A stretch of DNA of 64,000 bases from an uncultured Actinomycetota bacterium (GCA_963743915.1 CAVURN010000001.1:256001-320000), one strand, 5' to 3'; positions 1-64,000 are shown, counted from the stretch's first letter. The notes: generated from the letters alone by a model not told the origin. Numbers and translations: made by a program.

Positions 1-17
1 CCATCGAGTGGGAGTAG
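1..17 (+). CDS. guaA: 3' end of GMP synthase (partial)
   Basis: cc ATC GAG TGG GAG TAG = (T)IEWE*, the conserved GuaA C-terminus; the downstream core order (pspC-HK-RR-pcrA-sucCD-purNH) is what normally follows guaA in actinomycetes. Only 17 nt visible. Confidence 0.75.
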
Positions 18-18
18 T
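3..18 (+). repeat. attL core
   Basis: ATCGAGTGGGAGTAGT, identical to 9815-9830. Confidence 0.8.
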
Positions 19-135
19 CCACCAAGGCTGACCTGCGGGTTTGCGGCCCCTCATTGAACCTATGAGACCTGGCTTGACCCTACCGATACGCCATGGACGC
101 TGTCCACGGGCACGGTGACGTACCGGAAAGGTGCC

Positions 136-1008
136 CTAGTACTCGCGTCCGAGGGACCCCGAGGAGGGGAGCAGGAACGGGGGATCATTGCCTTCGGCGA
201 CCACGATCACCCGCTGCACCACCCAGTCGCAGAGCACCATGTGCCAGTTCTCCAAGGTGTTGACAAGGTCCCCCTGGAGCGGGAAGTCGGTCAGGCCGAG
301 ATGCACTTCATGCACAGCATCGACGCTCGGTGGAGTGCCATCCGGGTTGACGAGGACCCCTAAGAGGGCTCCATCGGTGTAGGCGACTTGGCGCGACGGT
401 CGCCAACGGTACTTCCCGCCGTCGGTTGGCTGCGCCCAGTAAACGAGGTCGGGCCACCAAGCGGTCACTGGCAGATGCCGGTGCTTGTCAGTGATTGACA
501 GGGAGTGGAGCCGGTACACCGTGTCAAAGTGGGCATCCTGCTCGGAGACCTCGATGCCGAGTTCGGCAGCCTCCTCGCCGAAGGCAAAGGGCTGAACGCA
601 GGCCAAGGCCCGTACGTCCTGAGTTCCAAAGAGCCCGCGCAGCCGCTCGACGATGGTCTTGTCAAAGGCTCTCCGGTCCAAGCACACGGGGAAGAAGACG
701 CGCTTCTCGTCCGTGCTCGATAGTTGACCTCCGTGGTTGCGCTTGGCGAGGACGTAGGCCACGCAGTCCAAGGCCGAGCGCATGTTGTGTACCGCATCGC
801 CGACGGTAGTGAGCAGGTCCACCGGCACCGGATCATGGACCCGAAGTCGGTACTGCACTTCACCAGGCGTCGCTGTGGGTGCGGTCTCCACCGTCCAGGG
901 AGAAGTTGCAGTGAAGTCATCGACCAAGCGTCGGACTGATCGGAGGTGGTGATGCGCTCTGCGCAGTTTGGCCCACCACGGGGAGTCCGGGTCGGCCCAG
1001 TCGATCAT
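136..1008 (-). CDS. Hypothetical helical protein (GDxxHNxRSALD...DKHR motifs)
   Basis: 290-aa ORF with globular composition; motifs GDAVHNMRSALD and ITDKHR. Confidence 0.75.
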   Translation of the reverse strand: MIDWADPDSPWWAKLRRAHHHLRSVRRLVDDFTATSPWTVETAPTATPGEVQYRLRVHDPVPVDLLTTVGDAVHNMRSALDCVAYVLAKRNHGGQLSSTDEKRVFFPVCLDRRAFDKTIVERLRGLFGTQDVRALACVQPFAFGEEAAELGIEVSEQDAHFDTVYRLHSLSITDKHRHLPVTAWWPDLVYWAQPTDGGKYRWRPSRQVAYTDGALLGVLVNPDGTPPSVDAVHEVHLGLTDFPLQGDLVNTLENWHMVLCDWVVQRVIVVAEGNDPPFLLPSSGSLGREY

Positions 1009-1112
1009 CTGGCTACCTTGACAGTCGTCGAGTGTTGAGTCGAGGACACGATCCCATGCTGCGCGCGAGTATTCGAGATGTCGAAGACTGGCGAAGAAAG
1101 GCGTGGGATCTG

Positions 1113-1139
1113 GGAACCGGCTGTGCTGACCGTGCGTGT
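1113..1139 (+). promoter_or_regulatory. ECF-type promoter GGAACC-N16-CGTGT, leaderless
   Basis: 7 nt before ATG 1147; same geometry at four other island genes. Confidence 0.7.
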
Positions 1140-1146
1140 TATAGGT

Positions 1147-1650
1147 ATGCCTGTGGACTCTGAGCGGTTATCGACTTTCTACGAGCGGACATCTCCTCCG
1201 TTGGTGGGACTGCTCACGGCCATGTGCGGTGATCGCGCTGAAGCCGAAGAGGTCGCTCAGGATGCCTACGTCAAACTGGTCCAGAGATGGTCCCAGATAA
1301 GTGGCTACGACTCCCCGGAGTCGTGGCTGCGCATGGTCGCCGTTCGGCTTCTGATCAGCCGGAAGAGGCGCACCCGCACCTGGCTCACGGCCAGCCTTCG
1401 CCTCTCGTCCGATACCCCTGGACATGCACCGGAGCCGAGCGTCAACTCTGTCGCCGTGGCGGACGCTCTAAAGCAGTTGAGCCTGGAGCAGCGTTCGGTT
1501 CTGGTCTTGCACCATGGACTGGACCTTTCCGTAGAGGAAGTGGCCCAGATGCTTGCAATCCCGGTGGGGACGGTCAAGTCGCGTCTGGCTCGGGCCCGGG
1601 CCGCCCTCATGCCACTACTCGCCGATGAAGAGGTGCTGGGCCATGACTGA
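1147..1650 (+). CDS. ECF sigma factor (type A)
   Basis: Region 2 AEEVAQDAYVKL, region 4 LAIPVGTVKSRLARAR; start placed at the ATG after the promoter motif. Confidence 0.9.
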   Translation: MPVDSERLSTFYERTSPPLVGLLTAMCGDRAEAEEVAQDAYVKLVQRWSQISGYDSPESWLRMVAVRLLISRKRRTRTWLTASLRLSSDTPGHAPEPSVNSVAVADALKQLSLEQRSVLVLHHGLDLSVEEVAQMLAIPVGTVKSRLARARAALMPLLADEEVLGHD

Positions 1651-2452
1651 CATTGACCAACTCATCCGCGACCACATCAACGATTGCACTCCCTCTGCCC
1701 CTCCGCAGATGAGCCCGCGACTGACGCGATCCTTGGCGAATGGGGACAAGATCCCACCCAAACGCGCTGCGCTTGCCGTCGGTGCTACCGCCGCAGCGGC
1801 TGCACTTGTCGTGGCCGGGGTCGCCATCGCCCGAGACCAGATCGCCGAGACGACGCCCTCTGGCGCTGTTCCCGCCTCTGGCGATGTTCCGGTCCTGGTG
1901 ACGTTGCCCGACACGGGTCTGCACATGGAAGCCATCGTGAGCGGCACACTCGGGGTTCGTGATGGGTGCTTCACGGTGGATGGTGCAGTTCTGATCGCAC
2001 CCGAGGGCTCAACAGTCTCACCGGACGGTCAATCCATCGTGATGCCCGGTATTGCGACCGTTCAAGTCGGCGACAAGGTTATCGGAGGAGGCGGCTGGGT
2101 GAACGAGGCACCTGATGCGGCACAACCCAGCAATGCGCCCTGCGTCGAACCAGTCAGGGAGGACAACTTCGCCATCCTCTCTGCCCCCCTCGAAAGCCCG
2201 ACCCCAACGCCCACAACCTCAGAAAGCCAGATCAAGAACGTCCAGGTTCCCGACGTTATTGGGGACAAGGAGGCACAGGCTGTGCAACAACTCCAACAGG
2301 TTGGTCTGGAGGTGACGGTCGTTTACGAGGCCGCACCAGCGGGGACCACATTGGACGCCGGTACTGTCCTTTCGGCGTCACCTGCACCAGGAACCAACGT
2401 CAGGGTCGGCACCACCGTTGTTCTCAAGGTTGTCGATCCGGACAAGGGCTAG
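1643..2452 (+). CDS. Putative anti-sigma membrane protein with C-terminal PASTA domain
   Basis: Overlaps the sigma stop codon; one TM helix; PASTA-like VPDVIG...AVQQLQQVGL...SPAPGT. Confidence 0.75.
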   Translation: MTDIDQLIRDHINDCTPSAPPQMSPRLTRSLANGDKIPPKRAALAVGATAAAAALVVAGVAIARDQIAETTPSGAVPASGDVPVLVTLPDTGLHMEAIVSGTLGVRDGCFTVDGAVLIAPEGSTVSPDGQSIVMPGIATVQVGDKVIGGGGWVNEAPDAAQPSNAPCVEPVREDNFAILSAPLESPTPTPTTSESQIKNVQVPDVIGDKEAQAVQQLQQVGLEVTVVYEAAPAGTTLDAGTVLSASPAPGTNVRVGTTVVLKVVDPDKG

Positions 2453-2591
2453 CCCTCGGTCCGGGTTTGCCCGTGCCAGTGGCGGGGTTGCCTTGCATCG
2501 ACACAGTGAGGGGTGGCAAGGGCCGGACGTGATTCGCGGCGGGCCTCGTGTACGACGCCGTTCAGAGGGGCACTTCCACGCCAACGTTCGC

Positions 2592-3197
2592 TCAGGCGTT
2601 GACCCTCTCGTGGCTCTCGCTTGGCGCCGCCAGATGCCGGTACACGGTTGCGCGACTTACCCCCACAACAGCAGCAATGGCCGCAACGGTGTGTTCCCCG
2701 TCGTTGTGCATCTTCCTGACGATGTCGATCTGATCGGCGGAGAGTAGGGGCTTGCGTCCTGGGCGTGAACCGCGTTGCCGGGCAGCAGCGAGACCCGCCT
2801 TTGTTCGGTCAACGATTAGGTCACGCTCGAACTCTGCGAGCGCAGCGAAGATGTGGAACACCAACTTGCCTGTCGAAGTGGTGGTGTCGATGGACTCGGT
2901 GACCGACTTGAAGCCGATCCCTTCCTCGTCCAGCGAAGTCACGGTCCCCACCAGGTGCTTCAGGCTGCGACCGAGGCGGTCGAGTCGCCAGACCAGGAGC
3001 GTGTCCCCCGGACGGACGAAGTCCAGGGCCGCAGCCAACTGGGGACGATCCGTGCGGGTCCCGGAGGCGGTGTCGGTGAAGACGCGGATGCAGCCCGCTT
3101 GGGTGAGGGCATCGACCTGGAGGTCAAGGTTCTGATCCCAAGTGCTGACCCTGGCGTAGCCAACGAGGTCCCCGGAGCGTGTGGTCAGCGTGTTCAT
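2592..3197 (-). CDS. Serine recombinase (resolvase/invertase family)
   Basis: GYARVST catalytic motif, RLDRLGRS, AEFERDLI, C-terminal HTH VSRATVYRHL. Confidence 0.95.
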   Translation of the reverse strand: MNTLTTRSGDLVGYARVSTWDQNLDLQVDALTQAGCIRVFTDTASGTRTDRPQLAAALDFVRPGDTLLVWRLDRLGRSLKHLVGTVTSLDEEGIGFKSVTESIDTTTSTGKLVFHIFAALAEFERDLIVDRTKAGLAAARQRGSRPGRKPLLSADQIDIVRKMHNDGEHTVAAIAAVVGVSRATVYRHLAAPSESHERVNA

Positions 3198-3199
3198 CC

Positions 3200-3340
3200 C
3201 GCCAGTGTCTCATAACCCGTCAGCGAGCACAATAGTGAGACAGGGCTCGTGGACACGGGATGTGGACGCTTTGGACCCCCGGATTCTTGGACATGGGGCG
3301 CCGCGAGCCGCTCTGTCCTAGACGGACCGTTTGTGCGACG
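3200..3340. promoter_or_regulatory. res-like recombination site
   Basis: Inverted TGTCTCA (3206-3212) / TGAGACA (3236-3242) plus GGAC/GTCC half-sites directly upstream of the resolvase. Confidence 0.6.
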
Positions 3341-3446
3341 AGTCGCTTGGCGCAGCACCCCGCGCAGGACTACGAGCGGTGCTTGCGGACGAACTGCGAG
3401 CCAGCATCGGGCCGCTGCCTCCTTCTTCTACGCGCACTGGGCGGCG

Positions 3447-3473
3447 GGAACCTCGACTCCCGTAAGCGCGTCA
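3447..3473 (+). promoter_or_regulatory. ECF-type promoter GGAACC-N16-CGTCA
   Basis: 8 nt before ATG 3482. Confidence 0.65.
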
Positions 3474-3481
3474 TAATGCTT

Positions 3482-4036
3482 ATGAGCCGCTCGCGTCCCA
3501 TACTCCCGCTGGCGGCGGTCGCCATGGCCTTGGCGCTCGTGGCCTGCACCTCGGACACCTCAGACACCTCGCCAAGCGGGGAGAGTCAGGGTGCGACTGG
3601 GGAGCAGTCGGCTGCCACCACCATCGACCTGGTTCGGTCGGGTGCCTGTGGCGATGCCTTCTTCTGGGCGGAGTCCGCCGACGGCGATACCGCCGTGACT
3701 GTTGACGTTGCCTACTCACGGCCCGCTGATCTAGCCGTGACGCTGGCGATCCCATTCACCCTCCCGGATCGCAGCGTCAAGGTCCGCGTCTTGGAGGGTC
3801 AGGATCTCTCCCGCAACTTCTGCACCGACGTCATCGACATGACATCTCAGCCGGAGTCCACGTCACCGGCGCTTGTAGGGCACGGTCGAGTCACCATTGC
3901 CCCACCTCCGGGCAATGGCAACGCCTGTGGTCGCACGTTGGGCACCCTCCGCCTCAATGGGCTCGTCGCGGAGGACGGGGCCGAGTTCTCGCCGATCACC
4001 GTCGAGTCACGCAACATCGGGTGCTACTCCGGGTGA
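3482..4036 (+). CDS. Lipoprotein, Cys-containing, unknown function
   Basis: Lipobox LVAC; paralog of 11531-12079. Confidence 0.8.
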   Translation: MSRSRPILPLAAVAMALALVACTSDTSDTSPSGESQGATGEQSAATTIDLVRSGACGDAFFWAESADGDTAVTVDVAYSRPADLAVTLAIPFTLPDRSVKVRVLEGQDLSRNFCTDVIDMTSQPESTSPALVGHGRVTIAPPPGNGNACGRTLGTLRLNGLVAEDGAEFSPITVESRNIGCYSG

Positions 4037-4083
4037 GGCGTCACGCCCCAGGTCCTCGTACTCGAACTCTTCATGGTGTGGTG

Positions 4084-4115
4084 TAAACCGAATCGGCCTT
4101 GGGCGCCACTAGTGG
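4084..4115 (+). promoter_or_regulatory. Candidate type-B ECF promoter TAAACC-N16-CCACTAGTGG
   Basis: Conserved with identical spacing at 12127-12158 while part of the spacer diverges. Confidence 0.55.
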
Positions 4116-4138
4116 GGTAGTTGAGGGCGGGAGGTCCT

Positions 4139-4675
4139 GTGACCGACGACCTGGACGAGTTCACCTCGTTCGTGGCGTCTTCTTCGGCTGCCCTCTTCCG
4201 GGTAGCCGGGCTACTGACAAGTGGTGACGCTCACGCGGCGCAGGACCTGGTGCAGGAGGCTTACTCCGAGACCTACCGTCGCTGGAGCAGCATCCGCGAT
4301 GCTGATGCCAGGCAGGCCTACGCCCGAAGGATCCTGGTCCGAGCCGCCACCCGGAGATGGCAACGGCTACGGGTGGAGCACCACGAGGCGCAGGTGCACG
4401 GCAGAGATGTCGAGGTGGGACACGCAGACCGTGTCACTGAAGCACGCGACCTGTGGGTGGCTTTGGGGGCCCTGTCACCCAAGCAACGTGCCGTGGTGGT
4501 GCTGCGCTACTACGAGGACATGACCGAGGCGCAGATCGCCGAGGTCCTGAACTGCTCACCGGGGGCGGTGAAGAGTCACGCCTCCCGTGGCCTCCGCACT
4601 CTTCAAGAGCGCCTCGGTGGCCCCGCTTACCTCAAACCAGCGTTGGATGGGAGTCCCGATGACGCCGTCAACTGA
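4139..4675 (+). CDS. SigE-family ECF sigma factor (type B)
   Basis: AQDLVQEA, VVVLRYYEDMTEAQIAEVL, GAVKSHASRG. Confidence 0.9.
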   Translation: MTDDLDEFTSFVASSSAALFRVAGLLTSGDAHAAQDLVQEAYSETYRRWSSIRDADARQAYARRILVRAATRRWQRLRVEHHEAQVHGRDVEVGHADRVTEARDLWVALGALSPKQRAVVVLRYYEDMTEAQIAEVLNCSPGAVKSHASRGLRTLQERLGGPAYLKPALDGSPDDAVN

Positions 4676-5936
4676 TACCTGGCTGAGCCAGAGACTGCAC
4701 GAGGGTGCGAGCACGCTTGCGGTTCCACTGAACCTGACAGATGAGGTCGTCGGTCATGCCATCAGATCGCAGCCCCGAAGCAATCGGATCCACGCCTTGA
4801 TGCAGGTCGCGGCAGCAGTGGTCGTCATGGCGGTAGTTGTGGTCGGTGTCAACGTTCTCCGCAGCGATAGCCCTTCGACCTCGCCACCTGTGGCCACTCC
4901 GACGCCAGTCGGCACTGCTGCACCAGTCTCGGACACCGCACGCGACCTGCTCGGCACCTGGCAGGTGGCTACATGGAATGGCGAACCACTCCCCAGATCC
5001 AAGGAGATGCTCAACGGCCCCCTGGTGACTTTCGAGACCGACGGCACCTGGAACGGGTCCGACGGATGCAACGACCTCGACGGCACATACCGCGTGGGGG
5101 CTGATGGCGCGTTCGAGTCCACCACCAAGGGAACGACTCTGATGCTCTGCGGTGGCGTAGACCCCCTTCCGGTGCCCGCTCGGGGCGCCGTTCGAGTGAC
5201 CGTTGAAGGCGATGTGGCTGTCTTCTTCGACACCGAAGGGCAGCAAGTGGCGAAGTACCACAGACCCGGAGGCTTGCTCGCGTCGGAGGCCCGGCTGGTC
5301 ACCCGGCTGGGAGATCCGGCGCTCGCGCTAAGCACCTACGGCAGCGGGAGTTGCCCAACGCGGATCGGATCAATCTCGTTGGAGGCTGACAACCAACTGG
5401 TGGTCGATCTTGCCGATTCATCCAGTCAGGTTTGTACCGCTGATGTCCAGAGGTCTACGGATGTGATGACCATCCCCGGTGGCCTCGATCTCGGTTCACC
5501 GATCACCGCAAGGCTCATGGGTACCCGCCCACCCTTCATCACTCTGCTCGTAGATACCTCGGCGATAGCCGGAGAGCCGCTGCTGGTCACAGCCAAAGAC
5601 TGGGACGGGTCATCGGTAGAACAGGCACGCCTTGAAGGCACCCTTGGTGTCAACGAGCAAGGCTGCGTCACTGTGGGTGACACGGTCGTGATGTGGCCCA
5701 ACACCTACGAACTCGGCTGGGACCGGGCAAGCACCTGGGTCATCGTCACGTTCGATGAGGACTACGGACCCGGCTACGGGACCGTCCTCGCCACCGAGGG
5801 AGAGCGGGTTGTCCTCGCTGGTGGCATGACACCGTTCGACACGAACCCCGGACCGCTACCCGCTGCGACTCACTCTGAGTGTCTCCTGGACGACGACTAC
5901 TGGACCGGCGTCATCGAAGTACAAGGTAACGACTAG
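4659..5936 (+). CDS. Putative anti-sigma membrane protein with META domain
   Basis: Overlaps the sigma gene; one TM helix; META-like GTW...GSDGCN..GTY...TTLMLC; two further Cys-pair modules. Confidence 0.75.
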   Translation: MTPSTDTWLSQRLHEGASTLAVPLNLTDEVVGHAIRSQPRSNRIHALMQVAAAVVVMAVVVVGVNVLRSDSPSTSPPVATPTPVGTAAPVSDTARDLLGTWQVATWNGEPLPRSKEMLNGPLVTFETDGTWNGSDGCNDLDGTYRVGADGAFESTTKGTTLMLCGGVDPLPVPARGAVRVTVEGDVAVFFDTEGQQVAKYHRPGGLLASEARLVTRLGDPALALSTYGSGSCPTRIGSISLEADNQLVVDLADSSSQVCTADVQRSTDVMTIPGGLDLGSPITARLMGTRPPFITLLVDTSAIAGEPLLVTAKDWDGSSVEQARLEGTLGVNEQGCVTVGDTVVMWPNTYELGWDRASTWVIVTFDEDYGPGYGTVLATEGERVVLAGGMTPFDTNPGPLPAATHSECLLDDDYWTGVIEVQGND

Positions 5937-5955
5937 ACGCTGTCACTGGCTCGAC

Positions 5956-6357
5956 TCAGTACCTGTCGCAGGTTTCGACACCTTGCTGGATCTTGGCTTG
6001 GTCACGTTCGGAGAGTTCTAGGCCACGCCAGATGCTGGCACCGTCGTTGAGTTCGGCTGGCTCGTAGGCAGCGATGTGCAGGAGACGCTGGGCGTTCCAG
6101 AGTCGGTGCACTTCACGCCTCAGAGCCTTATCCCCAGCCGCTTCCTCACCCGCTGGGTCGAGCCCCCACACTTCCTTGTAGCCCTCATCGAACGCTTCGC
6201 GGTCCTTGGTCTCATACGCCGTCGCCATCTTCCGCAGCCCGTCGCAGGCGTCGGCCATGTAGGACTCGTAGGCGCTGGAGCACCCGGTCATGGTGAGCAG
6301 AACCATGCCAGCGGTCGTCGCGCCGAAGACCTGGCACCGAGTCCTTGAAGCCCCCAT
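5956..6357 (-). CDS. Lipoprotein, unknown function
   Basis: Lipobox MTGC; paralog of 13996-14397; TAGCCT -10 element just before the ATG. Confidence 0.8.
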   Translation of the reverse strand: MGASRTRCQVFGATTAGMVLLTMTGCSSAYESYMADACDGLRKMATAYETKDREAFDEGYKEVWGLDPAGEEAAGDKALRREVHRLWNAQRLLHIAAYEPAELNDGASIWRGLELSERDQAKIQQGVETCDRY

Positions 6358-6406
6358 GACGTAAGGCTAGGTGATGTGAACCAGGCCTATGAGCGGTTTC
6401 GCTTGT

Positions 6407-6688
6407 CTAGCGCACCACGGTCAGACTGGTGCGCTGCACCTGGGCCACGATGTCGACACCACCATCGGTGAGTGCCTTGGCCAGTGAGTGAGCGGAGTCG
6501 TCTACGACGGGTTGCACGCTGTGCGTGATGACCTCCCGGTCCCCGGGGTCGGTGTGCGCTGCCATCCGCACCCAGGACCCGTGAGCGTCTGTGTAGAACC
6601 TCACGGTTGCTCCGACTCGTTGGCACCAGGCCATCGTCTCGGCCAAGTCCAGCAGTGCCATCGCCTCTTCGAGTGTGGTCTCTGCCAT
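6407..6688 (-). CDS. Hypothetical protein
   Basis: 93-aa ORF with GAAGGGGG RBS. Confidence 0.55.
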   Translation of the reverse strand: MAETTLEEAMALLDLAETMAWCQRVGATVRFYTDAHGSWVRMAAHTDPGDREVITHSVQPVVDDSAHSLAKALTDGGVDIVAQVQRTSLTVVR

Positions 6689-6882
6689 GGGTCCCCCTTC
6701 AGCGGTACACCATTGTCCTCGCCCTCAGCGCCAGTCCGCTAACCCTTACGAGTGATTGGTGTCATGGACCACGCTCGCGCAGGCGGTGAAGGTGCTGTCT
6801 GACCGATGAGCGCCACATTGGGCCGCGATGTCTCGAAGGATCATTGCTAGTTGATCGAAGGATTGTTGGTAGTGAGCCCTTC

Positions 6883-7272
6883 TCAGGCCCGTCGACCGTC
6901 CAGATCACCGGGATCGCTCGCTCGAAGTGCACGCCGCAACAGCGACGCCCGTTCCCAGATGTGCCTAAGGAGGAGTTGCAGTGTGTCGTTGGTGGCTCGT
7001 GCACGGTCCGGATTCTGCTCGTGGTCGATGGAGGACCTCGGGGTGAAGGAGGTCGTCCGTGAGAGCCAGAGGTCGTTGATGGAGCCGATCCCGGCGAAGG
7101 CCGAGAGCAAGTGGTCGAGGCCGAAGATGTCCCCGTGGCGAATGAGGTCGCAGTCATCGGCCAGCCATTCTGCCCACCGGCTCTCGCCCTGTCTCCCGAG
7201 CATGTCGACGACCTGATGCAGGTCGCGCACCAACTCACGCTGCAACATGTCGATGTCGGTCAGCGCCACCAT
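6883..7272 (-). CDS. DUF6966-like small helical protein
   Basis: WAEWL...GLDHLLSAFAGIGSINDL motif; start moved to ATG 7272. Confidence 0.6.
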   Translation of the reverse strand: MVALTDIDMLQRELVRDLHQVVDMLGRQGESRWAEWLADDCDLIRHGDIFGLDHLLSAFAGIGSINDLWLSRTTSFTPRSSIDHEQNPDRARATNDTLQLLLRHIWERASLLRRALRASDPGDLDGRRA

Positions 7273-7376
7273 GTCGCGGATGCACTGGCCGGGTCGACCG
7301 TCTACGGATGTGCGCGAGGGGTCAGAGATTCTTTTATCTCCGAATCGTGGTGAGGATGTACGGCATCTGTGCGATG

Positions 7377-8366
7377 TCATGCTGCACTTCGGTACTCGAC
7401 GATGCGCAAGCCGTCTCCGTTGCCGCCTAGAAGCCTCAGGACCCCATCTGAGCCACGGAACGTGATGATGGGCACTCCGATCTCACCTGGCCCGTTCACC
7501 GCCGTTAGATCGGCTCTACGGCCAAGTGTGTGGAGAACCTCACCGGTCTCGACATCGATGAGATGCCTTGGCTGTTCGTCGCGGAGTGCCTGAGCCGAAT
7601 GGGTCGACAGCGCATGGAGGTTCTTGCTCGACCACTGGGCGTTCTTCTGGGCTGGGGTTAGTTGTTGCGTCCCATGCAGGGTGAGTACTCGCGTGCGTGC
7701 CTCCCGTTGGCTCAGCGGTTGCCTCGTCTTGCCGTCACGGAAGAAGCCACGGCCATGGATGAGTTCTCGACCGTTCAGGCGGATGTGCTCGGTCAGGCTC
7801 GCTTGGTTGTGGGTGACGTTCTTGGCGATGTACCCGAAGTCACCGTCGTAGGTGACCGGGACGAGGTCGGTGTGTCCGTAGCCGACCGTGGCTGCTTGTT
7901 CGGCCAGTTGATCCCTGCTGAAGTGGTCTCCCCAGCCCAAGGCGTGGAGGTGGAACCCGGTGGCGTTGGGGTTGGGTTCGATGGTCCATAGCCACTGGAC
8001 TACTCCTACCTGGTTCCGTAGCCCCGTCTGGAGGTCCGCGATGCGGTCCCTGTCTGCTCGGTAGTCTCCGACCAGGTTGGTCAGCAAGACCATGTACTGC
8101 GGCTGGGCCAGTGCAACCATGTCGGGCAGGTACTTGTAGCGGAGTCTGGTGTCCTGGAGGCAGTCAGGTCTCCTGCATCTGTCTGGTTGGGTCCTGTTCT
8201 CCCTGTTCTTCCCCTTGGGGCATGGACCCTCTGGTTCCCTCGGTCCCCACTGCTCCTCCATGCTCCTAGCGACACCTGAGGCTCCAGAAGGAAGTGTGCG
8301 GTAAGGAACAAGAGAGAGTGTCGAGACCGCCGAGGGCGGCTCGGGGGAGATGGGGAAGTCGTTCAT
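7377..8366 (-). CDS. Rolling-circle replication initiator (HUH endonuclease)
   Basis: Ordered motifs I (MVLLT), II (GFHLHAL, preceded by E), III (YIAK); GAAGGAG RBS before ATG 8366. Confidence 0.75.
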   Translation of the reverse strand: MNDFPISPEPPSAVSTLSLVPYRTLPSGASGVARSMEEQWGPREPEGPCPKGKNRENRTQPDRCRRPDCLQDTRLRYKYLPDMVALAQPQYMVLLTNLVGDYRADRDRIADLQTGLRNQVGVVQWLWTIEPNPNATGFHLHALGWGDHFSRDQLAEQAATVGYGHTDLVPVTYDGDFGYIAKNVTHNQASLTEHIRLNGRELIHGRGFFRDGKTRQPLSQREARTRVLTLHGTQQLTPAQKNAQWSSKNLHALSTHSAQALRDEQPRHLIDVETGEVLHTLGRRADLTAVNGPGEIGVPIITFRGSDGVLRLLGGNGDGLRIVEYRSAA

Positions 8367-8390
8367 CAGATCTCCTTCAGATCGATGTCG

Positions 8391-8432
8391 CCGGGACACC
8401 CACCCGGATCTGAAGACGGGTGGGTGTCCCGG
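8391..8432. repeat. Perfect 16-bp inverted repeat (hairpin) upstream of rep
   Basis: CCGGGACACCCACCCG-10 nt-CGGGTGGGTGTCCCGG. Confidence 0.9.
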
Positions 8433-8540
8433 ACGACGCCACAGCGGCAAGGAGGGGGCGACCCTCCTCTACCCCTTCAAGGGGGCTCGGAGTGTCTGCG
8501 ACAGGAAGACCGGACCATCTACCCCGGGACATGCCATCGG

Positions 8541-9636
8541 TCAGATGGAGTCAGCGAGGGGTCTCTCCTCGTCAGGGTGAAGTTGCACGACATCAGCCAG
8601 TTGCACCATGTCGCTCAGGAAGGGTCGGCCACGAAGCACTTGGTCCCGACGGATGCGCTCGCTGGAGAGGCCGAGGTAGTGCTCGGTGGTCGAGGAGTTC
8701 TTGTGGTGCAGGAACGCGGAGGTGGTGCGAAGAGCGTGGTCGTACTGCCCCTGTCGCCAGACATGTCGAAGAAGTGTCGGGCGGCGGCACGGCGCATGGT
8801 GTGCATCCCCTCGCTCTTGACGGGGAGACCCAGGCGGCTGAGCCCGTACTGGACGATGCGCTCGGGGTGTTGGAGCGGCTTCGCGGGGTTCCAGGTGGCC
8901 TCGACTCGCCCCTTGACCTGCTTGCCGCCTTCACCGACCGTCCAGGCGTACCGACTTCCATGTCTGGCCGGGAACAGATAGTCGTGGTCGGTGAGGGGAC
9001 GCCCGATGTCGAGGGCGTAGGTCCGTAGCCAGTCAGCCAGGTGCTGCCCCAGGTCCGACGTGATGGCCACGTTGTCGTAGTCGCCAGACTTCGAGATGAC
9101 CACCTTCATGCTGTACGCGGCCAGGTCGAGATCGCCCACCCTGATGCTCAGGAGTTCATGACGCCTCAGCGCCGTGTTCGCTGCGGCTGCTAGTAGCGCC
9201 CGGTCGCGGCTGTTCGCCGCCCCCTCGATCATCGCCAGCAACTGCTCTGGGCTCGGCTGAAGCCGCTCTTGTCGCGGCACCCGCATGGGTGTCACCTCCC
9301 GCAGGAGAGCGCGGCGGACGACACCCCTCCTAGTCCAGTGCTCGAAGAACACGTCCATCGTCTTGCGGTAGTAGTTGTGGGTGCTTGGGGCGACCGGCTC
9401 TCGCTGGAGTCCGTCTCTCGTCACATGCTGACGCATAACTCCGTTGGCACCCGAGAAGAAGTCCTCGACGTGGCTCTCGGTCAGGTTGCGCAGTTGTATG
9501 TCGCGCTCCAGGAAAGCCGCGAAGCGCCTGAGGACGTACCCCTGGTTCGTCACGGTCGACGAAGCAAACCGGGCTGCGCGAAAGTGGAGGAACTCCTCCA
9601 CAGCCTCGGAGACCGTGATGTGGTGCTGGGTGCCAT
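8541..9636 (-). CDS. Tyrosine recombinase/integrase (frameshifted)
   Basis: TALRRHEL, K, HTMRR; after a frameshift near 8755 it continues FLHHKNSSTTEHYLG to the stop at 8541; the RBS-linked ATG 9636 is also out of frame. Confidence 0.85.
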
Positions 9637-9814
9637 GAGAGGGCCTTTCGGGTGTTCGGCGTATTGAGTTGAACAGCGTCTGGCCTCTCTGGCTCAACGA
9701 GGAGAACACACCGACGGGCACCGTGGCAACCCTTACTACGCCTGGGGTTTCGGCGTTAGCAAGAAACCTTGACAGTGATTGATGGAGGACTAGCAAGGAT
9801 GTTTCAAGTCCCCA

Positions 9815-9830
9815 ATCGAGTGGGAGTAGT
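9815..9830 (+). repeat. attR core
   Basis: Identical to 3-18. Confidence 0.8.
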
Positions 9831-9910
9831 GCATGAAGGCTGCGTGCTGAGCACCGAGCAGTGCTCGCCAAAGCGGTGACTGGCCGCCATTCGAGTGGGA
9901 TCGTGGGTTC

Positions 9911-10252
9911 ATGCGTCGAACGCTGGTCGTGACGGTCGGGCTCGTTCTGGTGGCCGCCGTGATGGTGGCAGGCTGGTGGACGTATCAGAATCGCGTGTGG
10001 CTTCGTGATCAGTACCAGGAGGGCTACCAGGCAGGTGCCCGGTTCGACCGGCAGGACTACCTGACCGACTGCCATCGCCGTGTCGATCATCAGTACGGCG
10101 TGCGCGTAGACGTGTCGATGCCTGAGAACGCCGCTGCCTTCACTATCGGCTGCTACGACGCCGCTCGGGATAGGTACCGGCCAGCAGCTGTTGGTTCTCT
10201 GCTCGCTGAGTTCATGGGGAAGTCCGACGTGAGATTCTGGCCGTGGTGGTGA
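9911..10252 (+). CDS. Small membrane-anchored protein
   Basis: N-terminal TM helix ending GWWTYQN. Confidence 0.65.
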   Translation: MRRTLVVTVGLVLVAAVMVAGWWTYQNRVWLRDQYQEGYQAGARFDRQDYLTDCHRRVDHQYGVRVDVSMPENAAAFTIGCYDAARDRYRPAAVGSLLAEFMGKSDVRFWPWW

Positions 10253-10674
10253 TGGATCACCAGGACTCGCGCATCAGTCGTCGCGCTGTCGTGGTGTTCG
10301 GGAGCCTGGTCCTCATCGCCGCGTTGACCGTCGGGGGTTGGTGGGGGTACCAGAACTGGGTGTGGCTCCTGAATCCTGAGGTGAAGGACCAGATCGTCGA
10401 CTTCACCAAGCAGGAACTCAGCGTGGATCGGACTGAGGTCGGTGATTGGAGGCTGGGCGGGGAGTGCATCGTGGCGGAGGTCGCGGTGTCTGGCGGTGAG
10501 ACCTATCGAGTGGCCCTGGTCAACCAGAACCCTGAGCCGAATCCGTACGAGCCGCTGTGGATCTCGCAGATCTTCACGCTCGATGACTTTGTATCGTCCA
10601 GTGATGCGTGGTGTGGAATCATCCACACCCCCGCGTACGTCTTCGATAGCAACGGCGAACGCATCATCGGCTGA
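10252..10674 (+). CDS. Small membrane-anchored protein
   Basis: TGATG coupling with the upstream gene; TM helix ending GWWGYQN. Confidence 0.65.
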   Translation: MDHQDSRISRRAVVVFGSLVLIAALTVGGWWGYQNWVWLLNPEVKDQIVDFTKQELSVDRTEVGDWRLGGECIVAEVAVSGGETYRVALVNQNPEPNPYEPLWISQIFTLDDFVSSSDAWCGIIHTPAYVFDSNGERIIG

Positions 10675-10683
10675 GTGAAGAGT

Positions 10684-11103
10684 TCAGTAAGGCTTCTCCG
10701 GACCGGGAACGACTTCGCGGTCGCCTAGTGGCTCAGTCATTGTCACGGTCACGGTGACCGGCGGGTTGCCTTGGCAGGTGTGGGCGTTCCCTTCCGGTGG
10801 GATCGCCCACACGGTCAAGATGGCGATGTCCTCCCCGTACTCGACGACCGGCTGCGGGTCCTGAGCCTTGGCCCCACCGGTACACGCGATCCACGCCACC
10901 TGTACGTCGAACTCTCGGTCCTCGGGTCTGGGTTCCTTTCCGGCGAATTGCCAGTGAGCGACCTTGCGGCCATCAGTGTCTACCTCGGCGGTGGTAGTGG
11001 TGCCTGGCTCATCTTCTGCCGTCTGGCTGGACAGTCCATCCGCGCAGGCCCCCACACTCAGCAACAGCGTCACGGCCACCCAAGCGATGTGCTGGGTCCT
11101 CAT
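10684..11103 (-). CDS. Lipoprotein with Cys-pair beta domain
   Basis: Lipobox VGAC; C...C...EPLGDREVV. Confidence 0.8.
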   Translation of the reverse strand: MRTQHIAWVAVTLLLSVGACADGLSSQTAEDEPGTTTTAEVDTDGRKVAHWQFAGKEPRPEDREFDVQVAWIACTGGAKAQDPQPVVEYGEDIAILTVWAIPPEGNAHTCQGNPPVTVTVTMTEPLGDREVVPGPEKPY

Positions 11104-11110
11104 GGTCCTA

Positions 11111-11137
11111 AGACTGTCAGGCGCGGGTCGTGGTTCC
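11111..11137 (-). promoter_or_regulatory. ECF-type promoter GGAACC-N16-AGTCT, leaderless
   Basis: 7 nt before ATG 11103 on the minus strand. Confidence 0.65.
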
Positions 11138-11192
11138 CCGGTTTCAGGCTCGCGGTCGACCGAGAACGCGAGGTGTAGCCCTGGAGTGGTCC

Positions 11193-11525
11193 ATGGCGGC
11201 GCACACTAGGTCTGTGCATCGCCGACCCGTTCGAGCCGCGGGGATTGCGGTGGCCGGAGTCGTGGCTGCGGTCGTTTGGTTATGGGTTGGGCCCGGCAGC
11301 TACCAGCCCTGTCTTCCCGCACCTCCGTGGGACGATCTCGCCGTCTGGATCAGTGGGAGTCTTGGAGCTGGGGAGACCGACGGACTGTCGGGAGCGCCTG
11401 CGTTCTGCGACATACCTACGGACTTCACCTGGGTCGTCGCGCTCGGGATGCTGGCAGTCGCCGTGGCGGCAGCCGTCTGGCCGGTGGTAGGGGGCAGGAA
11501 CCTCGACTCCGGGCAGCGCGTCTGA
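11193..11525 (+). CDS. Two-TM membrane protein
   Basis: Two hydrophobic helices around a loop with two Cys; GGAG RBS. Confidence 0.6.
   Translation: MAAHTRSVHRRPVRAAGIAVAGVVAAVVWLWVGPGSYQPCLPAPPWDDLAVWISGSLGAGETDGLSGAPAFCDIPTDFTWVVALGMLAVAVAAAVWPVVGGRNLDSGQRV
11497..11523 (+). promoter_or_regulatory. ECF-type promoter GGAACC-N16-CGTCT, leaderless
   Basis: 7 nt before ATG 11531. Confidence 0.7.
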
Positions 11526-11530
11526 TGGCC

Positions 11531-12079
11531 ATGAGCCGCTCCCGTCCCATAACGCTGCTGGCGACTGCCGTCATGGCGCTGGGGCTTGTGGCCTGTACCT
11601 CGGACACCTCAGACCCGTTGACAAGCGGGGAAAGTCAGGGTGCGACTGGTGCGCCGGCCGCCATCAACCTAGTCCGGTCGGGTGCCTGTGGCGATGCCTT
11701 CTTCTGGGCGGAGTCTGCCGACGGGGATACCGCGGTGACCGCCGAGGTGACCTACTCCCGGCCAGCCGGGGCGAACCCGACGGTGGCCATCCCGTTCTCG
11801 CTGCCTGGCAACCGAGCCGTCAAGGTCGAAGTACTCACCGGGCGCGATCTGTCGCGCAACTTCTGCACCGATGTCTTAGACATGTCATCCCAGCCCGAGT
11901 CGAGGTCACCGGCGGTTGCAGGGGAGGGTCGGGTCACCATCGACGCACCTCCGGCCAAAGGCAACGCTTGTGGTCGAACGTTTGGCACCCTCGACCTGAG
12001 CGGGCTTGTCGCGGAGGACGGTTCGGTCTTCTCGCCGATCACCGTGCAGACCCGCAACATCGGGTGCTTCGCCGGTTGA
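11531..12079 (+). CDS. Lipoprotein, paralog of 3482-4036
   Basis: Lipobox LVAC; shared SGACGDAFFWAESADGD. Confidence 0.8.
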   Translation: MSRSRPITLLATAVMALGLVACTSDTSDPLTSGESQGATGAPAAINLVRSGACGDAFFWAESADGDTAVTAEVTYSRPAGANPTVAIPFSLPGNRAVKVEVLTGRDLSRNFCTDVLDMSSQPESRSPAVAGEGRVTIDAPPAKGNACGRTFGTLDLSGLVAEDGSVFSPITVQTRNIGCFAG

Positions 12080-12182
12080 TGCTTCACGCCGTGGGTCCTC
12101 GCGCTCAGACTCCTCAGGGTGGGGTGTAAACCGAATCATCGGCTGGAGCCACTAGTGGGGTAGTTGAGGGTGGGAGGAGCCG

Positions 12183-12719
12183 GTGACTGACGACTTGGAC
12201 GAGTTCACCTCGTTCGTGGCGTTTTCCTCGGCCGCCCTCTTCCGGGTAGCCGGGCTACTGACAAGTGGCGATACCCATGCAGCGCAGGATCTGGTGCAGG
12301 AGGCGTACTCCGAGACCTACCGACGCTGGAGCAGCATCCGCGATCCTGGTGCCCGCCACGCCTTCGCTCGACGCATCCTCATCAGGACAGCCACCAGGCG
12401 TTGGAAGCGGCTCCGAGTCGAGCAGCCGGGGCAGCACATGCACGAGGGGCCGGTCGGCGTCAGTCATGCGGACCAGGTTGCACAGGCCCATGACCTGTGG
12501 GTGGCGCTGGCGGCGCTGTCTCCCAGACAACGGGCCGTCGTGGTGCTGCGCTACTACGACGACATGACCGAGGCGCAGATCGCCGAGGTGCTGGGGTGCT
12601 CATCCGGGGCGGTCAAGAGTCACGCCTCTCGCGGCCTGCGGCGACTCCAGGAGCAACTTGGTGGCCCGGGCTACATCACCACGCACACGGAGGAGAGCCA
12701 CCATGGCACCGCCACCTGA
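12183..12719 (+). CDS. SigE-family ECF sigma factor (type B)
   Basis: Close paralog of 4139-4675. Confidence 0.9.
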   Translation: MTDDLDEFTSFVAFSSAALFRVAGLLTSGDTHAAQDLVQEAYSETYRRWSSIRDPGARHAFARRILIRTATRRWKRLRVEQPGQHMHEGPVGVSHADQVAQAHDLWVALAALSPRQRAVVVLRYYDDMTEAQIAEVLGCSSGAVKSHASRGLRRLQEQLGGPGYITTHTEESHHGTAT

Positions 12720-13977
12720 GACCTGGCTGAGCCAGCGACTTCGCGAAGGCGCGGACACACTGCAAGTACCCTTCGACCTCACTGATGTGGTCGTCAATGA
12801 AGCCATCCAGTCGCAGTCCCGGAGCAAGCGAATCCACTCGGCCGCGCAGGTGGCAGCAGTGGTGGCAGTTGTGGCGTTCGTTGTTCTCGGTGTCAGTGTC
12901 ATCAGAAGCAAGGACACCCAGACGCCGACTCCTGCCGACTCCCCGACACCGAACAACACGATGGCACCAATCACCGACCGTGCAACCGCCCTGCTTGGGA
13001 CCTGGGAGTTGGTCGTCTGGGAGGGCGAGCCCGTGCGTCGCTCCAAGGGGATGCCCAACAGCGCACTTGCGACTTTCCAGACCGACGGGACCTGGGAAGG
13101 ATACGACGGATGCAACTTTCTCAACGGCACATACCGCGTGAGGGCAGATGGCAACTTCGTGTCGACCATCAACTCCACAACATATGCCGCTTGCCCCGGT
13201 ATGACGCTGCCCGCCATGCCCGCTGTGGGTGCAGTCCGAGTGTCCGTTGACGATGACGCCGCCATCTTTCTTGATGCCTCGGACGAGCCCGTGGCGAAGT
13301 ACCGCAGGCCAGGAGGACAGCTCGCGGCTGAAGCGAGAGTGGTCACTCGACCCGACGGCGCGGCTCTTGCGCTCAGCACCTACGGCAGCGGCAGTTGCCC
13401 AACCCGGATGGCCTCCATCTCGCTTGATGGTGACGGTCAACTGATGGTGCAGATCGCAGACTCGCCTGACACGCCTTGCACAGCCGACTTCCGCAGGTCG
13501 ACCGATGTCATGACGCTGCCCGATGGCGTCGACCTGAGCGCTCCGCTCACCGCCACCCTGGTGGGGAGGCAGCCCCGCATCACGCTGCTTGTCGACACAC
13601 CAGCCGGACTGGGAGAACCGTTGCTGGTCGTAGCCAGAAACTGGGATGGCGGGTCAGTGAGGACGGCTCGCCTGGAAGGGACCCTAGGGGCGAACGAGCA
13701 AGGCTGCGTCACCGTGGGCGGAACGGTCGTGATGTGGCCAAGCACTTACCACCTGGTCACCGACCGGGCAGATATGTGGGCTATCGCCACCACCGATGAG
13801 CGCTACGGGCCCGGGTACATGAACGTCCTCGCAACCGAGGGCGAGTCCGTAGTCCTCGCCGGTCACGTGACGCCGTTCCAGGTGCGCTCCGGGCCGTTAC
13901 CCACTGCGAATCACTCAGAGTGCCTCCTCGACAACGACTACTGGACCGGGATCATCGAGTTACCACCGAACGACTAG
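12703..13977 (+). CDS. Putative anti-sigma membrane protein with META domain
   Basis: Paralog of 4659-5936. Confidence 0.75.
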   Translation: MAPPPETWLSQRLREGADTLQVPFDLTDVVVNEAIQSQSRSKRIHSAAQVAAVVAVVAFVVLGVSVIRSKDTQTPTPADSPTPNNTMAPITDRATALLGTWELVVWEGEPVRRSKGMPNSALATFQTDGTWEGYDGCNFLNGTYRVRADGNFVSTINSTTYAACPGMTLPAMPAVGAVRVSVDDDAAIFLDASDEPVAKYRRPGGQLAAEARVVTRPDGAALALSTYGSGSCPTRMASISLDGDGQLMVQIADSPDTPCTADFRRSTDVMTLPDGVDLSAPLTATLVGRQPRITLLVDTPAGLGEPLLVVARNWDGGSVRTARLEGTLGANEQGCVTVGGTVVMWPSTYHLVTDRADMWAIATTDERYGPGYMNVLATEGESVVLAGHVTPFQVRSGPLPTANHSECLLDNDYWTGIIELPPND

Positions 13978-13995
13978 ACGTGTGACTGGCTCGGC

Positions 13996-14397
13996 TCAGT
14001 ACTGCTCGCAGGTCTCGATCCCTAGGTGCACCTTCTCCTGGTCTTTCGCCGTGAGTTCCAGGCCACGCCAAACACTCGCTCCCTCATTGAGTTCGGCTGG
14101 TTCATAAGCGGCTATGTGCAGGAGACGCTGGGCATTCCAGAGCCGGTGGACCTCACGCCTCAGCGTCTTGTCTCCCGCTGCCTCCTCGCCTGCTGGATCG
14201 AGGGCCCACACCTGCGTGTAGCCGTCCTCGAACGCTTCTCGATCCTTGGACTCGTAGGCAGTCGCCATCGTCCGAAGCCCGTCGCAAGCATCGGCCATGG
14301 AGGACTCGTATGGGCTGGAACATCCTCCGAGGGAAAGCGCGACGAGAGCACCACTCGTCAGGCCGACGACGCGACGCAGAGACCTCGATACCCCCAT
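13996..14397 (-). CDS. Lipoprotein, paralog of 5956-6357
   Basis: Lipobox LGGC. Confidence 0.8.
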   Translation of the reverse strand: MGVSRSLRRVVGLTSGALVALSLGGCSSPYESSMADACDGLRTMATAYESKDREAFEDGYTQVWALDPAGEEAAGDKTLRREVHRLWNAQRLLHIAAYEPAELNEGASVWRGLELTAKDQEKVHLGIETCEQY

Positions 14398-14457
14398 GGC
14401 GCAAGGGTAGGTGGTCGGCCGAAGCCCCCGCAGGGTTCTGTGTCGTGCGCCCGGGGT

Positions 14458-14886
14458 TCACTCTTCGGCCAGTAGCTCCAGCAGAGTCCGTCTCAGCTCG
14501 GCCATCCGTCGCTCTCCCAGTCGCGCCGTGAGCGCGGCCTCCGTCTCTCCGAAGGCCCGCAGAACGGTGTACACGGCCGCCCATCCCCGGTCGGTGAACT
14601 CGATGAGCTTGGCGCGACCATCTGTCGGGTCGGGGACGCGATGCAGATAGCCCATGGCGACGAGGTCGGCGACTAGCTCCGACATCGCCTGCTTGGTCAT
14701 GCCTGCTCGGTCTGCAAGGTGGGTGAGACGAATCCCTTCGGGGGGCACGAAGGGGAAGACCCTGTCGTAGACCATCCGCTGGTCGGTGAAGCCCGCGTCC
14801 CAGAGGGCTTGCAGCAGCTGCTGGGAGAACCTGGCCGAGCACAGGCCAAGGAGCCGTGCCAGAGGAGCCTGGGATTCGTCGCTCAC
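14458..14886 (-). CDS. MarR family regulator
   Basis: LADRAGMTKQAMSELV...DPTDGRAKLIEFT. Confidence 0.9.
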   Translation of the reverse strand: MSDESQAPLARLLGLCSARFSQQLLQALWDAGFTDQRMVYDRVFPFVPPEGIRLTHLADRAGMTKQAMSELVADLVAMGYLHRVPDPTDGRAKLIEFTDRGWAAVYTVLRAFGETEAALTARLGERRMAELRRTLLELLAEE

Positions 14887-14896
14887 GCCGTCAGTT

Positions 14897-14955
14897 TAGT
14901 CAGGGGACTTGACTAGGTGTCCGAGCGTGAGGAGACTAGTCAGGAAACCTGACGA
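14897..14955. promoter_or_regulatory. Two palindromic MarR-type operators
   Basis: TAGTCAGGGGACTTGACTA and TAGTCAGGAAACCTGACGA between the divergent marR and SRPBCC genes. Confidence 0.7.
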
Positions 14956-14987
14956 AAGAGTCAGTCCACGGTGCAGGGAGCAGGCGG

Positions 14988-15446
14988 ATGACCGAACGCA
15001 GCGCGAAGTCCTGGACGATCGAAGCCCGGGTGACTCCCGAGGTCGCCTTCAACTACGTGGCGGATGTCACCCGTCATGCGGAGTGGTCGCCCAAGCCCTA
15101 CCGGGTGGAACCGGCACCTTCGTTGCCCCTGACAGAGGGGACCCGGTTTCGCTCGATAGGTCAGGTGCCCGGGGACAGGGAGCACGCCAACGACATCGAG
15201 GTGACCACCGTCCAAGCCCCGCAGGTGCTCGTCCTGACGAGCACCGACAAGGGCGAGCGGTATGTCCACAGATTCGACGTGGAAGCGTGCGGCGACGGGT
15301 CCCGCGTCACCCGCACGGTGGACGCACCGATGCCTACTGGCCTTGTTCGGCTCATCTTCCCAGTGATCTTCGCCCTCCTGATCAAGCCTGACGTCGACAA
15401 GGGCATGCGGATGCTGCAGGAGAATCTGAACACCCTCAGCACCTGA
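14988..15446 (+). CDS. SRPBCC family protein
   Basis: PEVAFNYVADVTRHAEWSP; START-like size and pattern. Confidence 0.85.
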   Translation: MTERSAKSWTIEARVTPEVAFNYVADVTRHAEWSPKPYRVEPAPSLPLTEGTRFRSIGQVPGDREHANDIEVTTVQAPQVLVLTSTDKGERYVHRFDVEACGDGSRVTRTVDAPMPTGLVRLIFPVIFALLIKPDVDKGMRMLQENLNTLST

Positions 15447-15503
15447 ATCTTGGCTGTTACGAGCTCGTCCACCGGAATGGCGTTCACTTGCCTCACGTGA
15501 AAG

Positions 15504-15530
15504 GGAACCAGATCGGCCCCTGCCGCGTGT
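15504..15530 (+). promoter_or_regulatory. ECF-type promoter GGAACC-N16-CGTGT, leaderless
   Basis: 7 nt before GTG 15538. Confidence 0.7.
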
Positions 15531-15537
15531 AAGGAGT

Positions 15538-16047
15538 GTGGACTCGGTGACGGACGATCTGGCGTCCTTCTATCGGCGTACCTGCCCAGCGCTGGTCGGG
15601 CTGCTCACGTCGGTCGGTGGATCACGCAGTGATGCCGAGGAGATCGCTCACGACGCGTACCTCGCGTTGCTTCCACGTTGGAACCACGTCAGAACCTACG
15701 ACAGTCCTGAGGCGTGGGTGCGGACGGTTGCCCTGCGGTCACTGATCAGTCGGCAGCGACGTGCCCGAGTCGCATCACTTGGACTGCGCCGCCTCGCGCA
15801 CGAGCCCTTGGCCGACGCCCCGCCTCCGAACAGCGACAGTGTGGCGGTGGCTGCGGCTCTCCGCACTCTGCCGGTCGGCCATCGCGCAGTCCTGGTGCTC
15901 CACCACGGGCTTGACCTCTCGGTCGAGCAGGTGGCGCGCGAGCTCGATATCCCGGTGGGCACGGTGAAGTCGCGACTGGCCCGGGCGCGGTCGGCGGTAC
16001 AGCCGCTGCTCGTCGACGAAGAGAGGTCCGAGCATGAACGACGTTGA
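15538..16047 (+). CDS. ECF sigma factor (type A)
   Basis: Paralog of 1147-1650 (VLVLHHGLDLSVE, IPVGTVKSRLARAR). Confidence 0.9.
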   Translation: MDSVTDDLASFYRRTCPALVGLLTSVGGSRSDAEEIAHDAYLALLPRWNHVRTYDSPEAWVRTVALRSLISRQRRARVASLGLRRLAHEPLADAPPPNSDSVAVAAALRTLPVGHRAVLVLHHGLDLSVEQVARELDIPVGTVKSRLARARSAVQPLLVDEERSEHERR

Positions 16048-17389
16048 CACGCTGGTGCGCCAGTATCTGCAGGACTGCACGCCTGCGGAGATGACGCTCC
16101 GTGAGCTCAGCCCCGGGCAACGCAGCCAAACCCACGGACGCCCGCGTGCCTCCGTCGCTGTGCTCGCAGCGGTGGCCGCTGCGGTGCTGCTGGTGGTGGG
16201 AGTGGTCATCGCGCGCGAACAGGTTGACCCAACAGAAACAGTGGCCCCGCCTGCTGTCGACGTCGTGACCTCCGACAGCGCGGACCTGCTCGGCACGTGG
16301 GTGGTACTCGGTCAGGCCTCTGCCGATCCCGCCGATCTCGAGCGGCAGGTTCGCATGACGTTCCTGTCGGACGGAACGTGGTCTGGATGGGACGGCTGCA
16401 ACTCGATCGCCGGCACCTATCGTGTCAACGATGTAGGTGTTCTCCGAGTCGCGGCCAAGTCGAGCACCCTGGTCGCGTGCACCAAGCAGTCGGACATCGC
16501 CCTTCCCCTCGACCAGGACCTGACCTTCGAGACCGGATCCTCAAGGATCACGCTGAGCAATCTGGACGCAAACGAGGTGTCCGTCCTCTGGCGTCCCGGC
16601 GGCCAGTACAACCCGACGGCGCAGATGCTCGCAGCGGGCGCGGAAGGCTGGCGGCTGAAGCTGACGACCTGGGGTGGCGGCGGGTGCCCATTCATCCCCT
16701 CCGATGTCACCTTCTCAGGCGAGAATCAGCTGACTGTCGACAGTCGGGTGTTCTACAAGGCCTGTGACACCAGTCTCGTCGGAACCTCGCGCTCCACCTC
16801 CGTGGACCCCTCGCAGATCGAGGACGGATCACCGGTCACGGTCACGCTGAACGGCCTCTACTCCGCCCCCGTGACGGTTCCCGTGGACATGACTGCGGTT
16901 GACGGGAACTCCGGCCCCATGCGCACGTTCGACGTGGGTGTCGTGCTGGTCGACATGCCCCCGATCGGGTCCGAGGCCGAACCGACCCTCGTCACATACC
17001 CCACAACTGTCGAGTCTACCGGCGACATCGGCTGGGACGCGGTCAACGCGCTCTTCACAACGGTGGCCTCGGACGGCAAGGCCGTCAACGGGTTCAACCT
17101 CGGGCACGACGGCCGGTACCCCGCGGCTGCGGTCAACTCGGTCGTCGTGGGCAGCGACATGATCACCGTCGACATTGACCGCAACGTGTGGGACCCGTAT
17201 CCGACGGCCGATGGGAACTGGCCCGGCGGCGAAGTGGTGATGCAACAGCTGGTGTGGACGTTGCACGGGGCTCTGGGAACGGATCTGCCGGTGCTGCTCA
17301 CGGTTGACGGGGAGCCCGCGCGCGGCATCTGGTTCCACCGACTCGACGGCCCGGTCGCTGCTGAGCCGGCGATGGAACCTGCTCGCTGA
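16034..17389 (+). CDS. Putative anti-sigma membrane protein, META + GerMN-like domains
   Basis: One TM helix; GWDGCN..GTY...STLVAC; C-terminal QQLVWTL...VLLTVDG. Confidence 0.7.
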   Translation: MNDVDTLVRQYLQDCTPAEMTLRELSPGQRSQTHGRPRASVAVLAAVAAAVLLVVGVVIAREQVDPTETVAPPAVDVVTSDSADLLGTWVVLGQASADPADLERQVRMTFLSDGTWSGWDGCNSIAGTYRVNDVGVLRVAAKSSTLVACTKQSDIALPLDQDLTFETGSSRITLSNLDANEVSVLWRPGGQYNPTAQMLAAGAEGWRLKLTTWGGGGCPFIPSDVTFSGENQLTVDSRVFYKACDTSLVGTSRSTSVDPSQIEDGSPVTVTLNGLYSAPVTVPVDMTAVDGNSGPMRTFDVGVVLVDMPPIGSEAEPTLVTYPTTVESTGDIGWDAVNALFTTVASDGKAVNGFNLGHDGRYPAAAVNSVVVGSDMITVDIDRNVWDPYPTADGNWPGGEVVMQQLVWTLHGALGTDLPVLLTVDGEPARGIWFHRLDGPVAAEPAMEPAR

Positions 17390-17436
17390 CTGAAAGAGTT
17401 ACGGGTCGGCCGGCCCAGGGCATTACCGTACGACTG

Positions 17437-19211
17437 ATGCCCCCTAACCTCGCCGAACGCTTCGCAAGCATGCGGTCGCTCTGGCGCATCAGGGTCTACG
17501 TCCGCCCTTATGCGGGTCAGATGATCCTGATGACCGTGCGTGGCGGCCCTCGCGGTCGGAGCGAGCATCGTCGTGCCCCTGGTGACGATGTCGGTGGTCG
17601 ACGGTCCGATCGCCGACGGCGACCGGCCGGACTCGTGCCCGCTGGGCCTGCTCGCACTGCTCCTCGGGGTGCTCGAGGCCCTGCTCATCTTCATCCGTCG
17701 ATGGGTGCAGTCGTACGCCGCTCTCGGCGTCGAGACGGCGGTCCGCGACGACCTCTACGCGCACCTGCAGAGCGCTGTCGGTGTCGTTCCACGACCGTTG
17801 GCAGGCGGGGCAGCTGCTGTCCAGTGCGACCACAGACCTGTCGATCATCCGCCGCTTCCTCTCCTTCGGCCTGGTCTTCCTGGTCGTGAACATCGCGACG
17901 TTCGTCGTCGTCGTGGCCCTGCTGATCCACCTGTATCTCCCGCTGGGCGTCATGGTCGCGCTGTCGTCGATTCCTCTGTCTCCTCATCTCGCGCGGCCTG
18001 GGCCGCGCCTACCTCGGCGCCTCGCGGCTCGTCCAGGACCAGCAGGGTGACGTCGCGACGTTCGTCGAGGAGTCAGCGGTCGGGGTCCGGATGATCCGGT
18101 CCTTCGGACGCCGTCAGCACGTCGGCGAGGTGTTCCGCGAGCAGCGCCCAGACGTCCTGCACGACTCGTCGGTCCAGAAGTCCGTGCTCGTGGCCCGTTT
18201 CTGGTCGCTGCTCGACCTCATCCCGAACCTCACCCTCGGTGCCACACTGCTGTTCGGCGCGCTGGCGGTTGCCCAGGTGCAGCTCACCCTGGGGGAGCTG
18301 GTCGCCTTCGTGTCGCTCATGCTGATGCTGGTCTGGCCCGTCGACGCCCTTGGCTGGATCATCGCCAACGGCCAGGAGGCGATGACGGCAGCGGACCGCA
18401 TCTACGAGGTGTTCGACACCGAACCGGAGATCACCGACCGTCCGGGGGCGATCGAGCTCGTCCGAACGCCTCGGGACTGCTGCGGTTCGAGGACGTCTGC
18501 TTCTCCTACGGCGAACGCCTCCGAGGTCGTGCTCGAGCACGTGGATCTCGAGGTCGCTCCCCGGCGAGACGCTCGCGGTCGTCGGGATCACCGGCAGCGG
18601 CAAGACCACGCTCACGTCGTTGGTTCCGCGGCTCTACGACGTCACGAGTGGCCGCATCACGCTCGACGGCATCGACGTCCGCGACATCCGGCTCTCGTCG
18701 TTGCGACAGGTGGTCGCGACGGCGTTCGAGGACGCGACCCTGTTCTCGGCCAGCGTGCGGGAGAACCTCACCCTCGGGTTACGCCGAGGCGACCGACGAC
18801 GAGGTCGCGCAGGCACTCGACCTGGCGCAGGCGACGTTCGTGTACGACCTGCCCTGGGGCTCGACACCCGGATCGGCGAGCAGGGCATGTCGCTGTCCGG
18901 CGGTCAGCGGCAGCGACTCGCGCTTGCGCGGGCCGTCATCAGCCGAGCCCACCGTGCTCGTCCTCGACGACCCGCTGTCGGCGCTCGACGTCCACACCGA
19001 GTCGCTGGTCGAGCGGGCACTGCGCCGCGTGCTGACGACGACGACTGCGCTGCTCGTCGTGCACCGACCGTCGACGGTGGCTCTGGCCGACCGGGTCGCC
19101 CTGCTCGAGGACGGGACGATCCGGGCGGTGGGCACCCACGCCGAGCTGATGCAGTCCGAGCCGTCCTACCGGGCGGTGCTGTCGCAGGAGTCCGAGGACG
19201 CGGCCGCCTGA
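17437..19211 (+). CDS. ABC exporter ATP-binding/permease subunit (multiple frameshifts)
   Basis: Pieces across frames: [26 protein letters not shown]. Confidence 0.85.
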
Positions 19212-21088
19212 TGCCGAGACCGACCGACGCTCAGCAGACGGCTCCCGACTCCATGGAGGCCGACGATCACAGCTGGCGCGGTGTGTCGCTCGGAGCCGGA
19301 CGACGACGCGATCACCGTCGAGGTCACGCAGGCATTGCGCGGCCGCAGCCGCCGGCTGCTGCGCAGCCTGCTGCACCCGCACAAGCGCGCGATCGGACTC
19401 GCGATCGGTCTTCTGCTCCTGCAGAACGCGGCGAGCCATGGCGGGTCCCTACCTGGTGTCGGTCGGCATCGACAAGGGCATCGCAGCCGATCGCCGAGGA
19501 TGGCGACCCGACCGTCCTCATCACGGTCACCGTCGCCTTCGTCGTCGCGGCCATGACCGAGTACCTCGCCAAGCGGTCCTTCCTCATGGCGAGCGGTCGC
19601 ATCGGTCAGGCGGTCCTCTACGACCTGCGCACGCGCGTGTACGACCACTTCCAGCGGCTCTCGCCCGCCTTCCACGAGCGGTACACGTCCGGACGCGTCA
19701 TCTCACGGCTCACGAGCGACGTCGACGCGCTCGGCGAGCTGCTCGACGGTGGGGTCGACGACCTCGTGCTCGCCGGACTCTCGGTGGTCTCCGTCGGTGC
19801 CATCCTGCTCGTTCCTCGACCTGCCGATGGGCCTGGTCACCCTGCTGAGCTTCCCGTTCCTGCTCTGGCTGTCCCGCTGGTTCCGCCGCCACTCGGCGAT
19901 CGCCTACCGCCGCACCCGCGAGACCGTGGCCCTCGTGATCGTGCACTTCGTCGAGTCGCTCGGCGGCATCCGTGCGGTCCAGGCGTTCCGCCGCGAGGAC
20001 CGCAACCAGGAGATCTTCGAAGACGCTCAACATCGACTACCGGCTGCGCGAACGAGCGCGCCTTCAAGCTGGTGGCCATCTTCGCGCCCGGCATCAAGCT
20101 GATCGGCAACGTCACGATCGCCGTCGTCCTGGTCTACGGCGGCTACCGGGTGATGGACGGGCAGGTCGAGGTCGGCGTGCTCGCCGCATTCCTGCTGTAC
20201 CTGCGGCGGTTCTTCGAGCCGATGCAGGAGCTGTCGATGTTCTACAACTCGCTGCAGTCGGCGACGGCGGCCCTCGAGAAGCTGTCCGGGGTGCTCGAGG
20301 AGACGCTCGACCGTGGCCGAGCCGGAGAACCCGGTCTCCCTCCCCGGGTCCGGGGCAGCGTCGACCTCGACCATGTGACCGTTCGCGTACCGCGAGGTCA
20401 CGGTCCTGCCCGACCTCGACCTGCACATTCCCGCAGGGCGAGACGCTGGCGCTGGTCGGGGCCACAGGTGCGGGCAAGACGACCATCGCGCGGCTGGTCG
20501 CCCGCTTCTACGACCCGGTCGAGGGCACCGTGCGGCTCGACGGGGTCGACGTCCGCAGACCTGGCCGAGGAGGACCTGCGGCGCACGGTCGTCATGGTGA
20601 CCCAGGAGAACTTCCTCTTCTCCGACACGGTCGCGAACAACATCCGCTTCGGGCGCCCGTCGGCGAGTGACGACGCGGTGAGGCGGCGGCTCGGGCCATC
20701 GGAGCCCACGACTTCATCGCGGCCCTGCCCTGACGGGCTACGACACCGACGTCGGCAAGCGCGGCGGACGCCTGTCGGCCGGCCAGCGGCAGCTGGTCGC
20801 GTTCGCGCGAGCATTCCTCGCCGACCCGGCGGTGCTGATCCTCGACGAGGCGACGTCGTCGCTCGACATCCCGAGCGAACGCCTGGTGCAACGCGCCTGC
20901 GCACGATCCTGGCCGACCGGACGGCGATCATCATCGCCCACCGCCTGTCGACGGTCGAGATCGCCGACCGCGTCATCGTCCTGCGAGGCGGGCCGGATGG
21001 AGGAGAGCGGCAGTCCTGCCGAGCTGCTGCACGGCGAAGGGCAGCTACGCCGGCCTGCACGCCGGCCTGGCTCGAGTCGTTGCTCTAG
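19211..21088 (+). CDS. ABC exporter ATP-binding/permease subunit (multiple frameshifts)
   Basis: [26 protein letters not shown]. Confidence 0.85.
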
Positions 21089-21092
21089 CCGT

Positions 21093-21737
21093 TCAGCCGG
21101 CCGCCTCGGCGCGTGCCTTGAGCCCTCGCAGCATGCCTCGCGCCATCACGAAGTCCGCGGGCACGATCGTCGCGACGTAGAGCGCGGCGAACCACCGCGG
21201 ACTCATGCGCCCACGAACCCGAAGGTGGACGCGCGTGCCGGAGGCCTCGGGCGTCAGGGTGAAGCACCAGGTCCAGACGATCCGGGCGTCGTACTTCTCG
21301 TCCCAGCCGGGAGGCACGTGGGTGGTCGACCTCAGCACGAGCAGCCAGGGAGGATCGACCTGGTCGACCACGTACTCGGCGGTTCCTGGAGGGCCGTCGG
21401 GGATGGTGTCGCCGACGGACAGCTCCCGTGCCAGGGAGGGATCGATCCGGTCGAGGCTCGGCCAGTTGCCGGGGAACAGGAGGCGGTCGACCCACTCCGG
21501 CGTGTAGTACCCGGCCCGGTGCCACCCCATCTGGGTGAGCCAGGGCCAGATGGCGTCCGGCGTCGCAGCGATCGAGACCGCGTGGTCGGTGACCAGCTGT
21601 GGTGCAGGTACCAGCTCGTCACCGGGCAGGCCCGCCCGTCGCTCCTCGGTCGTGGAGCCCGCACGGCGCCCGAGCACCTGAAGCGCACCGTACGCGGCCA
21701 CCGCGCCGAGCCCGAGGGACCAGCCCAACCTGCGCAT
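21093..21737 (-). CDS. SRPBCC-like hypothetical protein
   Basis: LPGDELV...DHAVSI...[16 protein letters not shown]. Confidence 0.75.
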
Positions 21738-21831
21738 GGCCCACCTCCCAGTGACCCCAGCCTTGCAGGCGAGCGGATCCGTGCACAACGGCCTCGAAGT
21801 CCACCCGGGGACATCCGGCATATGCGGCGTC

Positions 21832-21858
21832 CTCAAGGGTGTCACCCGATCGGCCGAT
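21832..21858 (+). promoter_or_regulatory. Sigma28 (FliA/WhiG)-like promoter
   Basis: CTCAAG-N15-GCCGAT upstream of the MCP gene. Confidence 0.55.
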
Positions 21859-21916
21859 TCCTTGCGTGACCGGAGGTTCAGCAGACGCCGCTCCGTGCGG
21901 CGCAGGGGAGTCGACC

Positions 21917-24092
21917 ATGACCCGTACCACGTGGCGCATCGTCGCGTTCGTGCTCGGCGTCGTGCTGACGGCGACGGCGAGCGCGCTGCTCTACGTGTCG
22001 ATGAGCGAGTCCACCCGGGCAGCCAAGGAGCTGGACCAGCGCCTGTCGACCGCGTCCGAGAGCTCGTCGGTGCTGCTGTCGGAGTTCTTCGACCGCGCAG
22101 TCGGGTCCGACCTGCAGCTGGCCGCGGAGCCGTCCTTCGCCGCGGTGTACAAGGCACCGGGGTCGCTGCGCTCCAAGGTGGAGCGGAACATCCCGGCGCT
22201 GCAGGACGCGCAGCAGAGCATGATCGCCATCGAGAAGACCTACCCCGGTGCGGTCAGCGAGGTGTGCTTCATCGACCTGGCGACCGGGTCGCGAGCTGGC
22301 GCGCATCGTGGACCAGGAGATCGCACCCGTCGACGACCTGTCCGCGGACGAGTCGGATGCGGTGTTCTTCGAGCCGGCCAAGGCGCAGCCCGTCGGGATC
22401 CCGTACCAGTCGGTGCCCTACGTCTCCGAGGACTCGGGGCTGTGGGTCGTGGCGACCGCCACCCAGATCGACGCCACCGCAGAGGACCTCGGGATCGGTG
22501 ATGGCGCACGTTCAGCGGACACCGCTCTCCCCGGCCATCGTGCACTTCGAGGTCAGCATCGAGAGCCTGCGTCAGGCTCTCGTGGCTGCCGAGACCGACT
22601 CGCACATCCGCGTGGTCGACGGGCACACCGGCGACGTGATCATCGACGGTGACCGCGTCCAGCAGCCCGGCGGGGACCTCGGCAACCCGGGAGACGAGAC
22701 CTTCGTCGGCGAGGACCTCACCCGAGGCGGCGTTGACCGACCTCGGGGACGACCGCGTCAGCATGGACCCCCTGCCGCCCGGTCGCACGCTGGCCGCGAG
22801 CAACGCGAACCGCTGGATCGTGACCGCGTCCGCGCCCGAGCGTCGCCACGGGACTGGCCGCGGCTCTGAGCCCCCTGATCGTGGCCCTCTTCGCGATCGG
22901 CATCCCCCTGATCGTCGTCGGCGTGATCGGCGCCGTGCGAGCCCGCCGTCAGCGCAGGCTCGAGGAAGCCCGCGTCCGCGTGGAGCGCGACACCCTCGAT
23001 GCGCGCATGGAGGACCTCTCGCAGGCACTGGCACGCGCCGCCGCAGGTGATCTGTCGGTCACCGTGGACGTCGATCTCGGCGACGAGCGCATGACGACGC
23101 TCGCCCAGGCGTTCGACGCGACGTTGACGCACCTGCGTGCGCTCGTCGCCCAGGCTCAGGTCAGCGGTGAGCGACTCGCCGAGTCGGCGGGTGAGCTGCG
23201 CGCCACCGCTGCCCAGCAGGCCGCCGCGGCATCCGAGCAGTCGACTGCCGTGACCGAGACCACCGCGACCGTCGAGGAGCTGGCAGCGACGGCTGCGCAG
23301 ATCGCCGACACCGCGACGATGGTCGCGGACTCGGCCCAGGAGACGCTGACGCTGACCGGGGAGGGGCTGTCCGCCGTTCAGGACTCCGTCGACGCGATCG
23401 GTCGCATCACCGACAGCGTCGACTCGATCGGCAGCAGCTCCGCGGCCCTGGGTGACAAGGTCAGCGAGATCGGCCGCATCCTGGTGCTGATCGACGAGCT
23501 GAGCGAGCAGACCAACCTCCTGGCGCTGAACGCGGCGATCGAGGCGGCCCGGGCCGGTGAGCACGGCCGCGGGTTCGCCGTCGTGGCCGCTGAGGTGCGC
23601 AAGCTCGCCGAGCGTGCCCAGGAGTCGACCGCCCAGATCCAGGGGCTCGTCACCGAGATCCAGGCCTACACCCAGACCACCGTCCTCGCCTCCGAGGCGG
23701 GAGCCCGCGAGGCCGGTCGGGGTGTGCAGGTCGCGGGTGCGGCGTCGACAGCCCTGGACCGGATCGCCCAGATGGTCGACTCCACGACGACCGCGGTCGC
23801 CGAGATCTCCGTGGCCACGCAGCAGCAGCGCTCGGCGTCCGACCAGGTCGTGCAGGCGATGTCCCAGGTGGCCGAGATGTCACAGGCGTTCGCGGCCGGC
23901 TCCCAGCAGACCGCCGGTCTGTCGCGCGAGATCACCGAGCTGGCGGGTGACTTCTCCGCGGCGATCGCCCGCTTCGAGGTCGACCGCGAGGGCTCCGTGG
24001 GCGCGCCGGCGGCGGAGGTCCCGTCAGCGGCCCCGGTGGAGGAGCGGGTGGAGGAGCCCCTCGAGGAGCTCTCGGAAGAAATCTTGAACTAG
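21917..24092 (+). CDS. Methyl-accepting chemotaxis protein with Cache-like sensor (frameshifted)
   Basis: [36 protein letters not shown]; N-terminal TM helix and [16 protein letters not shown]. Confidence 0.9.
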
Positions 24093-24171
24093 TCCTAAAG
24101 TACTAGTCCGTTCCGTGCCGATACCAGGAGTACCCCTTCCCAGGGACCCCCCTTCCCGGAGGACAGGTGCG

Positions 24172-24339
24172 ATGGACTGGCAGAGGTTCGACTGGCCGGC
24201 AGTGGCCGGAGAGCCGGACCAGGCCTGGTTCGACCACCTGGCTCGTCGCGGGTGGACAGTGAGTCCGGTGCCGACCGTGGCCCGCATCGGACCTCGCAGC
24301 TACCTGCGTTTCCTCGGCTGGCGGGCCCGCTCGGCGTGA
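24172..24339 (+). CDS. Small Trp-rich protein (55 aa)
   Basis: GGAGGACAGG RBS; upstream CTAAAG-N16-GCCGAT. Confidence 0.5.
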   Translation: MDWQRFDWPAVAGEPDQAWFDHLARRGWTVSPVPTVARIGPRSYLRFLGWRARSA

Positions 24340-24400
24340 GCCGCGCGGGCCCCGCCCGGCCCGGACGCCTGCCCCGCTCGCGGATGGCAGGATCGCCTCT

Positions 24401-24847
24401 GTGGTGCATGCAGTCCAGGACATCCAGCGCGTCGCCGCCTATGGCGTCGTGGTGCGTGACGACCAGATCCTGCTCGTCCGGCTGACGGAGAAGACGCCCG
24501 CTGCCGGCTCCTGGTCACTGCCCGGTGGAGGGATCGACCATGGCGAGCATCCGGCGGACGCCGTGGTCCGCGAGCTCTACGAGGAGACCGGGCTGCGCGG
24601 GCGGGTGGTCGAGCTGCTCGACGTCGACTCGCACTTCCGGGAGCACTACCTCGACCAGGAGGTGCTCGAGCGGTACCACGCGGTGCGCATCCTGTACCGG
24701 GTCGCGGTCGACAGCGCCGGACCCCTCACCGTCGTCGACGAGGACGGCAGTGCGGACTCACCCACCTGGTTCGCGCTGACCGACGCGCGGTCACTGAAGC
24801 TCGCGCCGGTGGCGTCCCGCGGACTGCAGTTCGCCGTCGAGCGCTAG
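24401..24847 (+). CDS. NUDIX hydrolase
   Basis: PGGGIDHGEHPADAVVRELYEETG. Confidence 0.9.
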   Translation: MVHAVQDIQRVAAYGVVVRDDQILLVRLTEKTPAAGSWSLPGGGIDHGEHPADAVVRELYEETGLRGRVVELLDVDSHFREHYLDQEVLERYHAVRILYRVAVDSAGPLTVVDEDGSADSPTWFALTDARSLKLAPVASRGLQFAVER

Positions 24848-24856
24848 AGGCGTCGG

Positions 24857-25120
24857 TCAGTCGGTGTCACTCGCGGCGTCGACCGTCCGATCCACCAACG
24901 GCTCGCCCGGGTCGTCGGCTGCCGCCTCCTCGCGGCGCGGCCGAAGACCACTCACCGCGCCGACGATCGCAGCGACTCCGAGGACGATCAGGGCGACGGG
25001 GAAGAACCACGGGCCGGCGACATCCCAGTCCAGGGAAGGCGCCGCCAGATACATGGCGGCAAGTGCCCCGAACACGAGGGCGAAGAGGAACGACACGACG
25101 TCGAAGGCGTGGCGCTTCAT
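24857..25120 (-). CDS. Small membrane protein of the pspC locus
   Basis: MKRHAFDVVSFLF, two TM helices, coupled to pspC. Confidence 0.75.
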   Translation of the reverse strand: MKRHAFDVVSFLFALVFGALAAMYLAAPSLDWDVAGPWFFPVALIVLGVAAIVGAVSGLRPRREEAAADDPGEPLVDRTVDAASDTD

Positions 25121-26413
25121 CGGGTCACCTGCTTTCCGCCCGCCTGGGGCGTCTCGTCGATCACTGTCACGGCACCGAGGCCACTGCTCAACGTGAGGTT
25201 GACGGTGCCGGTGCCGTCACCTGCGCGTTGCCAGGACTGCTCGTAGCCGATTCCTCCCTGCTCGGATCCGCCGGTGGGGAAGTCGATGGTGCCGGCGCCG
25301 ACGTCGGCGTCCACGTCGACCGCGACGTCCGGGGGCAGCAGAACGATCACCTCGCCCATGCCGATCGAGACCTCGACGTCCTCGGTGCCCACGACCTCCA
25401 CCTCGCTGAGGTCGAGGGTGAGCTTGCCGACGCCGAGCTCGTACCGGTCGGAGAGCTCACCCTGCGACGTCGGCTGGTAGAGGCGTTCGCCGGCACCACC
25501 GCTGACCCGCAACCCGTCAGGTGCTGCACCGACGGGGATGAGCAGGAAGACCAGCACGATGCCGAGCGCGATCAGTCCGCGCGCACGTCCCACGATGGTC
25601 CCGACCAGCAGGCCGAGCGCGACAACCGCGAGGGCGGAGGCGAGGACCACGACCGGTTCGACCGTGATGACATCCGCGACGTCGAGGGCGATCAGCGAGC
25701 CGGCCACGAGCAGCGCCACGCCCACGGTGAGCCGGCCCAGGACGGAGCGCTCCTTTGGAGGCTGGGGCGGTGCAGGCGGGTAGGCAGCGTTGGACGTGGG
25801 CGGTGCCGGAGGTGACGCAGGTGGAGGAGGACCGACCGCGAGCACCGCGGTCTGTGAGCTCACCGTCGAGGGCGCGGGGGAGTCGCCTCCGGAGGTTTGC
25901 GCGCCCGGGTCGGTCACCGGTACTGGTGCCGACGGGTTCGCTGCGACGGGACCGGACGCCGGTCGCTCGTCACGACGAAGCAGCAGGACGACGCCGACCA
26001 CGACCAGCACCAGCAGCACGGCACCGCCGGCCCCCGGTCCGTCACCTGCCCAGCCCCAGGCCACCATCGGTCCCACGATGAGCACCGCCAGGATGACCGC
26101 GAGCGTGATCACCAGGGCGTTGTTGTTGCGGAAGAACCGCTCACCGGCGGAGTCGTCCCGTCCCTCCGGCGGGATGAAGAGCCATCCGGCCAGATAGAGC
26201 AGCAGCCCGCTGCCGCCGAAGATGGTGAGCACCACGAAGGCGACCCGCACGAGCACCGGGTCGATCCGCAGGCTTCGGGCGATGCCGGCGGCGACGCCGC
26301 CGAGGACGGCACCGTCCCCGGTCGCCCGCCGGAGTCCCGGGCGCGAGACAGGGAGGGGGCGGAGGGGTGAATCCGGGCGGTGGCGGCGCGTAGCCGGTGG
26401 AGTTCTCGTTCAT
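25117..26413 (-). CDS. PspC-domain protein with LiaF/DUF2154-like C-terminus (frameshift near 5' end)
   Basis: VLGGVAAG.A..LRIDPVLVRVAFVVL...LYLAGWLFIP; YELGVGKLTLDL. Confidence 0.85.
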
Positions 26414-26458
26414 GGCTCCATCCAACGCCGCGTCCCGCGCCGGCACATCGGGCGATCG

Positions 26459-26519
26459 CCCTGACTCGACCCTGACCGCACCCCTGAACGGCCGGGGTGC
26501 AGCTCCTGGTCATCCCTGA
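26459..26519. promoter_or_regulatory. CCCTGA direct repeats, likely response-regulator sites
   Basis: At 26459, 26470, 26482 and 26514 between the divergent pspC genes. Confidence 0.55.
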
Positions 26520-26554
26520 GGACGCCGAGGGTGGCCACGCGGGACGATAGGGGC

Positions 26555-27784
26555 GTGTCCTCGCCCACCACCGTCCCCGACTCGGGTCCGCCGCCCCTCA
26601 CCCGCGCGACCGAGGGCCGCATGGTGGCGGGCGTCGCCCGGGGCGTTGCCGTGCACCTGGGCGTGGACGTGTGGTGGGTGCGGCTGGTGTTCGTGCTGCT
26701 GGCGCTCGCGGGCGGTTCCGGCTTCGTCGCCTACGCGGCACTGTGGATCTTCGTCCCGCTGGAGGACAGCGAGCCGTCCCCGCCGGGACGCAGGAGCCAG
26801 GCACGGGCGCCCACTCCGCCGGAGACGGCGCTGCTGCTGGTGCTCGGGGCTGCCGGGGTGGTGCTCGGTGGGCTCCTTCTGGTCTCGATGGCTGGGTGGG
26901 ACGTGCGGCCGCTGTGGCCACTGGCGCTCGCGGGTATCGGTGCGGCTCTGATCTGGCTCCGCGCCGACGAGGAGCAGCGCGAGCGGCTGCGGAGCAACGT
27001 GGAGCGCGTCGCCCCGGCGCGGCGGGCCGGGCTGGTGCAGCTGGTGCTCGGCGGCGTCCTCGTCGTCGTCGGTCTGATCGCGTTCGGCATCGGCGGGGTC
27101 GGGCTGTCGGAAGCGGGCACGCTGTTGGCCTCGGTCGCGGTCACCGTCGTGGGCATCGCCCTGGTGGTCAGCCCCTTCGCGCTGCGCGTCCGCCGCGAGC
27201 GGGACGCCGAACGGCGCGCCCGGATCCGCAGTGAGGAGCGCGCTGAGCTCGCGGCCGGACTGCACGACTCGGTGCTGCAGAGCCTGGCTCTCATCCAGCG
27301 CAGCGCCGACGACCCAGCCGCCGTGTCCCGAATCGCCCGTGCGCAGGAACGTGACCTCCGTCGCTGGCTGTACCCCGCAGCGACCCCCTCCGCATCGTCG
27401 TTCCGGACTGCTCTGGAGGGAGCAGCGGCGGACGTCGAGGACTCCGGTGACGTACGGGTCGAGCTGGTGTGCGTCGGTGACGTCCCTCTGGACCCCGGCC
27501 TTTCCGCGCTGGTGCGCGCGTCGCGCGAGGCCATGAGCAACGCCGCGCGGCATGCCGGCGTGGACACCGTGTCCGTCTTCGCTGAGGCGACCGACGCCCA
27601 GGTGGCCGTCCACGTCCGCGACCGGGGTGCCGGGTTCGAGGTCGACTCCATCCCCGACGACCGCATGGGCGTCCGGGAGTCCATCATCGGACGCGTCGAG
27701 CGGCACGGCGGTCGGGCCACCGTCACCAGCGCCACTGGCACAGGCACTCGCATCGAGCTCGTCATGCCGAGGGAGAAGCCATGA
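26555..27784 (+). CDS. PspC-domain sensor histidine kinase
   Basis: LHDSVLQSL, EAMSNAARH, RDRGAGF. Confidence 0.9.
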   Translation: MSSPTTVPDSGPPPLTRATEGRMVAGVARGVAVHLGVDVWWVRLVFVLLALAGGSGFVAYAALWIFVPLEDSEPSPPGRRSQARAPTPPETALLLVLGAAGVVLGGLLLVSMAGWDVRPLWPLALAGIGAALIWLRADEEQRERLRSNVERVAPARRAGLVQLVLGGVLVVVGLIAFGIGGVGLSEAGTLLASVAVTVVGIALVVSPFALRVRRERDAERRARIRSEERAELAAGLHDSVLQSLALIQRSADDPAAVSRIARAQERDLRRWLYPAATPSASSFRTALEGAAADVEDSGDVRVELVCVGDVPLDPGLSALVRASREAMSNAARHAGVDTVSVFAEATDAQVAVHVRDRGAGFEVDSIPDDRMGVRESIIGRVERHGGRATVTSATGTGTRIELVMPREKP

Positions 27785-28434
27785 CCGACACCGACCAGCC
27801 GCCCACCGTCGTCCTCGTCGACGACCACCGGATGTTCCGCACCGGCGTCCGCACCGAGCTGGGCGACGCCGTGAGCGTGCTCGGGGAGGCGGACGACGTC
27901 GAGTCCGCCGCCGCGATGGTCGTCGAGCAGCAGCCCCAGGTGGTGCTGCTCGACGTGCACCTGCCCGGGGGAAACGGAGCCGAGGTCATCCGACGGGTGG
28001 GGGACCGGGCACCGCAGACGCGCTACCTCGCGCTCTCGGTGTCGGACGCCGCCGAGGACGTCATCGCCACCATCCGGGCGGGGGCACGCGGCTACGTGAC
28101 CAAGTCGATCAGTGGTCCTGACCTGGCCGCTGCCGTCCGGCGTGTGGCGGCCGGCGACGCCGTCTTCTCGCCCCGGCTTGCCGGATTCGTCCTCGACGCC
28201 TTCGCGGGCACGGTGGACGTGGCCGACGTCGACGAGGAGCTCGACCGACTGAGCCCGCGCGAGCAGGAGGTCATGCGGCTCATCGCGCGGGGCTACACCT
28301 ACCGTGAGGCGGCGTCGGAGCTCTTCCTGTCCGTCAAGACGATCGAGACGCACGTCTCCAGCGTGCTGCGCAAGCTGCAGTTGTCGAACCGCAACGAGCT
28401 CTCCCGCTGGGCCTCAGAGCGCCGACTGCTCTGA
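27781..28434 (+). CDS. NarL/LuxR response regulator
   Basis: VDDH, LLDVHLP, LSPREQEV...SVKTIETHVS. Confidence 0.95.
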   Translation: MTDTDQPPTVVLVDDHRMFRTGVRTELGDAVSVLGEADDVESAAAMVVEQQPQVVLLDVHLPGGNGAEVIRRVGDRAPQTRYLALSVSDAAEDVIATIRAGARGYVTKSISGPDLAAAVRRVAAGDAVFSPRLAGFVLDAFAGTVDVADVDEELDRLSPREQEVMRLIARGYTYREAASELFLSVKTIETHVSSVLRKLQLSNRNELSRWASERRLL

Positions 28435-28453
28435 CCCGCCCTAGGCTCGCCAC

Positions 28454-28795
28454 ATGGAGTTCCTCACGCACACGCTGGTGGTCCTGCACTTCATCGGCCT
28501 GGCGAGTCTGCTCGGGGGATTCCTGGTGCAGATGAAGTCATCGCCGCGGGTCGTCAACCCCGCGATGGTGCACGGCATCCTCACCCAGCTGGTGACGGGG
28601 GTGCTGCTCGTCGGCCTCGCCGAGGCCGACGACGCGGAGGTGGACCACGCCAAGATCGGCGTCAAGCTGGCCGTGGCCGTAGTCGTCGCGATCTTGGTGT
28701 TCGCCAACCGCAGGCGCGAGGCACTGTCCACGGGAGCGTGGGCCGCGATCGGCGGACTCACCATCGCCAACATCGTGGTCGCCGTCTTCTGGTAG
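28454..28795 (+). CDS. Integral membrane protein
   Basis: Four TM helices; TAGGCT leaderless -10 element. Confidence 0.8.
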   Translation: MEFLTHTLVVLHFIGLASLLGGFLVQMKSSPRVVNPAMVHGILTQLVTGVLLVGLAEADDAEVDHAKIGVKLAVAVVVAILVFANRRREALSTGAWAAIGGLTIANIVVAVFW

Positions 28796-28845
28796 CAGGC
28801 CTGCCGGGTGCGTGGCTGCTGCACGCAGTCGGCCGGTGTGCGCAG

Positions 28846-29574
28846 TCAGCCGGTGCGGACGATCTGGAAGGCCTCCGCGAGGCGGCCGGTGGGCAGCTCG
28901 AAGCGCTCCGCCGTCATCTCACCCCACGATCGGACGAACGACTCCAGGTCATCCATGTGCGCGGTCTGCGACTCGTGAGCCCGAAGCGCGGCGATCTTCT
29001 TCGGAAAGGTGTCGGTGATGTCGACGGCGTGGTTCGGCTGTGGACCGGCCATCACCCACACCTCCTCGACCGTCCACGCGTCGAGGCCTTCGTCGCCCAG
29101 CAGGGAGGCGTGGGCGAACGGGTTGCGGGCGTCGGGGTAGACCGCCTGGATGGCAGCCTCGCCGGCGGCCAGGTGGTCGGGGTGTGAGGCGGGGATCCGT
29201 TCCCAGTTGCGCTCCGGTGACTGGATCAGCATCCGCCGCGGTCGGACCTGGCGGATGACCCGGCTGATGTCGCGGCGCAGGTCGTGCGACACGGTCAGCT
29301 CACCGTCCCGGTAGCCGAGGAAGACGACGTCGTCGACGCCCCAGTGAGCCGCGGCGGCGCGCTGCTCCGCGCGTCGAATGCCCGGTATGTCCGATCGCGG
29401 CACGGCGGGGTCGAAGCCGCCGGCGTCCCCGTCGGTGATCACGCAGAGTGTCACGCCGATCCCGGCCGCCGTCCACTGCGCCAGGGTTCCCGAGGCGCCG
29501 AAGTCGACGTCGTCGGGGTGAGCGGTCACCACCAGGACCCGTTCGACCTCGGCATCAGTCAGGTGCTCGACCAC
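28846..29574 (-). CDS. PIG-L family deacetylase
   Basis: AHPDD, HPDH, AHESQ. Confidence 0.9.
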   Translation of the reverse strand: MVEHLTDAEVERVLVVTAHPDDVDFGASGTLAQWTAAGIGVTLCVITDGDAGGFDPAVPRSDIPGIRRAEQRAAAAHWGVDDVVFLGYRDGELTVSHDLRRDISRVIRQVRPRRMLIQSPERNWERIPASHPDHLAAGEAAIQAVYPDARNPFAHASLLGDEGLDAWTVEEVWVMAGPQPNHAVDITDTFPKKIAALRAHESQTAHMDDLESFVRSWGEMTAERFELPTGRLAEAFQIVRTG

Positions 29575-29695
29575 TGGGGGTCCTCCAGGCGAGTAGGTCC
29601 GGCATGGCTGGCCGGGGGTGGGCCAATCGGGTGAGACGCCCAGGTCATGGTAGGCAGGGCGCTACAGCGCGGCTCACCGGCCGCCGAACCTACCC

Positions 29696-31480
29696 ATGAT
29701 GCCCGTGACGACCGCCGCCCTCCGACTGCCCGCGCACCTGGTGCTGCTGGCGCTCCTCGCGACGCTGCTGCCGCTCCTCACCGCCCCGTCGGCGTCGGCC
29801 GCACCACCGCAACCGGACACGCCTTCGTTCGGACGCGACATCGAGGACTACGCGGCCTACGAGGCGAACACCATCTGTGATCCGGTGAACACTCCGGGGG
29901 CCGTGAAGCTCGCGAAGCTGATCCGGCGCACCTACGGCTCGGACGAGTCGATCGGCATCGCCCGCAACGCGTGCTACACCACCTCCGAGCACAACGACGG
30001 ACGCGCCCTGGACTGGATGGTCGACGCCACCACACGTGCGGGAAAGAGGAAGGCGAACACGTTCCTCGACTGGCTGCTGGCCACCGACGACGACGGGAAT
30101 CGGCACGCCATGGCGCGGCGGCTCGGCGTCATGTACATCATCCACGACCGACGGATCTGGCGTGCCTACGGCGACCCGGGGTGGGGGCCCTACTCGGGCA
30201 CCAACCCGCACACCGACCACATCCACATCAGTCTCAGCTACGACGGGTCGACCGGTCGCTCCTCGTTCTGGACGGGTGACGCACTCGCGGGCCCCTGCTC
30301 CACCGGCTCACTGCTGTCTGCTGCACCCCCCGTCGAGACGCAGCCGATGCGATACGTCCCTGTGGCGCCCACCCGGCTCGCCTCGACGGAGACCGGAAAG
30401 GGCATGCTCAGCGGTCCCTGCCGACTCGCCGATGGTCAGGACATCGACGTCCGGGTCACCGGGCGCGGGCCGGTCCCCTCCGAAGGTGTGGCAGCCGTGG
30501 CCCTGCAGGTCTCCATGCGGCGTCCGAACTGGGATTCGGGCCTGACCGCCGGTCCTGCCGGTGGTGACATCCCCGGCGTGCGACGACTGACCACCGCACA
30601 GAACGCGATCAGCTCCGGGCTCATGGTGCTCCCGGTGGGTGCGGACGGGAAGGTCAGCTTCGCCACCGACTTCGGTGCGACCGACCTTGCGGTGAGCGTG
30701 GTCGGGTTCTACGTCGACCCGGACGCCCCCCGCAGCGTGCGCCGTCAGGTCGCCGCGGACGGCGGCGACGAGCTCGACGCCGTGGCACCGCAGCGGTTGG
30801 CCGACAACCTCACCCTCGGGCCGTCGGACGCCGCCAAGGTCGAGGTGGCCGGACGCGCCGGAACCGATTCTGCCTCGAGCTCGGCGAGCGTGACCGTCAC
30901 CGTGGATGCCGGCGCGGGACGCGGTGACCTCTATGTCTACCCGGCGGGGGGCGAACGGCCTCGGGTCCCCGTCCTGTCCTACGACAGGGATGCCACCACC
31001 GTGCTCACATCGGTGCCGCTCGGTCGCCGCGGCAAGATCGTGCTCGAGAACACCGGTAAGGGTCGCCGCACCGTTGACCTCGACATCTCCGGCGCCTACG
31101 AACCAGCGGCGCTGGCCGGTGGACGCAGTCTGGCCCTCAGGAAGAACCCGCGCACCGTCGTCGACACCGCGGAGAACCTGGAGGTTGCCTCCTTCGGGGC
31201 CGGCACCACCAAGGACTTCTCGGTCGGCGACGCCGTGCCGCGGGACGCCGAGGCCGTCCTGCTGCAAGTGACGGTGAGGCGCGCGCGGCAGGGTGGAACC
31301 CTCACCTTCTGGGAGCCGGGGACAGAACGGCCCAACACCGTCGACCTGTCCGTCGTGCCAGGGGGCACCGTCACCGGGACCGTCCTGACCTCACTGGCGA
31401 ACGGGCGCAAGGTGCGTGTCAACAACACGGGCATCGAGCGCAGTGACGTTCGGATCACGGTGCTCGGGTCGTTCCAGTAG
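29696..31480 (+). CDS. Secreted protein: M15-like Zn peptidase domain plus beta-rich repeats
   Basis: Signal peptide; SEHNDGRALDW...HTDHIHIS. Confidence 0.7.
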   Translation: MMPVTTAALRLPAHLVLLALLATLLPLLTAPSASAAPPQPDTPSFGRDIEDYAAYEANTICDPVNTPGAVKLAKLIRRTYGSDESIGIARNACYTTSEHNDGRALDWMVDATTRAGKRKANTFLDWLLATDDDGNRHAMARRLGVMYIIHDRRIWRAYGDPGWGPYSGTNPHTDHIHISLSYDGSTGRSSFWTGDALAGPCSTGSLLSAAPPVETQPMRYVPVAPTRLASTETGKGMLSGPCRLADGQDIDVRVTGRGPVPSEGVAAVALQVSMRRPNWDSGLTAGPAGGDIPGVRRLTTAQNAISSGLMVLPVGADGKVSFATDFGATDLAVSVVGFYVDPDAPRSVRRQVAADGGDELDAVAPQRLADNLTLGPSDAAKVEVAGRAGTDSASSSASVTVTVDAGAGRGDLYVYPAGGERPRVPVLSYDRDATTVLTSVPLGRRGKIVLENTGKGRRTVDLDISGAYEPAALAGGRSLALRKNPRTVVDTAENLEVASFGAGTTKDFSVGDAVPRDAEAVLLQVTVRRARQGGTLTFWEPGTERPNTVDLSVVPGGTVTGTVLTSLANGRKVRVNNTGIERSDVRITVLGSFQ

Positions 31481-31555
31481 GCCTTCGGTCGGCCCGCCCC
31501 GACGCGCTCCGGCCGACTCCTCGGGCTGTCGGCTGAGCCACCTAGACTCCCGTCA

Positions 31556-33836
31556 GTGACCTCGCTCTTCGACGACCTCCCGGGCTTCACGGCGCCGCAG
31601 CCCGTCGAGATCTCACGCCCGGGGGTCACCGACACCCGCGCCCTGCTCGAAGGGCTCAACGACCCGCAGCGCGAGGCGGTCAAGCACGAGGGCAGTCCGC
31701 TGTTGATCGTGGCCGGTGCCGGCTCCGGCAAGACCCGGGTCCTGACCCACCGCATCGCCTACCTGCTCGCGGCCCGCGGCGCGCAGCCGGGGCAGATCCT
31801 GGCCATCACGTTCACCAACAAGGCGGCCGGCGAGATGAAGGAGCGCGTCGCCGCGCTGGTCGGGCCGCGGGCCAAGGCGATGTGGGTCAGCACCTTCCAC
31901 TCCGCCTGCGTCCGCATCCTCCGACGCGAGAGCAAACGTCTCGGCGTCTCCTCGTCGTTCTCGATCTACGACGCTGCCGATGCGCAGCGTCTGATGACCA
32001 TGGTCTGCCGGGATCTCGATCTCGATCCCAAGCGCTACCCACCCCGCTCCCTCGGTGCGCAGATCAGCAACCTCAAGAACGAGCTGGTCGACTGGGAGAC
32101 GTACGCCGGCACCGCAGCGAACGGCGTCGAGCAGGTGCTGGCCGAGGTGTACCGGCAGTACCAGCGGCGGCTACGGGACGCGAACGCCTTCGACTTCGAC
32201 GACCTCATCATGACGACGGTCAACCTGCTGCAGGCCTTCCCCGACGTGGCCGAGCACTACCGTCGCCGGTTCCGGCACGTCCTGGTGGACGAGTACCAGG
32301 ACACCAACCATGCGCAGTACGTGCTGGTGAAGGAGCTCGTCGGACCTCCCGGCGGGGACCTGCCGCCCGCCGAGCTGGCGGTGGTGGGCGATGCCGACCA
32401 GAGCATCTACGCGTTCCGCGGCGCGACGATCCGCAACATCCTGCAGTTCGAGGAGGACTTCCCGGACGCGCACACGATCCTGCTCGAGCAGAACTACCGC
32501 TCCACCCAGACGATCCTGTCCGCGGCGAACGCCGTCATCGCGCGCAACCTCAACCGCAAGCCGAAGAACCTGTGGAGTGACTCGGGGTCCGGCTGGCCGA
32601 TCGTGGGGTACGTGGCCGACAACGAGCACGACGAGGCGACGTTCGTCGCCGAGACGGTGGACGAGCTCTCCGACGCGGGCCACGCACACCCCCGCGACGT
32701 TGCGGTCTTCTACCGCACCAACGCGCAGTCGCGTGTCTTCGAGGAGGTGTTCATCCGGGTAGGGCTCCCGTACAAGGTCGTCGGCGGCGTCCGCTTCTAC
32801 GAGCGACGCGAGGTCCGGGACGCACTGGCCTACCTGCGGCTGCTGGCCAACCCGGACGACGTCGTGTCACTCCGGCGCGTCATCAACACCCCCAAGCGCG
32901 GCATCGGTGACCGGGCGGTCGCCCTGGTCGAGGTGTACGCCGAGCGCGAGCGGATCACCTTCGCCCAGGCTCTGGCCCGGGCCGGCTCGATCCCCGCGCT
33001 CCAGCCGCGGTCGGCCAAGGCGATCGGTGGCTTCGTGCGGCTCATCGACACGCTGCGGACGCTCGTCGAGGCGGGCACCGGACCGGCCACCGTGATCGAG
33101 GCCGTGCTCGAGCAGACCGGCTACCTCGCCGAGCTGCAGGCGTCCCACGACCCTCAGGACGAGTCGCGGGTCGAGAACCTCCGTGAGCTCGAGGCGGTGG
33201 CGCACGAGTTCGAGGACACCGCGCCGGACGGCACGCTTGCCGACTTCCTCGAGCGGGTGGCGCTCGTCGCCGACACCGATGAGATCCCTGAGGCAGGCGA
33301 CGACACCGGGGTGGTCACGCTGATGACGCTGCACACCGCCAAGGGGCTGGAGTTCCCCGTCGTGTTTCTCACGGGCATGGAGGACGGCGTCTTCCCGCAC
33401 ATGCGGTCGCTGGGGAACACCCAGGAGCTCGAGGAGGAGCGGCGACTCGCCTACGTCGGCATCACCCGGGCACGTGAGCGGCTGTACTTCAGTCGCGCGG
33501 TGATGCGTTCGGCGTGGGGGGCGCCGCAGTGGAACCCCCCGTCCCGCTTCCTCGAGGAGATCCCGGGCGAGCTGATCGACTGGCAGCGTGAGGACGCCGG
33601 GGTGTCCGCGCCCGAACCCGCCATCGCTCGCGGCGACACCGGTGCCCGGGCGCTCGCCCGGCACCCGTCCGATCGTCTCGTTGACCGCCGGTGACCGCGT
33701 CACGCACGACACCTTCGGGCTCGGCACGGTCGTGGCCACCGCCGGCGTCGCCGACAAGTCCGAAGCCACGATCGACTTCGGAGATGCGGGGATCAAGCGG
33801 TTGCTGCTCCGCTACGCACCGGTCGAGAAGCTCTGA
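31556..33836 (+). CDS. pcrA: ATP-dependent DNA helicase PcrA/UvrD (frameshift near 33620)
   Basis: AGAGSGKT, DEYQD, TLHTAKGLEF, C-terminal RLLLRYAPVEKL. Confidence 0.95.
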
Positions 33837-33840
33837 CGCC

Positions 33841-34546
33841 TCAGTACGCGCCGTTGCTCCGCAGCCACGGCAGCGGGTCGGCCGGCTCTGCCGCCGCCGG
33901 GGCGGTACTCGAAGTGCAGGTGGCTGCCGTAGCAGTTGCCGGTGCAGCCGACGTACCCGACGACGTCGCCGGCCTCCACCGCTCCGGAGGTCCGCTTGAA
34001 GCCGCTCATGTGCGCGTACCAGGACTGGGCACCGTCCGGATGAGTGATGACGAGCACGTTGCCGTACGCGTCGCTCCACGTCGCCGAGGTGATGGTTCCG
34101 GGTCCGGCCGCCATCACCGGCGTGCCGCTGGGGGCGGTGAAGTCCTGGCCGGTGTGGTAGCCGCTGCTCCACGTGGACCCCGCCTCGCCGAACGACGCGG
34201 ACCACCCCGCGCCAGGGACGGGCATGACCCACTGCGGAGCGCGACGCTCGGCGCGAGCGGCCGCACGTGCCTCGGCCCGGCGTTCCCGCTCGCGTCGCTC
34301 GGCGCGTCTCTGCGCGTGCACCAGCGGTTGGAGGTCGGCCCGCACCATGGGGCCTACCGGCTCTGCGCTGTGGGTGCCCGAGGTGCGCGTCACCTGCGCC
34401 GTCTGCGTCCCGGGTCCTTCGGCCGATGCGGCGCCGGGGGTGTGCACGAGGGCGAGTGCAGCCAGTGTGCAGACGGTCACCGTCATGGCCAGCAGTGTGG
34501 ACCGCCCCTCGAGCAGCTCGGAACGAGGGCGGGCGTGGACAGACAT
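33841..34546 (-). CDS. M23 family peptidase (frameshift near 3' end)
   Basis: HTGQD, YAH, HLHFE. Confidence 0.9.
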
Positions 34547-34649
34547 GCAGGAAGCTCCAGGGGAGGAATGCAGGGGCGGCGCGGCGGCCGAGCGGAGCGA
34601 CGGTAGCAACCAGGGCTGAGAGGCGTCTGAGAACCTGTGGATCAGCAGA

Positions 34650-34705
34650 GTGATACAGGTCACGTCCCCCGTGGCAAGAGGGCCGGGCAGCGTGACGCAT
34701 CTCAC
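34650..34705. promoter_or_regulatory. Two CRP/GlxR-like GTGA-N6-TCAC sites
   Basis: 34650-34663 and 34692-34705. Confidence 0.5.
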
Positions 34706-34767
34706 CGCGTCCGGGACGCTCCGTTACCCTGCGGGAGTCCGAAGGTGACCCGCGTGAGGAGGCGGTC

Positions 34768-35185
34768 GTGAGCACATCAGCCGTCCCGGCGTCCCCGATC
34801 CGCGTCGTCGTGGCCAAACCGGGCCTGGACGGGCACGACCGGGGCGCCAAGGTGGTGGCCCGAGCCCTGCGCGATGCCGGCGTCGAGGTCGTGTACACCG
34901 GTCTTCACCAGACTCCCGAGCAGATCGTCGATGCCGCCATCCAGGAGGACGCCGACGCGATCGGGCTCTCCGTGCTCTCGGGGGCCCACCTGACGCTCTT
35001 CCCCCGGGTGGTGCGAGCTCCTGGCCGAGCGCGGCGCGTCCGACATCGTGGTGTTCGGGGGCGGCATCATCCCGGACGCTGACATCCCGGTCCTCGAAGA
35101 GGCGGGCGTGGCCAAGGTGTTCACCCCCGGCGCCTCCACCCACGACATCGTCGAGTGGGTCAACAGCCACCTGCGAGCGTCCTGA
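34768..35185 (+). CDS. Cobalamin-binding acyl-CoA mutase small subunit (frameshift near 35015)
   Basis: [23 protein letters not shown]. Confidence 0.9.
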
Positions 35186-35384
35186 AGGCGAAGGGCCACC
35201 CGTTCTCCGCGCGCACTGCTTCTGACGCGCACCGTCGACCGCCGCACCCCATTGGGTGCCCTGTGACATCGCCTCCATTGATCGAAGGAATCGCCGTACC
35301 CATCGACAGCGCTCAGGTCGCAGTGACGGCGATGGGTGCCACCATCCCTGCAATAGATGAAGGCGGTGTCACAGGGCACCCACG

Positions 35385-37442
35385 TCAGAGAGCGATGCGC
35401 TCGCGGAGATAGGGGAGCGGCCGCATCGGGTCCGCGGTGTCGATCTCGCGCGCGAGCCGGTGGCCGTCGAAGACAGCCTCGCTGATGTGTCGCGGAGCCA
35501 CCGCGTCCCCGATGGCGTACACCGCCTCGACCCCGGCTGCCTCCAGGGCGGCCGGATCGTGGATCAGCTCCTGGTAGAGAGCGTCGTTCGACTGTTGCTG
35601 AGTGACGAGGACGACTCCGACACACGCCAGCGACCAGGCGTCGCCGAACATCTCCCCGACGACGCCTGACGCGCTCACCTCGGTCAGAGTCACGTCGCGG
35701 TGCGCGACGACGCCCAGCTCGTGCAGGTGCTGACGCAGCATGTCTCCCTCGAGCGACGCGTCAGAGGTTGGTGACACCACACCGAACGGCGTGACGAGGT
35801 GGACCTCGTGCCCTTCACCGGCGAGCAGCTCGGCGATCCCGGCACCCACGTAGTAGCCGTCGGCGTCGTAGACCACGACCGGCCCGGACGCCGGTCGCTT
35901 TCCCTCCAGCATCACCTGCTCGGGGGTCAGGACGTGGGGGAGCGATGCGTCCGCCCCGACGATGTCGTCGTGCTCAGGCTGGACGCCGTCGCCGCGCCAC
36001 GAGGATCCGGTCGCGACCACCACGATCTGTGCGCCGTAGTCGAGGACGTCCGCAGCGGTGAGCCGGCGTCCGGTGATCACCTCGACGTTGTCGAGCTTGT
36101 CGAGCTGGATCGCCCGGTAGTCGGTGATGCGTCCCCAGTCCCCGAGGGTCGGCAGTCGCCGGGCCCACCGCAGGCGTCCACCGATCTCTGGAGCCTCGTC
36201 GACCAGGTGCACCGCCTCGAAGCCCCGCTTGCCCAGGACCATGGCGCACTCCATGCCCGATGGACCGGCACCGACGACCAGCGCCGCGCGATCTGCGTTG
36301 GCGGCCGTGGTGAAGAGCTCAGGGTGCCACCCGCGCCGGTACTCCTCGCCGGCGGTGGCGTTCTGGATGCAGGCGACGTGGTTGTACGTCTCCTCGCGTG
36401 CGATGCAGACGTTCGAGCCGGTGCACTCACGCACCTCGTCGAGCTTCCCCGCTCGGATCTTCGAGGGGAGAAAGGGGTCGGCGATCGCCGGACGCGCAGC
36501 ACCGATGATGTCGAGGGCGCGGCTGCGGACGATCTCGGCCATCACGTCGGCCGAGGTGTACCGTCCGACCCCGACCACGGGCTTGTCGGTCGCCTCGCGC
36601 ACTCTGTCCGTCCACGGCCGCTCGTGCCCCTCCGGGTAGTAGCGGGAGGTCCCGGAGTCCTCGGGCCACACGCCGACGTTGACATCGAAGAGATCGACGA
36701 GTGGTGTCGCCATCCGGATCAGCTCGAGCATGTCATCGGTCTCGATGCCGGGCAGGCCCTCGCGACCGTTCACCGGGATCCGCGTGGCGACGGCACAGTC
36801 GGCGCCGACGGCGTCACGCACCTGCTCGAGCGTCTCGAGCCAGAAGCGGCCTCGGTTCTGCAGCGACCCGCCGTACTCGTCCGTGCGCTGGTTGAGGTGT
36901 GTCGAGAAGAACTGGGAGAGCAGGTACCCGTGGGCACCGTAGACGTAGACGATGTCGAACCCGACGTCGCGCGCGCGCCGAGCCGCCTCGACCCACTCCC
37001 GCTGGATACGCGCGATGTCGTCGGCGTCCATCTCCTTGGCCAGGCTTCCCCCGAACGAGTGTGCGCGATGCTGCGTCGGCGCGACGCGTGTGGCGCGCGA
37101 CTGGCCGTTCTCACTGTGCGCACCGCCGTGGAAGAGCTCGATGCCCGCCAGGGAGCCGTGCGCGTGCACGGCATCTGCGCACAGCCCGAGCGCTCGCGCA
37201 TCCCCGTCGTCCCAGAACAGCGCAGAGACGGCGGGCGACTCCTCACACTCCAGTGAGATCGACGTGTAGTCGACGCAGACGCCGCCCCAACCACCTTCCG
37301 CCTTGATGCCTCGGAAGGCGGCATGCGTACGGGGTCGCTCGACGCCGAAGCCGGACGCGTGCGGCACCTGGTAGAAGCGGTTGGGAAGGGTCTTGGGGCC
37401 GATGGCGATCGGCTCGAACAGCACGGCATGCCGGGGGTCCAC
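35385..37442 (-). CDS. Trimethylamine/histamine dehydrogenase-like flavin oxidoreductase
   Basis: LFEPIAIGPKTLPNRFYQVPH, YGAHGY, VGAGPSG. Confidence 0.9.
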   Translation of the reverse strand: MDPRHAVLFEPIAIGPKTLPNRFYQVPHASGFGVERPRTHAAFRGIKAEGGWGGVCVDYTSISLECEESPAVSALFWDDGDARALGLCADAVHAHGSLAGIELFHGGAHSENGQSRATRVAPTQHRAHSFGGSLAKEMDADDIARIQREWVEAARRARDVGFDIVYVYGAHGYLLSQFFSTHLNQRTDEYGGSLQNRGRFWLETLEQVRDAVGADCAVATRIPVNGREGLPGIETDDMLELIRMATPLVDLFDVNVGVWPEDSGTSRYYPEGHERPWTDRVREATDKPVVGVGRYTSADVMAEIVRSRALDIIGAARPAIADPFLPSKIRAGKLDEVRECTGSNVCIAREETYNHVACIQNATAGEEYRRGWHPELFTTAANADRAALVVGAGPSGMECAMVLGKRGFEAVHLVDEAPEIGGRLRWARRLPTLGDWGRITDYRAIQLDKLDNVEVITGRRLTAADVLDYGAQIVVVATGSSWRGDGVQPEHDDIVGADASLPHVLTPEQVMLEGKRPASGPVVVYDADGYYVGAGIAELLAGEGHEVHLVTPFGVVSPTSDASLEGDMLRQHLHELGVVAHRDVTLTEVSASGVVGEMFGDAWSLACVGVVLVTQQQSNDALYQELIHDPAALEAAGVEAVYAIGDAVAPRHISEAVFDGHRLAREIDTADPMRPLPYLRERIAL

Positions 37443-37464
37443 TGCTCACGCTCCTCGTTGTGGC

Positions 37465-37482
37465 TGACTCACCAGTCAGTCA
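37465..37482. promoter_or_regulatory. Operator palindrome TGACT-N8-AGTCA
   Basis: Matches 57550-57567. Confidence 0.6.
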
Positions 37483-37556
37483 GGGCAGCATGCCACGGCG
37501 TCGACCGAACCGATCGTTCACGCGTGCAGGGCGACACGGTGCCCGCACCTCGCGTA

Positions 37557-37570
37557 TACCCCCTGGGGTA
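37557..37570. promoter_or_regulatory. CsoR-type operator TACCCCCTGGGGTA
   Basis: C/G-tract palindrome directly upstream of the CxxC membrane protein. Confidence 0.65.
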
Positions 37571-37583
37571 CCGTGTCCCGGTG

Positions 37584-38066
37584 ATGAGAGATGTGCGTGC
37601 GATGGCCGGGTGGCCGATGCGCCGCTGGCTGGCGGCCGCCCTCGGTGCGGTGACCACGTTGCTCGCGATCGCGCTGCCGACCGCGATGATCGACAACCCC
37701 GTCTTCGGACGCGCCGTGCCGGTGACGGCGTGGGCCTGGCCGGCGCTGCTCGCCGCAGGCATGGCGTCCGGCCTGCTGCTCGCGACGTACGTGCGCACGC
37801 CGACGCAGGTCGACGACTCGGGTGGCCGGGCGGGTGCGGCAGGGGCCCTCCTGACCTTCTTCGCCGTCGGCTGCCCGGTCTGCAACAAGGTGGTCCTGCT
37901 CGTGCTCGGCACCACCGGGGCGCTGCAGTGGTTCGCCCCGGTTCAGCCGGTGCTGGCCGTTGCGGCCCTCGTGCTGCTGCTGTGGGCGTTGCGCGTGCGA
38001 CTGCGCGGCGAGGCCGCCTGCGTCGTCGTCGTACCAGCGACAGCTGCCGCCGACAGCCCGCACTGA
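37584..38066 (+). CDS. Membrane protein with GCPVCNK motif
   Basis: Several TM helices and a CxxC motif. Confidence 0.8.
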   Translation: MRDVRAMAGWPMRRWLAAALGAVTTLLAIALPTAMIDNPVFGRAVPVTAWAWPALLAAGMASGLLLATYVRTPTQVDDSGGRAGAAGALLTFFAVGCPVCNKVVLLVLGTTGALQWFAPVQPVLAVAALVLLLWALRVRLRGEAACVVVVPATAAADSPH

Positions 38067-38114
38067 GGCACGGCAGGCCTGTGCCGTCGGTGCGGCCGGC
38101 GATAGCGTCGCGTC

Positions 38115-38900
38115 ATGAGGCTCAAGCAGGGGCAGTTCGGCTGGGTCGACCTCAGCACCACGGACGTCACGGCCGCAAAGGCGTTCTACGCCGGGCTGTT
38201 CGGCTGGCAGTACGAGGACATGCCCACACCGATGGGCGTCGACTACACGATGTGCCGCGTCCGGGACAGGCCAGTGGCCGGCCTGGGGCCGATGCCGCCC
38301 GGGATGCTGGATGTTGGAGCCCCCTCGACCTGGAACTCGTACGTGATCGTCAAGGACGTCGACGAGATTGCCGCGCGAACGGTCGAAACCGGTGGCTCAG
38401 TGGTCATGCCCGCCATGGACGTCATGACCGCGGGCCGGATGGCGATGGTGGCGGGTCCGGACGGAGCCGTGCTCGGGCTGTGGCAGCCGGTCGAGCACCA
38501 GGGTGCTGAGCTCCTCGGTGAGCCCGGTTCCCTCGCCTGGAACGAGCTGCAGTCACGTGACCTCGCAGCCGGCATGCGGTTCCTGAGTGACGTGCTCGGC
38601 TGGCGGTGGGAGCCGCTGGCCGGCGTCATGGAGTACCACGTCTGTCACGTCGACGACGGCGACGGCGACACCAGGAACGGTGGCGCCATGAACATGCCGG
38701 ACGGCGTCCCGCCCGAGGCACCCAGCATGTGGGTCGTGTACTTCGAGCTCACTGACTGCGACGACGGTGCCCGCCGGGTCACCGAACTCGGGGGCGAGCT
38801 GTTCCTGCCGCCCATGCAGATGGGCCCCAACCGCTTCGCGGGCGCCATGGATCCGACCGGTGCGATGTTCTTCTTCGGCTCCTTCCGGCAGCCCGCCTGA
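38115..38900 (+). CDS. VOC/glyoxalase family protein (two domains)
   Basis: WVDLSTTD..AAKAFYAGLFGW; WNELQSRD. Confidence 0.9.
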   Translation: MRLKQGQFGWVDLSTTDVTAAKAFYAGLFGWQYEDMPTPMGVDYTMCRVRDRPVAGLGPMPPGMLDVGAPSTWNSYVIVKDVDEIAARTVETGGSVVMPAMDVMTAGRMAMVAGPDGAVLGLWQPVEHQGAELLGEPGSLAWNELQSRDLAAGMRFLSDVLGWRWEPLAGVMEYHVCHVDDGDGDTRNGGAMNMPDGVPPEAPSMWVVYFELTDCDDGARRVTELGGELFLPPMQMGPNRFAGAMDPTGAMFFFGSFRQPA

Positions 38901-39012
38901 CCTCACCCGGCGCGGCGTCGCCGGCCGCCCGGGCACTAGGCTCGCGCGCAGTCGGCGGTTCGCCGGGACCAGTGACGGCCCGGACGTGCCCTGAGTCGAA
39001 GGTGAGACCCTC

Positions 39013-40188
39013 GTGGACCTGTTCGAGTACCAAGCCAAGGAGCTGTTCGCCAAGCACGGCGTCCCGGTGACCCCGGGCACCGTGGCGGTCACGCCGGCCG
39101 AAGCGCGCGCCGCGGCCGAGCAGTACGGCGGCGCGGTCGTCGTCAAGGCGCAGGTGAAGACCGGCGGACGGGGCAAGGCCGGCGGCGTCAAGCTCGCCGA
39201 TTCCCCGGACGACGCCGAGGCCAAGGCTGACGACATCCTGGGTCTCGACATCAAGGGTCACGTCGTGCGGCGTCTGCTCATCACACCGGCGGCCGACATC
39301 GAGACCGAGTACTACGTGTCATTCCTGCTCGACCGGGCCAACCGCACCTACCTGGCCATGGCAAGCGTCGAGGGCGGCATGGACATCGAAGAGGTGGCCC
39401 GCACCATGCCCGAGGCGCTCGCGAAGATCCCGGTCGACGCGCTCACCGGTGTCGACGCGGCCAAGGCCCGCGAGATCGTCGACGCCGCACGGTTCCCGGA
39501 CGACGTGGCGGACGCAGTGACGGGAGTCCTGCAGAGCCTGTGGCGAGTCCTGGTCGACGAGGACGCCACGCTCGTGGAGGTCAACCCGCTGGTCAAGACA
39601 CCCGACGGCCAGATCCTGGCCCTCGACGGCAAGGTCACGTTGGACGACAACGCTGACTTCCGGCACCCCGACCACGCCGCCTACGTCGTCCATGACGAGA
39701 CGGACCCGCTCGAGGTCGCGGCCAAGGAGAAGGACCTCAACTACGTCAAGCTCGACGGCTCGGTCGGCATCATCGGCAACGGTGCCGGTCTCGTCATGAG
39801 CACGCTGGACGTCGTCGCGTACGCCGGCGAGGAGTTCGGCGGACAGAGGCCGGCCAACTTCCTCGACATCGGGGGTGGGGCGTCGGCCGAGGTGATGGCC
39901 AACGGACTCGAGATCATCCTCTCCGACCCGCAGGTGAAGGCGGTCTTCGTCAACGTGTTCGGGGGCATCACCTCCTGCGACGCGGTGGCGGACGGGATCG
40001 TCCAAGCGTTCACCATGCTGGCCGAGCGCGGCGACGTCGTCGACCGCCCCATCGTCTGCCGGCTGGACGGCAACAACGCCGTCGAGGGGCGTCGCATCCT
40101 CGACGAGGCCGAGCACGACGTCGTCGAGCTCGTCGACACCATGGACGCCGCGGCCCGCCGGGTCGCCGAGCTCGCGGCTGCGAGGTAA
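39013..40188 (+). CDS. sucC: Succinyl-CoA ligase beta subunit
   Basis: [35 protein letters not shown]. Confidence 0.97.
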
Positions 40189-40197
40189 GGGGCACTC

Positions 40198-41079
40198 ATG
40201 TCGGTCTGGCTCGATGCGGACAGTCGCATCCTCGTGCAGGGCATCACCGGCTCGGAGGGCACCAAGCACACGCGTCGCATGGTCGCGTCCGGCGCCGCCG
40301 TCGTCGCCGGTGTCACGCCCGGCAAGGGTGGCCAGTCGGTGGACGGCGGAAAGGGCGACATCCCGGTCTTCGGATCGGTCGCCGAGGCGACCGAGGCGAC
40401 CGGTGCGAACGTCTCCGTGGTGTTCGTCCCCCCGAGGTTCGCCAAGGGCGCGGTCGTCGAGACGGTCGATGCCGGCGTCCCGCTGTGCGTCGTCATCACC
40501 GAGGGCATTCCCGTGGGCGACACCGCGCAGTTCTTCCAGTACTCGCAGAACGCCGGCGGCACCCGGATCATCGGCCCCAACTGCCCAGGCATCATCAGCC
40601 CCGGGCAGTCCAACGCCGGCATCATCCCCGCGGACATCACGGGTCGGGGACCGATCGGGTTGGTGAGCAAGAGTGGCACCCTGACCTACCAGATGATGTA
40701 CGAGCTGCGCGACTTGGGCTTCTCCACCGGCATCGGGATCGGCGGCGACCCGGTCATCGGCACCACGCACATCGACGCGCTCGCGGCGTTCGAAGCCGAC
40801 CCCGACACCGAAGCGATCGTCATGATCGGCGAGATCGGTGGGGACGCCGAGGAGCGAGCGGCTGCGTTCATCGCCGAGCAGGTCAGCAAACCGGTGGTCG
40901 GCTACGTGGCGGGGTTCACCGCTCCGGAGGGCAAGACCATGGGACACGCGGGTGCGATCGTCTCAGGCTCGTCCGGAACGGCTGCCGCCAAGTCCGAGGC
41001 GCTCGAGGCCGCAGGCGTCCGGGTCGGCAAGACCCCCAGCGAGACCGCAGCATTGATGCGCGAGGTCCTCAAGGGCTGA
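40198..41079 (+). CDS. sucD: Succinyl-CoA ligase alpha subunit
   Basis: QGITG, GPNCPG, MGHAGA. Confidence 0.97.
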
Positions 41080-41100
41080 CGCCCCGGCACGTTCGTCCGC

Positions 41101-41162
41101 GCGTCCACCAGGCCCGCACTCGACGGGCAGTGGCGTCCACCAGGCCCGCACTCGGCGGGCAG
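41101..41162 (+). repeat. Two tandem 30-bp repeats, each with a hairpin
   Basis: GCGTCCACCAGGCCCGCACTCG(A/G)CGGGCAG twice, period 32. Confidence 0.85.
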
Positions 41163-41226
41163 CGTGCGCACCTGTTCGGGCGCGCCTCCGCTCTCCGCCG
41201 CGTCCCGCTTGCGACGATGAGCGGCG

Positions 41227-42522
41227 ATGACCACGCGCGCTTCGAGGGGCACCCGCCCCACACGTCGGACCGGCACGCGTCCCGCGTCTCCCGGGGGTTC
41301 GGGTGCTGGAGACGCGTTGAGCGTCGCACTCACCGCCGCGGTGGCCGCGGGGCTCGTGGCGCTGATCGGCATCGCCCTCTCGCTGATCGTCACCGTGGGC
41401 TCGTGGTCGCTCGCACCGCACACGGCCGACAGCGGACCGGACGGGGCGTCCCGACTGGCGGTCGCGCTCTGGCTGTACGCCCACCACGTGCCGCTCGAGA
41501 TCGACGGGTTGTCGCTCGCGCTTGTCCCCCTCGGGCTCCTGCTCCTGCCAGGAGTGCTCGCCTATGCAGGCGGACGTCAGGTGGCCCGCGTCACGCATCC
41601 CCGACGGCTTCAGGACCTGACCGGGGCGGTCATCCCCTACGCCCTGGTCTACGGCACCGTCGCGGCGATCGCCGCGGGCGTCATCCGCTCGGAGGACGTC
41701 CAACCGGCGCCGTTGCGCGCGTTCGTCGCCGGGACGCTCCTTGCGGCGGTGGCGGGCACTGTGGGGGTGGTGCGGGCCGCTGGTCTCGGCCCGCAGGTGC
41801 GCGAGCTGCTCCCCGCGTCCCTGCGCGACGTGCTCGCCGCCGGCTCCGTGGCGCTGGCCACCGTCGTGACGGTCAGCGCCGTCACCACAGCATTGGCCCT
41901 CGCGGTGGGATTCCCCGATGCCGTCGAGATGTACCGCAGCCTGGACGCCGGCCTCGCCGGCGGCCCGGTGCTGCTGCTGATGACCGTCGCCTTCATCCCG
42001 AACCTGGTGCTGTGGACCGCGTCGTTCACCACCGGAGTCGGCTTCCTGTTGGGTGTCGACGGCAGCGTGACGCCCCAGGGCGTCGATTACGGCGCGCTGC
42101 CGGTCTTCCCGCCACTGGCCGCTGTGCCTCCCGAAGGTGAACCGGGGATCTGGGCCTACCTGGTGCTGCTCACGCCGCTCCTCGGCGGGTACGCGGCGGG
42201 CTCCCTCATGGCGGCCCGGGCCGAGGGTCTGCGGGTCGAGCACCTCGCCGTCCGAGCAGGCATCGGCGGTGGCCTCGGAGGGGTCGCGCTGGGTGCCCTG
42301 GCGGCGCTCGCCGCCGGCTCGGCGGGAAACGGGTCCCTCGCCGAGGTCGGACCCGTCGGGTGGCAGGTCGGGCTGGTCGCCGGTCTCGAGATGGCCCTCG
42401 TGGCGGCCGTCGTCGCATGGGAGCTGCACCGTCGCGGCTCGTCAGGACGGCCCCGGCTGATCGACCTGCGCGAGCGCGTCGGCGTGCCCGAGAGACTGAA
42501 GACGGTCCTACGCCAGCGGTGA
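41227..42522 (+). CDS. DUF6350/PerM-like membrane protein
   Basis: WLYAHHVPL, LVPLGL, FIPN; typical position between sucD and purN. Confidence 0.8.
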   Translation: MTTRASRGTRPTRRTGTRPASPGGSGAGDALSVALTAAVAAGLVALIGIALSLIVTVGSWSLAPHTADSGPDGASRLAVALWLYAHHVPLEIDGLSLALVPLGLLLLPGVLAYAGGRQVARVTHPRRLQDLTGAVIPYALVYGTVAAIAAGVIRSEDVQPAPLRAFVAGTLLAAVAGTVGVVRAAGLGPQVRELLPASLRDVLAAGSVALATVVTVSAVTTALALAVGFPDAVEMYRSLDAGLAGGPVLLLMTVAFIPNLVLWTASFTTGVGFLLGVDGSVTPQGVDYGALPVFPPLAAVPPEGEPGIWAYLVLLTPLLGGYAAGSLMAARAEGLRVEHLAVRAGIGGGLGGVALGALAALAAGSAGNGSLAEVGPVGWQVGLVAGLEMALVAAVVAWELHRRGSSGRPRLIDLRERVGVPERLKTVLRQR

Positions 42523-42547
42523 GCCACGGCCAGTAGGGTTCTCGACC

Positions 42548-43156
42548 GTGGCTCGTGCGCGTGTGGTCGTCCTGGTGTCCGGCAGCGGCACGACCCTGCA
42601 GGCCCTGCTCGACGCGGCGGCCTCTGCCGACTACCCGGCCGACGTCGTCGCCGTCGGTGCCGACCGGCCTGACGTGGGGGCCCTCGACCGGGCCGTCGCG
42701 GCAGGCGTCCCCGCCTTCGTCGTCGCTCCGGACCAGTACGGCGACCGCCCGACGTGGGATGCAGCGCTGGCCGAGGCAGTGGCCGGCCACCGACCCGACC
42801 TGGTGGTGCTGGCCGGATTCATGCGCCTGGTGAGCCCCGACTTCCTCGCCCGCTTCCCGAACCGGGTGATCAACACGCACCCCGCTCTCTCGCCGGCCTT
42901 CCCCGGCATGCACGGTCCTCGCGAAGCGCTGGCCCATGGCGTCAAGGTCACCGGCTGCACGATCTTCGTGGTGGACGACGGCGTCGACACCGGACCGATC
43001 GTGGCGCAGGCGGCGGTCGCCGTGCACGACGACGACGACGAGAACACCCTGCACGAACGCATCAAGCAGGCCGAGCGCGCCCTGCTCGTCCGCACGGTGG
43101 CCGACCTGGTCACGCACCCGTACCGAGTCGAGGGAAGAAAGGTCGTGCGCACGTGA
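42548..43156 (+). CDS. purN: Phosphoribosylglycinamide formyltransferase
   Basis: [18 protein letters not shown]. Confidence 0.95.
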
Positions 43157-44718
43157 CGCAGCGTCCCATCCGCCGTGCCCTGATCAGCGTCTACGACAAG
43201 ACGGGGCTGGTGGACCTGGCCCTGGGCCTGCACGAGGCAGGTGTCTCTCTCGTCTCCACGGGTTCGACCGCCACCCGCATTGCGGAGGCAGGCGTCCCGG
43301 TCACCAAGGTCGAGGACCTCACCGGCTTCCCCGAGTGCCTCGACGGTCGGGTGAAGACCCTCCACCCGCGGGTGCATGCGGGAATTCTCGCCGACCTGCG
43401 CAAGCCGGACCACGAGCGGCAGCTGTCCGAGCTCGGCATCGAGCCGTTCGACCTGGTCGTCAGCAACCTCTATCCGTTCACCGAGACCGTCACGTCGGGG
43501 GCGACTCCGGACGAGTGCGTCGAGCAGATCGACATCGGTGGCCCGTCGATGGTCCGGGCGGCCGCGAAGAACCACCCCACCGTGGCGGTCGTCGTCTCCC
43601 CTGACCGCTACGCGATGGTCCTCGACGCAGTGCGCTCCGGGGGGTTCAGTCTGGCGCAACGGCGAGACCTGGCTCGTGAGGCATTCGTGCACACCGCGAC
43701 GTACGACGTCCACGTCGCGTCGTGGATGGGAGGCGTGCTGGCACCCGACAGCTCCGAGAACGGGTTTCCCGCCTGGGTCGGAGCGACCTGGGACCGCGCT
43801 GCCGTGCTTCGCTACGGCGAGAACCCGCACCAGCGGGCCGCCCTCTACACCAGTGGCTTCGGCCCGAGCGGACTCGCGCAGGCCGAGCAGCTGCATGGCA
43901 AGGAGATGTCCTACAACAACTTCATCGACTCGGACGCCGCTCGTCGCGCGGCGTACGACCACGGTGAGGGTTGCGTGGCGATCATCAAGCACGCCAACCC
44001 GTGCGGAATCGCGGTCGACGCTGACGACATCGCCGTCGCCTACCGCAAGGCGTTCGACTGCGACCCGGTGTCAGCATTCGGGGGCGTCGTGGCTGCCAAC
44101 CGGACGGTGACGCTGGCGATGGCCGAGGCCATGGGTGACGTCTTCACCGAGGTGGTCGTCGCCCCGGATTTCGAGCCCGAGGCTCTCGAGCTGCTGCAGC
44201 AGAAGAAGAACGTGCGGCTGCTGCGCTGCGTCGGCGTCCAGGAGGGCGAGGCTATCGAGTCACGACCGGTCAGCGGGGGAATGCTGCTGCAGGTCCGCGA
44301 CTCGCTGCAGGCTGACGGGGACGCGGTCGCCGGATGGACACTCGCCACCGGCGAGCCGGCGGACGAGGCGACCCTGCGTGACCTGTTGTTCGCCTGGCGC
44401 GCCTGTCGTTCGGTCAAGTCCAACGCGATCCTGCTCGCCAAGGATGGCGGCAGCGTGGGCGTGGGCATGGGCCAGGTGAGTCGGGTGGACAGCGCCAAGC
44501 TGGCGGTCATGCGGGCGGGGGAGCAACGTGCGCGTGGCTCCGTGGCGGCGTCAGATGCGTTCTTCCCGTTTCCGGACGGCCTGGCGGTGCTGTTGGAGGC
44601 CGGGGTGCGCGCGGTCGTCCAGCCCGGTGGATCGGTGCGCGACGACGAGATCGTGGCGACCGCAGCAGCTGCCGGCGTGACGATGTACCTCACCGGCACC
44701 CGTCACTTCTTTCACTAG
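43153..44718 (+). CDS. purH: AICAR transformylase/IMP cyclohydrolase
   Basis: [35 protein letters not shown]. Confidence 0.97.
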
Positions 44719-45488
44719 GCCACATCACTCCGGATGGGCTCGTCGGTGGTGGTGGCTGGCGACCGCAGGATCTTGGCAAGGACGACCAAGGCGAGGATCA
44801 CTGCGGGCCACAGAAGCAGCCCGCCGATGCCCGAAGCCTCAGCGCCGGAGTGCTCGGTGCCGAGAGCGCCGAAGTCCCAGATGGCGTGAATCACCATCGT
44901 GACGACCAGCAGTCCGGTGAGGCGTCGCGTGACGTAGAACGCGGTGCCGAGCAGGAAGGCAAACACGATTTGGCGGACGGTTGCGCCGACGGACTGTCCG
45001 AAGAAGACATTCAGCCCGTGCAGCAGGCCGAACAGCAGCGACGACAGGAACCAGACCCAGCCTTCGGACAGCGTGCCGCGGAAGCCGACGATCATGAGAC
45101 CCCGGGTGAGGAGCTCCTCGGAGAAGCCGACCAGGCCGGTGCCGAGAGCCAGAAGCAGCAGGGTTGCTGTGCTGGCAGCACCGAAGTCGATGGAGACGAC
45201 GCCGCTGAGCGCGATCACCAGCAGCAAGGCGGGGACGACGAACCCCCAGCGGGGACCGACCCTGCTCGTCTCCACCATGGCCGGCCGCCACCAGCCCAGC
45301 CACGACGCGGCGACGGCAAGGAACACGGCGCCAACACCGATGGGGATGACGATGCCCTTGAGGACGGTGTCCGATGAGTCGGATACGGCGTCGTAGTCGA
45401 CTCCGTTGATCGCCCAGATTGCGGCCACCAGGGCGATGTATATGAGCAACAGCGCGATGGAGATGACGGGGGTCGGCTTGATGCGCAC
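44715..45488 (-). CDS. CPBP (CAAX/Abi) intramembrane protease
   Basis: EELLTRG, FGLLH, HAIWD. Confidence 0.9.
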
Positions 45489-45600
45489 GGCTGCTCCGGG
45501 GGCTCGGTCTGGGGGCGCGGTGAGGTTCTCAGACCCCCTTGGCGACCGCAACTCGAACACACCGGGAGTGGGCCGGGGTCACTGGTGATGAGCGCGCAGG

Positions 45601-45981
45601 TCAGTCGACGATGACCCGGTGCTCGCGGTCGGCGATCCACGTCAGGATGTCCGCCCGCGACAGTGCGCGGTGTCCGCAGTCGCACCAGGCCGGCAACGTG
45701 TCGTCCGAAGCATCCCGTGGCCCTTCCAGCAGGTCCAGCCAGAGGTGCGGCGTCTGGTTCCCGTGCGGCTTGTCCGGCAGGTCGTAGTCGCCGTGACTCC
45801 GTGCCCGCACCGGGGCGGCGTAGACGAGTCCCTGGTCGGTCTCGTACACCGTCGCGACGTGGTGGCTTCGGGCGCACTGGACGCGGAGCCGGATGGCGTC
45901 CCGACCTCCGTGGGGCAGGGCGGCCAGGGCCTTGGCCGCGTGCTGGCTGCGTACGTCGTGGGATCCGGTTGCCGTCGTCAT
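45601..45981 (-). CDS. Hypothetical protein, possible Zn binder
   Basis: CARSHH and WCDCGH motifs. Confidence 0.65.
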   Translation of the reverse strand: MTTATGSHDVRSQHAAKALAALPHGGRDAIRLRVQCARSHHVATVYETDQGLVYAAPVRARSHGDYDLPDKPHGNQTPHLWLDLLEGPRDASDDTLPAWCDCGHRALSRADILTWIADREHRVIVD

Positions 45982-46061
45982 GCCCTCAGCGTCACCCCGG
46001 GAGGCGTGACGGGCCAGGGTCCAACGGTCCGCGTTCGCCAGGTCGGGCCTAGGCTGCCGCC

Positions 46062-47114
46062 GTGACCTTCCTCATGCCCGCAGAGTGGGAGCACCACACC
46101 CGTACGTGGATGGCGCTCCCGCCCACCGGTGGCTACGTGGCCACCGAGGACCCGGACGCCTTGGACGCGTGGCTGGCCACGGCCAACGCCGTTGCTGACT
46201 TCGAGCCGGTCTCCCTGCTCGTCGACCCGCGAGACCGTGACCGGGTGCGTCCGCTCCTGCACCGCGACGTCGAGCTGGTCGAGACCGAGCTGGACGACGG
46301 GTGGCTGCGCGACAGCGGCCCCACGTTCGTCGTGGACGACAGCGACGGGTCGCTGGCCGCCGTGCACTGGGTGTTCAACGCCTGGGGCGGCATCCAGCCG
46401 CACGCGCGGGACGCGAAGATCGGTGCCACGGTGGCCGGTGGCGCCGGCGTCCCGGTGATCGACAGCCCGCTCGTGAACGAGGGCGGCGGCATCTGCGTCG
46501 ATGGTGAGGGCACGGTGATCGTCACCGAGAGCGTCCAGCTGCACGACCGCCGCAACCCCGGATGGACGCGCGAAGCGGTCGAGCGGGAGCTCGCGCGCAC
46601 CATCGGTGCGTCCACCGTCATCTGGCTCGAGCGCGGACTGATGGGAGACATGCAGCAGTACCGCCCGGGACTGGGCACGAACGGGCATGTCGACGTCCTC
46701 GCGGCGTTCGTGCGGCCCGGCGTCGTCGTGGTCCACGGGCAGCCGGATCCGCACCACCACGACCATGCAGTGATGGCCGAGAACGTCCGTCGACTGCGTG
46801 CGGCCCGCGATGCGGCGGGGAGGGCCTTGGAGATCATCACCATCGACGCACCGCGCGACACCGTCGTCGACGGCGTGTCCATCGACCACAGCTACATCAA
46901 CTTCTCGTTCGTCAACGACGGACTCGTGATGTCGGTGTATGGCGATGACGAGGCGGACGAGAAGGCCTCGGGTGTCCTCGCCGAGCTGCTACCGGACCGC
47001 AGGATCGCAGCGGTGGATGCTGCGCCGATCTTCCGCAACGGTGGTGGGGTGCACTGCATCACGCAGCAGCAGCCGGACGCCGCCCGACTCGCCGGGCCAC
47101 CGAGCACCCGGTGA
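46062..47114 (+). CDS. Agmatine deiminase family protein
   Basis: MPAEW, WLRDSGP, EGG, GHVD, GGGVHCITQQ. Confidence 0.92.
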   Translation: MTFLMPAEWEHHTRTWMALPPTGGYVATEDPDALDAWLATANAVADFEPVSLLVDPRDRDRVRPLLHRDVELVETELDDGWLRDSGPTFVVDDSDGSLAAVHWVFNAWGGIQPHARDAKIGATVAGGAGVPVIDSPLVNEGGGICVDGEGTVIVTESVQLHDRRNPGWTREAVERELARTIGASTVIWLERGLMGDMQQYRPGLGTNGHVDVLAAFVRPGVVVVHGQPDPHHHDHAVMAENVRRLRAARDAAGRALEIITIDAPRDTVVDGVSIDHSYINFSFVNDGLVMSVYGDDEADEKASGVLAELLPDRRIAAVDAAPIFRNGGGVHCITQQQPDAARLAGPPSTR

Positions 47115-48061
47115 CCCGGCGCGACCGCTGGACCGCCGGCGTCGTCGCCTTCGCCGTCGGCGCCGTGGTCGCCGTCCAGGGCCGGATCAACGGTGAGGTG
47201 GGCGACCTCACCGGAAGTGGCCTGCTCGCCGCTGCGGTCAACTTCAGCGTGGGGCTCGCGATCCTGGTCGTGGTCGTGGCGGGCCGCCGGGTCACCCGGG
47301 ACGCCCTCCGTCGTCTGCCCTCATTGGTCGGCCCCCAGCTGCCGTGGTGGACCCTCACCGGTGGCGTCGGGGGCGCGATCTATGTCACCGGTCAGAGCAC
47401 CACCGTGGCTGTCCTCGGGGTGGCGCTCTTCACCGTGGCCACCGTGGCCGGCTCGACCGGAGCGGGCCTGGCCGTCGACAAGGTGGGCCTGGGGCCCGGT
47501 GGGCCGGTGGCGGTCACTGCGTGGCGGATGGTGGCGGCCGCTCTCGCCGTGGTAGCCGTGTGGGTCGGCTCAGGGGGACGCGACCCGGCCGGGTCGGTCT
47601 CGATCCCCTTCCTGCTGCTGGCGCTTGCGGCTGGTGCGGCCGGAGCCGTCCAGGTGGGGCTGAACGGCCGGGTGTCGGTCGCGACCGGTCAGCCGCTGGT
47701 GGCCACCCTGGTGAACTTCACGGTGGGGCTCGCGGTGCTGCTGGGCGTCGTGGCCGTTCAGGCCCTCGTCGACCCGGAGGCAGCCGGAACCCTCGAGCCC
47801 CTGTGGGACGAGCCCTGGCTGCTGGTCGGCGGCGCCATGGGGGTGCTCTTCGTCGCAGGGTCCGCGTGGTCGGTCCGCGCGCTCGGCGTGCTGCTGCTGT
47901 CCCTGGTGGTGCTGGCCGGCACGTTGGTGGGTGCGGTGGTGGTCGACCTGGTCGTCCCGACCGAGGGCGCGACGGTCAACGGCTACCTGCTCGCCGGAAT
48001 CGCCTTGACCTTCGCCTCGGTGGGGTTGGCGGTCGTGCGACGGCGGCGACCTGGCTCGTGA
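47111..48061 (+). CDS. DMT family transporter (YdcZ-like)
   Basis: Two repeats, QGRING and QVGLNG; about 10 TM helices. Confidence 0.85.
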
Positions 48062-48075
48062 CAGACTTACCGCTC

Positions 48076-48936
48076 GTGACAGCGACCATTCTCGACGGCA
48101 AGAAGACCGCAGCGGCCGTGAAGGCCGAGCTCGCCACTCGCGTGGCGGCCCTGAAGGAGCGCGGCATCCATCCCGGGCTCGGCACGATCTTGGTCGGCGA
48201 CGACCCGGGCAGCCACGCCTACGTCGGTGGCAAACACCGTGACTGCGCCGAGGTGGGCATCGCCAGCATCCGGCGCGACCTGGCCGCGGACGCCACCCAG
48301 GGCGACGTCGAGAAGGCGGTTGCCGAGCTCAACGACGACCCGTCCTGCACCGGCTACATCATCCAGCTGCCGCTGCCGAAGGGGCTCGACCCGCACCCGG
48401 TCCTCGCGCAGATGCATCCTGACAAGGACGCCGACGGCCTGCACCCCATGAACCTCGGTCGCCTGGTGCTCGGTGAGGACGCCCCGCTGCCGTGCACACC
48501 GCGGGGCATCGTCGAGCTCCTCCGTCGGTACGACGTCCCGATCGCTGGAGCCGAGGTGGTCGTCGTGGGCCGCGGTGTCACGGTGGGACGCCCCCTCGGG
48601 CTGCTCCTCACCCGGCGCAGCGAGAACGCCACCGTCACCCTGTGCCACACCGGCACCCGCGACCTCGGCGCGCACCTGACGCGCGCGGACATCGTCGTCG
48701 CCGCTGCCGGCGTCCCAGGACTCGTCACCGCCGACGCCATCAAGCCCGGTGCCGCGGTGCTGGACGTCGGGATCACCCGCACCGATCTCGGGCTCGTCGG
48801 CGACGTGGCCCCCGATGTTGTCGAGGTGGCGGGGCACCTTGCACCGATGCCGGGGGGAACCGGCCCCATGACCCGGGCGATGTTGCTGGCCAACGTCGTC
48901 GAGCGGGCGGAGGCCCAGGCGGCCGTGGCCGGCTGA
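48076..48936 (+). CDS. folD: Methylenetetrahydrofolate dehydrogenase/cyclohydrolase
   Basis: [27 protein letters not shown]. Confidence 0.95.
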
Positions 48937-48938
48937 CG

Positions 48939-49319
48939 ATGCCTGACGCGGGGCCTGACGCCGGGCTGGAGCCGGAGCCCGACCCGGAGCCCGACGACGG
49001 CGACGAGGTGCGCCTCGACGGCGAGGGCAACCCGATCGACGACCAGCCGCTCATCGAGCGGACGATCGACCAGTGGCCTCTGGCTCTGGTGCTGCTCACG
49101 GTGGCGTCCGGACTGATGATCCTGACCTTCATCGACTTTCGGGTCGGCGCGATCGTGCTCGGCGCCTCGCTCGTCTTCGCGGGTGCGCTGCGGACGGTGC
49201 TCACGCAGGAGCGTGCGGGCCTGCTCGCCATCCGGGGGCGCCCCATCGACCTGATGACGATGTACGGCCTGGGGGTGGCCCTGACCACCGTTGCGGTCGT
49301 GGTTCCACCCGCCCGGTAA
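48939..49319 (+). CDS. DUF3017-like membrane protein
   Basis: QWPL...AGLLAIR; typical position after folD. Confidence 0.75.
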   Translation: MPDAGPDAGLEPEPDPEPDDGDEVRLDGEGNPIDDQPLIERTIDQWPLALVLLTVASGLMILTFIDFRVGAIVLGASLVFAGALRTVLTQERAGLLAIRGRPIDLMTMYGLGVALTTVAVVVPPAR

Positions 49320-49380
49320 CCTCGGGAGTGGATCAGACCCCCGCCAGCAGCCGACAGAGCAAGGACCGGTGAGCACTCCC

Positions 49381-50352
49381 ATGACCTCAGCCCCCCGCAG
49401 CCGCAAGGTGACCGTCGTCGGAGCCGGCTTCTACGGCTCGACCACGGCCCAGCGCCTGGCGGAGTACGACCTCTTCGACACGGTGGTGCTCACCGACATC
49501 GTCGACGGCAAGCCCGAGGGGCTGGCGCTCGACATGAACCAGTCGCGGCCGATCGAGGGGTTCGAGACCAAGGTGGTCGGCGCGACCACCGACCCGGTGA
49601 CCGGTGCCGGCTACGAGAAGACCGCTGACAGCGACATCGTGGTGGTCACCGCGGGGCTGCCCCGCAAGCCCGGCATGAGCCGCATGGACCTGATCGAGAC
49701 CAACGCCAAGATCGTCCGCGGCGTCGCGGAGAACGTCGCCAAGCCACTCGCCCAACGCGGTCATCATCGTGGTCTCCAACCCGCTGGACGAGATGACCGC
49801 CCTGGCCCAGCTGGCGAGCGGGTTCCCGAAGGCAGCGTGTGATCGGCCAGGCCGGCATGCTCGACACCGCGCGGTTCAGCCACTTCGTCGCCGAGACGCT
49901 TGCGGTGCCGGTCGCCACCGTCAGGACGCTCACGCTCGGCTCGCACGGGGACACCATGGTCCCGGTGCCGAGCCGGTGCACCGTCGACGGACAAGCCGCT
50001 GGCCGACCTGCTGCCCGCGGACAAGATCGAGGAGCTCGTCGTCCGCACCCGCAACGGCGGAGCGGAGGTCGTCGCGCTGCTCAAGACCGGCTCGGCCTAC
50101 TACGCGCCGTCGGCCGCCGCGGCGCGCATGGCCAAGGCCGTGGCCGAGGACTCCGGCGCCGTCATGCCGGTGTGTGCCTGGGTGGACGGTGAGTACGGCA
50201 TCTCCGGGGTCTACCTCGGCGTCGAGGCCGAGATCGGCGCCGGCGGCGTCCGGCGGATCGTCGAGGACGACCTCACCGACAGCGAGCTCGCCGGTCTGCG
50301 CGAGGCCGCCGAGGCCGTTCGGGCCAAGCAGGCCGACGTCAAGGACCTCTGA
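49381..50352 (+). CDS. mdh: Malate dehydrogenase, LDH-like type (frameshifted)
   Basis: VVGAG, PRKPGMSR, SNPLD, LDTARF, GSHGD. Confidence 0.92.
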
Positions 50353-50355
50353 GCG

Positions 50356-51573
50356 ATGACGAAGATCAAGGTCGACCAGCCGGTCGTCGAGCTCGACGGC
50401 GACGAGATGACGCGCATCATCTGGGCGTTCATCAAGGAGCAGCTGATCCTGCCCTACCTCGACATCGACCTGAGGTACTTCGATCTCGGCATCGAGAGCC
50501 GGGATGCGACCGACGACCAGATCACCGTGGACGCAGCGAACGCGATCAAGCAGTACGGCGTCGGCGTCAAGTGCGCGACGATCACGCCGGACGAGGCGCG
50601 CGTCGATGAGTTCGGCCTGAAGAAGATGTGGCGTTCGCCCAACGGGACTATCCGCAACATCCTCGGTGGCGTGATCTTCCGTGAGCCGATCATCATCAGC
50701 AACATCCCGCGTCTCGTGCCCAGCTGGACCAAGCCCATCATCATCGGCCGTCACGCCCACGGCGACCAGTACAAGGCGACCGACTTCGTCGTGCCCGGTC
50801 CCGGCACGGTGACCATCACGTACCAGCCGCGCTGACGGCGGCGAGCCGATGGAGTTCGAGATCGCTGACTTCCCCGGCGGCGGCGTCGCCATGGGCATGT
50901 ACAACTTCGACGACTCGATCCGCGACTTCGCCCGGGCCTCGTTCCGCTACGGTCTGGCCCGCCAGTACCCCGTCTACCTGTCGACGAAGAACACGATCCT
51001 CAAGGCGTACGACGGTCGGTTCAAGGACCTGTTCGCCGAGGTGTTCGAGTCCGAGTTCAAGGCCGACTTCGAGGCCGCAGGCATCACCTACGAGCACCGG
51101 CTCATCGACGACATGGTGGCGTCGGCGCTGAAGTGGGAGGGCGGGTACGTCTGGGCCTGCAAGAACTACGACGGCGACGTGCAGTCCGACACCGTCGCCC
51201 AGGGGTTCGGCTCGCTGGGCCTGATGACGTCGGTGCTGATGACTCCCGACGGCAGGACCGTCGAGGCCGAGGCCGCTCACGGCACCGTCACGCGGCACTA
51301 CCGGCAGCACCAGCAGGGCAAGCCCACCTCGACCAACCCGATCGCGTCCATCTTCGCGTGGACGCGGGCCTGCAGCACCGCGGCACCGTCGACGGCAACG
51401 GCGAGCTGCAGAAGTTCGCCGCCGACCTCGAGGCGGTCTGCGTCGAGACCGTCGAGAGCGGCAAGATGACCAAGGACCTCGCCCTGCTGGTGGGTCCGGA
51501 CCAACCCTGGCTCAACACCCAGGAGTTCCTCGCCGCCCTCGACGAGAACCTCCAGGCCAAGCGCGCCGGCTGA
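50356..51573 (+). CDS. icd: NADP-dependent isocitrate dehydrogenase (frameshifted)
   Basis: [32 protein letters not shown]. Confidence 0.95.
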
Positions 51574-51591
51574 CACTCGGCGGGCCCGGGC

Positions 51592-52918
51592 TCACTCCGC
51601 GGTGAGGGTGTCCAGGTCGTCGAGGAAGCCGGGGTAGCTGGTCGCGACGCAGTCCCAGTCGTCGATCTCGACCGCGGCGTCCACGGCGACCCCGACCGAC
51701 GCGACGGCAGCGGCCATGGCGATGCGGTGGTCGTGGTGGGACGCCACGCGTCCCGCACGCAGGCCGTCCGGCCCCATGGCGTGGACGACCAACCGTCCGC
51801 TGCGGGCCCCATGCCTCGCCGCCCAGGGCCTGGATCATCGCCACGACCGTCGCGATGCGGTCACTCTCCTTGGTGCGCAGCTCGTCGGCGTCGGTGAACT
51901 CCAGCGAGCCGGACGCCGCCAGCGCACCGGCGATCGCGAGGGCGGGAACCTCGTCGATCAGGTCGGGCAGCTGGCTGCCGGTGACCACGGTGCCGGTGAG
52001 CTCGCGACCGCGGGCCCGCACCGTTCCTGCGCTCGCGGTCGATGTCCAGATCCGCGCCCATGGCGAGCAGCACGTCGAGGAAGCCGGCGCGCTCGGGGGA
52101 CAGGTACAGGTTCTCCACCGTGACGTCCGAGCCCGGGATCGCCGCGGCGGCGCAGATCCAGAAGGCAGCCTGCGAGGGGTCACCGGGCACGGCGAACTGC
52201 GCCGGCGGACACCGGCCCGGGGTGCAGCGTCACCACGCTTCCGCCACCGTCGTCCGTCTCGGACGCGATGTCGACCCCGTGCTCGGCGAGCATCTCCTCG
52301 GTGTGCCGTCGGGTCGGCACCTTCTCGCGGACGGTGGTCGTGCCGTCGGCGAACAGCCCGGCCAGCAGGATCGCCGACTTCACCTGGGCGCTGGCCATCG
52401 GCGGCGTGTAGTCGATCCCGTGCAGGCCGCCGCCCTGGATGGTCAGCGGGGTGAAGCGCCCCCCGTCGCGACCGTCGATCACCGCACCCATGGCGCGGAG
52501 CGGTTCGACGACCCGGTCCATCGGACGGGTGGCGATGGAGTCGTCACCGGTGATCACGGTCCGAAAGGGCTGCCCGGCGCAGAGGCCGGCCAACAGCCTG
52601 GCTCCGGTGCCGGAGTTGCCGACGTCGAGCACCTCGGCCGGCTCGTGCAGCGCCCCCCCGGTGACGGTGAGGGTGCCGACGCGGAAGGGGGACGTCGCGT
52701 CGTCCGCCTCGGTGATGCGTCGCGCCGAGCTGTCGCACGATCTGTCGGGTGTGCCGGACGTCCTCGCCGGCTGACAGTCCGGTGATGGTCGACGTGCCGG
52801 ACGCCACCGCCGCCAGGATCAGCGCGCGGTGCGACACGGACTTGTCCCCGGGAACTCGGAGGGTCCCTCGCAGTGGTCGACGCCCTCGTACCTGCGCGGT
52901 CACAGGGTCGCTCGTCAC
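51592..52918 (-). CDS. aroA: EPSP synthase, class II-like (frameshifted)
   Basis: [36 protein letters not shown]. Confidence 0.9.
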
Positions 52919-53012
52919 CCACTCATTATGGCGAGCGCGGGCACTCGTCCTCCGAGGCACTCGACATCCGAGATGGCTGACGCCGGGGGCGTGGTGCTGT
53001 CACAGTGGGGGC

Positions 53013-53832
53013 ATGAGTCCGGCCAACCACCACACCCAGGTGCTCGACCGGGTGGCGATCGTCACCGGGGGTGGGACCGGCATCGGGCGTGCCACGGCGC
53101 TGCACCTGGCAGCGGACGGCTACAAGGTCGCGATCTGCGGGCGCCGCCCTGAACCGCTCGAGGAGGTGCGCGAGGCCATCGTCGTCTCCGGTGGCGTGTG
53201 CCTCGCCGTGCCCTGCGACGTGCGTGAGCCGGAACAGGTCGAGGCTTTCGTCGGTCGTGTGCTCGACGAGGGTGGCCGGATCGACGCCCTGGTCAACAAC
53301 GCCGGTGGCCAGTTCGTCGCCGACGCCGAGGACATCAGCCTGAACGGCTTCCGCGCGGTGCACCGCGTCGCCGTCGAGGGCGCATGGTCGATGACGCGGG
53401 AGGTGGCCAACCGAGCCTTCATCCCGCAGCGATCAGGGAACGTGGTGTTCGTCGGGTTCAGCCCGCGCCGCGGGATGCCCCAGGCGGCGCACGGTGCCTC
53501 CGCCCGCGCCGCGGTGGAGAACCTCGCGACCGGCCTCGCGCTGGAGTGGTCGCGCTACGGCATCCGCACCAACTGCGTCAGCGTCGGCACGGTCGACACC
53601 GAGGGTCTGGAGAAGTACGGCGACCTCGTGGCGGAGTGGGTCGAGACGATCCCCATGAAGCGCCTCGGCACGCCGGGGGAGGTCGCCTCGGTGATCGCCT
53701 TCCTGGTGTCGGACGCCGCCAGCTACGTCACCGGAACGGTCGTCACGGTCGACGGTGGCGCAGATGCATGGGGCGTCGGCGGGCTGCCCCCCGCGCTCGC
53801 AGGGCCTTCGGACCACTGCGGGCCCGCCGTAG
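53013..53832 (+). CDS. SDR oxidoreductase (3' end uncertain)
   Basis: TGGGTGIG, NNAGGQF, YVTG...VDGG. Confidence 0.88.
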
Positions 53833-53843
53833 CGCGTCGGGGC

Positions 53844-54265
53844 CTAGACCGATCGTCCGGCCTCGTCGCTGAGGGCGTCGCAGCAGCAGGGCGAGTGACG
53901 TCGCGGACGGCAGGCTCGTGCCGCCCGAGCTCCGCCTCCACCTGGGCGAGCACCGGCAGGAAGGCGCGCCCGGCCGCCTGGTGCGCCGCACGCCCCTCGG
54001 CGGTCAGCCGCAGCACGTAGGAGCGCCCGTCGTCCGGGTTGCGGCGCCGTTCGAGGTGCCCGCGCGACTCGAGGCGCTTGACGTAGCTCGACACCGTCGT
54101 GGGTGGCGCTGCCATCCAGCGCGCGACCTCTCTCGGCGTCATCGACGGCGCGGAGGACAGCACCGAGTACAGGCCGAACTCGTCGGCGGATAGGCCGGTC
54201 GCGGCGAGCGCCCGGTCGAGCGCTCCCGAGGTGGCGCGGGACACCCGCCACACGTCGAACAGCAC
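53844..54265 (-). CDS. MarR family regulator (ends uncertain)
   Basis: PTTVSSYVKRLE..G..RRRNPDDGRS..LRLT. Confidence 0.85.
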
Positions 54266-54300
54266 GTTCGTCCCCTGCTCGGACGACTTGACAGAGTTTT

Positions 54301-54343
54301 CTACGATCTCGCACTATTGGAGTGTACTACGAAATCGTAGCAA
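54301..54343. promoter_or_regulatory. Palindromic operator(s) CTACGA-N2-TCGTAG
   Basis: CTACGAAATCGTAG plus a degenerate CTACGATCTCGCAC upstream of marR. Confidence 0.55.
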
Positions 54344-54360
54344 TCACCGAGAGGCACGCC

Positions 54361-54495
54361 ATGTCGTTCACCACTCTGCACGCGGGGGTCGAGGACTTCG
54401 GTACCGTCCGGCACCTCCGGGTCGCGGGTTCGCAGCGCGAGATCGGACGCGCCCTGGCCGCGGCAGTAGGCGGCACCTTGACCCTCCACATCTGA
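54361..54495 (+). pseudogene. Truncated 5' gene fragment, possibly C45 peptidase/acyltransferase
   Basis: GAGAGG RBS; MSFTT...VRHLRVAGSQREIGRALA then an abrupt stop where composition shifts. Confidence 0.45.
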
Positions 54496-54676
54496 CAGCG
54501 AGCTGCTACCTCCTGCCTGTGAGTCTGTGCCTGCATCGTCATCCCTGGTATGGGTGACCGATCGGGCGTTACGTCAACGAAACTGCTGCACTCCCGAGCA
54601 CCGAGAGCTATGGGTTGCGTGTTGGTGGGGGTGTACTTTGACAATCACTCGTGGAGTGATGATCGGGGAGCCCAAC

Positions 54677-55903
54677 ATGAAGCGTCAACGAGCCTTGGTC
54701 TTATGGATCTTCATGGGAACCGCCGTCGCACTTCTCTACACGGCTCCTGCGAGCGCTGCTCCTCAAGGCGAGTGGGAAGACCTCTCGGTTGCCGAGCGCC
54801 AGGACCTCACCCTCATCGCCGAATCCGAGGGGATCGGAACGGACGAGGCGATGGAGCGCGTGGCTTGGCAGAATGGTTTCGCGATGGCTGCGACGGCGGT
54901 GCAAGAGGCCTATCCTGAGACGTTCGCCCACGCTGAGATCGTCAGTGAGATACCGGCAGTGGGCTCCATCTCGTTCGTAGGGCCCGTGCCGGTTGGCGTG
55001 CTCGCAGTTGCTCACCTCTGTGCCTGAGGGCGTCAAAGTCGAACTGATACCCGGCGCCGAGTTATCGGCCGCAGCGGTCGACGCCGCCATCAGCGACGTT
55101 CACCACGCTGTATCGGCGACCGGACTTGGTAGGAGATGTCACCACGACTTACGACCGCGAAGCGGGGCTGGTCCGCGTCGCCGCTCAGCCGAAGAGCGAG
55201 GAGGACCTCGAAGGTCAGGAGCAAGCCATCCGATCGATGCTCCCCGGAGAGCCTTCCTCCATTCGAGATAGATCCTCGACCCCCGGTTCGGCGGAAGAGA
55301 TGACGTCCGAAAGGGGGGAGGTCGACTCGAGGTAAGTGGCGACAGCGACCTTGAGTGCACTGCGGGATTCAACGTCGTCAAGCCTAACGGCACGACAGGC
55401 GTGGCGACGGCGGGTCACTGCCTCAACAACTCTGACGCATGAGAACGAGAGCGGCGACCTCGAGGTGGATCTCAACTGGCAGGCCGCTCACCGGGGTGCT
55501 TGGGGCGACTTCCAGTGGCATACGTCCACTGAGGGTGAGTCGGACAACTTCTTCTACAACTGGAACTCCACACGGGACGTCATTGCTTGGAGCAACCCGG
55601 TCGACGGGCAAACGCTCTGTCGCTTCGGCAAGGAATACCGGAGCAACCTGCAGCGGGGTTAATGACCTCAGCATCTGCAAGACGTCCGATGGACACGAGT
55701 TGTGTCGTCTGGTTCGGATGAACGATGACGAAGCTGGTCCGGGTGACAGCGGTGGTCCGTGGTACTACGGCGAGACCGCCTACGGATACCACCAGGGATC
55801 CGTAGGACTTGGTTGCGGATTCCTCGGGCTCTGGTCGTGCGACGTTTGGTCCCGCGCGTCGTACATCGATGAGGCCCTGGGCGTTTCGGTCCGGACAAGT
55901 TGA
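54677..55903 (+). CDS. Secreted S1 (alpha-lytic-like) serine protease with pro-region (frameshifted)
   Basis: Signal peptide; TAGHC (acggcgggtcactgc), GDFQW, GDSGGPW. Confidence 0.8.
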
Positions 55904-56241
55904 ACGTGCGAACGATGCCCGGATGGTGCATTGCGCTGCTCGGTGTGCTCCCGATGGCAGGATGCGGCGGAGACGCACCATCGATTGTCATCGTCTACGG
56001 CGATCCGGATTCCTCGAGACTCGAGGTAGGCGTGGACGTCTGCAACAGGAACCCGTCGGTCGACGCCGAAGAAACGACCGAGGAGGTTCGCCTGACGGCT
56101 ACGGCCGATGAGCTCTCTGGTGATGGGGAGGACGACTGCCGAGACTCCGTCGACCTCACACTGGAAGCTCCGTTGGGTGATCGAATCGTCGTCGACGACT
56201 CGACCGGCGAGCAGGTGGAAGTGGCTCCGCTCGAAGACTGA
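55900..56241 (+). CDS. Lipoprotein with Cys-pair beta domain
   Basis: Lipobox MAGC; CN...C...LEAPLGDRIVVD; overlaps the protease stop. Confidence 0.75.
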   Translation: MNVRTMPGWCIALLGVLPMAGCGGDAPSIVIVYGDPDSSRLEVGVDVCNRNPSVDAEETTEEVRLTATADELSGDGEDDCRDSVDLTLEAPLGDRIVVDDSTGEQVEVAPLED

Positions 56242-56329
56242 CCGTGACCGCTGAGCTTCTACCTCCACGACCGGACGGACGCAGCGTGTACTCCGACCCG
56301 AGGGTGTTCTCGCTCGGTTGACGTCCGGC

Positions 56330-57503
56330 TCAGGAGGCGAGCGGGGCCGCGGGTGCGCGCTTGTGGGGGTCGATGAAGGGGATCGCCGCCGTGGTTCCCT
56401 GGAGGCTGCCCTGCTCGGACTCCACGTCGAGCACGTGACCAGGTGACGCCAGCTCGATCGGCACCCACACGTAGCCGATGTTCCGCTCGAGTGCCGGCGA
56501 CCAGGTCACGTCGGTGACGCGACCCACCGGGCGTCCGTCGCGGAGGACGGGCCAGGGCTGGGTGAGCGTCAGGTCTCCACCGTCACCGGCGAAGGTGATC
56601 CCGACCAGCTTGCGGTCGACGCCCTTCTGCTGCAGCTCCTGCAGCGCCTGCTTCCCGATGTAGTCGGCGTCCTGTTCCTCGACCAGCCGCTCCAGGCCCA
56701 TCACGTGCAGCGGAGTGTCGTCGAGCGTGATGTCCGAGCCGTAGTTGAAGATGCCGGCCTCGACGCGGCGTGCCTCGGACGGAGCGATCGGCCGGATGTC
56801 GAACTCGGCACCGGCGTCCATGAGTCGCGTCCCACAGCTCGCTGCCGCGCGTGCCGTCGAGCAGGTTGACCTCGAAGCCGGGAATGGCCGTCCAGCCGGT
56901 ACGGCTGATCACCACCGGGATGCCGTTGATGGTGAAGCTGGCGCACCAGTAGTAGCGCAGCTCGGTGATGGCATCGCCGACGAGCTTGCGGAGCGTGTCG
57001 ATCGCGCGCGGGCCCTGCACCTGGACGGGGTGGACGTCGGGGAGCGTGACCTCGGCGTCGAGGCCGCTGTTGACCAGCACACCCATGAGGTACAGGTGTG
57101 CGTCGGAGTCGGCGAGCTGCAGCCACCAACGGTTCGGCGCGACGTGCAGCAGCACCGGGTCGTTGACGATCCCACCGTCGGGGGCCGTGACGATCATGTA
57201 CTTGCCCTGGCCGACCGCGCAGGTGGTGAGGTCTCGGCAGGTGACGAGGTTGACGAGAGCGTCGGCGTCGGGACCGCTGACCTCGACGGTGCGCTCGACG
57301 CCGACGTCCCACAGCGTGACGCCGGTCGTCAGTGCCGCGTACTCGACCAACGGGTCGTCGTAGTGCGCGGGCAGGTACATGTGGTTGTAGACGTCGTAGG
57401 CGTCGCATCCCGCCCGTCGGGTCGCCTCGAACATGGGAGAGCGTCGATACCAGGGACCGAAGTAGAGCGTGGCACTGAGCTGTTCGGCGACCGTGGTGGC
57501 CAT
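56330..57503 (-). CDS. GcvT-family aminomethyltransferase, DmdA-like (frameshift near 56825)
   Basis: VYNHMYLP, LWDVGVER, NDPVL, SRTGW, RVEAG. Confidence 0.88.
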
Positions 57504-57549
57504 GACCGTTCCCTTCGTGGGGGGCCGAGCCGGGCACTCGGCCTAAAAC

Positions 57550-57567
57550 TGACTGAGTGCTCAGTCA
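57550..57567. promoter_or_regulatory. Operator palindrome TGACTGAG-TG-CTCAGTCA
   Basis: Perfect 8-bp arms upstream of the GcvT-like gene. Confidence 0.65.
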
Positions 57568-57673
57568 ATCTACGCCCGACGTCGGACCTCCCGCAAGGGG
57601 GTGGTCACCCCCGATACGCTGTGCCGATGGAACCTCCCAGTACCGAGGGGGCTCACCCTGAGGTCATGCGGTC

Positions 57674-58970
57674 ATGAGCCCCCTGCTGGTCAACGTCGGC
57701 GTCGTCCTCGTCTTCGTGCTGATCGGTGGCTTCTTCGCCGCCGCCGAGATCGCCCTCGTGTCGCTCCGCGAGAGCCAGGTCGACCCAGCTCGCCCAGCGG
57801 GGCAGCCGGGGTCGGGCGGTCGCGAGGCTGCACGACCACCCCAACCGCTTCCTCTCCTCGGTGCAGATCGGCGTCACCCTCGCGGGCTTCCTGTCGGCGG
57901 CGTTCGGCGCCTCCACGATTGCGGACGACGTGTCGCCCGTGCTCGTCGACTGGGGGATGTCCCCGGGCGTGGCCAGCGCTGTGGCTCTGCTGTCGATCAC
58001 CCTGGTGATCGTCTACCTCTCCTTGGTCCTGGGTGAGCTCGCTCCCAAACGGCTCGCCCTGCAGCGGGCCGAGGGTTTTGCGCTGTTTGCCGCGCCGGTC
58101 ATCGAGTTCATCGCCCGCATCTCGACACCGGTCATCTGGCTCCTGTCGGCGTCGACGAACGTGATCGTCCGGCTCGCGGGCGGTGACCCGAAGGCATCCC
58201 GTGAGCAGATGAGTGAGCTCGAGCTGCGCGAGCTCGTCGCGGGGCATGAGGAGCTCGACGACGAGGAGCGCAAGCTGCTCGAGAAGGTCTTCAACGCCAA
58301 CGACCAGCAGCTGCGCGAGGTGATGGTCCCGCGGACGGAGGTCGACTTCCTGGACGCGGGCACGCCGCTGTTCAAGGCCCTCAAGGACGCCGCGAAGATG
58401 CCGCACTCCCGATACCCGGTCGTGCGCGGGTCCGCCGACGACGTCACCGGATTCGTGCACGTGCGCGACCTGTTCGACCCCGAGCTGACCGGTCGGTCGG
58501 TCCGCGTCGGCGAGCTCACCCGGCCCGTGCTCATGCTGCCCGGCACCAACCGCGTCCTCTCGTCGCTGCAGCAGATGCGCAGCGAAGGGCAGCACCTGGC
58601 GATCGTCGTCGACGAGTACGGCGGCACCGCCGGCATCGTCACGCTCGAGGACCTGGTCGAGGAGCTGGTCGGGGAGATCCGCGACGAGTACGACGAGCCC
58701 GAGCCGGAGACGATGCGGGTGGGTGAGACCGTCGAGGTGGACGGGCTGCTCAACATCGAGGACTTCCAGGACGAGACAGGGGTCGAGCTCCCCGAAGGCC
58801 CCTACGAGACGGCCACCGGATACGTCGTGCACGTCCTCGGCCGCTTCCCCCAGGTGGGGGACCGGCTGAGCATCAATGGTCACCGGATCGAGGTCGCCGA
58901 GGTCGAAGGACGCCGCGCCTCGAGGATCCGGGTCACACCCGAGGCGTCGTCGCGCCCCGCCGAGGCGTAG
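57674..58970 (+). CDS. Hemolysin family CNNM/CBS/CorC protein (frameshift near 57785)
   Basis: FFAAAEIAL, GELAPK, HSRYPV, VVDEYGG. Confidence 0.9.
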
Positions 58971-60023
<1,053 letters not shown>

Positions 60024-60025
60024 CC

Positions 60026-60551
60026 GTGGAGGCAAGGCATCGCGACGATCGGCGTCGTCCTCACCGTCCCGGAGCCATGGGGCGAGGAGCTTCAGGAGCG
60101 GCGTGCCGGGTACGGGGACACGGTGGCATGGACGATTCCCACCCACATCACGCTGCTGCCTCCGACCCAGGTGCCCGAGGAGCGGCTCGCGGCCGTGGAC
60201 GCACACCTGAGCAACGTCGCCTCCGCGCGTGCGCCGTTCACGGTGCTGCTGCAAGGCTCGGGAACGTTCCGTCCGGTCACCCAGACCTCGTTCGTGGTGG
60301 TCGAACAGGGCGGTGAGATCTGCACCCTGCTCGCCGACCACGTCCGATCCGGTCCGCTGCGTCGGCGACTGCCGTTCCCGTTCCATCCACACGTCACCAT
60401 GGCGGTCGACCTCACTGACAGCGTCCATGACCAGGTGGAGGAGGAGATGTCCTCGTTCTCGGCGGAGTTCCTCGTCGCCGGGCTCGACCGGTACGTCCTC
60501 GCCGAGCACGGCGTCTGGGAGCCGGTCGCCGGCTTCGCGTTCGGAGCCTAG
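60026..60551 (+). CDS. 2H phosphoesterase (2'-5' RNA ligase family); start frameshifted
   Basis: HITL and HVTM motifs. Confidence 0.85.
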
Positions 60552-61541
60552 ATGCGGGCTCGAGTGGAGCGACTGCTCGGATGGCTCCGGGGCGTGACCT
60601 GGATCGACCACCACCGACGTGCCTGGGCTCGAGCGGGGGGTCTGCGCTTCACCCGGTGGGCAGCCGGCATGGCGCTGTTCGGGTACCTCGCGCTCTTCCC
60701 GTTGCTCGTGCTGACCTTCATCGTCTTCGGGATCGTGCTGTCGCAGGCACCCGAGGTCCGCAGCGAGGTCGAGACGTTCCTGAGGGAGTCCCTCCCGTTG
60801 CTCTTCGACCCACAAGGGGGTCAGGCGCCGGTCGACATCGCCGAAGTTGCGCGGACCACCGTGAGTGCGGGGGTCGTCGCTGTGGTCGCCCTGCTGTACG
60901 CGGGCCTGGGCTGGGTGGACGCCACCCTCGAGGGAGTGCGCCGCATGCAAGGGGCGTTGCGGCGCCCCGGCAGCTTCGTCGTCCTCAAGCTGCAGGACTC
61001 CGCGGCGCTGGTCGCGATGGGCACGGTGCTGCTCGCCGCCCTGGTGGGAGCTGTTCTCGTCAAGGCGACCGGGTCATCTGCGCTCGAGTCGGTCGGATGG
61101 GCCGGCGGGAGCACCTGGCTGCTGCAGCTCAGCGCAGCCCTGATCTCGGGTCTGCTGCTGCTGCTCACCGTGGCCGCGTTGTACGGGTTCGCCTGGTGGC
61201 GCCGACCTCGTCGGCGGTGGGGAGTGGTGCTGCGTGGAGCTCTCATGACCAGCGTCACCCTGGCGTTGATGCTGCAGCTGTCGTTCCTGCTCGTGGGCCG
61301 CACGCTGGGCAACCCGGTCTACGGCACTCTCGCCCTGGCCGCCGCGCTCCTGCTGTTCCTGTACTTCTCGTCGGCGGTGCTGCTGTACGTGGCGTGCTGG
61401 GTGGCGGTGGTGGAGGGCGCCTCCGAGACCCTCGAGGAGGTCGCGTACGGCGCGAGAAGCAGGGGCGAAACTGTCGTCCTTCCCGCGGTCAGCGAGGTGC
61501 GGACGGACGTCGACGCTGCAGCCACCAGCCCGAAAGGGTGA
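60552..61541 (+). CDS. YihY/BrkB family membrane protein
   Basis: FGYLALFPLL, NPVYG. Confidence 0.85.
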   Translation: MRARVERLLGWLRGVTWIDHHRRAWARAGGLRFTRWAAGMALFGYLALFPLLVLTFIVFGIVLSQAPEVRSEVETFLRESLPLLFDPQGGQAPVDIAEVARTTVSAGVVAVVALLYAGLGWVDATLEGVRRMQGALRRPGSFVVLKLQDSAALVAMGTVLLAALVGAVLVKATGSSALESVGWAGGSTWLLQLSAALISGLLLLLTVAALYGFAWWRRPRRRWGVVLRGALMTSVTLALMLQLSFLLVGRTLGNPVYGTLALAAALLLFLYFSSAVLLYVACWVAVVEGASETLEEVAYGARSRGETVVLPAVSEVRTDVDAAATSPKG

Positions 61542-62595
61542 GGCCGAGACCGACGACCACCCAGACGGCCACGGCCGCGCCACCGGACCGGACGGGTTCG
61601 CTGGTGGTTGCGTCCTCCACCGCAGCCGCCTGAGGGGTGCTGTCGGTGTCGGGGACGACCTGCGGAGTCGTGATCGTCACCAGGGGCTCCTCGAGCGAGC
61701 CGACCGCGAGGGCGTCCTGGCCGCGACCGAAGCCCCAGTTCAGCAGCTTGGTGGCGGCGGTCTCGGAGGACTCGACCACGCCCATCAGCGCCACGATGAG
61801 GGTCCGGCCGCCACGCTCTGCGGCGCCGACGAAGGTGCGCCCGGCCTCGGTGGTGTACCCGGTCTTGACGCCGAGCACACCCGGGTACCCGGAGAGCAGC
61901 AGCGGGTTCTGGTTGTAGATCATGTAGCTCTTGCGACGGGCGTCGCCCTTGGGCTCCTGTGCGGGGAACGCCACCGACACCGTGGACACGTAGCGCCGGA
62001 AGTCACGATCGGTGAGCCCGGCGCGCGAGAAGATCGCCAGGTCGAAGGCCGAGCTCAACTGTCCCGGTGCGTCCAGGCCGGTCGGGTTCATCGCATGGGT
62101 GTCGTGCGCCCCGAGCCGGTCCGCGAGCCGGTTCATGGCGTGGACGGTGCCGCGGACACTCCCTGCCGCACGGGCGAGGGCACGCGCGGCGTCGTTGCCG
62201 CTCGGGAGCATCAGTCCGTAGAACAGGTCGTCGACGGTGTAGCGCGACCCGGGCACGAGTCCCACGGCGCTGCCGGCCACATGGGCGTCGGCCCACTGCA
62301 CGCGGTACTCGTCGTCGAGGCGCAGCCGAGGCAGCAGCGTGATGGCCGTGAGGGTCTTGAGGGTGCTGGCCGGCCTTAGCCGCAGGTGGGCGTTCTTGGC
62401 GGCGAGGACATCACCGGTCTCGGCGTCGACGACGACCCATGCCTTCGCCAGGACCGTGGGTGGTGCCGCAGCTCCGTGCACCACCACCCCGGGTGCCCCA
62501 AGGGGATCGCTGTCGTCGGCCGCCGCGGCCGGAACGACGCCCGCGAAGGCTGCCAGGAGCACCGCGGCGGTGACGGTGCGGAGAGTCACAGTCAT
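61489..62595 (-). CDS. D-Ala-D-Ala carboxypeptidase (S11)
   Basis: ASTLK, SGN, KTG; C-terminal TM helix. Confidence 0.92.
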   Translation of the reverse strand: MTVTLRTVTAAVLLAAFAGVVPAAAADDSDPLGAPGVVVHGAAAPPTVLAKAWVVVDAETGDVLAAKNAHLRLRPASTLKTLTAITLLPRLRLDDEYRVQWADAHVAGSAVGLVPGSRYTVDDLFYGLMLPSGNDAARALARAAGSVRGTVHAMNRLADRLGAHDTHAMNPTGLDAPGQLSSAFDLAIFSRAGLTDRDFRRYVSTVSVAFPAQEPKGDARRKSYMIYNQNPLLLSGYPGVLGVKTGYTTEAGRTFVGAAERGGRTLIVALMGVVESSETAATKLLNWGFGRGQDALAVGSLEEPLVTITTPQVVPDTDSTPQAAAVEDATTSEPVRSGGAAVAVWVVVGLGLTLSGWWLQRRRPSAPR

Positions 62596-62692
62596 GACCC
62601 GCGAGAGGCTACCAACCCGATTCCTCCGCCAGGGCGCCACGGTCACCCCGCAGGACGGGTCATCGTGGCGCCCTGGCGCCTGAGATCGAGGG

Positions 62693-63451
62693 TCAGATCC
62701 GGCGGGAGATCAGCGCGCGCTTGACCTCCTGGATGGCCTTGGTCACCTCGATGCCACGTGGGCACGCGTCCGTGCAGTTGAAGGTGGTGCGGCACCGCCA
62801 CACCCCTTCGCGGTCGTTGAGGATGTCGAGCCGCTGCGCTGCACCCTCGTCGCGGCTGTCGAAGATGAACCGGTGGGCACCGACGATCGCCTGCGGGCCG
62901 AAGTACTGCTCGTCGGCCCAGAAGACCGGGCAGGACGTGGTGCAGGCGGCGCAGAGGATGCACTTGGTGGTGTCGTCGAACCGGTCGCGGTCGTGCTGCG
63001 ACTGCAGGCGCTCGCGGGTGGGCTCGTGCCCCTCGGTGATGAGGAAGGGCTTGACGTCGCGGTACGCCTGAAAGAACGGCTCCATGTCGACGACGAGGTC
63101 CTTCTCCAGCGGCAGACCCTTGATCGCCTCGACCGTGATCGCCTTGTCCATCGCGAGGTCCTTGATCAGCGTCTTGCAGGCCAGGCGGTTGCGGCCGTTG
63201 ATCCGCATCGCGTCCGAGCCGCAGATGCCGTGTGCGCAGGAGCGCCGGTAGGTGAGGGTGCCGTCCTGCTCCCACTTGATCTTGTTGAGCGCGTCGAGGA
63301 CGCGGTCCGTCGGGAACACGTCGACGGGGTAGTCGTGCCAGTAGGGCTCGGTGTCGGTCTCGGGGTTGAAGCGCCGGATGCGCAACGTCACGGTCCGACG
63401 GACGGGGGGTGCTTCGGCCGCCGTCTCGGGGGAGTCGATCGTGGCAGTCAT
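62693..63451 (-). CDS. sdhB: Succinate dehydrogenase iron-sulfur subunit
   Basis: SCAHGICGSD, CILCAACTTSCP, CRTTFNCTDACP. Confidence 0.97.
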   Translation of the reverse strand: MTATIDSPETAAEAPPVRRTVTLRIRRFNPETDTEPYWHDYPVDVFPTDRVLDALNKIKWEQDGTLTYRRSCAHGICGSDAMRINGRNRLACKTLIKDLAMDKAITVEAIKGLPLEKDLVVDMEPFFQAYRDVKPFLITEGHEPTRERLQSQHDRDRFDDTTKCILCAACTTSCPVFWADEQYFGPQAIVGAHRFIFDSRDEGAAQRLDILNDREGVWRCRTTFNCTDACPRGIEVTKAIQEVKRALISRRI

Positions 63452-64000
63452 CAGTACTTGCGCTCCATCGGCTGGTAGCGGGTGACGGTGACCGGCTTGT
63501 AGTCGAGCCGGATCTCGTGGTTGCCCTCGGCGTCCACCTCGCGATAGGCCATCGTGTGGCGCATGAAGTTGACGTCGTCACGGTTCGGGTAGTCCTCGCG
63601 GAAGTGCCCGCCGCGGGACTCGTTGCGCGCACGTGCCGACACCACCACGACCTCGGCAAGGTCGAGCAGGAACCCGAGCTCGACCGCCTCGAGCACGTCG
63701 GTGTTGTAGCGCTTGCCCTTGTCCTGAACCGTCACGTCCAGGTAGCGGCGCTTGAGCTCGGAGACGTCGGCCTCGGCCTGCTTCAGGGTGGTGTCGGTGC
63801 GGTACACCGACGCGTTGTCGTCCATCGTCTGCTGCAGCTCGGCGCGGATGGCCGCGGTGCGCTCGCCGCCCTGGCCGTCGAGCAGCCGCTCGATCAGACG
63901 CCGCACGTCGCCGTCGGGATCGTCCGGCAGCGCGGTGAACTCCTTGGTGGCGACGGCGTGCTCGGCGGCGGCGATGCCGGCGCGGCGCCCGAAGACGTTG
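63451..64000 (-). CDS. sdhA: Succinate dehydrogenase flavoprotein subunit (3' part)
   Basis: VFGRRAG, RNESRGGH, YQPMERKY. Confidence 0.93.
   Translation of the reverse strand, partial: NVFGRRAGIAAAEHAVATKEFTALPDDPDGDVRRLIERLLDGQGGERTAAIRAELQQTMDDNASVYRTDTTLKQAEADVSELKRRYLDVTVQDKGKRYNTDVLEAVELGFLLDLAEVVVVSARARNESRGGHFREDYPNRDDVNFMRHTMAYREVDAEGNHEIRLDYKPVTVTRYQPMERKY

What the first reader, a model, noticed from the sequence alone, without database searches (positions are those of the whole stretch)
3..9830. Minimal guaA-integrated replicon: tyrosine integrase + HUH rolling-circle Rep + serine resolvase, carrying ECF signalling cargo
Seen: 16-bp att repeats copying the guaA end, a co-oriented int-rep pair, a resolvase with a res-like site, and no FtsK/TraB, relaxase/T4SS, capsid or recognisable excisionase. 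Known: guaA 3' ends are integration hotspots, and actinomycete AICEs pair an RCR Rep with a TraB translocase. Inference: a non-autonomous integrative plasmid or satellite class that excises, replicates by rolling circle, resolves dimers and carries envelope-sensing modules.
Basis: partly seen in the sequence, partly recalled or inferred. Interest (0 to 1): 0.8.

Follow-up and report, generated by a model that had tools for sequence, protein, structure and literature searches.

The report
Small integrative element at guaA
A 9.8-kb mobile element sits at the end of the GMP synthase gene of an environmental high-GC bacterium, carrying an integrase, a rolling-circle-type replication protein, a resolvase and two sigma-factor modules; it is a new variant of a known kind of genomic island.

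Summary
The window opens in the last codons of guaA. A 16-bp exact repeat, 25 of 28 when extended, copies the guaA end at 3-30 and 9815-9842. Between the repeats lie a tyrosine integrase, an HUH Rep, a small serine resolvase with an inverted repeat in front of it, and two ECF sigma modules. No translocase, relaxase, T4SS, capsid or excisionase was detected.

New points:
- A same-genus genome has the empty site. The whole of 18-~21826 is inserted, so the element is the guaA-proximal layer of a stacked hot spot.
- Two other genus members keep the same att arms around 0.8-1.7 kb remnants.
- The integrase is frame-broken twice in this assembly. A 98%-identical intact allele exists, and the assembly shows many frame breaks in conserved genes.
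- A Propionibacteriales MAG carries a ~21.8-kb guaA element with the same int, Rep and resolvase families.
- The Rep belongs to a rare family below Pfam threshold, with no match in the plasmid or phage collections.

Excision, replication and transfer are all inferred. Verdict: a new variant of guaA-targeting integrative, probably mobilizable, elements. Interest is moderate.

The parts
1..17 (+). 3' end of guaA (last codons ...IEWE and the TAG stop); the rest of the gene lies left of the window
3..30 (.). attL: 16-bp exact core ATCGAGTGGGAGTAGT (3-18) plus an extended repeat to 30. The element-side arm is conserved to about 66 in G003, G005 and G770.
136..1008 (-). 290-aa ORF of unknown function. 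No Pfam, NCBIfam, PHROGs or PADLOC hit. Atlas neighbours are unnamed clusters, mostly Actinomycetota.
1078..1650 (+). ECF-type sigma factor 1 (Sigma70_r2 plus r4_2)
1553..2452 (+). Membrane protein with a C-terminal PASTA domain (likely start near 1643); putative anti-sigma or sensor partner of sigma 1
2592..3197 (-). Small serine recombinase (Resolvase N-terminal domain plus HTH_7), 201 aa; 66% identical to the resolvase of the G770 guaA element
3206..3242 (.). res-like inverted repeat TGTCTCA-N23-TGAGACA, 9 bp upstream of the resolvase start, followed by TGGAC(A) direct repeats
3260..4036 (+). Putative lipoprotein (likely start 3476, signal peptide ending ...LVAC); first gene of the four-gene block that has a paralog at 11276-14397
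4121..4675 (+). ECF-type sigma factor 2 (80% aa identity to the copy at 12183-12719)
4587..5936 (+). Membrane protein with a META domain; putative anti-sigma or sensor partner of sigma 2
5956..6357 (-). 133-aa lipoprotein-like ORF; last gene of the paralogous block
6407..6688 (-). 93-aa ORF, no family hit
6883..7380 (-). DUF6966 protein. Its ATG overlaps the rep stop (ATGA). It is conserved together with rep in G004.
7377..8366 (-). HUH-type Rep, 329 aa. Core is residues 34-227, with H139-L-H141 and Y179-xx-K182. The C-terminal ~100 aa is shared only with the closest relatives.
8391..8432 (.). Perfect 16-bp inverted repeat with a 10-nt loop, 25 nt upstream of the rep ATG; candidate origin or operator. 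Conserved in G004 with one compensatory pair.
8541..9636 (-). Tyrosine integrase gene, frame-broken twice in this assembly: near codon 4 and near 8754-8761. The downstream frame 8544-8753 holds the Tyr box and is 100% identical to the intact allele P0156.
9683..9812 (.). Integrase-proximal att arm, conserved in G005 (77%) and G003 (86-87% over 9760-9854)
9815..9842 (.). attR: second copy of the guaA end (core 9815-9830) plus an extended repeat. One public contig stops matching at 9829.

Best explanation
Window 18-9830 is a site-specific integrative element of about 9.8 kb.

Shown here:
- It lies in the 3' end of guaA and rebuilds the last codons and the stop from its own att copy.
- It is bounded by a 16-bp exact repeat.
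- It is absent from the same site in a same-genus genome.
- It shares its att arms with remnants in two other genus members.
- It shares its integrase, Rep and resolvase families with a guaA element in another order.

Inferred mechanism:
- The tyrosine integrase recombines attP with the conserved guaA end. The integrase points inward from attR, and an intact 365-aa allele exists in public data.
- After excision the HUH Rep, translationally coupled to a DUF6966 protein, nicks an origin and copies the circle by rolling-circle replication. The origin may be the 16-bp hairpin 25 nt upstream of rep.
- The small serine resolvase acts on the inverted repeat in front of its gene to resolve multimers.
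- The two ECF sigma/membrane-sensor pairs, the lipoproteins and the 290-aa ORF are cargo.
- The element has no DNA translocase, relaxase of a known family, T4SS or virion genes. Cell-to-cell movement would therefore need a helper or an unknown route, which makes it an integrative, probably mobilizable, element rather than an AICE.
- It entered the guaA-proximal att site of an older, decayed insertion (9843-~21826) that carries paralogous ECF modules. This fits tandem accretion.
For: Site and ends.

Empty site: in G009 the guaA stop is followed within ~20 bp by sequence matching window ~21826 onward.

Same arms around short interiors:
- G003 has an attL arm, ~790 bp, then an attR arm, 86% identical over window 9760-9854.
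- G005 has an attL arm, ~1.66 kb, then an attR arm at 77%.
- The att arm matched in 4 of 31 relatives' genomes, one of them weakly.

Integrase: Phage_integrase and phrog_1 hits. The intact allele P0156 (98%, 365 aa) carries the ...HxxR... and ...LHHKNSSTTEHY... boxes in one frame.

Rep:
- It has 275 relatives at E<=1e-3 in 1.84 billion representatives.
- H139 and Y179 are invariant, and H141 and K182 nearly so, in 60 sequences.
- 14 of 60 touch PF23343.
- The AF2 core has pLDDT above 90.
- BFVD gave 60 hits at E<=1e-3; of the 50 rows listed only 7 carry a name, and all 7 are microvirus or ORF2-G2P/VP4-type Reps.
- The best PDB chain is SIRV1 ORF119, Z 7.6, rmsd 3.0, 104 residues aligned. AAV, MVM, nanovirus, geminivirus and circovirus Rep domains follow at Z 4.8-5.7.

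Second element: G770:C46 has guaA end, Rep-family gene (hhalign 99.7%, E 5.5e-26), resolvase (66%), integrase (49%) and an att copy, spanning ~21.8 kb.

Public data:
- 18 runs of 11 studies hold part of the stretch, and 6 hold at least half of its sampled words.
- Contigs of X1-X3 match the interior with 0-3 differences per piece. The exceptions are three pieces: X1 record 1 (15 differences), X1 record 8 over int (9 plus 5 gaps) and X2 record 9 (48).
- A 1709-nt X1 contig aligns up to window 9829 and then runs on unlike.

Copy number: the island is single-copy in the genome.
Against: - No excision product was seen. No attP or attB joint is among the 15 joints shown for four runs; 26 more were not shown, and the runs are contigs only, so this is a weak test.
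- In this assembly the integrase is out of frame twice, so this copy may be dead.
- No excisionase, origin, oriT or helper has been identified.
- The Rep scores below Pfam's cut-off (20.7 against 27.8 bits). Foldseek against the PDB gave nothing at E<=1e-3. Z 7.6 is in the range the tool calls middling.
- The hairpin could simply be an operator or a terminator for int.
- The resolvase may be cargo or an invertase.
- Only one complete relative with the same three families was found, and there the Rep lies at the other end of the element.
Confidence: 0.58

Rival explanations
1. This is a fixed, no longer mobile remnant: a defective AICE-like or ICE-like island that lost its transfer genes and, in this genome, its integrase. 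It is now only a vertically inherited block of ECF regulators.
For: - The integrase frame is broken at two places in the window.
- No transfer genes were detected.
- Decayed layers and short remnants with the same arms are common at this site.
- Ghinet et al. [quoted passage not shown]
Against: - The assembly is error-prone. One conserved 706-723-aa gene at 21833-23981 is split into 5 frame pieces, and two other genes are split.
- Contigs of runs X1 and X4 carry indels of net +1 base exactly at the C-terminal break. Contigs of X1 and X2 carry an extra base at the N-terminal break.
- An intact 98% allele exists.
- The att core is still 16 of 16 identical, and rep, DUF6966 and the resolvase are open.
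- The G770 relative also showed no translocase in the ORFs scanned, which suggests that lack of tra is the family's normal state.
Confidence: 0.22
2. The HUH protein is chiefly a conjugative relaxase, in the manner of Rep_trans/MobT-type proteins of Firmicute ICEs and IMEs, and not a plasmid-style replication initiator. The element is then an IME that hitches on a helper's mating pore, with the hairpin as oriT.
For: - The IME review describes Rep-related relaxases and IMEs that carry Rep genes, including guaA-site IMEs (passages and table read, PMC5704250).
- The element has no transfer apparatus of its own.
- In G004 the Rep-DUF6966 module lies 4 kb from a T2SSE/VirB11-type ATPase gene.
Against: - No coupling protein or T4SS was sought beyond PF01580 in the own genome.
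- The structural neighbours that carry a name are virus and plasmid replication initiators.
- Nothing distinguishes the two roles by sequence, and they are not exclusive.
Confidence: 0.15
3. This is an integrated ssDNA phage or a phage satellite whose Rep is of the microvirus/inovirus type.
For: - Among the BFVD structural matches, the rows that carry a name are Microvirus replication initiators and ORF2/G2P-domain proteins.
- There is a weak PF23343 hit.
Against: - No PHROGs hit for any ORF except the integrase.
- No capsid, coat, Zot-like ATPase or packaging gene was found.
- Rep by tblastn: no match in 50,697 phage records.
- Neither Rep nor integrase found a relative in IMG/VR by the pattern-plus-tblastn scan.
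- About two thirds of the element is sigma-factor, lipoprotein or resolvase cargo.
Confidence: 0.04

Closest known systems
guaA-targeting integrative mobilizable elements: GIsul2 (Proteobacteria), ATE-1 (Trueperella pyogenes) and the Brucella suis IncP island. Source: passages and Table 1 of PMC5704250, passages of PMC9376610.
   Same: - Tyrosine integrase.
- Insertion in the 3' end of guaA that keeps the gene intact. GIsul2's stated site GAGTGGGA lies inside this element's core.
- Replication genes on board.
- GIsul2 also carries a gene named resG.
- No full conjugation apparatus.
   Different: - The integrase found no tblastn match in 72,556 plasmid records at E<=1e-5. I recall that GIsul2 copies occur on IncC plasmids, but I did not check that the collection holds one.
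- The Rep here is an HUH protein of a rare family, not RepA/RepC.
- The integrase lies at the end distal to guaA.
- No alpA-type excisionase, trb genes or toxin-antitoxin pair was found.
- The cargo is ECF regulators, not resistance genes.
AICEs: actinomycete integrative and conjugative elements such as pSAM2, SLP1 and pMEA300 (PMC2440964 abstract and passages; PMC3218068 passages)
   Same: - Small size of about 10 kb, in a high-GC genome that I take to be actinobacterial.
- Tyrosine integrase together with a rolling-circle-type Rep.
- Tandem insertion into the same att site is described for AICEs.
   Different: - No FtsK/TraB translocase was found in the island, and the genome has only one PF01580 match.
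- No Pfam or NCBIfam replication-family model other than the weak PF23343 match appeared. I did not confirm that those libraries hold RepSA, RepAM or Prim-Pol models that would have matched.
- The target is guaA, not a tRNA gene.
- No Xis, Kor or Nudix genes were recognised.
- It carries a serine resolvase.
CIME/ICE tandem accretion in Streptococcus (model as summarised in PMC5704250, section 2.3)
   Same: - A newer element sits next to the target gene.
- Decayed layers or short att-flanked remnants without an integrase lie beside it.
- The arms of neighbouring layers are similar.
   Different: - The layers here have not been shown to be cis-mobilizable.
- The outer right end of the old layer, near 21826, has no recognisable core left.

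Membership tests
AICE | Site-specific integrase with flanking att direct repeats | tested here: met
   The integrase is frame-broken in this assembly, but an intact 98% allele exists.
AICE | FtsK/SpoIIIE-type TraB translocase for dsDNA transfer | tested here: not met
   No PF01580 hit or any P-loop hit in the 12 island ORFs scanned against Pfam. The own genome has a single PF01580 match, at C1:811253.
AICE | Replication protein of the RepSA, RepAM or Prim-Pol type | tested here: inconclusive
   The Rep gave only a sub-threshold PF23343 hit in Pfam and nothing in NCBIfam. I did not verify that those libraries contain RepSA or RepAM models.
AICE | Integration in a tRNA gene (the usual case) | tested here: not met
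   The target is guaA. No tRNA is present in the window.
Integrative mobilizable element (IME) | Own integration/excision module and att-flanked, site-specific insertion | tested here: met
Integrative mobilizable element (IME) | No complete conjugation apparatus | tested here: met
Integrative mobilizable element (IME) | oriT and/or relaxase that a helper's mating pore can use; demonstrated mobilisation | not testable with these tools
   The only candidates are the HUH Rep and the hairpin at 8391-8432.
HUH endonuclease (Rep) superfamily | HUH metal-binding motif and catalytic Tyr motif (YxxK), as I recall the definitions | tested here: met
   H139 and Y179 are invariant, and H141 and K182 are at least 90% conserved, in 60 relatives.
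HUH endonuclease (Rep) superfamily | Rep-nuclease fold | tested here: inconclusive
   The model core has pLDDT above 90. BFVD gave 60 hits at E<=1e-3, and the few that carry a name are Reps. Best PDB chain is 2x3g_A at Z 7.6, with several Rep domains at Z 4.4-5.7 mixed among ferredoxin-like folds. Foldseek against the PDB gave 0 hits at E<=1e-3.
Pfam PF23343 REP_ORF2-G2P | Score above the gathering cut-off (27.8 bits) | tested here: not met
   20.4-20.7 bits, E about 6e-4. 14 of 60 relatives match at E<=0.01, best 6.5e-7.
Tyrosine recombinase | Catalytic domain with the R..HxxR..Y residues in one reading frame | tested here: inconclusive
   In the window the HxxR box and the Tyr box lie in different frames. 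They are in one frame in P0156, P0157 and P0159. The assembly is error-prone.
Small serine resolvase with res site | Resolvase catalytic domain plus C-terminal HTH | tested here: met
   PF00239 E 3.9e-45, PF02796 E 4.8e-12
Small serine resolvase with res site | Multi-subsite res next to the gene | tested here: inconclusive
   One 7-bp inverted repeat with a 23-bp spacer at 3206-3242, plus TGGAC(A) repeats. There are no relatives to compare and no binding data.
Integrated ssDNA phage (inovirus or microvirus) | Coat or capsid and morphogenesis genes | tested here: not met
   No PHROGs hit in the 8 island ORFs scanned other than the integrase. No Rep match in the phage records or IMG/VR.

The most novel reading that the evidence does not exclude
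A distinct lineage of non-conjugative integrative rolling-circle replicons exists in high-GC Gram-positive bacteria. It is defined by a guaA-specific tyrosine integrase, an unannotated HUH Rep family (with DUF6966) and a small serine resolvase. The lineage spans at least two orders. It stacks by accretion at guaA and, in this genus, moves ECF sigma/sensor modules between strains, that is, horizontal transfer of envelope-signalling circuits without any known transfer machinery.
Probability: 0.3. Interest if true: 0.6.

Novelty: new variant of a known kind. Interest (0 to 1): 0.45.

Why it matters
Small integrative elements without transfer genes are common, yet how they move is mostly unknown. 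Outside Streptomyces-type AICEs they are hardly described in Actinobacteria.

This locus offers a compact, testable case:
- a precise 16-bp att core in a conserved gene end;
- a natural empty site, and short remnants, in sister species;
- an intact integrase allele in public data;
- a Rep family that did not appear in the plasmid or phage collections searched.

It also shows regulatory modules, ECF sigma factors with PASTA or META sensors, as island cargo. That is one way for strains to differ in envelope-stress wiring.

A practical lesson also follows. The integrase looks like a pseudogene here, but the same window shows many frame breaks in conserved genes. Gene decay should therefore not be read from this assembly alone.

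Tried and rejected
- attP/attB joints: read laying on L017 with runs X1-X4 listed no joint between window ~17 and ~9830, and none going back from attR to attL. This says nothing either way.
- Coverage right of attR: in X1-X3, depth over window 9840-17176 was near zero while the island interior was covered.
- Rep in other collections: Rep gave no tblastn match in plasmids or phages. Pattern-plus-tblastn scans found no Rep relative in IMG/VR or genome contigs, one distant hit in metagenome contigs (L021), and no integrase relative in IMG/VR.
- Other database searches without a match: a profile of 60 Reps against PDB sequences gave 0 hits. The integrase found nothing in plasmids at 1e-5. The integrase was found in 1 of 401 phylum genomes at E<=1e-25, and that one is the own genome.
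- Contexts of distant Rep relatives (L021, L022, L039-L042): no guaA, no integrase of this family and no close resolvase within ±10 kb by tblastn. Pfam scans were limited to 10 + 10 ORFs. In L039 a large serine recombinase lies next to the Rep gene.
- Function of other ORFs: PADLOC gave nothing meaningful for 7 island proteins. The Atlas gave only unnamed clusters for the 290-aa ORF.
- A right-end att of the older layer near 21826: no core is recognisable there.
- An excisionase: none was recognised among ORFs of 30 aa or more in 6340-7000 or in the family scans. Small ORFs elsewhere were not examined, and no structure was predicted for the 93-aa ORF.
Paper supplements were not requested; Table S5 of PMC3218068, on Frankia remnant AICEs and mobilizable elements, may hold comparable elements.
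- Unpublished genome: G024 appeared in the listings.

Full report
**1. What is at the coordinates**

The window is G000:C1:256001-320000. Translating the genome just upstream gives a complete GMP synthase that ends ...PPGTIEWE* at window 15-17. Its last 504 residues align end to end with solved GMP synthases, for example 1gpm_A 22-525 of 525, E 1e-152.

The 17-nt guaA end recurs once, at 9813-9829, with one mismatch. That is 2 matches against 0.17 expected, and 2 of 100 shuffles reached 2. The gapless repeat is 3-30 versus 9815-9842, 25 of 28, with 16 exact bases ATCGAGTGGGAGTAGT.

Between the repeats, Pfam, NCBIfam and PHROGs give the following genes:
- a 290-aa ORF without any family (136-1008, minus strand);
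- ECF sigma 1 (1078-1650) followed by a membrane protein with a C-terminal PASTA domain (to 2452);
- a 201-aa serine resolvase (2592-3197, minus strand; PF00239 E 3.9e-45 plus HTH_7);
- a probable lipoprotein (3476-4036), ECF sigma 2 (4121-4675), a META-domain membrane protein (to 5936) and a 133-aa lipoprotein-like ORF (5956-6357, minus strand);
- then, all on the minus strand and reading inward from the right end: integrase (8541-9636), Rep (7377-8366), a DUF6966 protein (6883-7380, whose ATG overlaps the rep stop as ATGA) and a 93-aa ORF (6407-6688).

No scanned ORF hit an FtsK/TraB, relaxase, T4SS, capsid or excisionase model. The whole genome, 90% complete, has one FtsK_SpoIIIE match, at C1:811253. 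The element is single-copy in the genome.

**2. It is an insertion, and the newest layer of a stack**

The guaA 3' 1.5 kb was found in 30 of 31 relatives' genomes.

In G009, of the same genus, the guaA stop is followed within about 20 bp by sequence that matches window ~21826 onward. In G006, G002 and G010, synteny likewise resumes at window ~22000. So everything from 18 to ~21826 is absent from that relative.

The part right of attR (9843-~21826) has no integrase or Rep. It holds a 75-79% nucleotide paralog of the island's four-gene cargo block: 3440-6373 versus 11490-14413, with protein identities of 62-80%. It also holds a second ECF1-like sigma (56% aa) with a META protein, a MarR gene and fragmented ABC-transporter genes.

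The 13 bases just right of the attR core resemble the element-side arm right of the attL core. This is what is expected if the present element integrated into the guaA-proximal att site of an older relative. That is the tandem accretion model described for ICE, IME and CIME stacks (PMC5704250, section 2.3, passages read) and for tandem AICEs (PMC2440964, passage read). I treat this as consistent with the data, not as shown. The outer end near 21826 keeps no recognisable core.

**3. The same ends occur elsewhere in the genus**

The integrase-proximal arm plus core (window 9690-9850) matched in 4 of 31 genomes: the own genome, G003, G005, and G011 only weakly.
- G003 has guaA, an attL-like arm, about 790 bp with one ORF, and an attR-like arm with a perfect core, 86% identical over window 9760-9854.
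- G005 has an attL arm (80% over window 3-66), about 1.66 kb, and an attR-like arm (77% over 9683-9842). ECF and META genes follow.

These are att-flanked remnants without an integrase. They show that the arms belong to a family of elements that has used this site repeatedly.

**4. The integrase**

In the window the gene is out of frame twice.
- The ATG at 9634-9636 is not in frame with the body of the gene.
- The frame holding ...HTMRRAAARHFFDM... runs into low-complexity sequence, while the next frame (8544-8753) encodes the ...LHHKNSSTTEHYLG... Tyr box.

A database protein of 365 aa, P0156, is 98% identical and has both parts in one frame. So do P0157 (77%) and P0159 (48%).

Contigs of runs X1 and X4 differ from the window by -1, +1 and +1 bases at window 8754-8761. 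Contigs of X1 and X2 have one extra base at 9626. Those are exactly the two break places.

The same window shows frame breaks in conserved genes when compared with three relatives:
- one 706-723-aa gene at 21833-23981 lies in 5 frame pieces;
- the 777-781-aa gene at 31526-33833 lies in 2;
- another gene at 28092-28792 lies in 2;
- the ABC-transporter genes at 17540-21088 are in pieces.

I therefore think the integrase breaks are more likely assembly errors than decay, but this is not settled.

The lineage is rare. It was not found in 400 other phylum genomes at E<=1e-25.

**5. The Rep**

The word-index search found 3 proteins, one of them the window's own product and two close relatives. The exhaustive search found 275 representatives at E<=1e-3, 58 at 1e-10 and 7 at 1e-30, out of 1.84 billion. 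The shared core is residues ~34-227.

In an alignment of 60 sequences, P89, H139 and Y179 are invariant. H141, K182, E130, N132, P133 and three N-terminal cysteines are at least 90% conserved. These correspond to an HUH motif and a YxxK motif, as I recall the definitions.

Pfam gives only a sub-threshold PF23343 (REP_ORF2-G2P) hit for this protein. 14 of 60 relatives match at E<=0.01.

The AlphaFold model has mean pLDDT 76.8, with the core above 90. Fold searches gave:
- Foldseek against the PDB: nothing at E<=1e-3.
- BFVD: 60 matches at E<=1e-3. Most of the 50 listed rows have no name in the tables at hand. The 7 that do are microvirus replication initiators (4), an ORF2/G2P-domain protein, a VP4 and a Rep.
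- VIA-align against 48,161 chains: SIRV1 ORF119 first (Z 7.6, rmsd 3.0, 104 of 116 residues). AAV5 Rep (5.7), MVM NS1 (5.3), nanovirus (5.1), geminivirus (4.9), circovirus (4.8) and vientovirus (4.4) Rep domains appear among ferredoxin-like folds.

Motifs and fold together make an HUH endonuclease the clear reading. Membership of a named Pfam family is not met.

The Rep did not appear in 72,556 plasmid records, 50,697 phage records or IMG/VR. It was found in 3 of 401 class genomes and in 4 of 301 genomes of the order of G770.

**6. Companions of the Rep**

- In G004, of the same genus, a 73-74% identical Rep keeps the DUF6966 gene behind it and the upstream hairpin. It sits among Prim-Pol, serine recombinase, T2SSE-ATPase and DnaB-like genes, with no integrase of this family.
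- In G1031 a family member lies directly beside a 493-aa large serine recombinase.
- The most telling case is contig C46 of G770, titled a Propionibacteriales MAG. It has a guaA 3' end (84% identical) at one end and an att copy of the guaA end at the other, about 100 bp from an integrase 49% identical to P0156 (44.6% to the window's copy by tblastn), about 21.8 kb apart.
- Between them lie a resolvase 66% identical to this island's and a Rep-family gene (hhalign 99.7%, E 5.5e-26). The attL-side arm is similar.
- The cargo there is different: an Eco57I-type methylase, CHAT, an HNH-repeat/NOV_C protein, pentapeptide and HAD proteins. The 20 ORFs scanned showed no translocase or relaxase.

So the three backbone families recur at guaA in a second order, though the gene order differs: there the Rep lies next to attL.

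**7. Candidate sites**

- A perfect 16-bp inverted repeat with a 10-nt loop lies at 8391-8432, 25 nt upstream of the rep ATG.
- The int-rep spacer folds with z = -5.1 against shuffles.
- In G004 the loop keeps 9 of 10 bases and one stem pair changes on both sides, C-G to T-A, while the middle of the stem is imperfect.
- With two sequences this is a lead for an origin or operator, no more.
- In front of the resolvase lies TGTCTCA-N23-TGAGACA (3206-3242), unique in the window. It is followed by TGGAC(A) repeats. It is res-like but untested.

**8. Public runs**

- 18 runs of 11 studies hold part of window 1-10000, and 6 hold at least half of the sampled words. The samples include sediment, soil, freshwater and wastewater metagenomes.
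- I laid 4 of the 24 listed runs, X1-X4, on the sequence. All four are kept as contigs only.
- Most contig pieces from X1-X3 match the island interior with 0-3 differences. The exceptions are X1 record 1 (15 differences), X1 record 8 over int (9 plus 5 gaps) and X2 record 9 (48 differences).
- A 1709-nt X1 contig aligns to window 8368-9829 and then continues with unlike sequence, so it leaves the window's sequence at the last base of the stop codon within the att core.
- This fits the island lying in a different right-hand context in that sample, but I could not see the other side.
- No excision joint was listed.

**9. Mechanism and comparison**

The best reading is a site-specific integrative element, with these steps:
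- The integrase uses the conserved guaA end.
- The element can probably replicate as a circle through its HUH Rep.
- The resolvase keeps the circle monomeric.
- The element depends on something else for transfer.

Everything after 'site-specific insertion' is inference.

It works like the guaA-targeting IMEs listed in PMC5704250 (ATE-1, the Brucella IncP island, GIsul2). GIsul2's stated site GAGTGGGA lies inside this core, and GIsul2 also carries rep genes and resG (PMC9376610, passages read). Its proteins are unrelated at the level tested.

It resembles AICEs in size and in pairing an integrase with a rolling-circle Rep. It fails the defining TraB test and targets guaA rather than a tRNA gene. 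Ghinet et al. [quoted passage not shown]

I searched the paper library for guaA islands and for HUH/integrative elements in Actinobacteria. No listed title or abstract describes this Rep family or this trio, but I read only listings, abstracts and passages.

**10. Verdict**

It is a new variant of a known kind, with a rare, unannotated Rep family and a guaA-specific integrase lineage seen in two orders. Interest is moderate.

Noticed in passing
window 21833-23981, 28092-28792, 31526-33833: Conserved genes that are single ORFs in three relatives are split over 5, 2 and 2 reading frames here. The assembly seems to carry many small indel errors, so apparent pseudogenes in this genome need checking.
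   Followed up: partly
window 17540-21088: ABC-transporter genes (ABC_membrane plus ABC_tran) lie in at least three overlapping frame pieces, inside the region that is absent from G009. In run X4 a contig joins the guaA end (L017 1483) to L017 19238 (window 17738) with 4 letters between. This may be a strain with neither island layer.
   Followed up: no
window 1078-2452: An ECF sigma factor is paired with a single-pass membrane protein whose outside part is a PASTA domain, a domain otherwise known from PBPs and PknB-type kinases. This would be an unusual sensor for an anti-sigma factor, if that is what it is.
   Followed up: no
window 9843-17389: The older layer holds two more ECF sigma genes (12183-12719, 15538-16047), each followed by a META-domain membrane protein, plus a MarR gene (14458-14886). 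That makes four ECF modules within 17 kb downstream of guaA. G005 also has ECF/META genes in its guaA-linked region.
   Followed up: partly
window 9889-9905: CCATTCGAGTGGGATCG resembles the guaA end with one extra base, 60 nt right of attR. It may be a decayed third att copy or chance.
   Followed up: no
L005 (G004:C17:109000-128900), about 5300-16000: The Rep-DUF6966 module sits in what looks like another mobile element, with a T2SSE-type ATPase, a serine recombinase, Prim-Pol, DUF6308 and a DnaB-like protein.
   Followed up: partly
L039 (G1031:C3:257500-277400), 7344-12185: A large serine recombinase (493 aa) lies directly next to a Rep-family gene. A DNA_pol_A fragment and a LAGLIDADG-domain ORF lie beside them.
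   Followed up: no
G770: C9:7704-9217 and C46:21913-22181: This MAG has a full guaA 3' region on contig C9 (75% identical to the query) and a second guaA end on contig C46 (84%). This may be a strain mixture or bin contamination, so the host of the C46 element is uncertain.
   Followed up: no
L007 (G003) 370-1165: The ~790-bp interior of the att-flanked mini-element holds one ORF with no similarity to the island's genes.
   Followed up: no
Rep residues 49, 64, 69 and the column after: Most family members have a Cys cluster (C...C..C..C) ahead of the HUH core. This Rep and its two closest relatives lack the last Cys, having Asp in its place.
   Followed up: no
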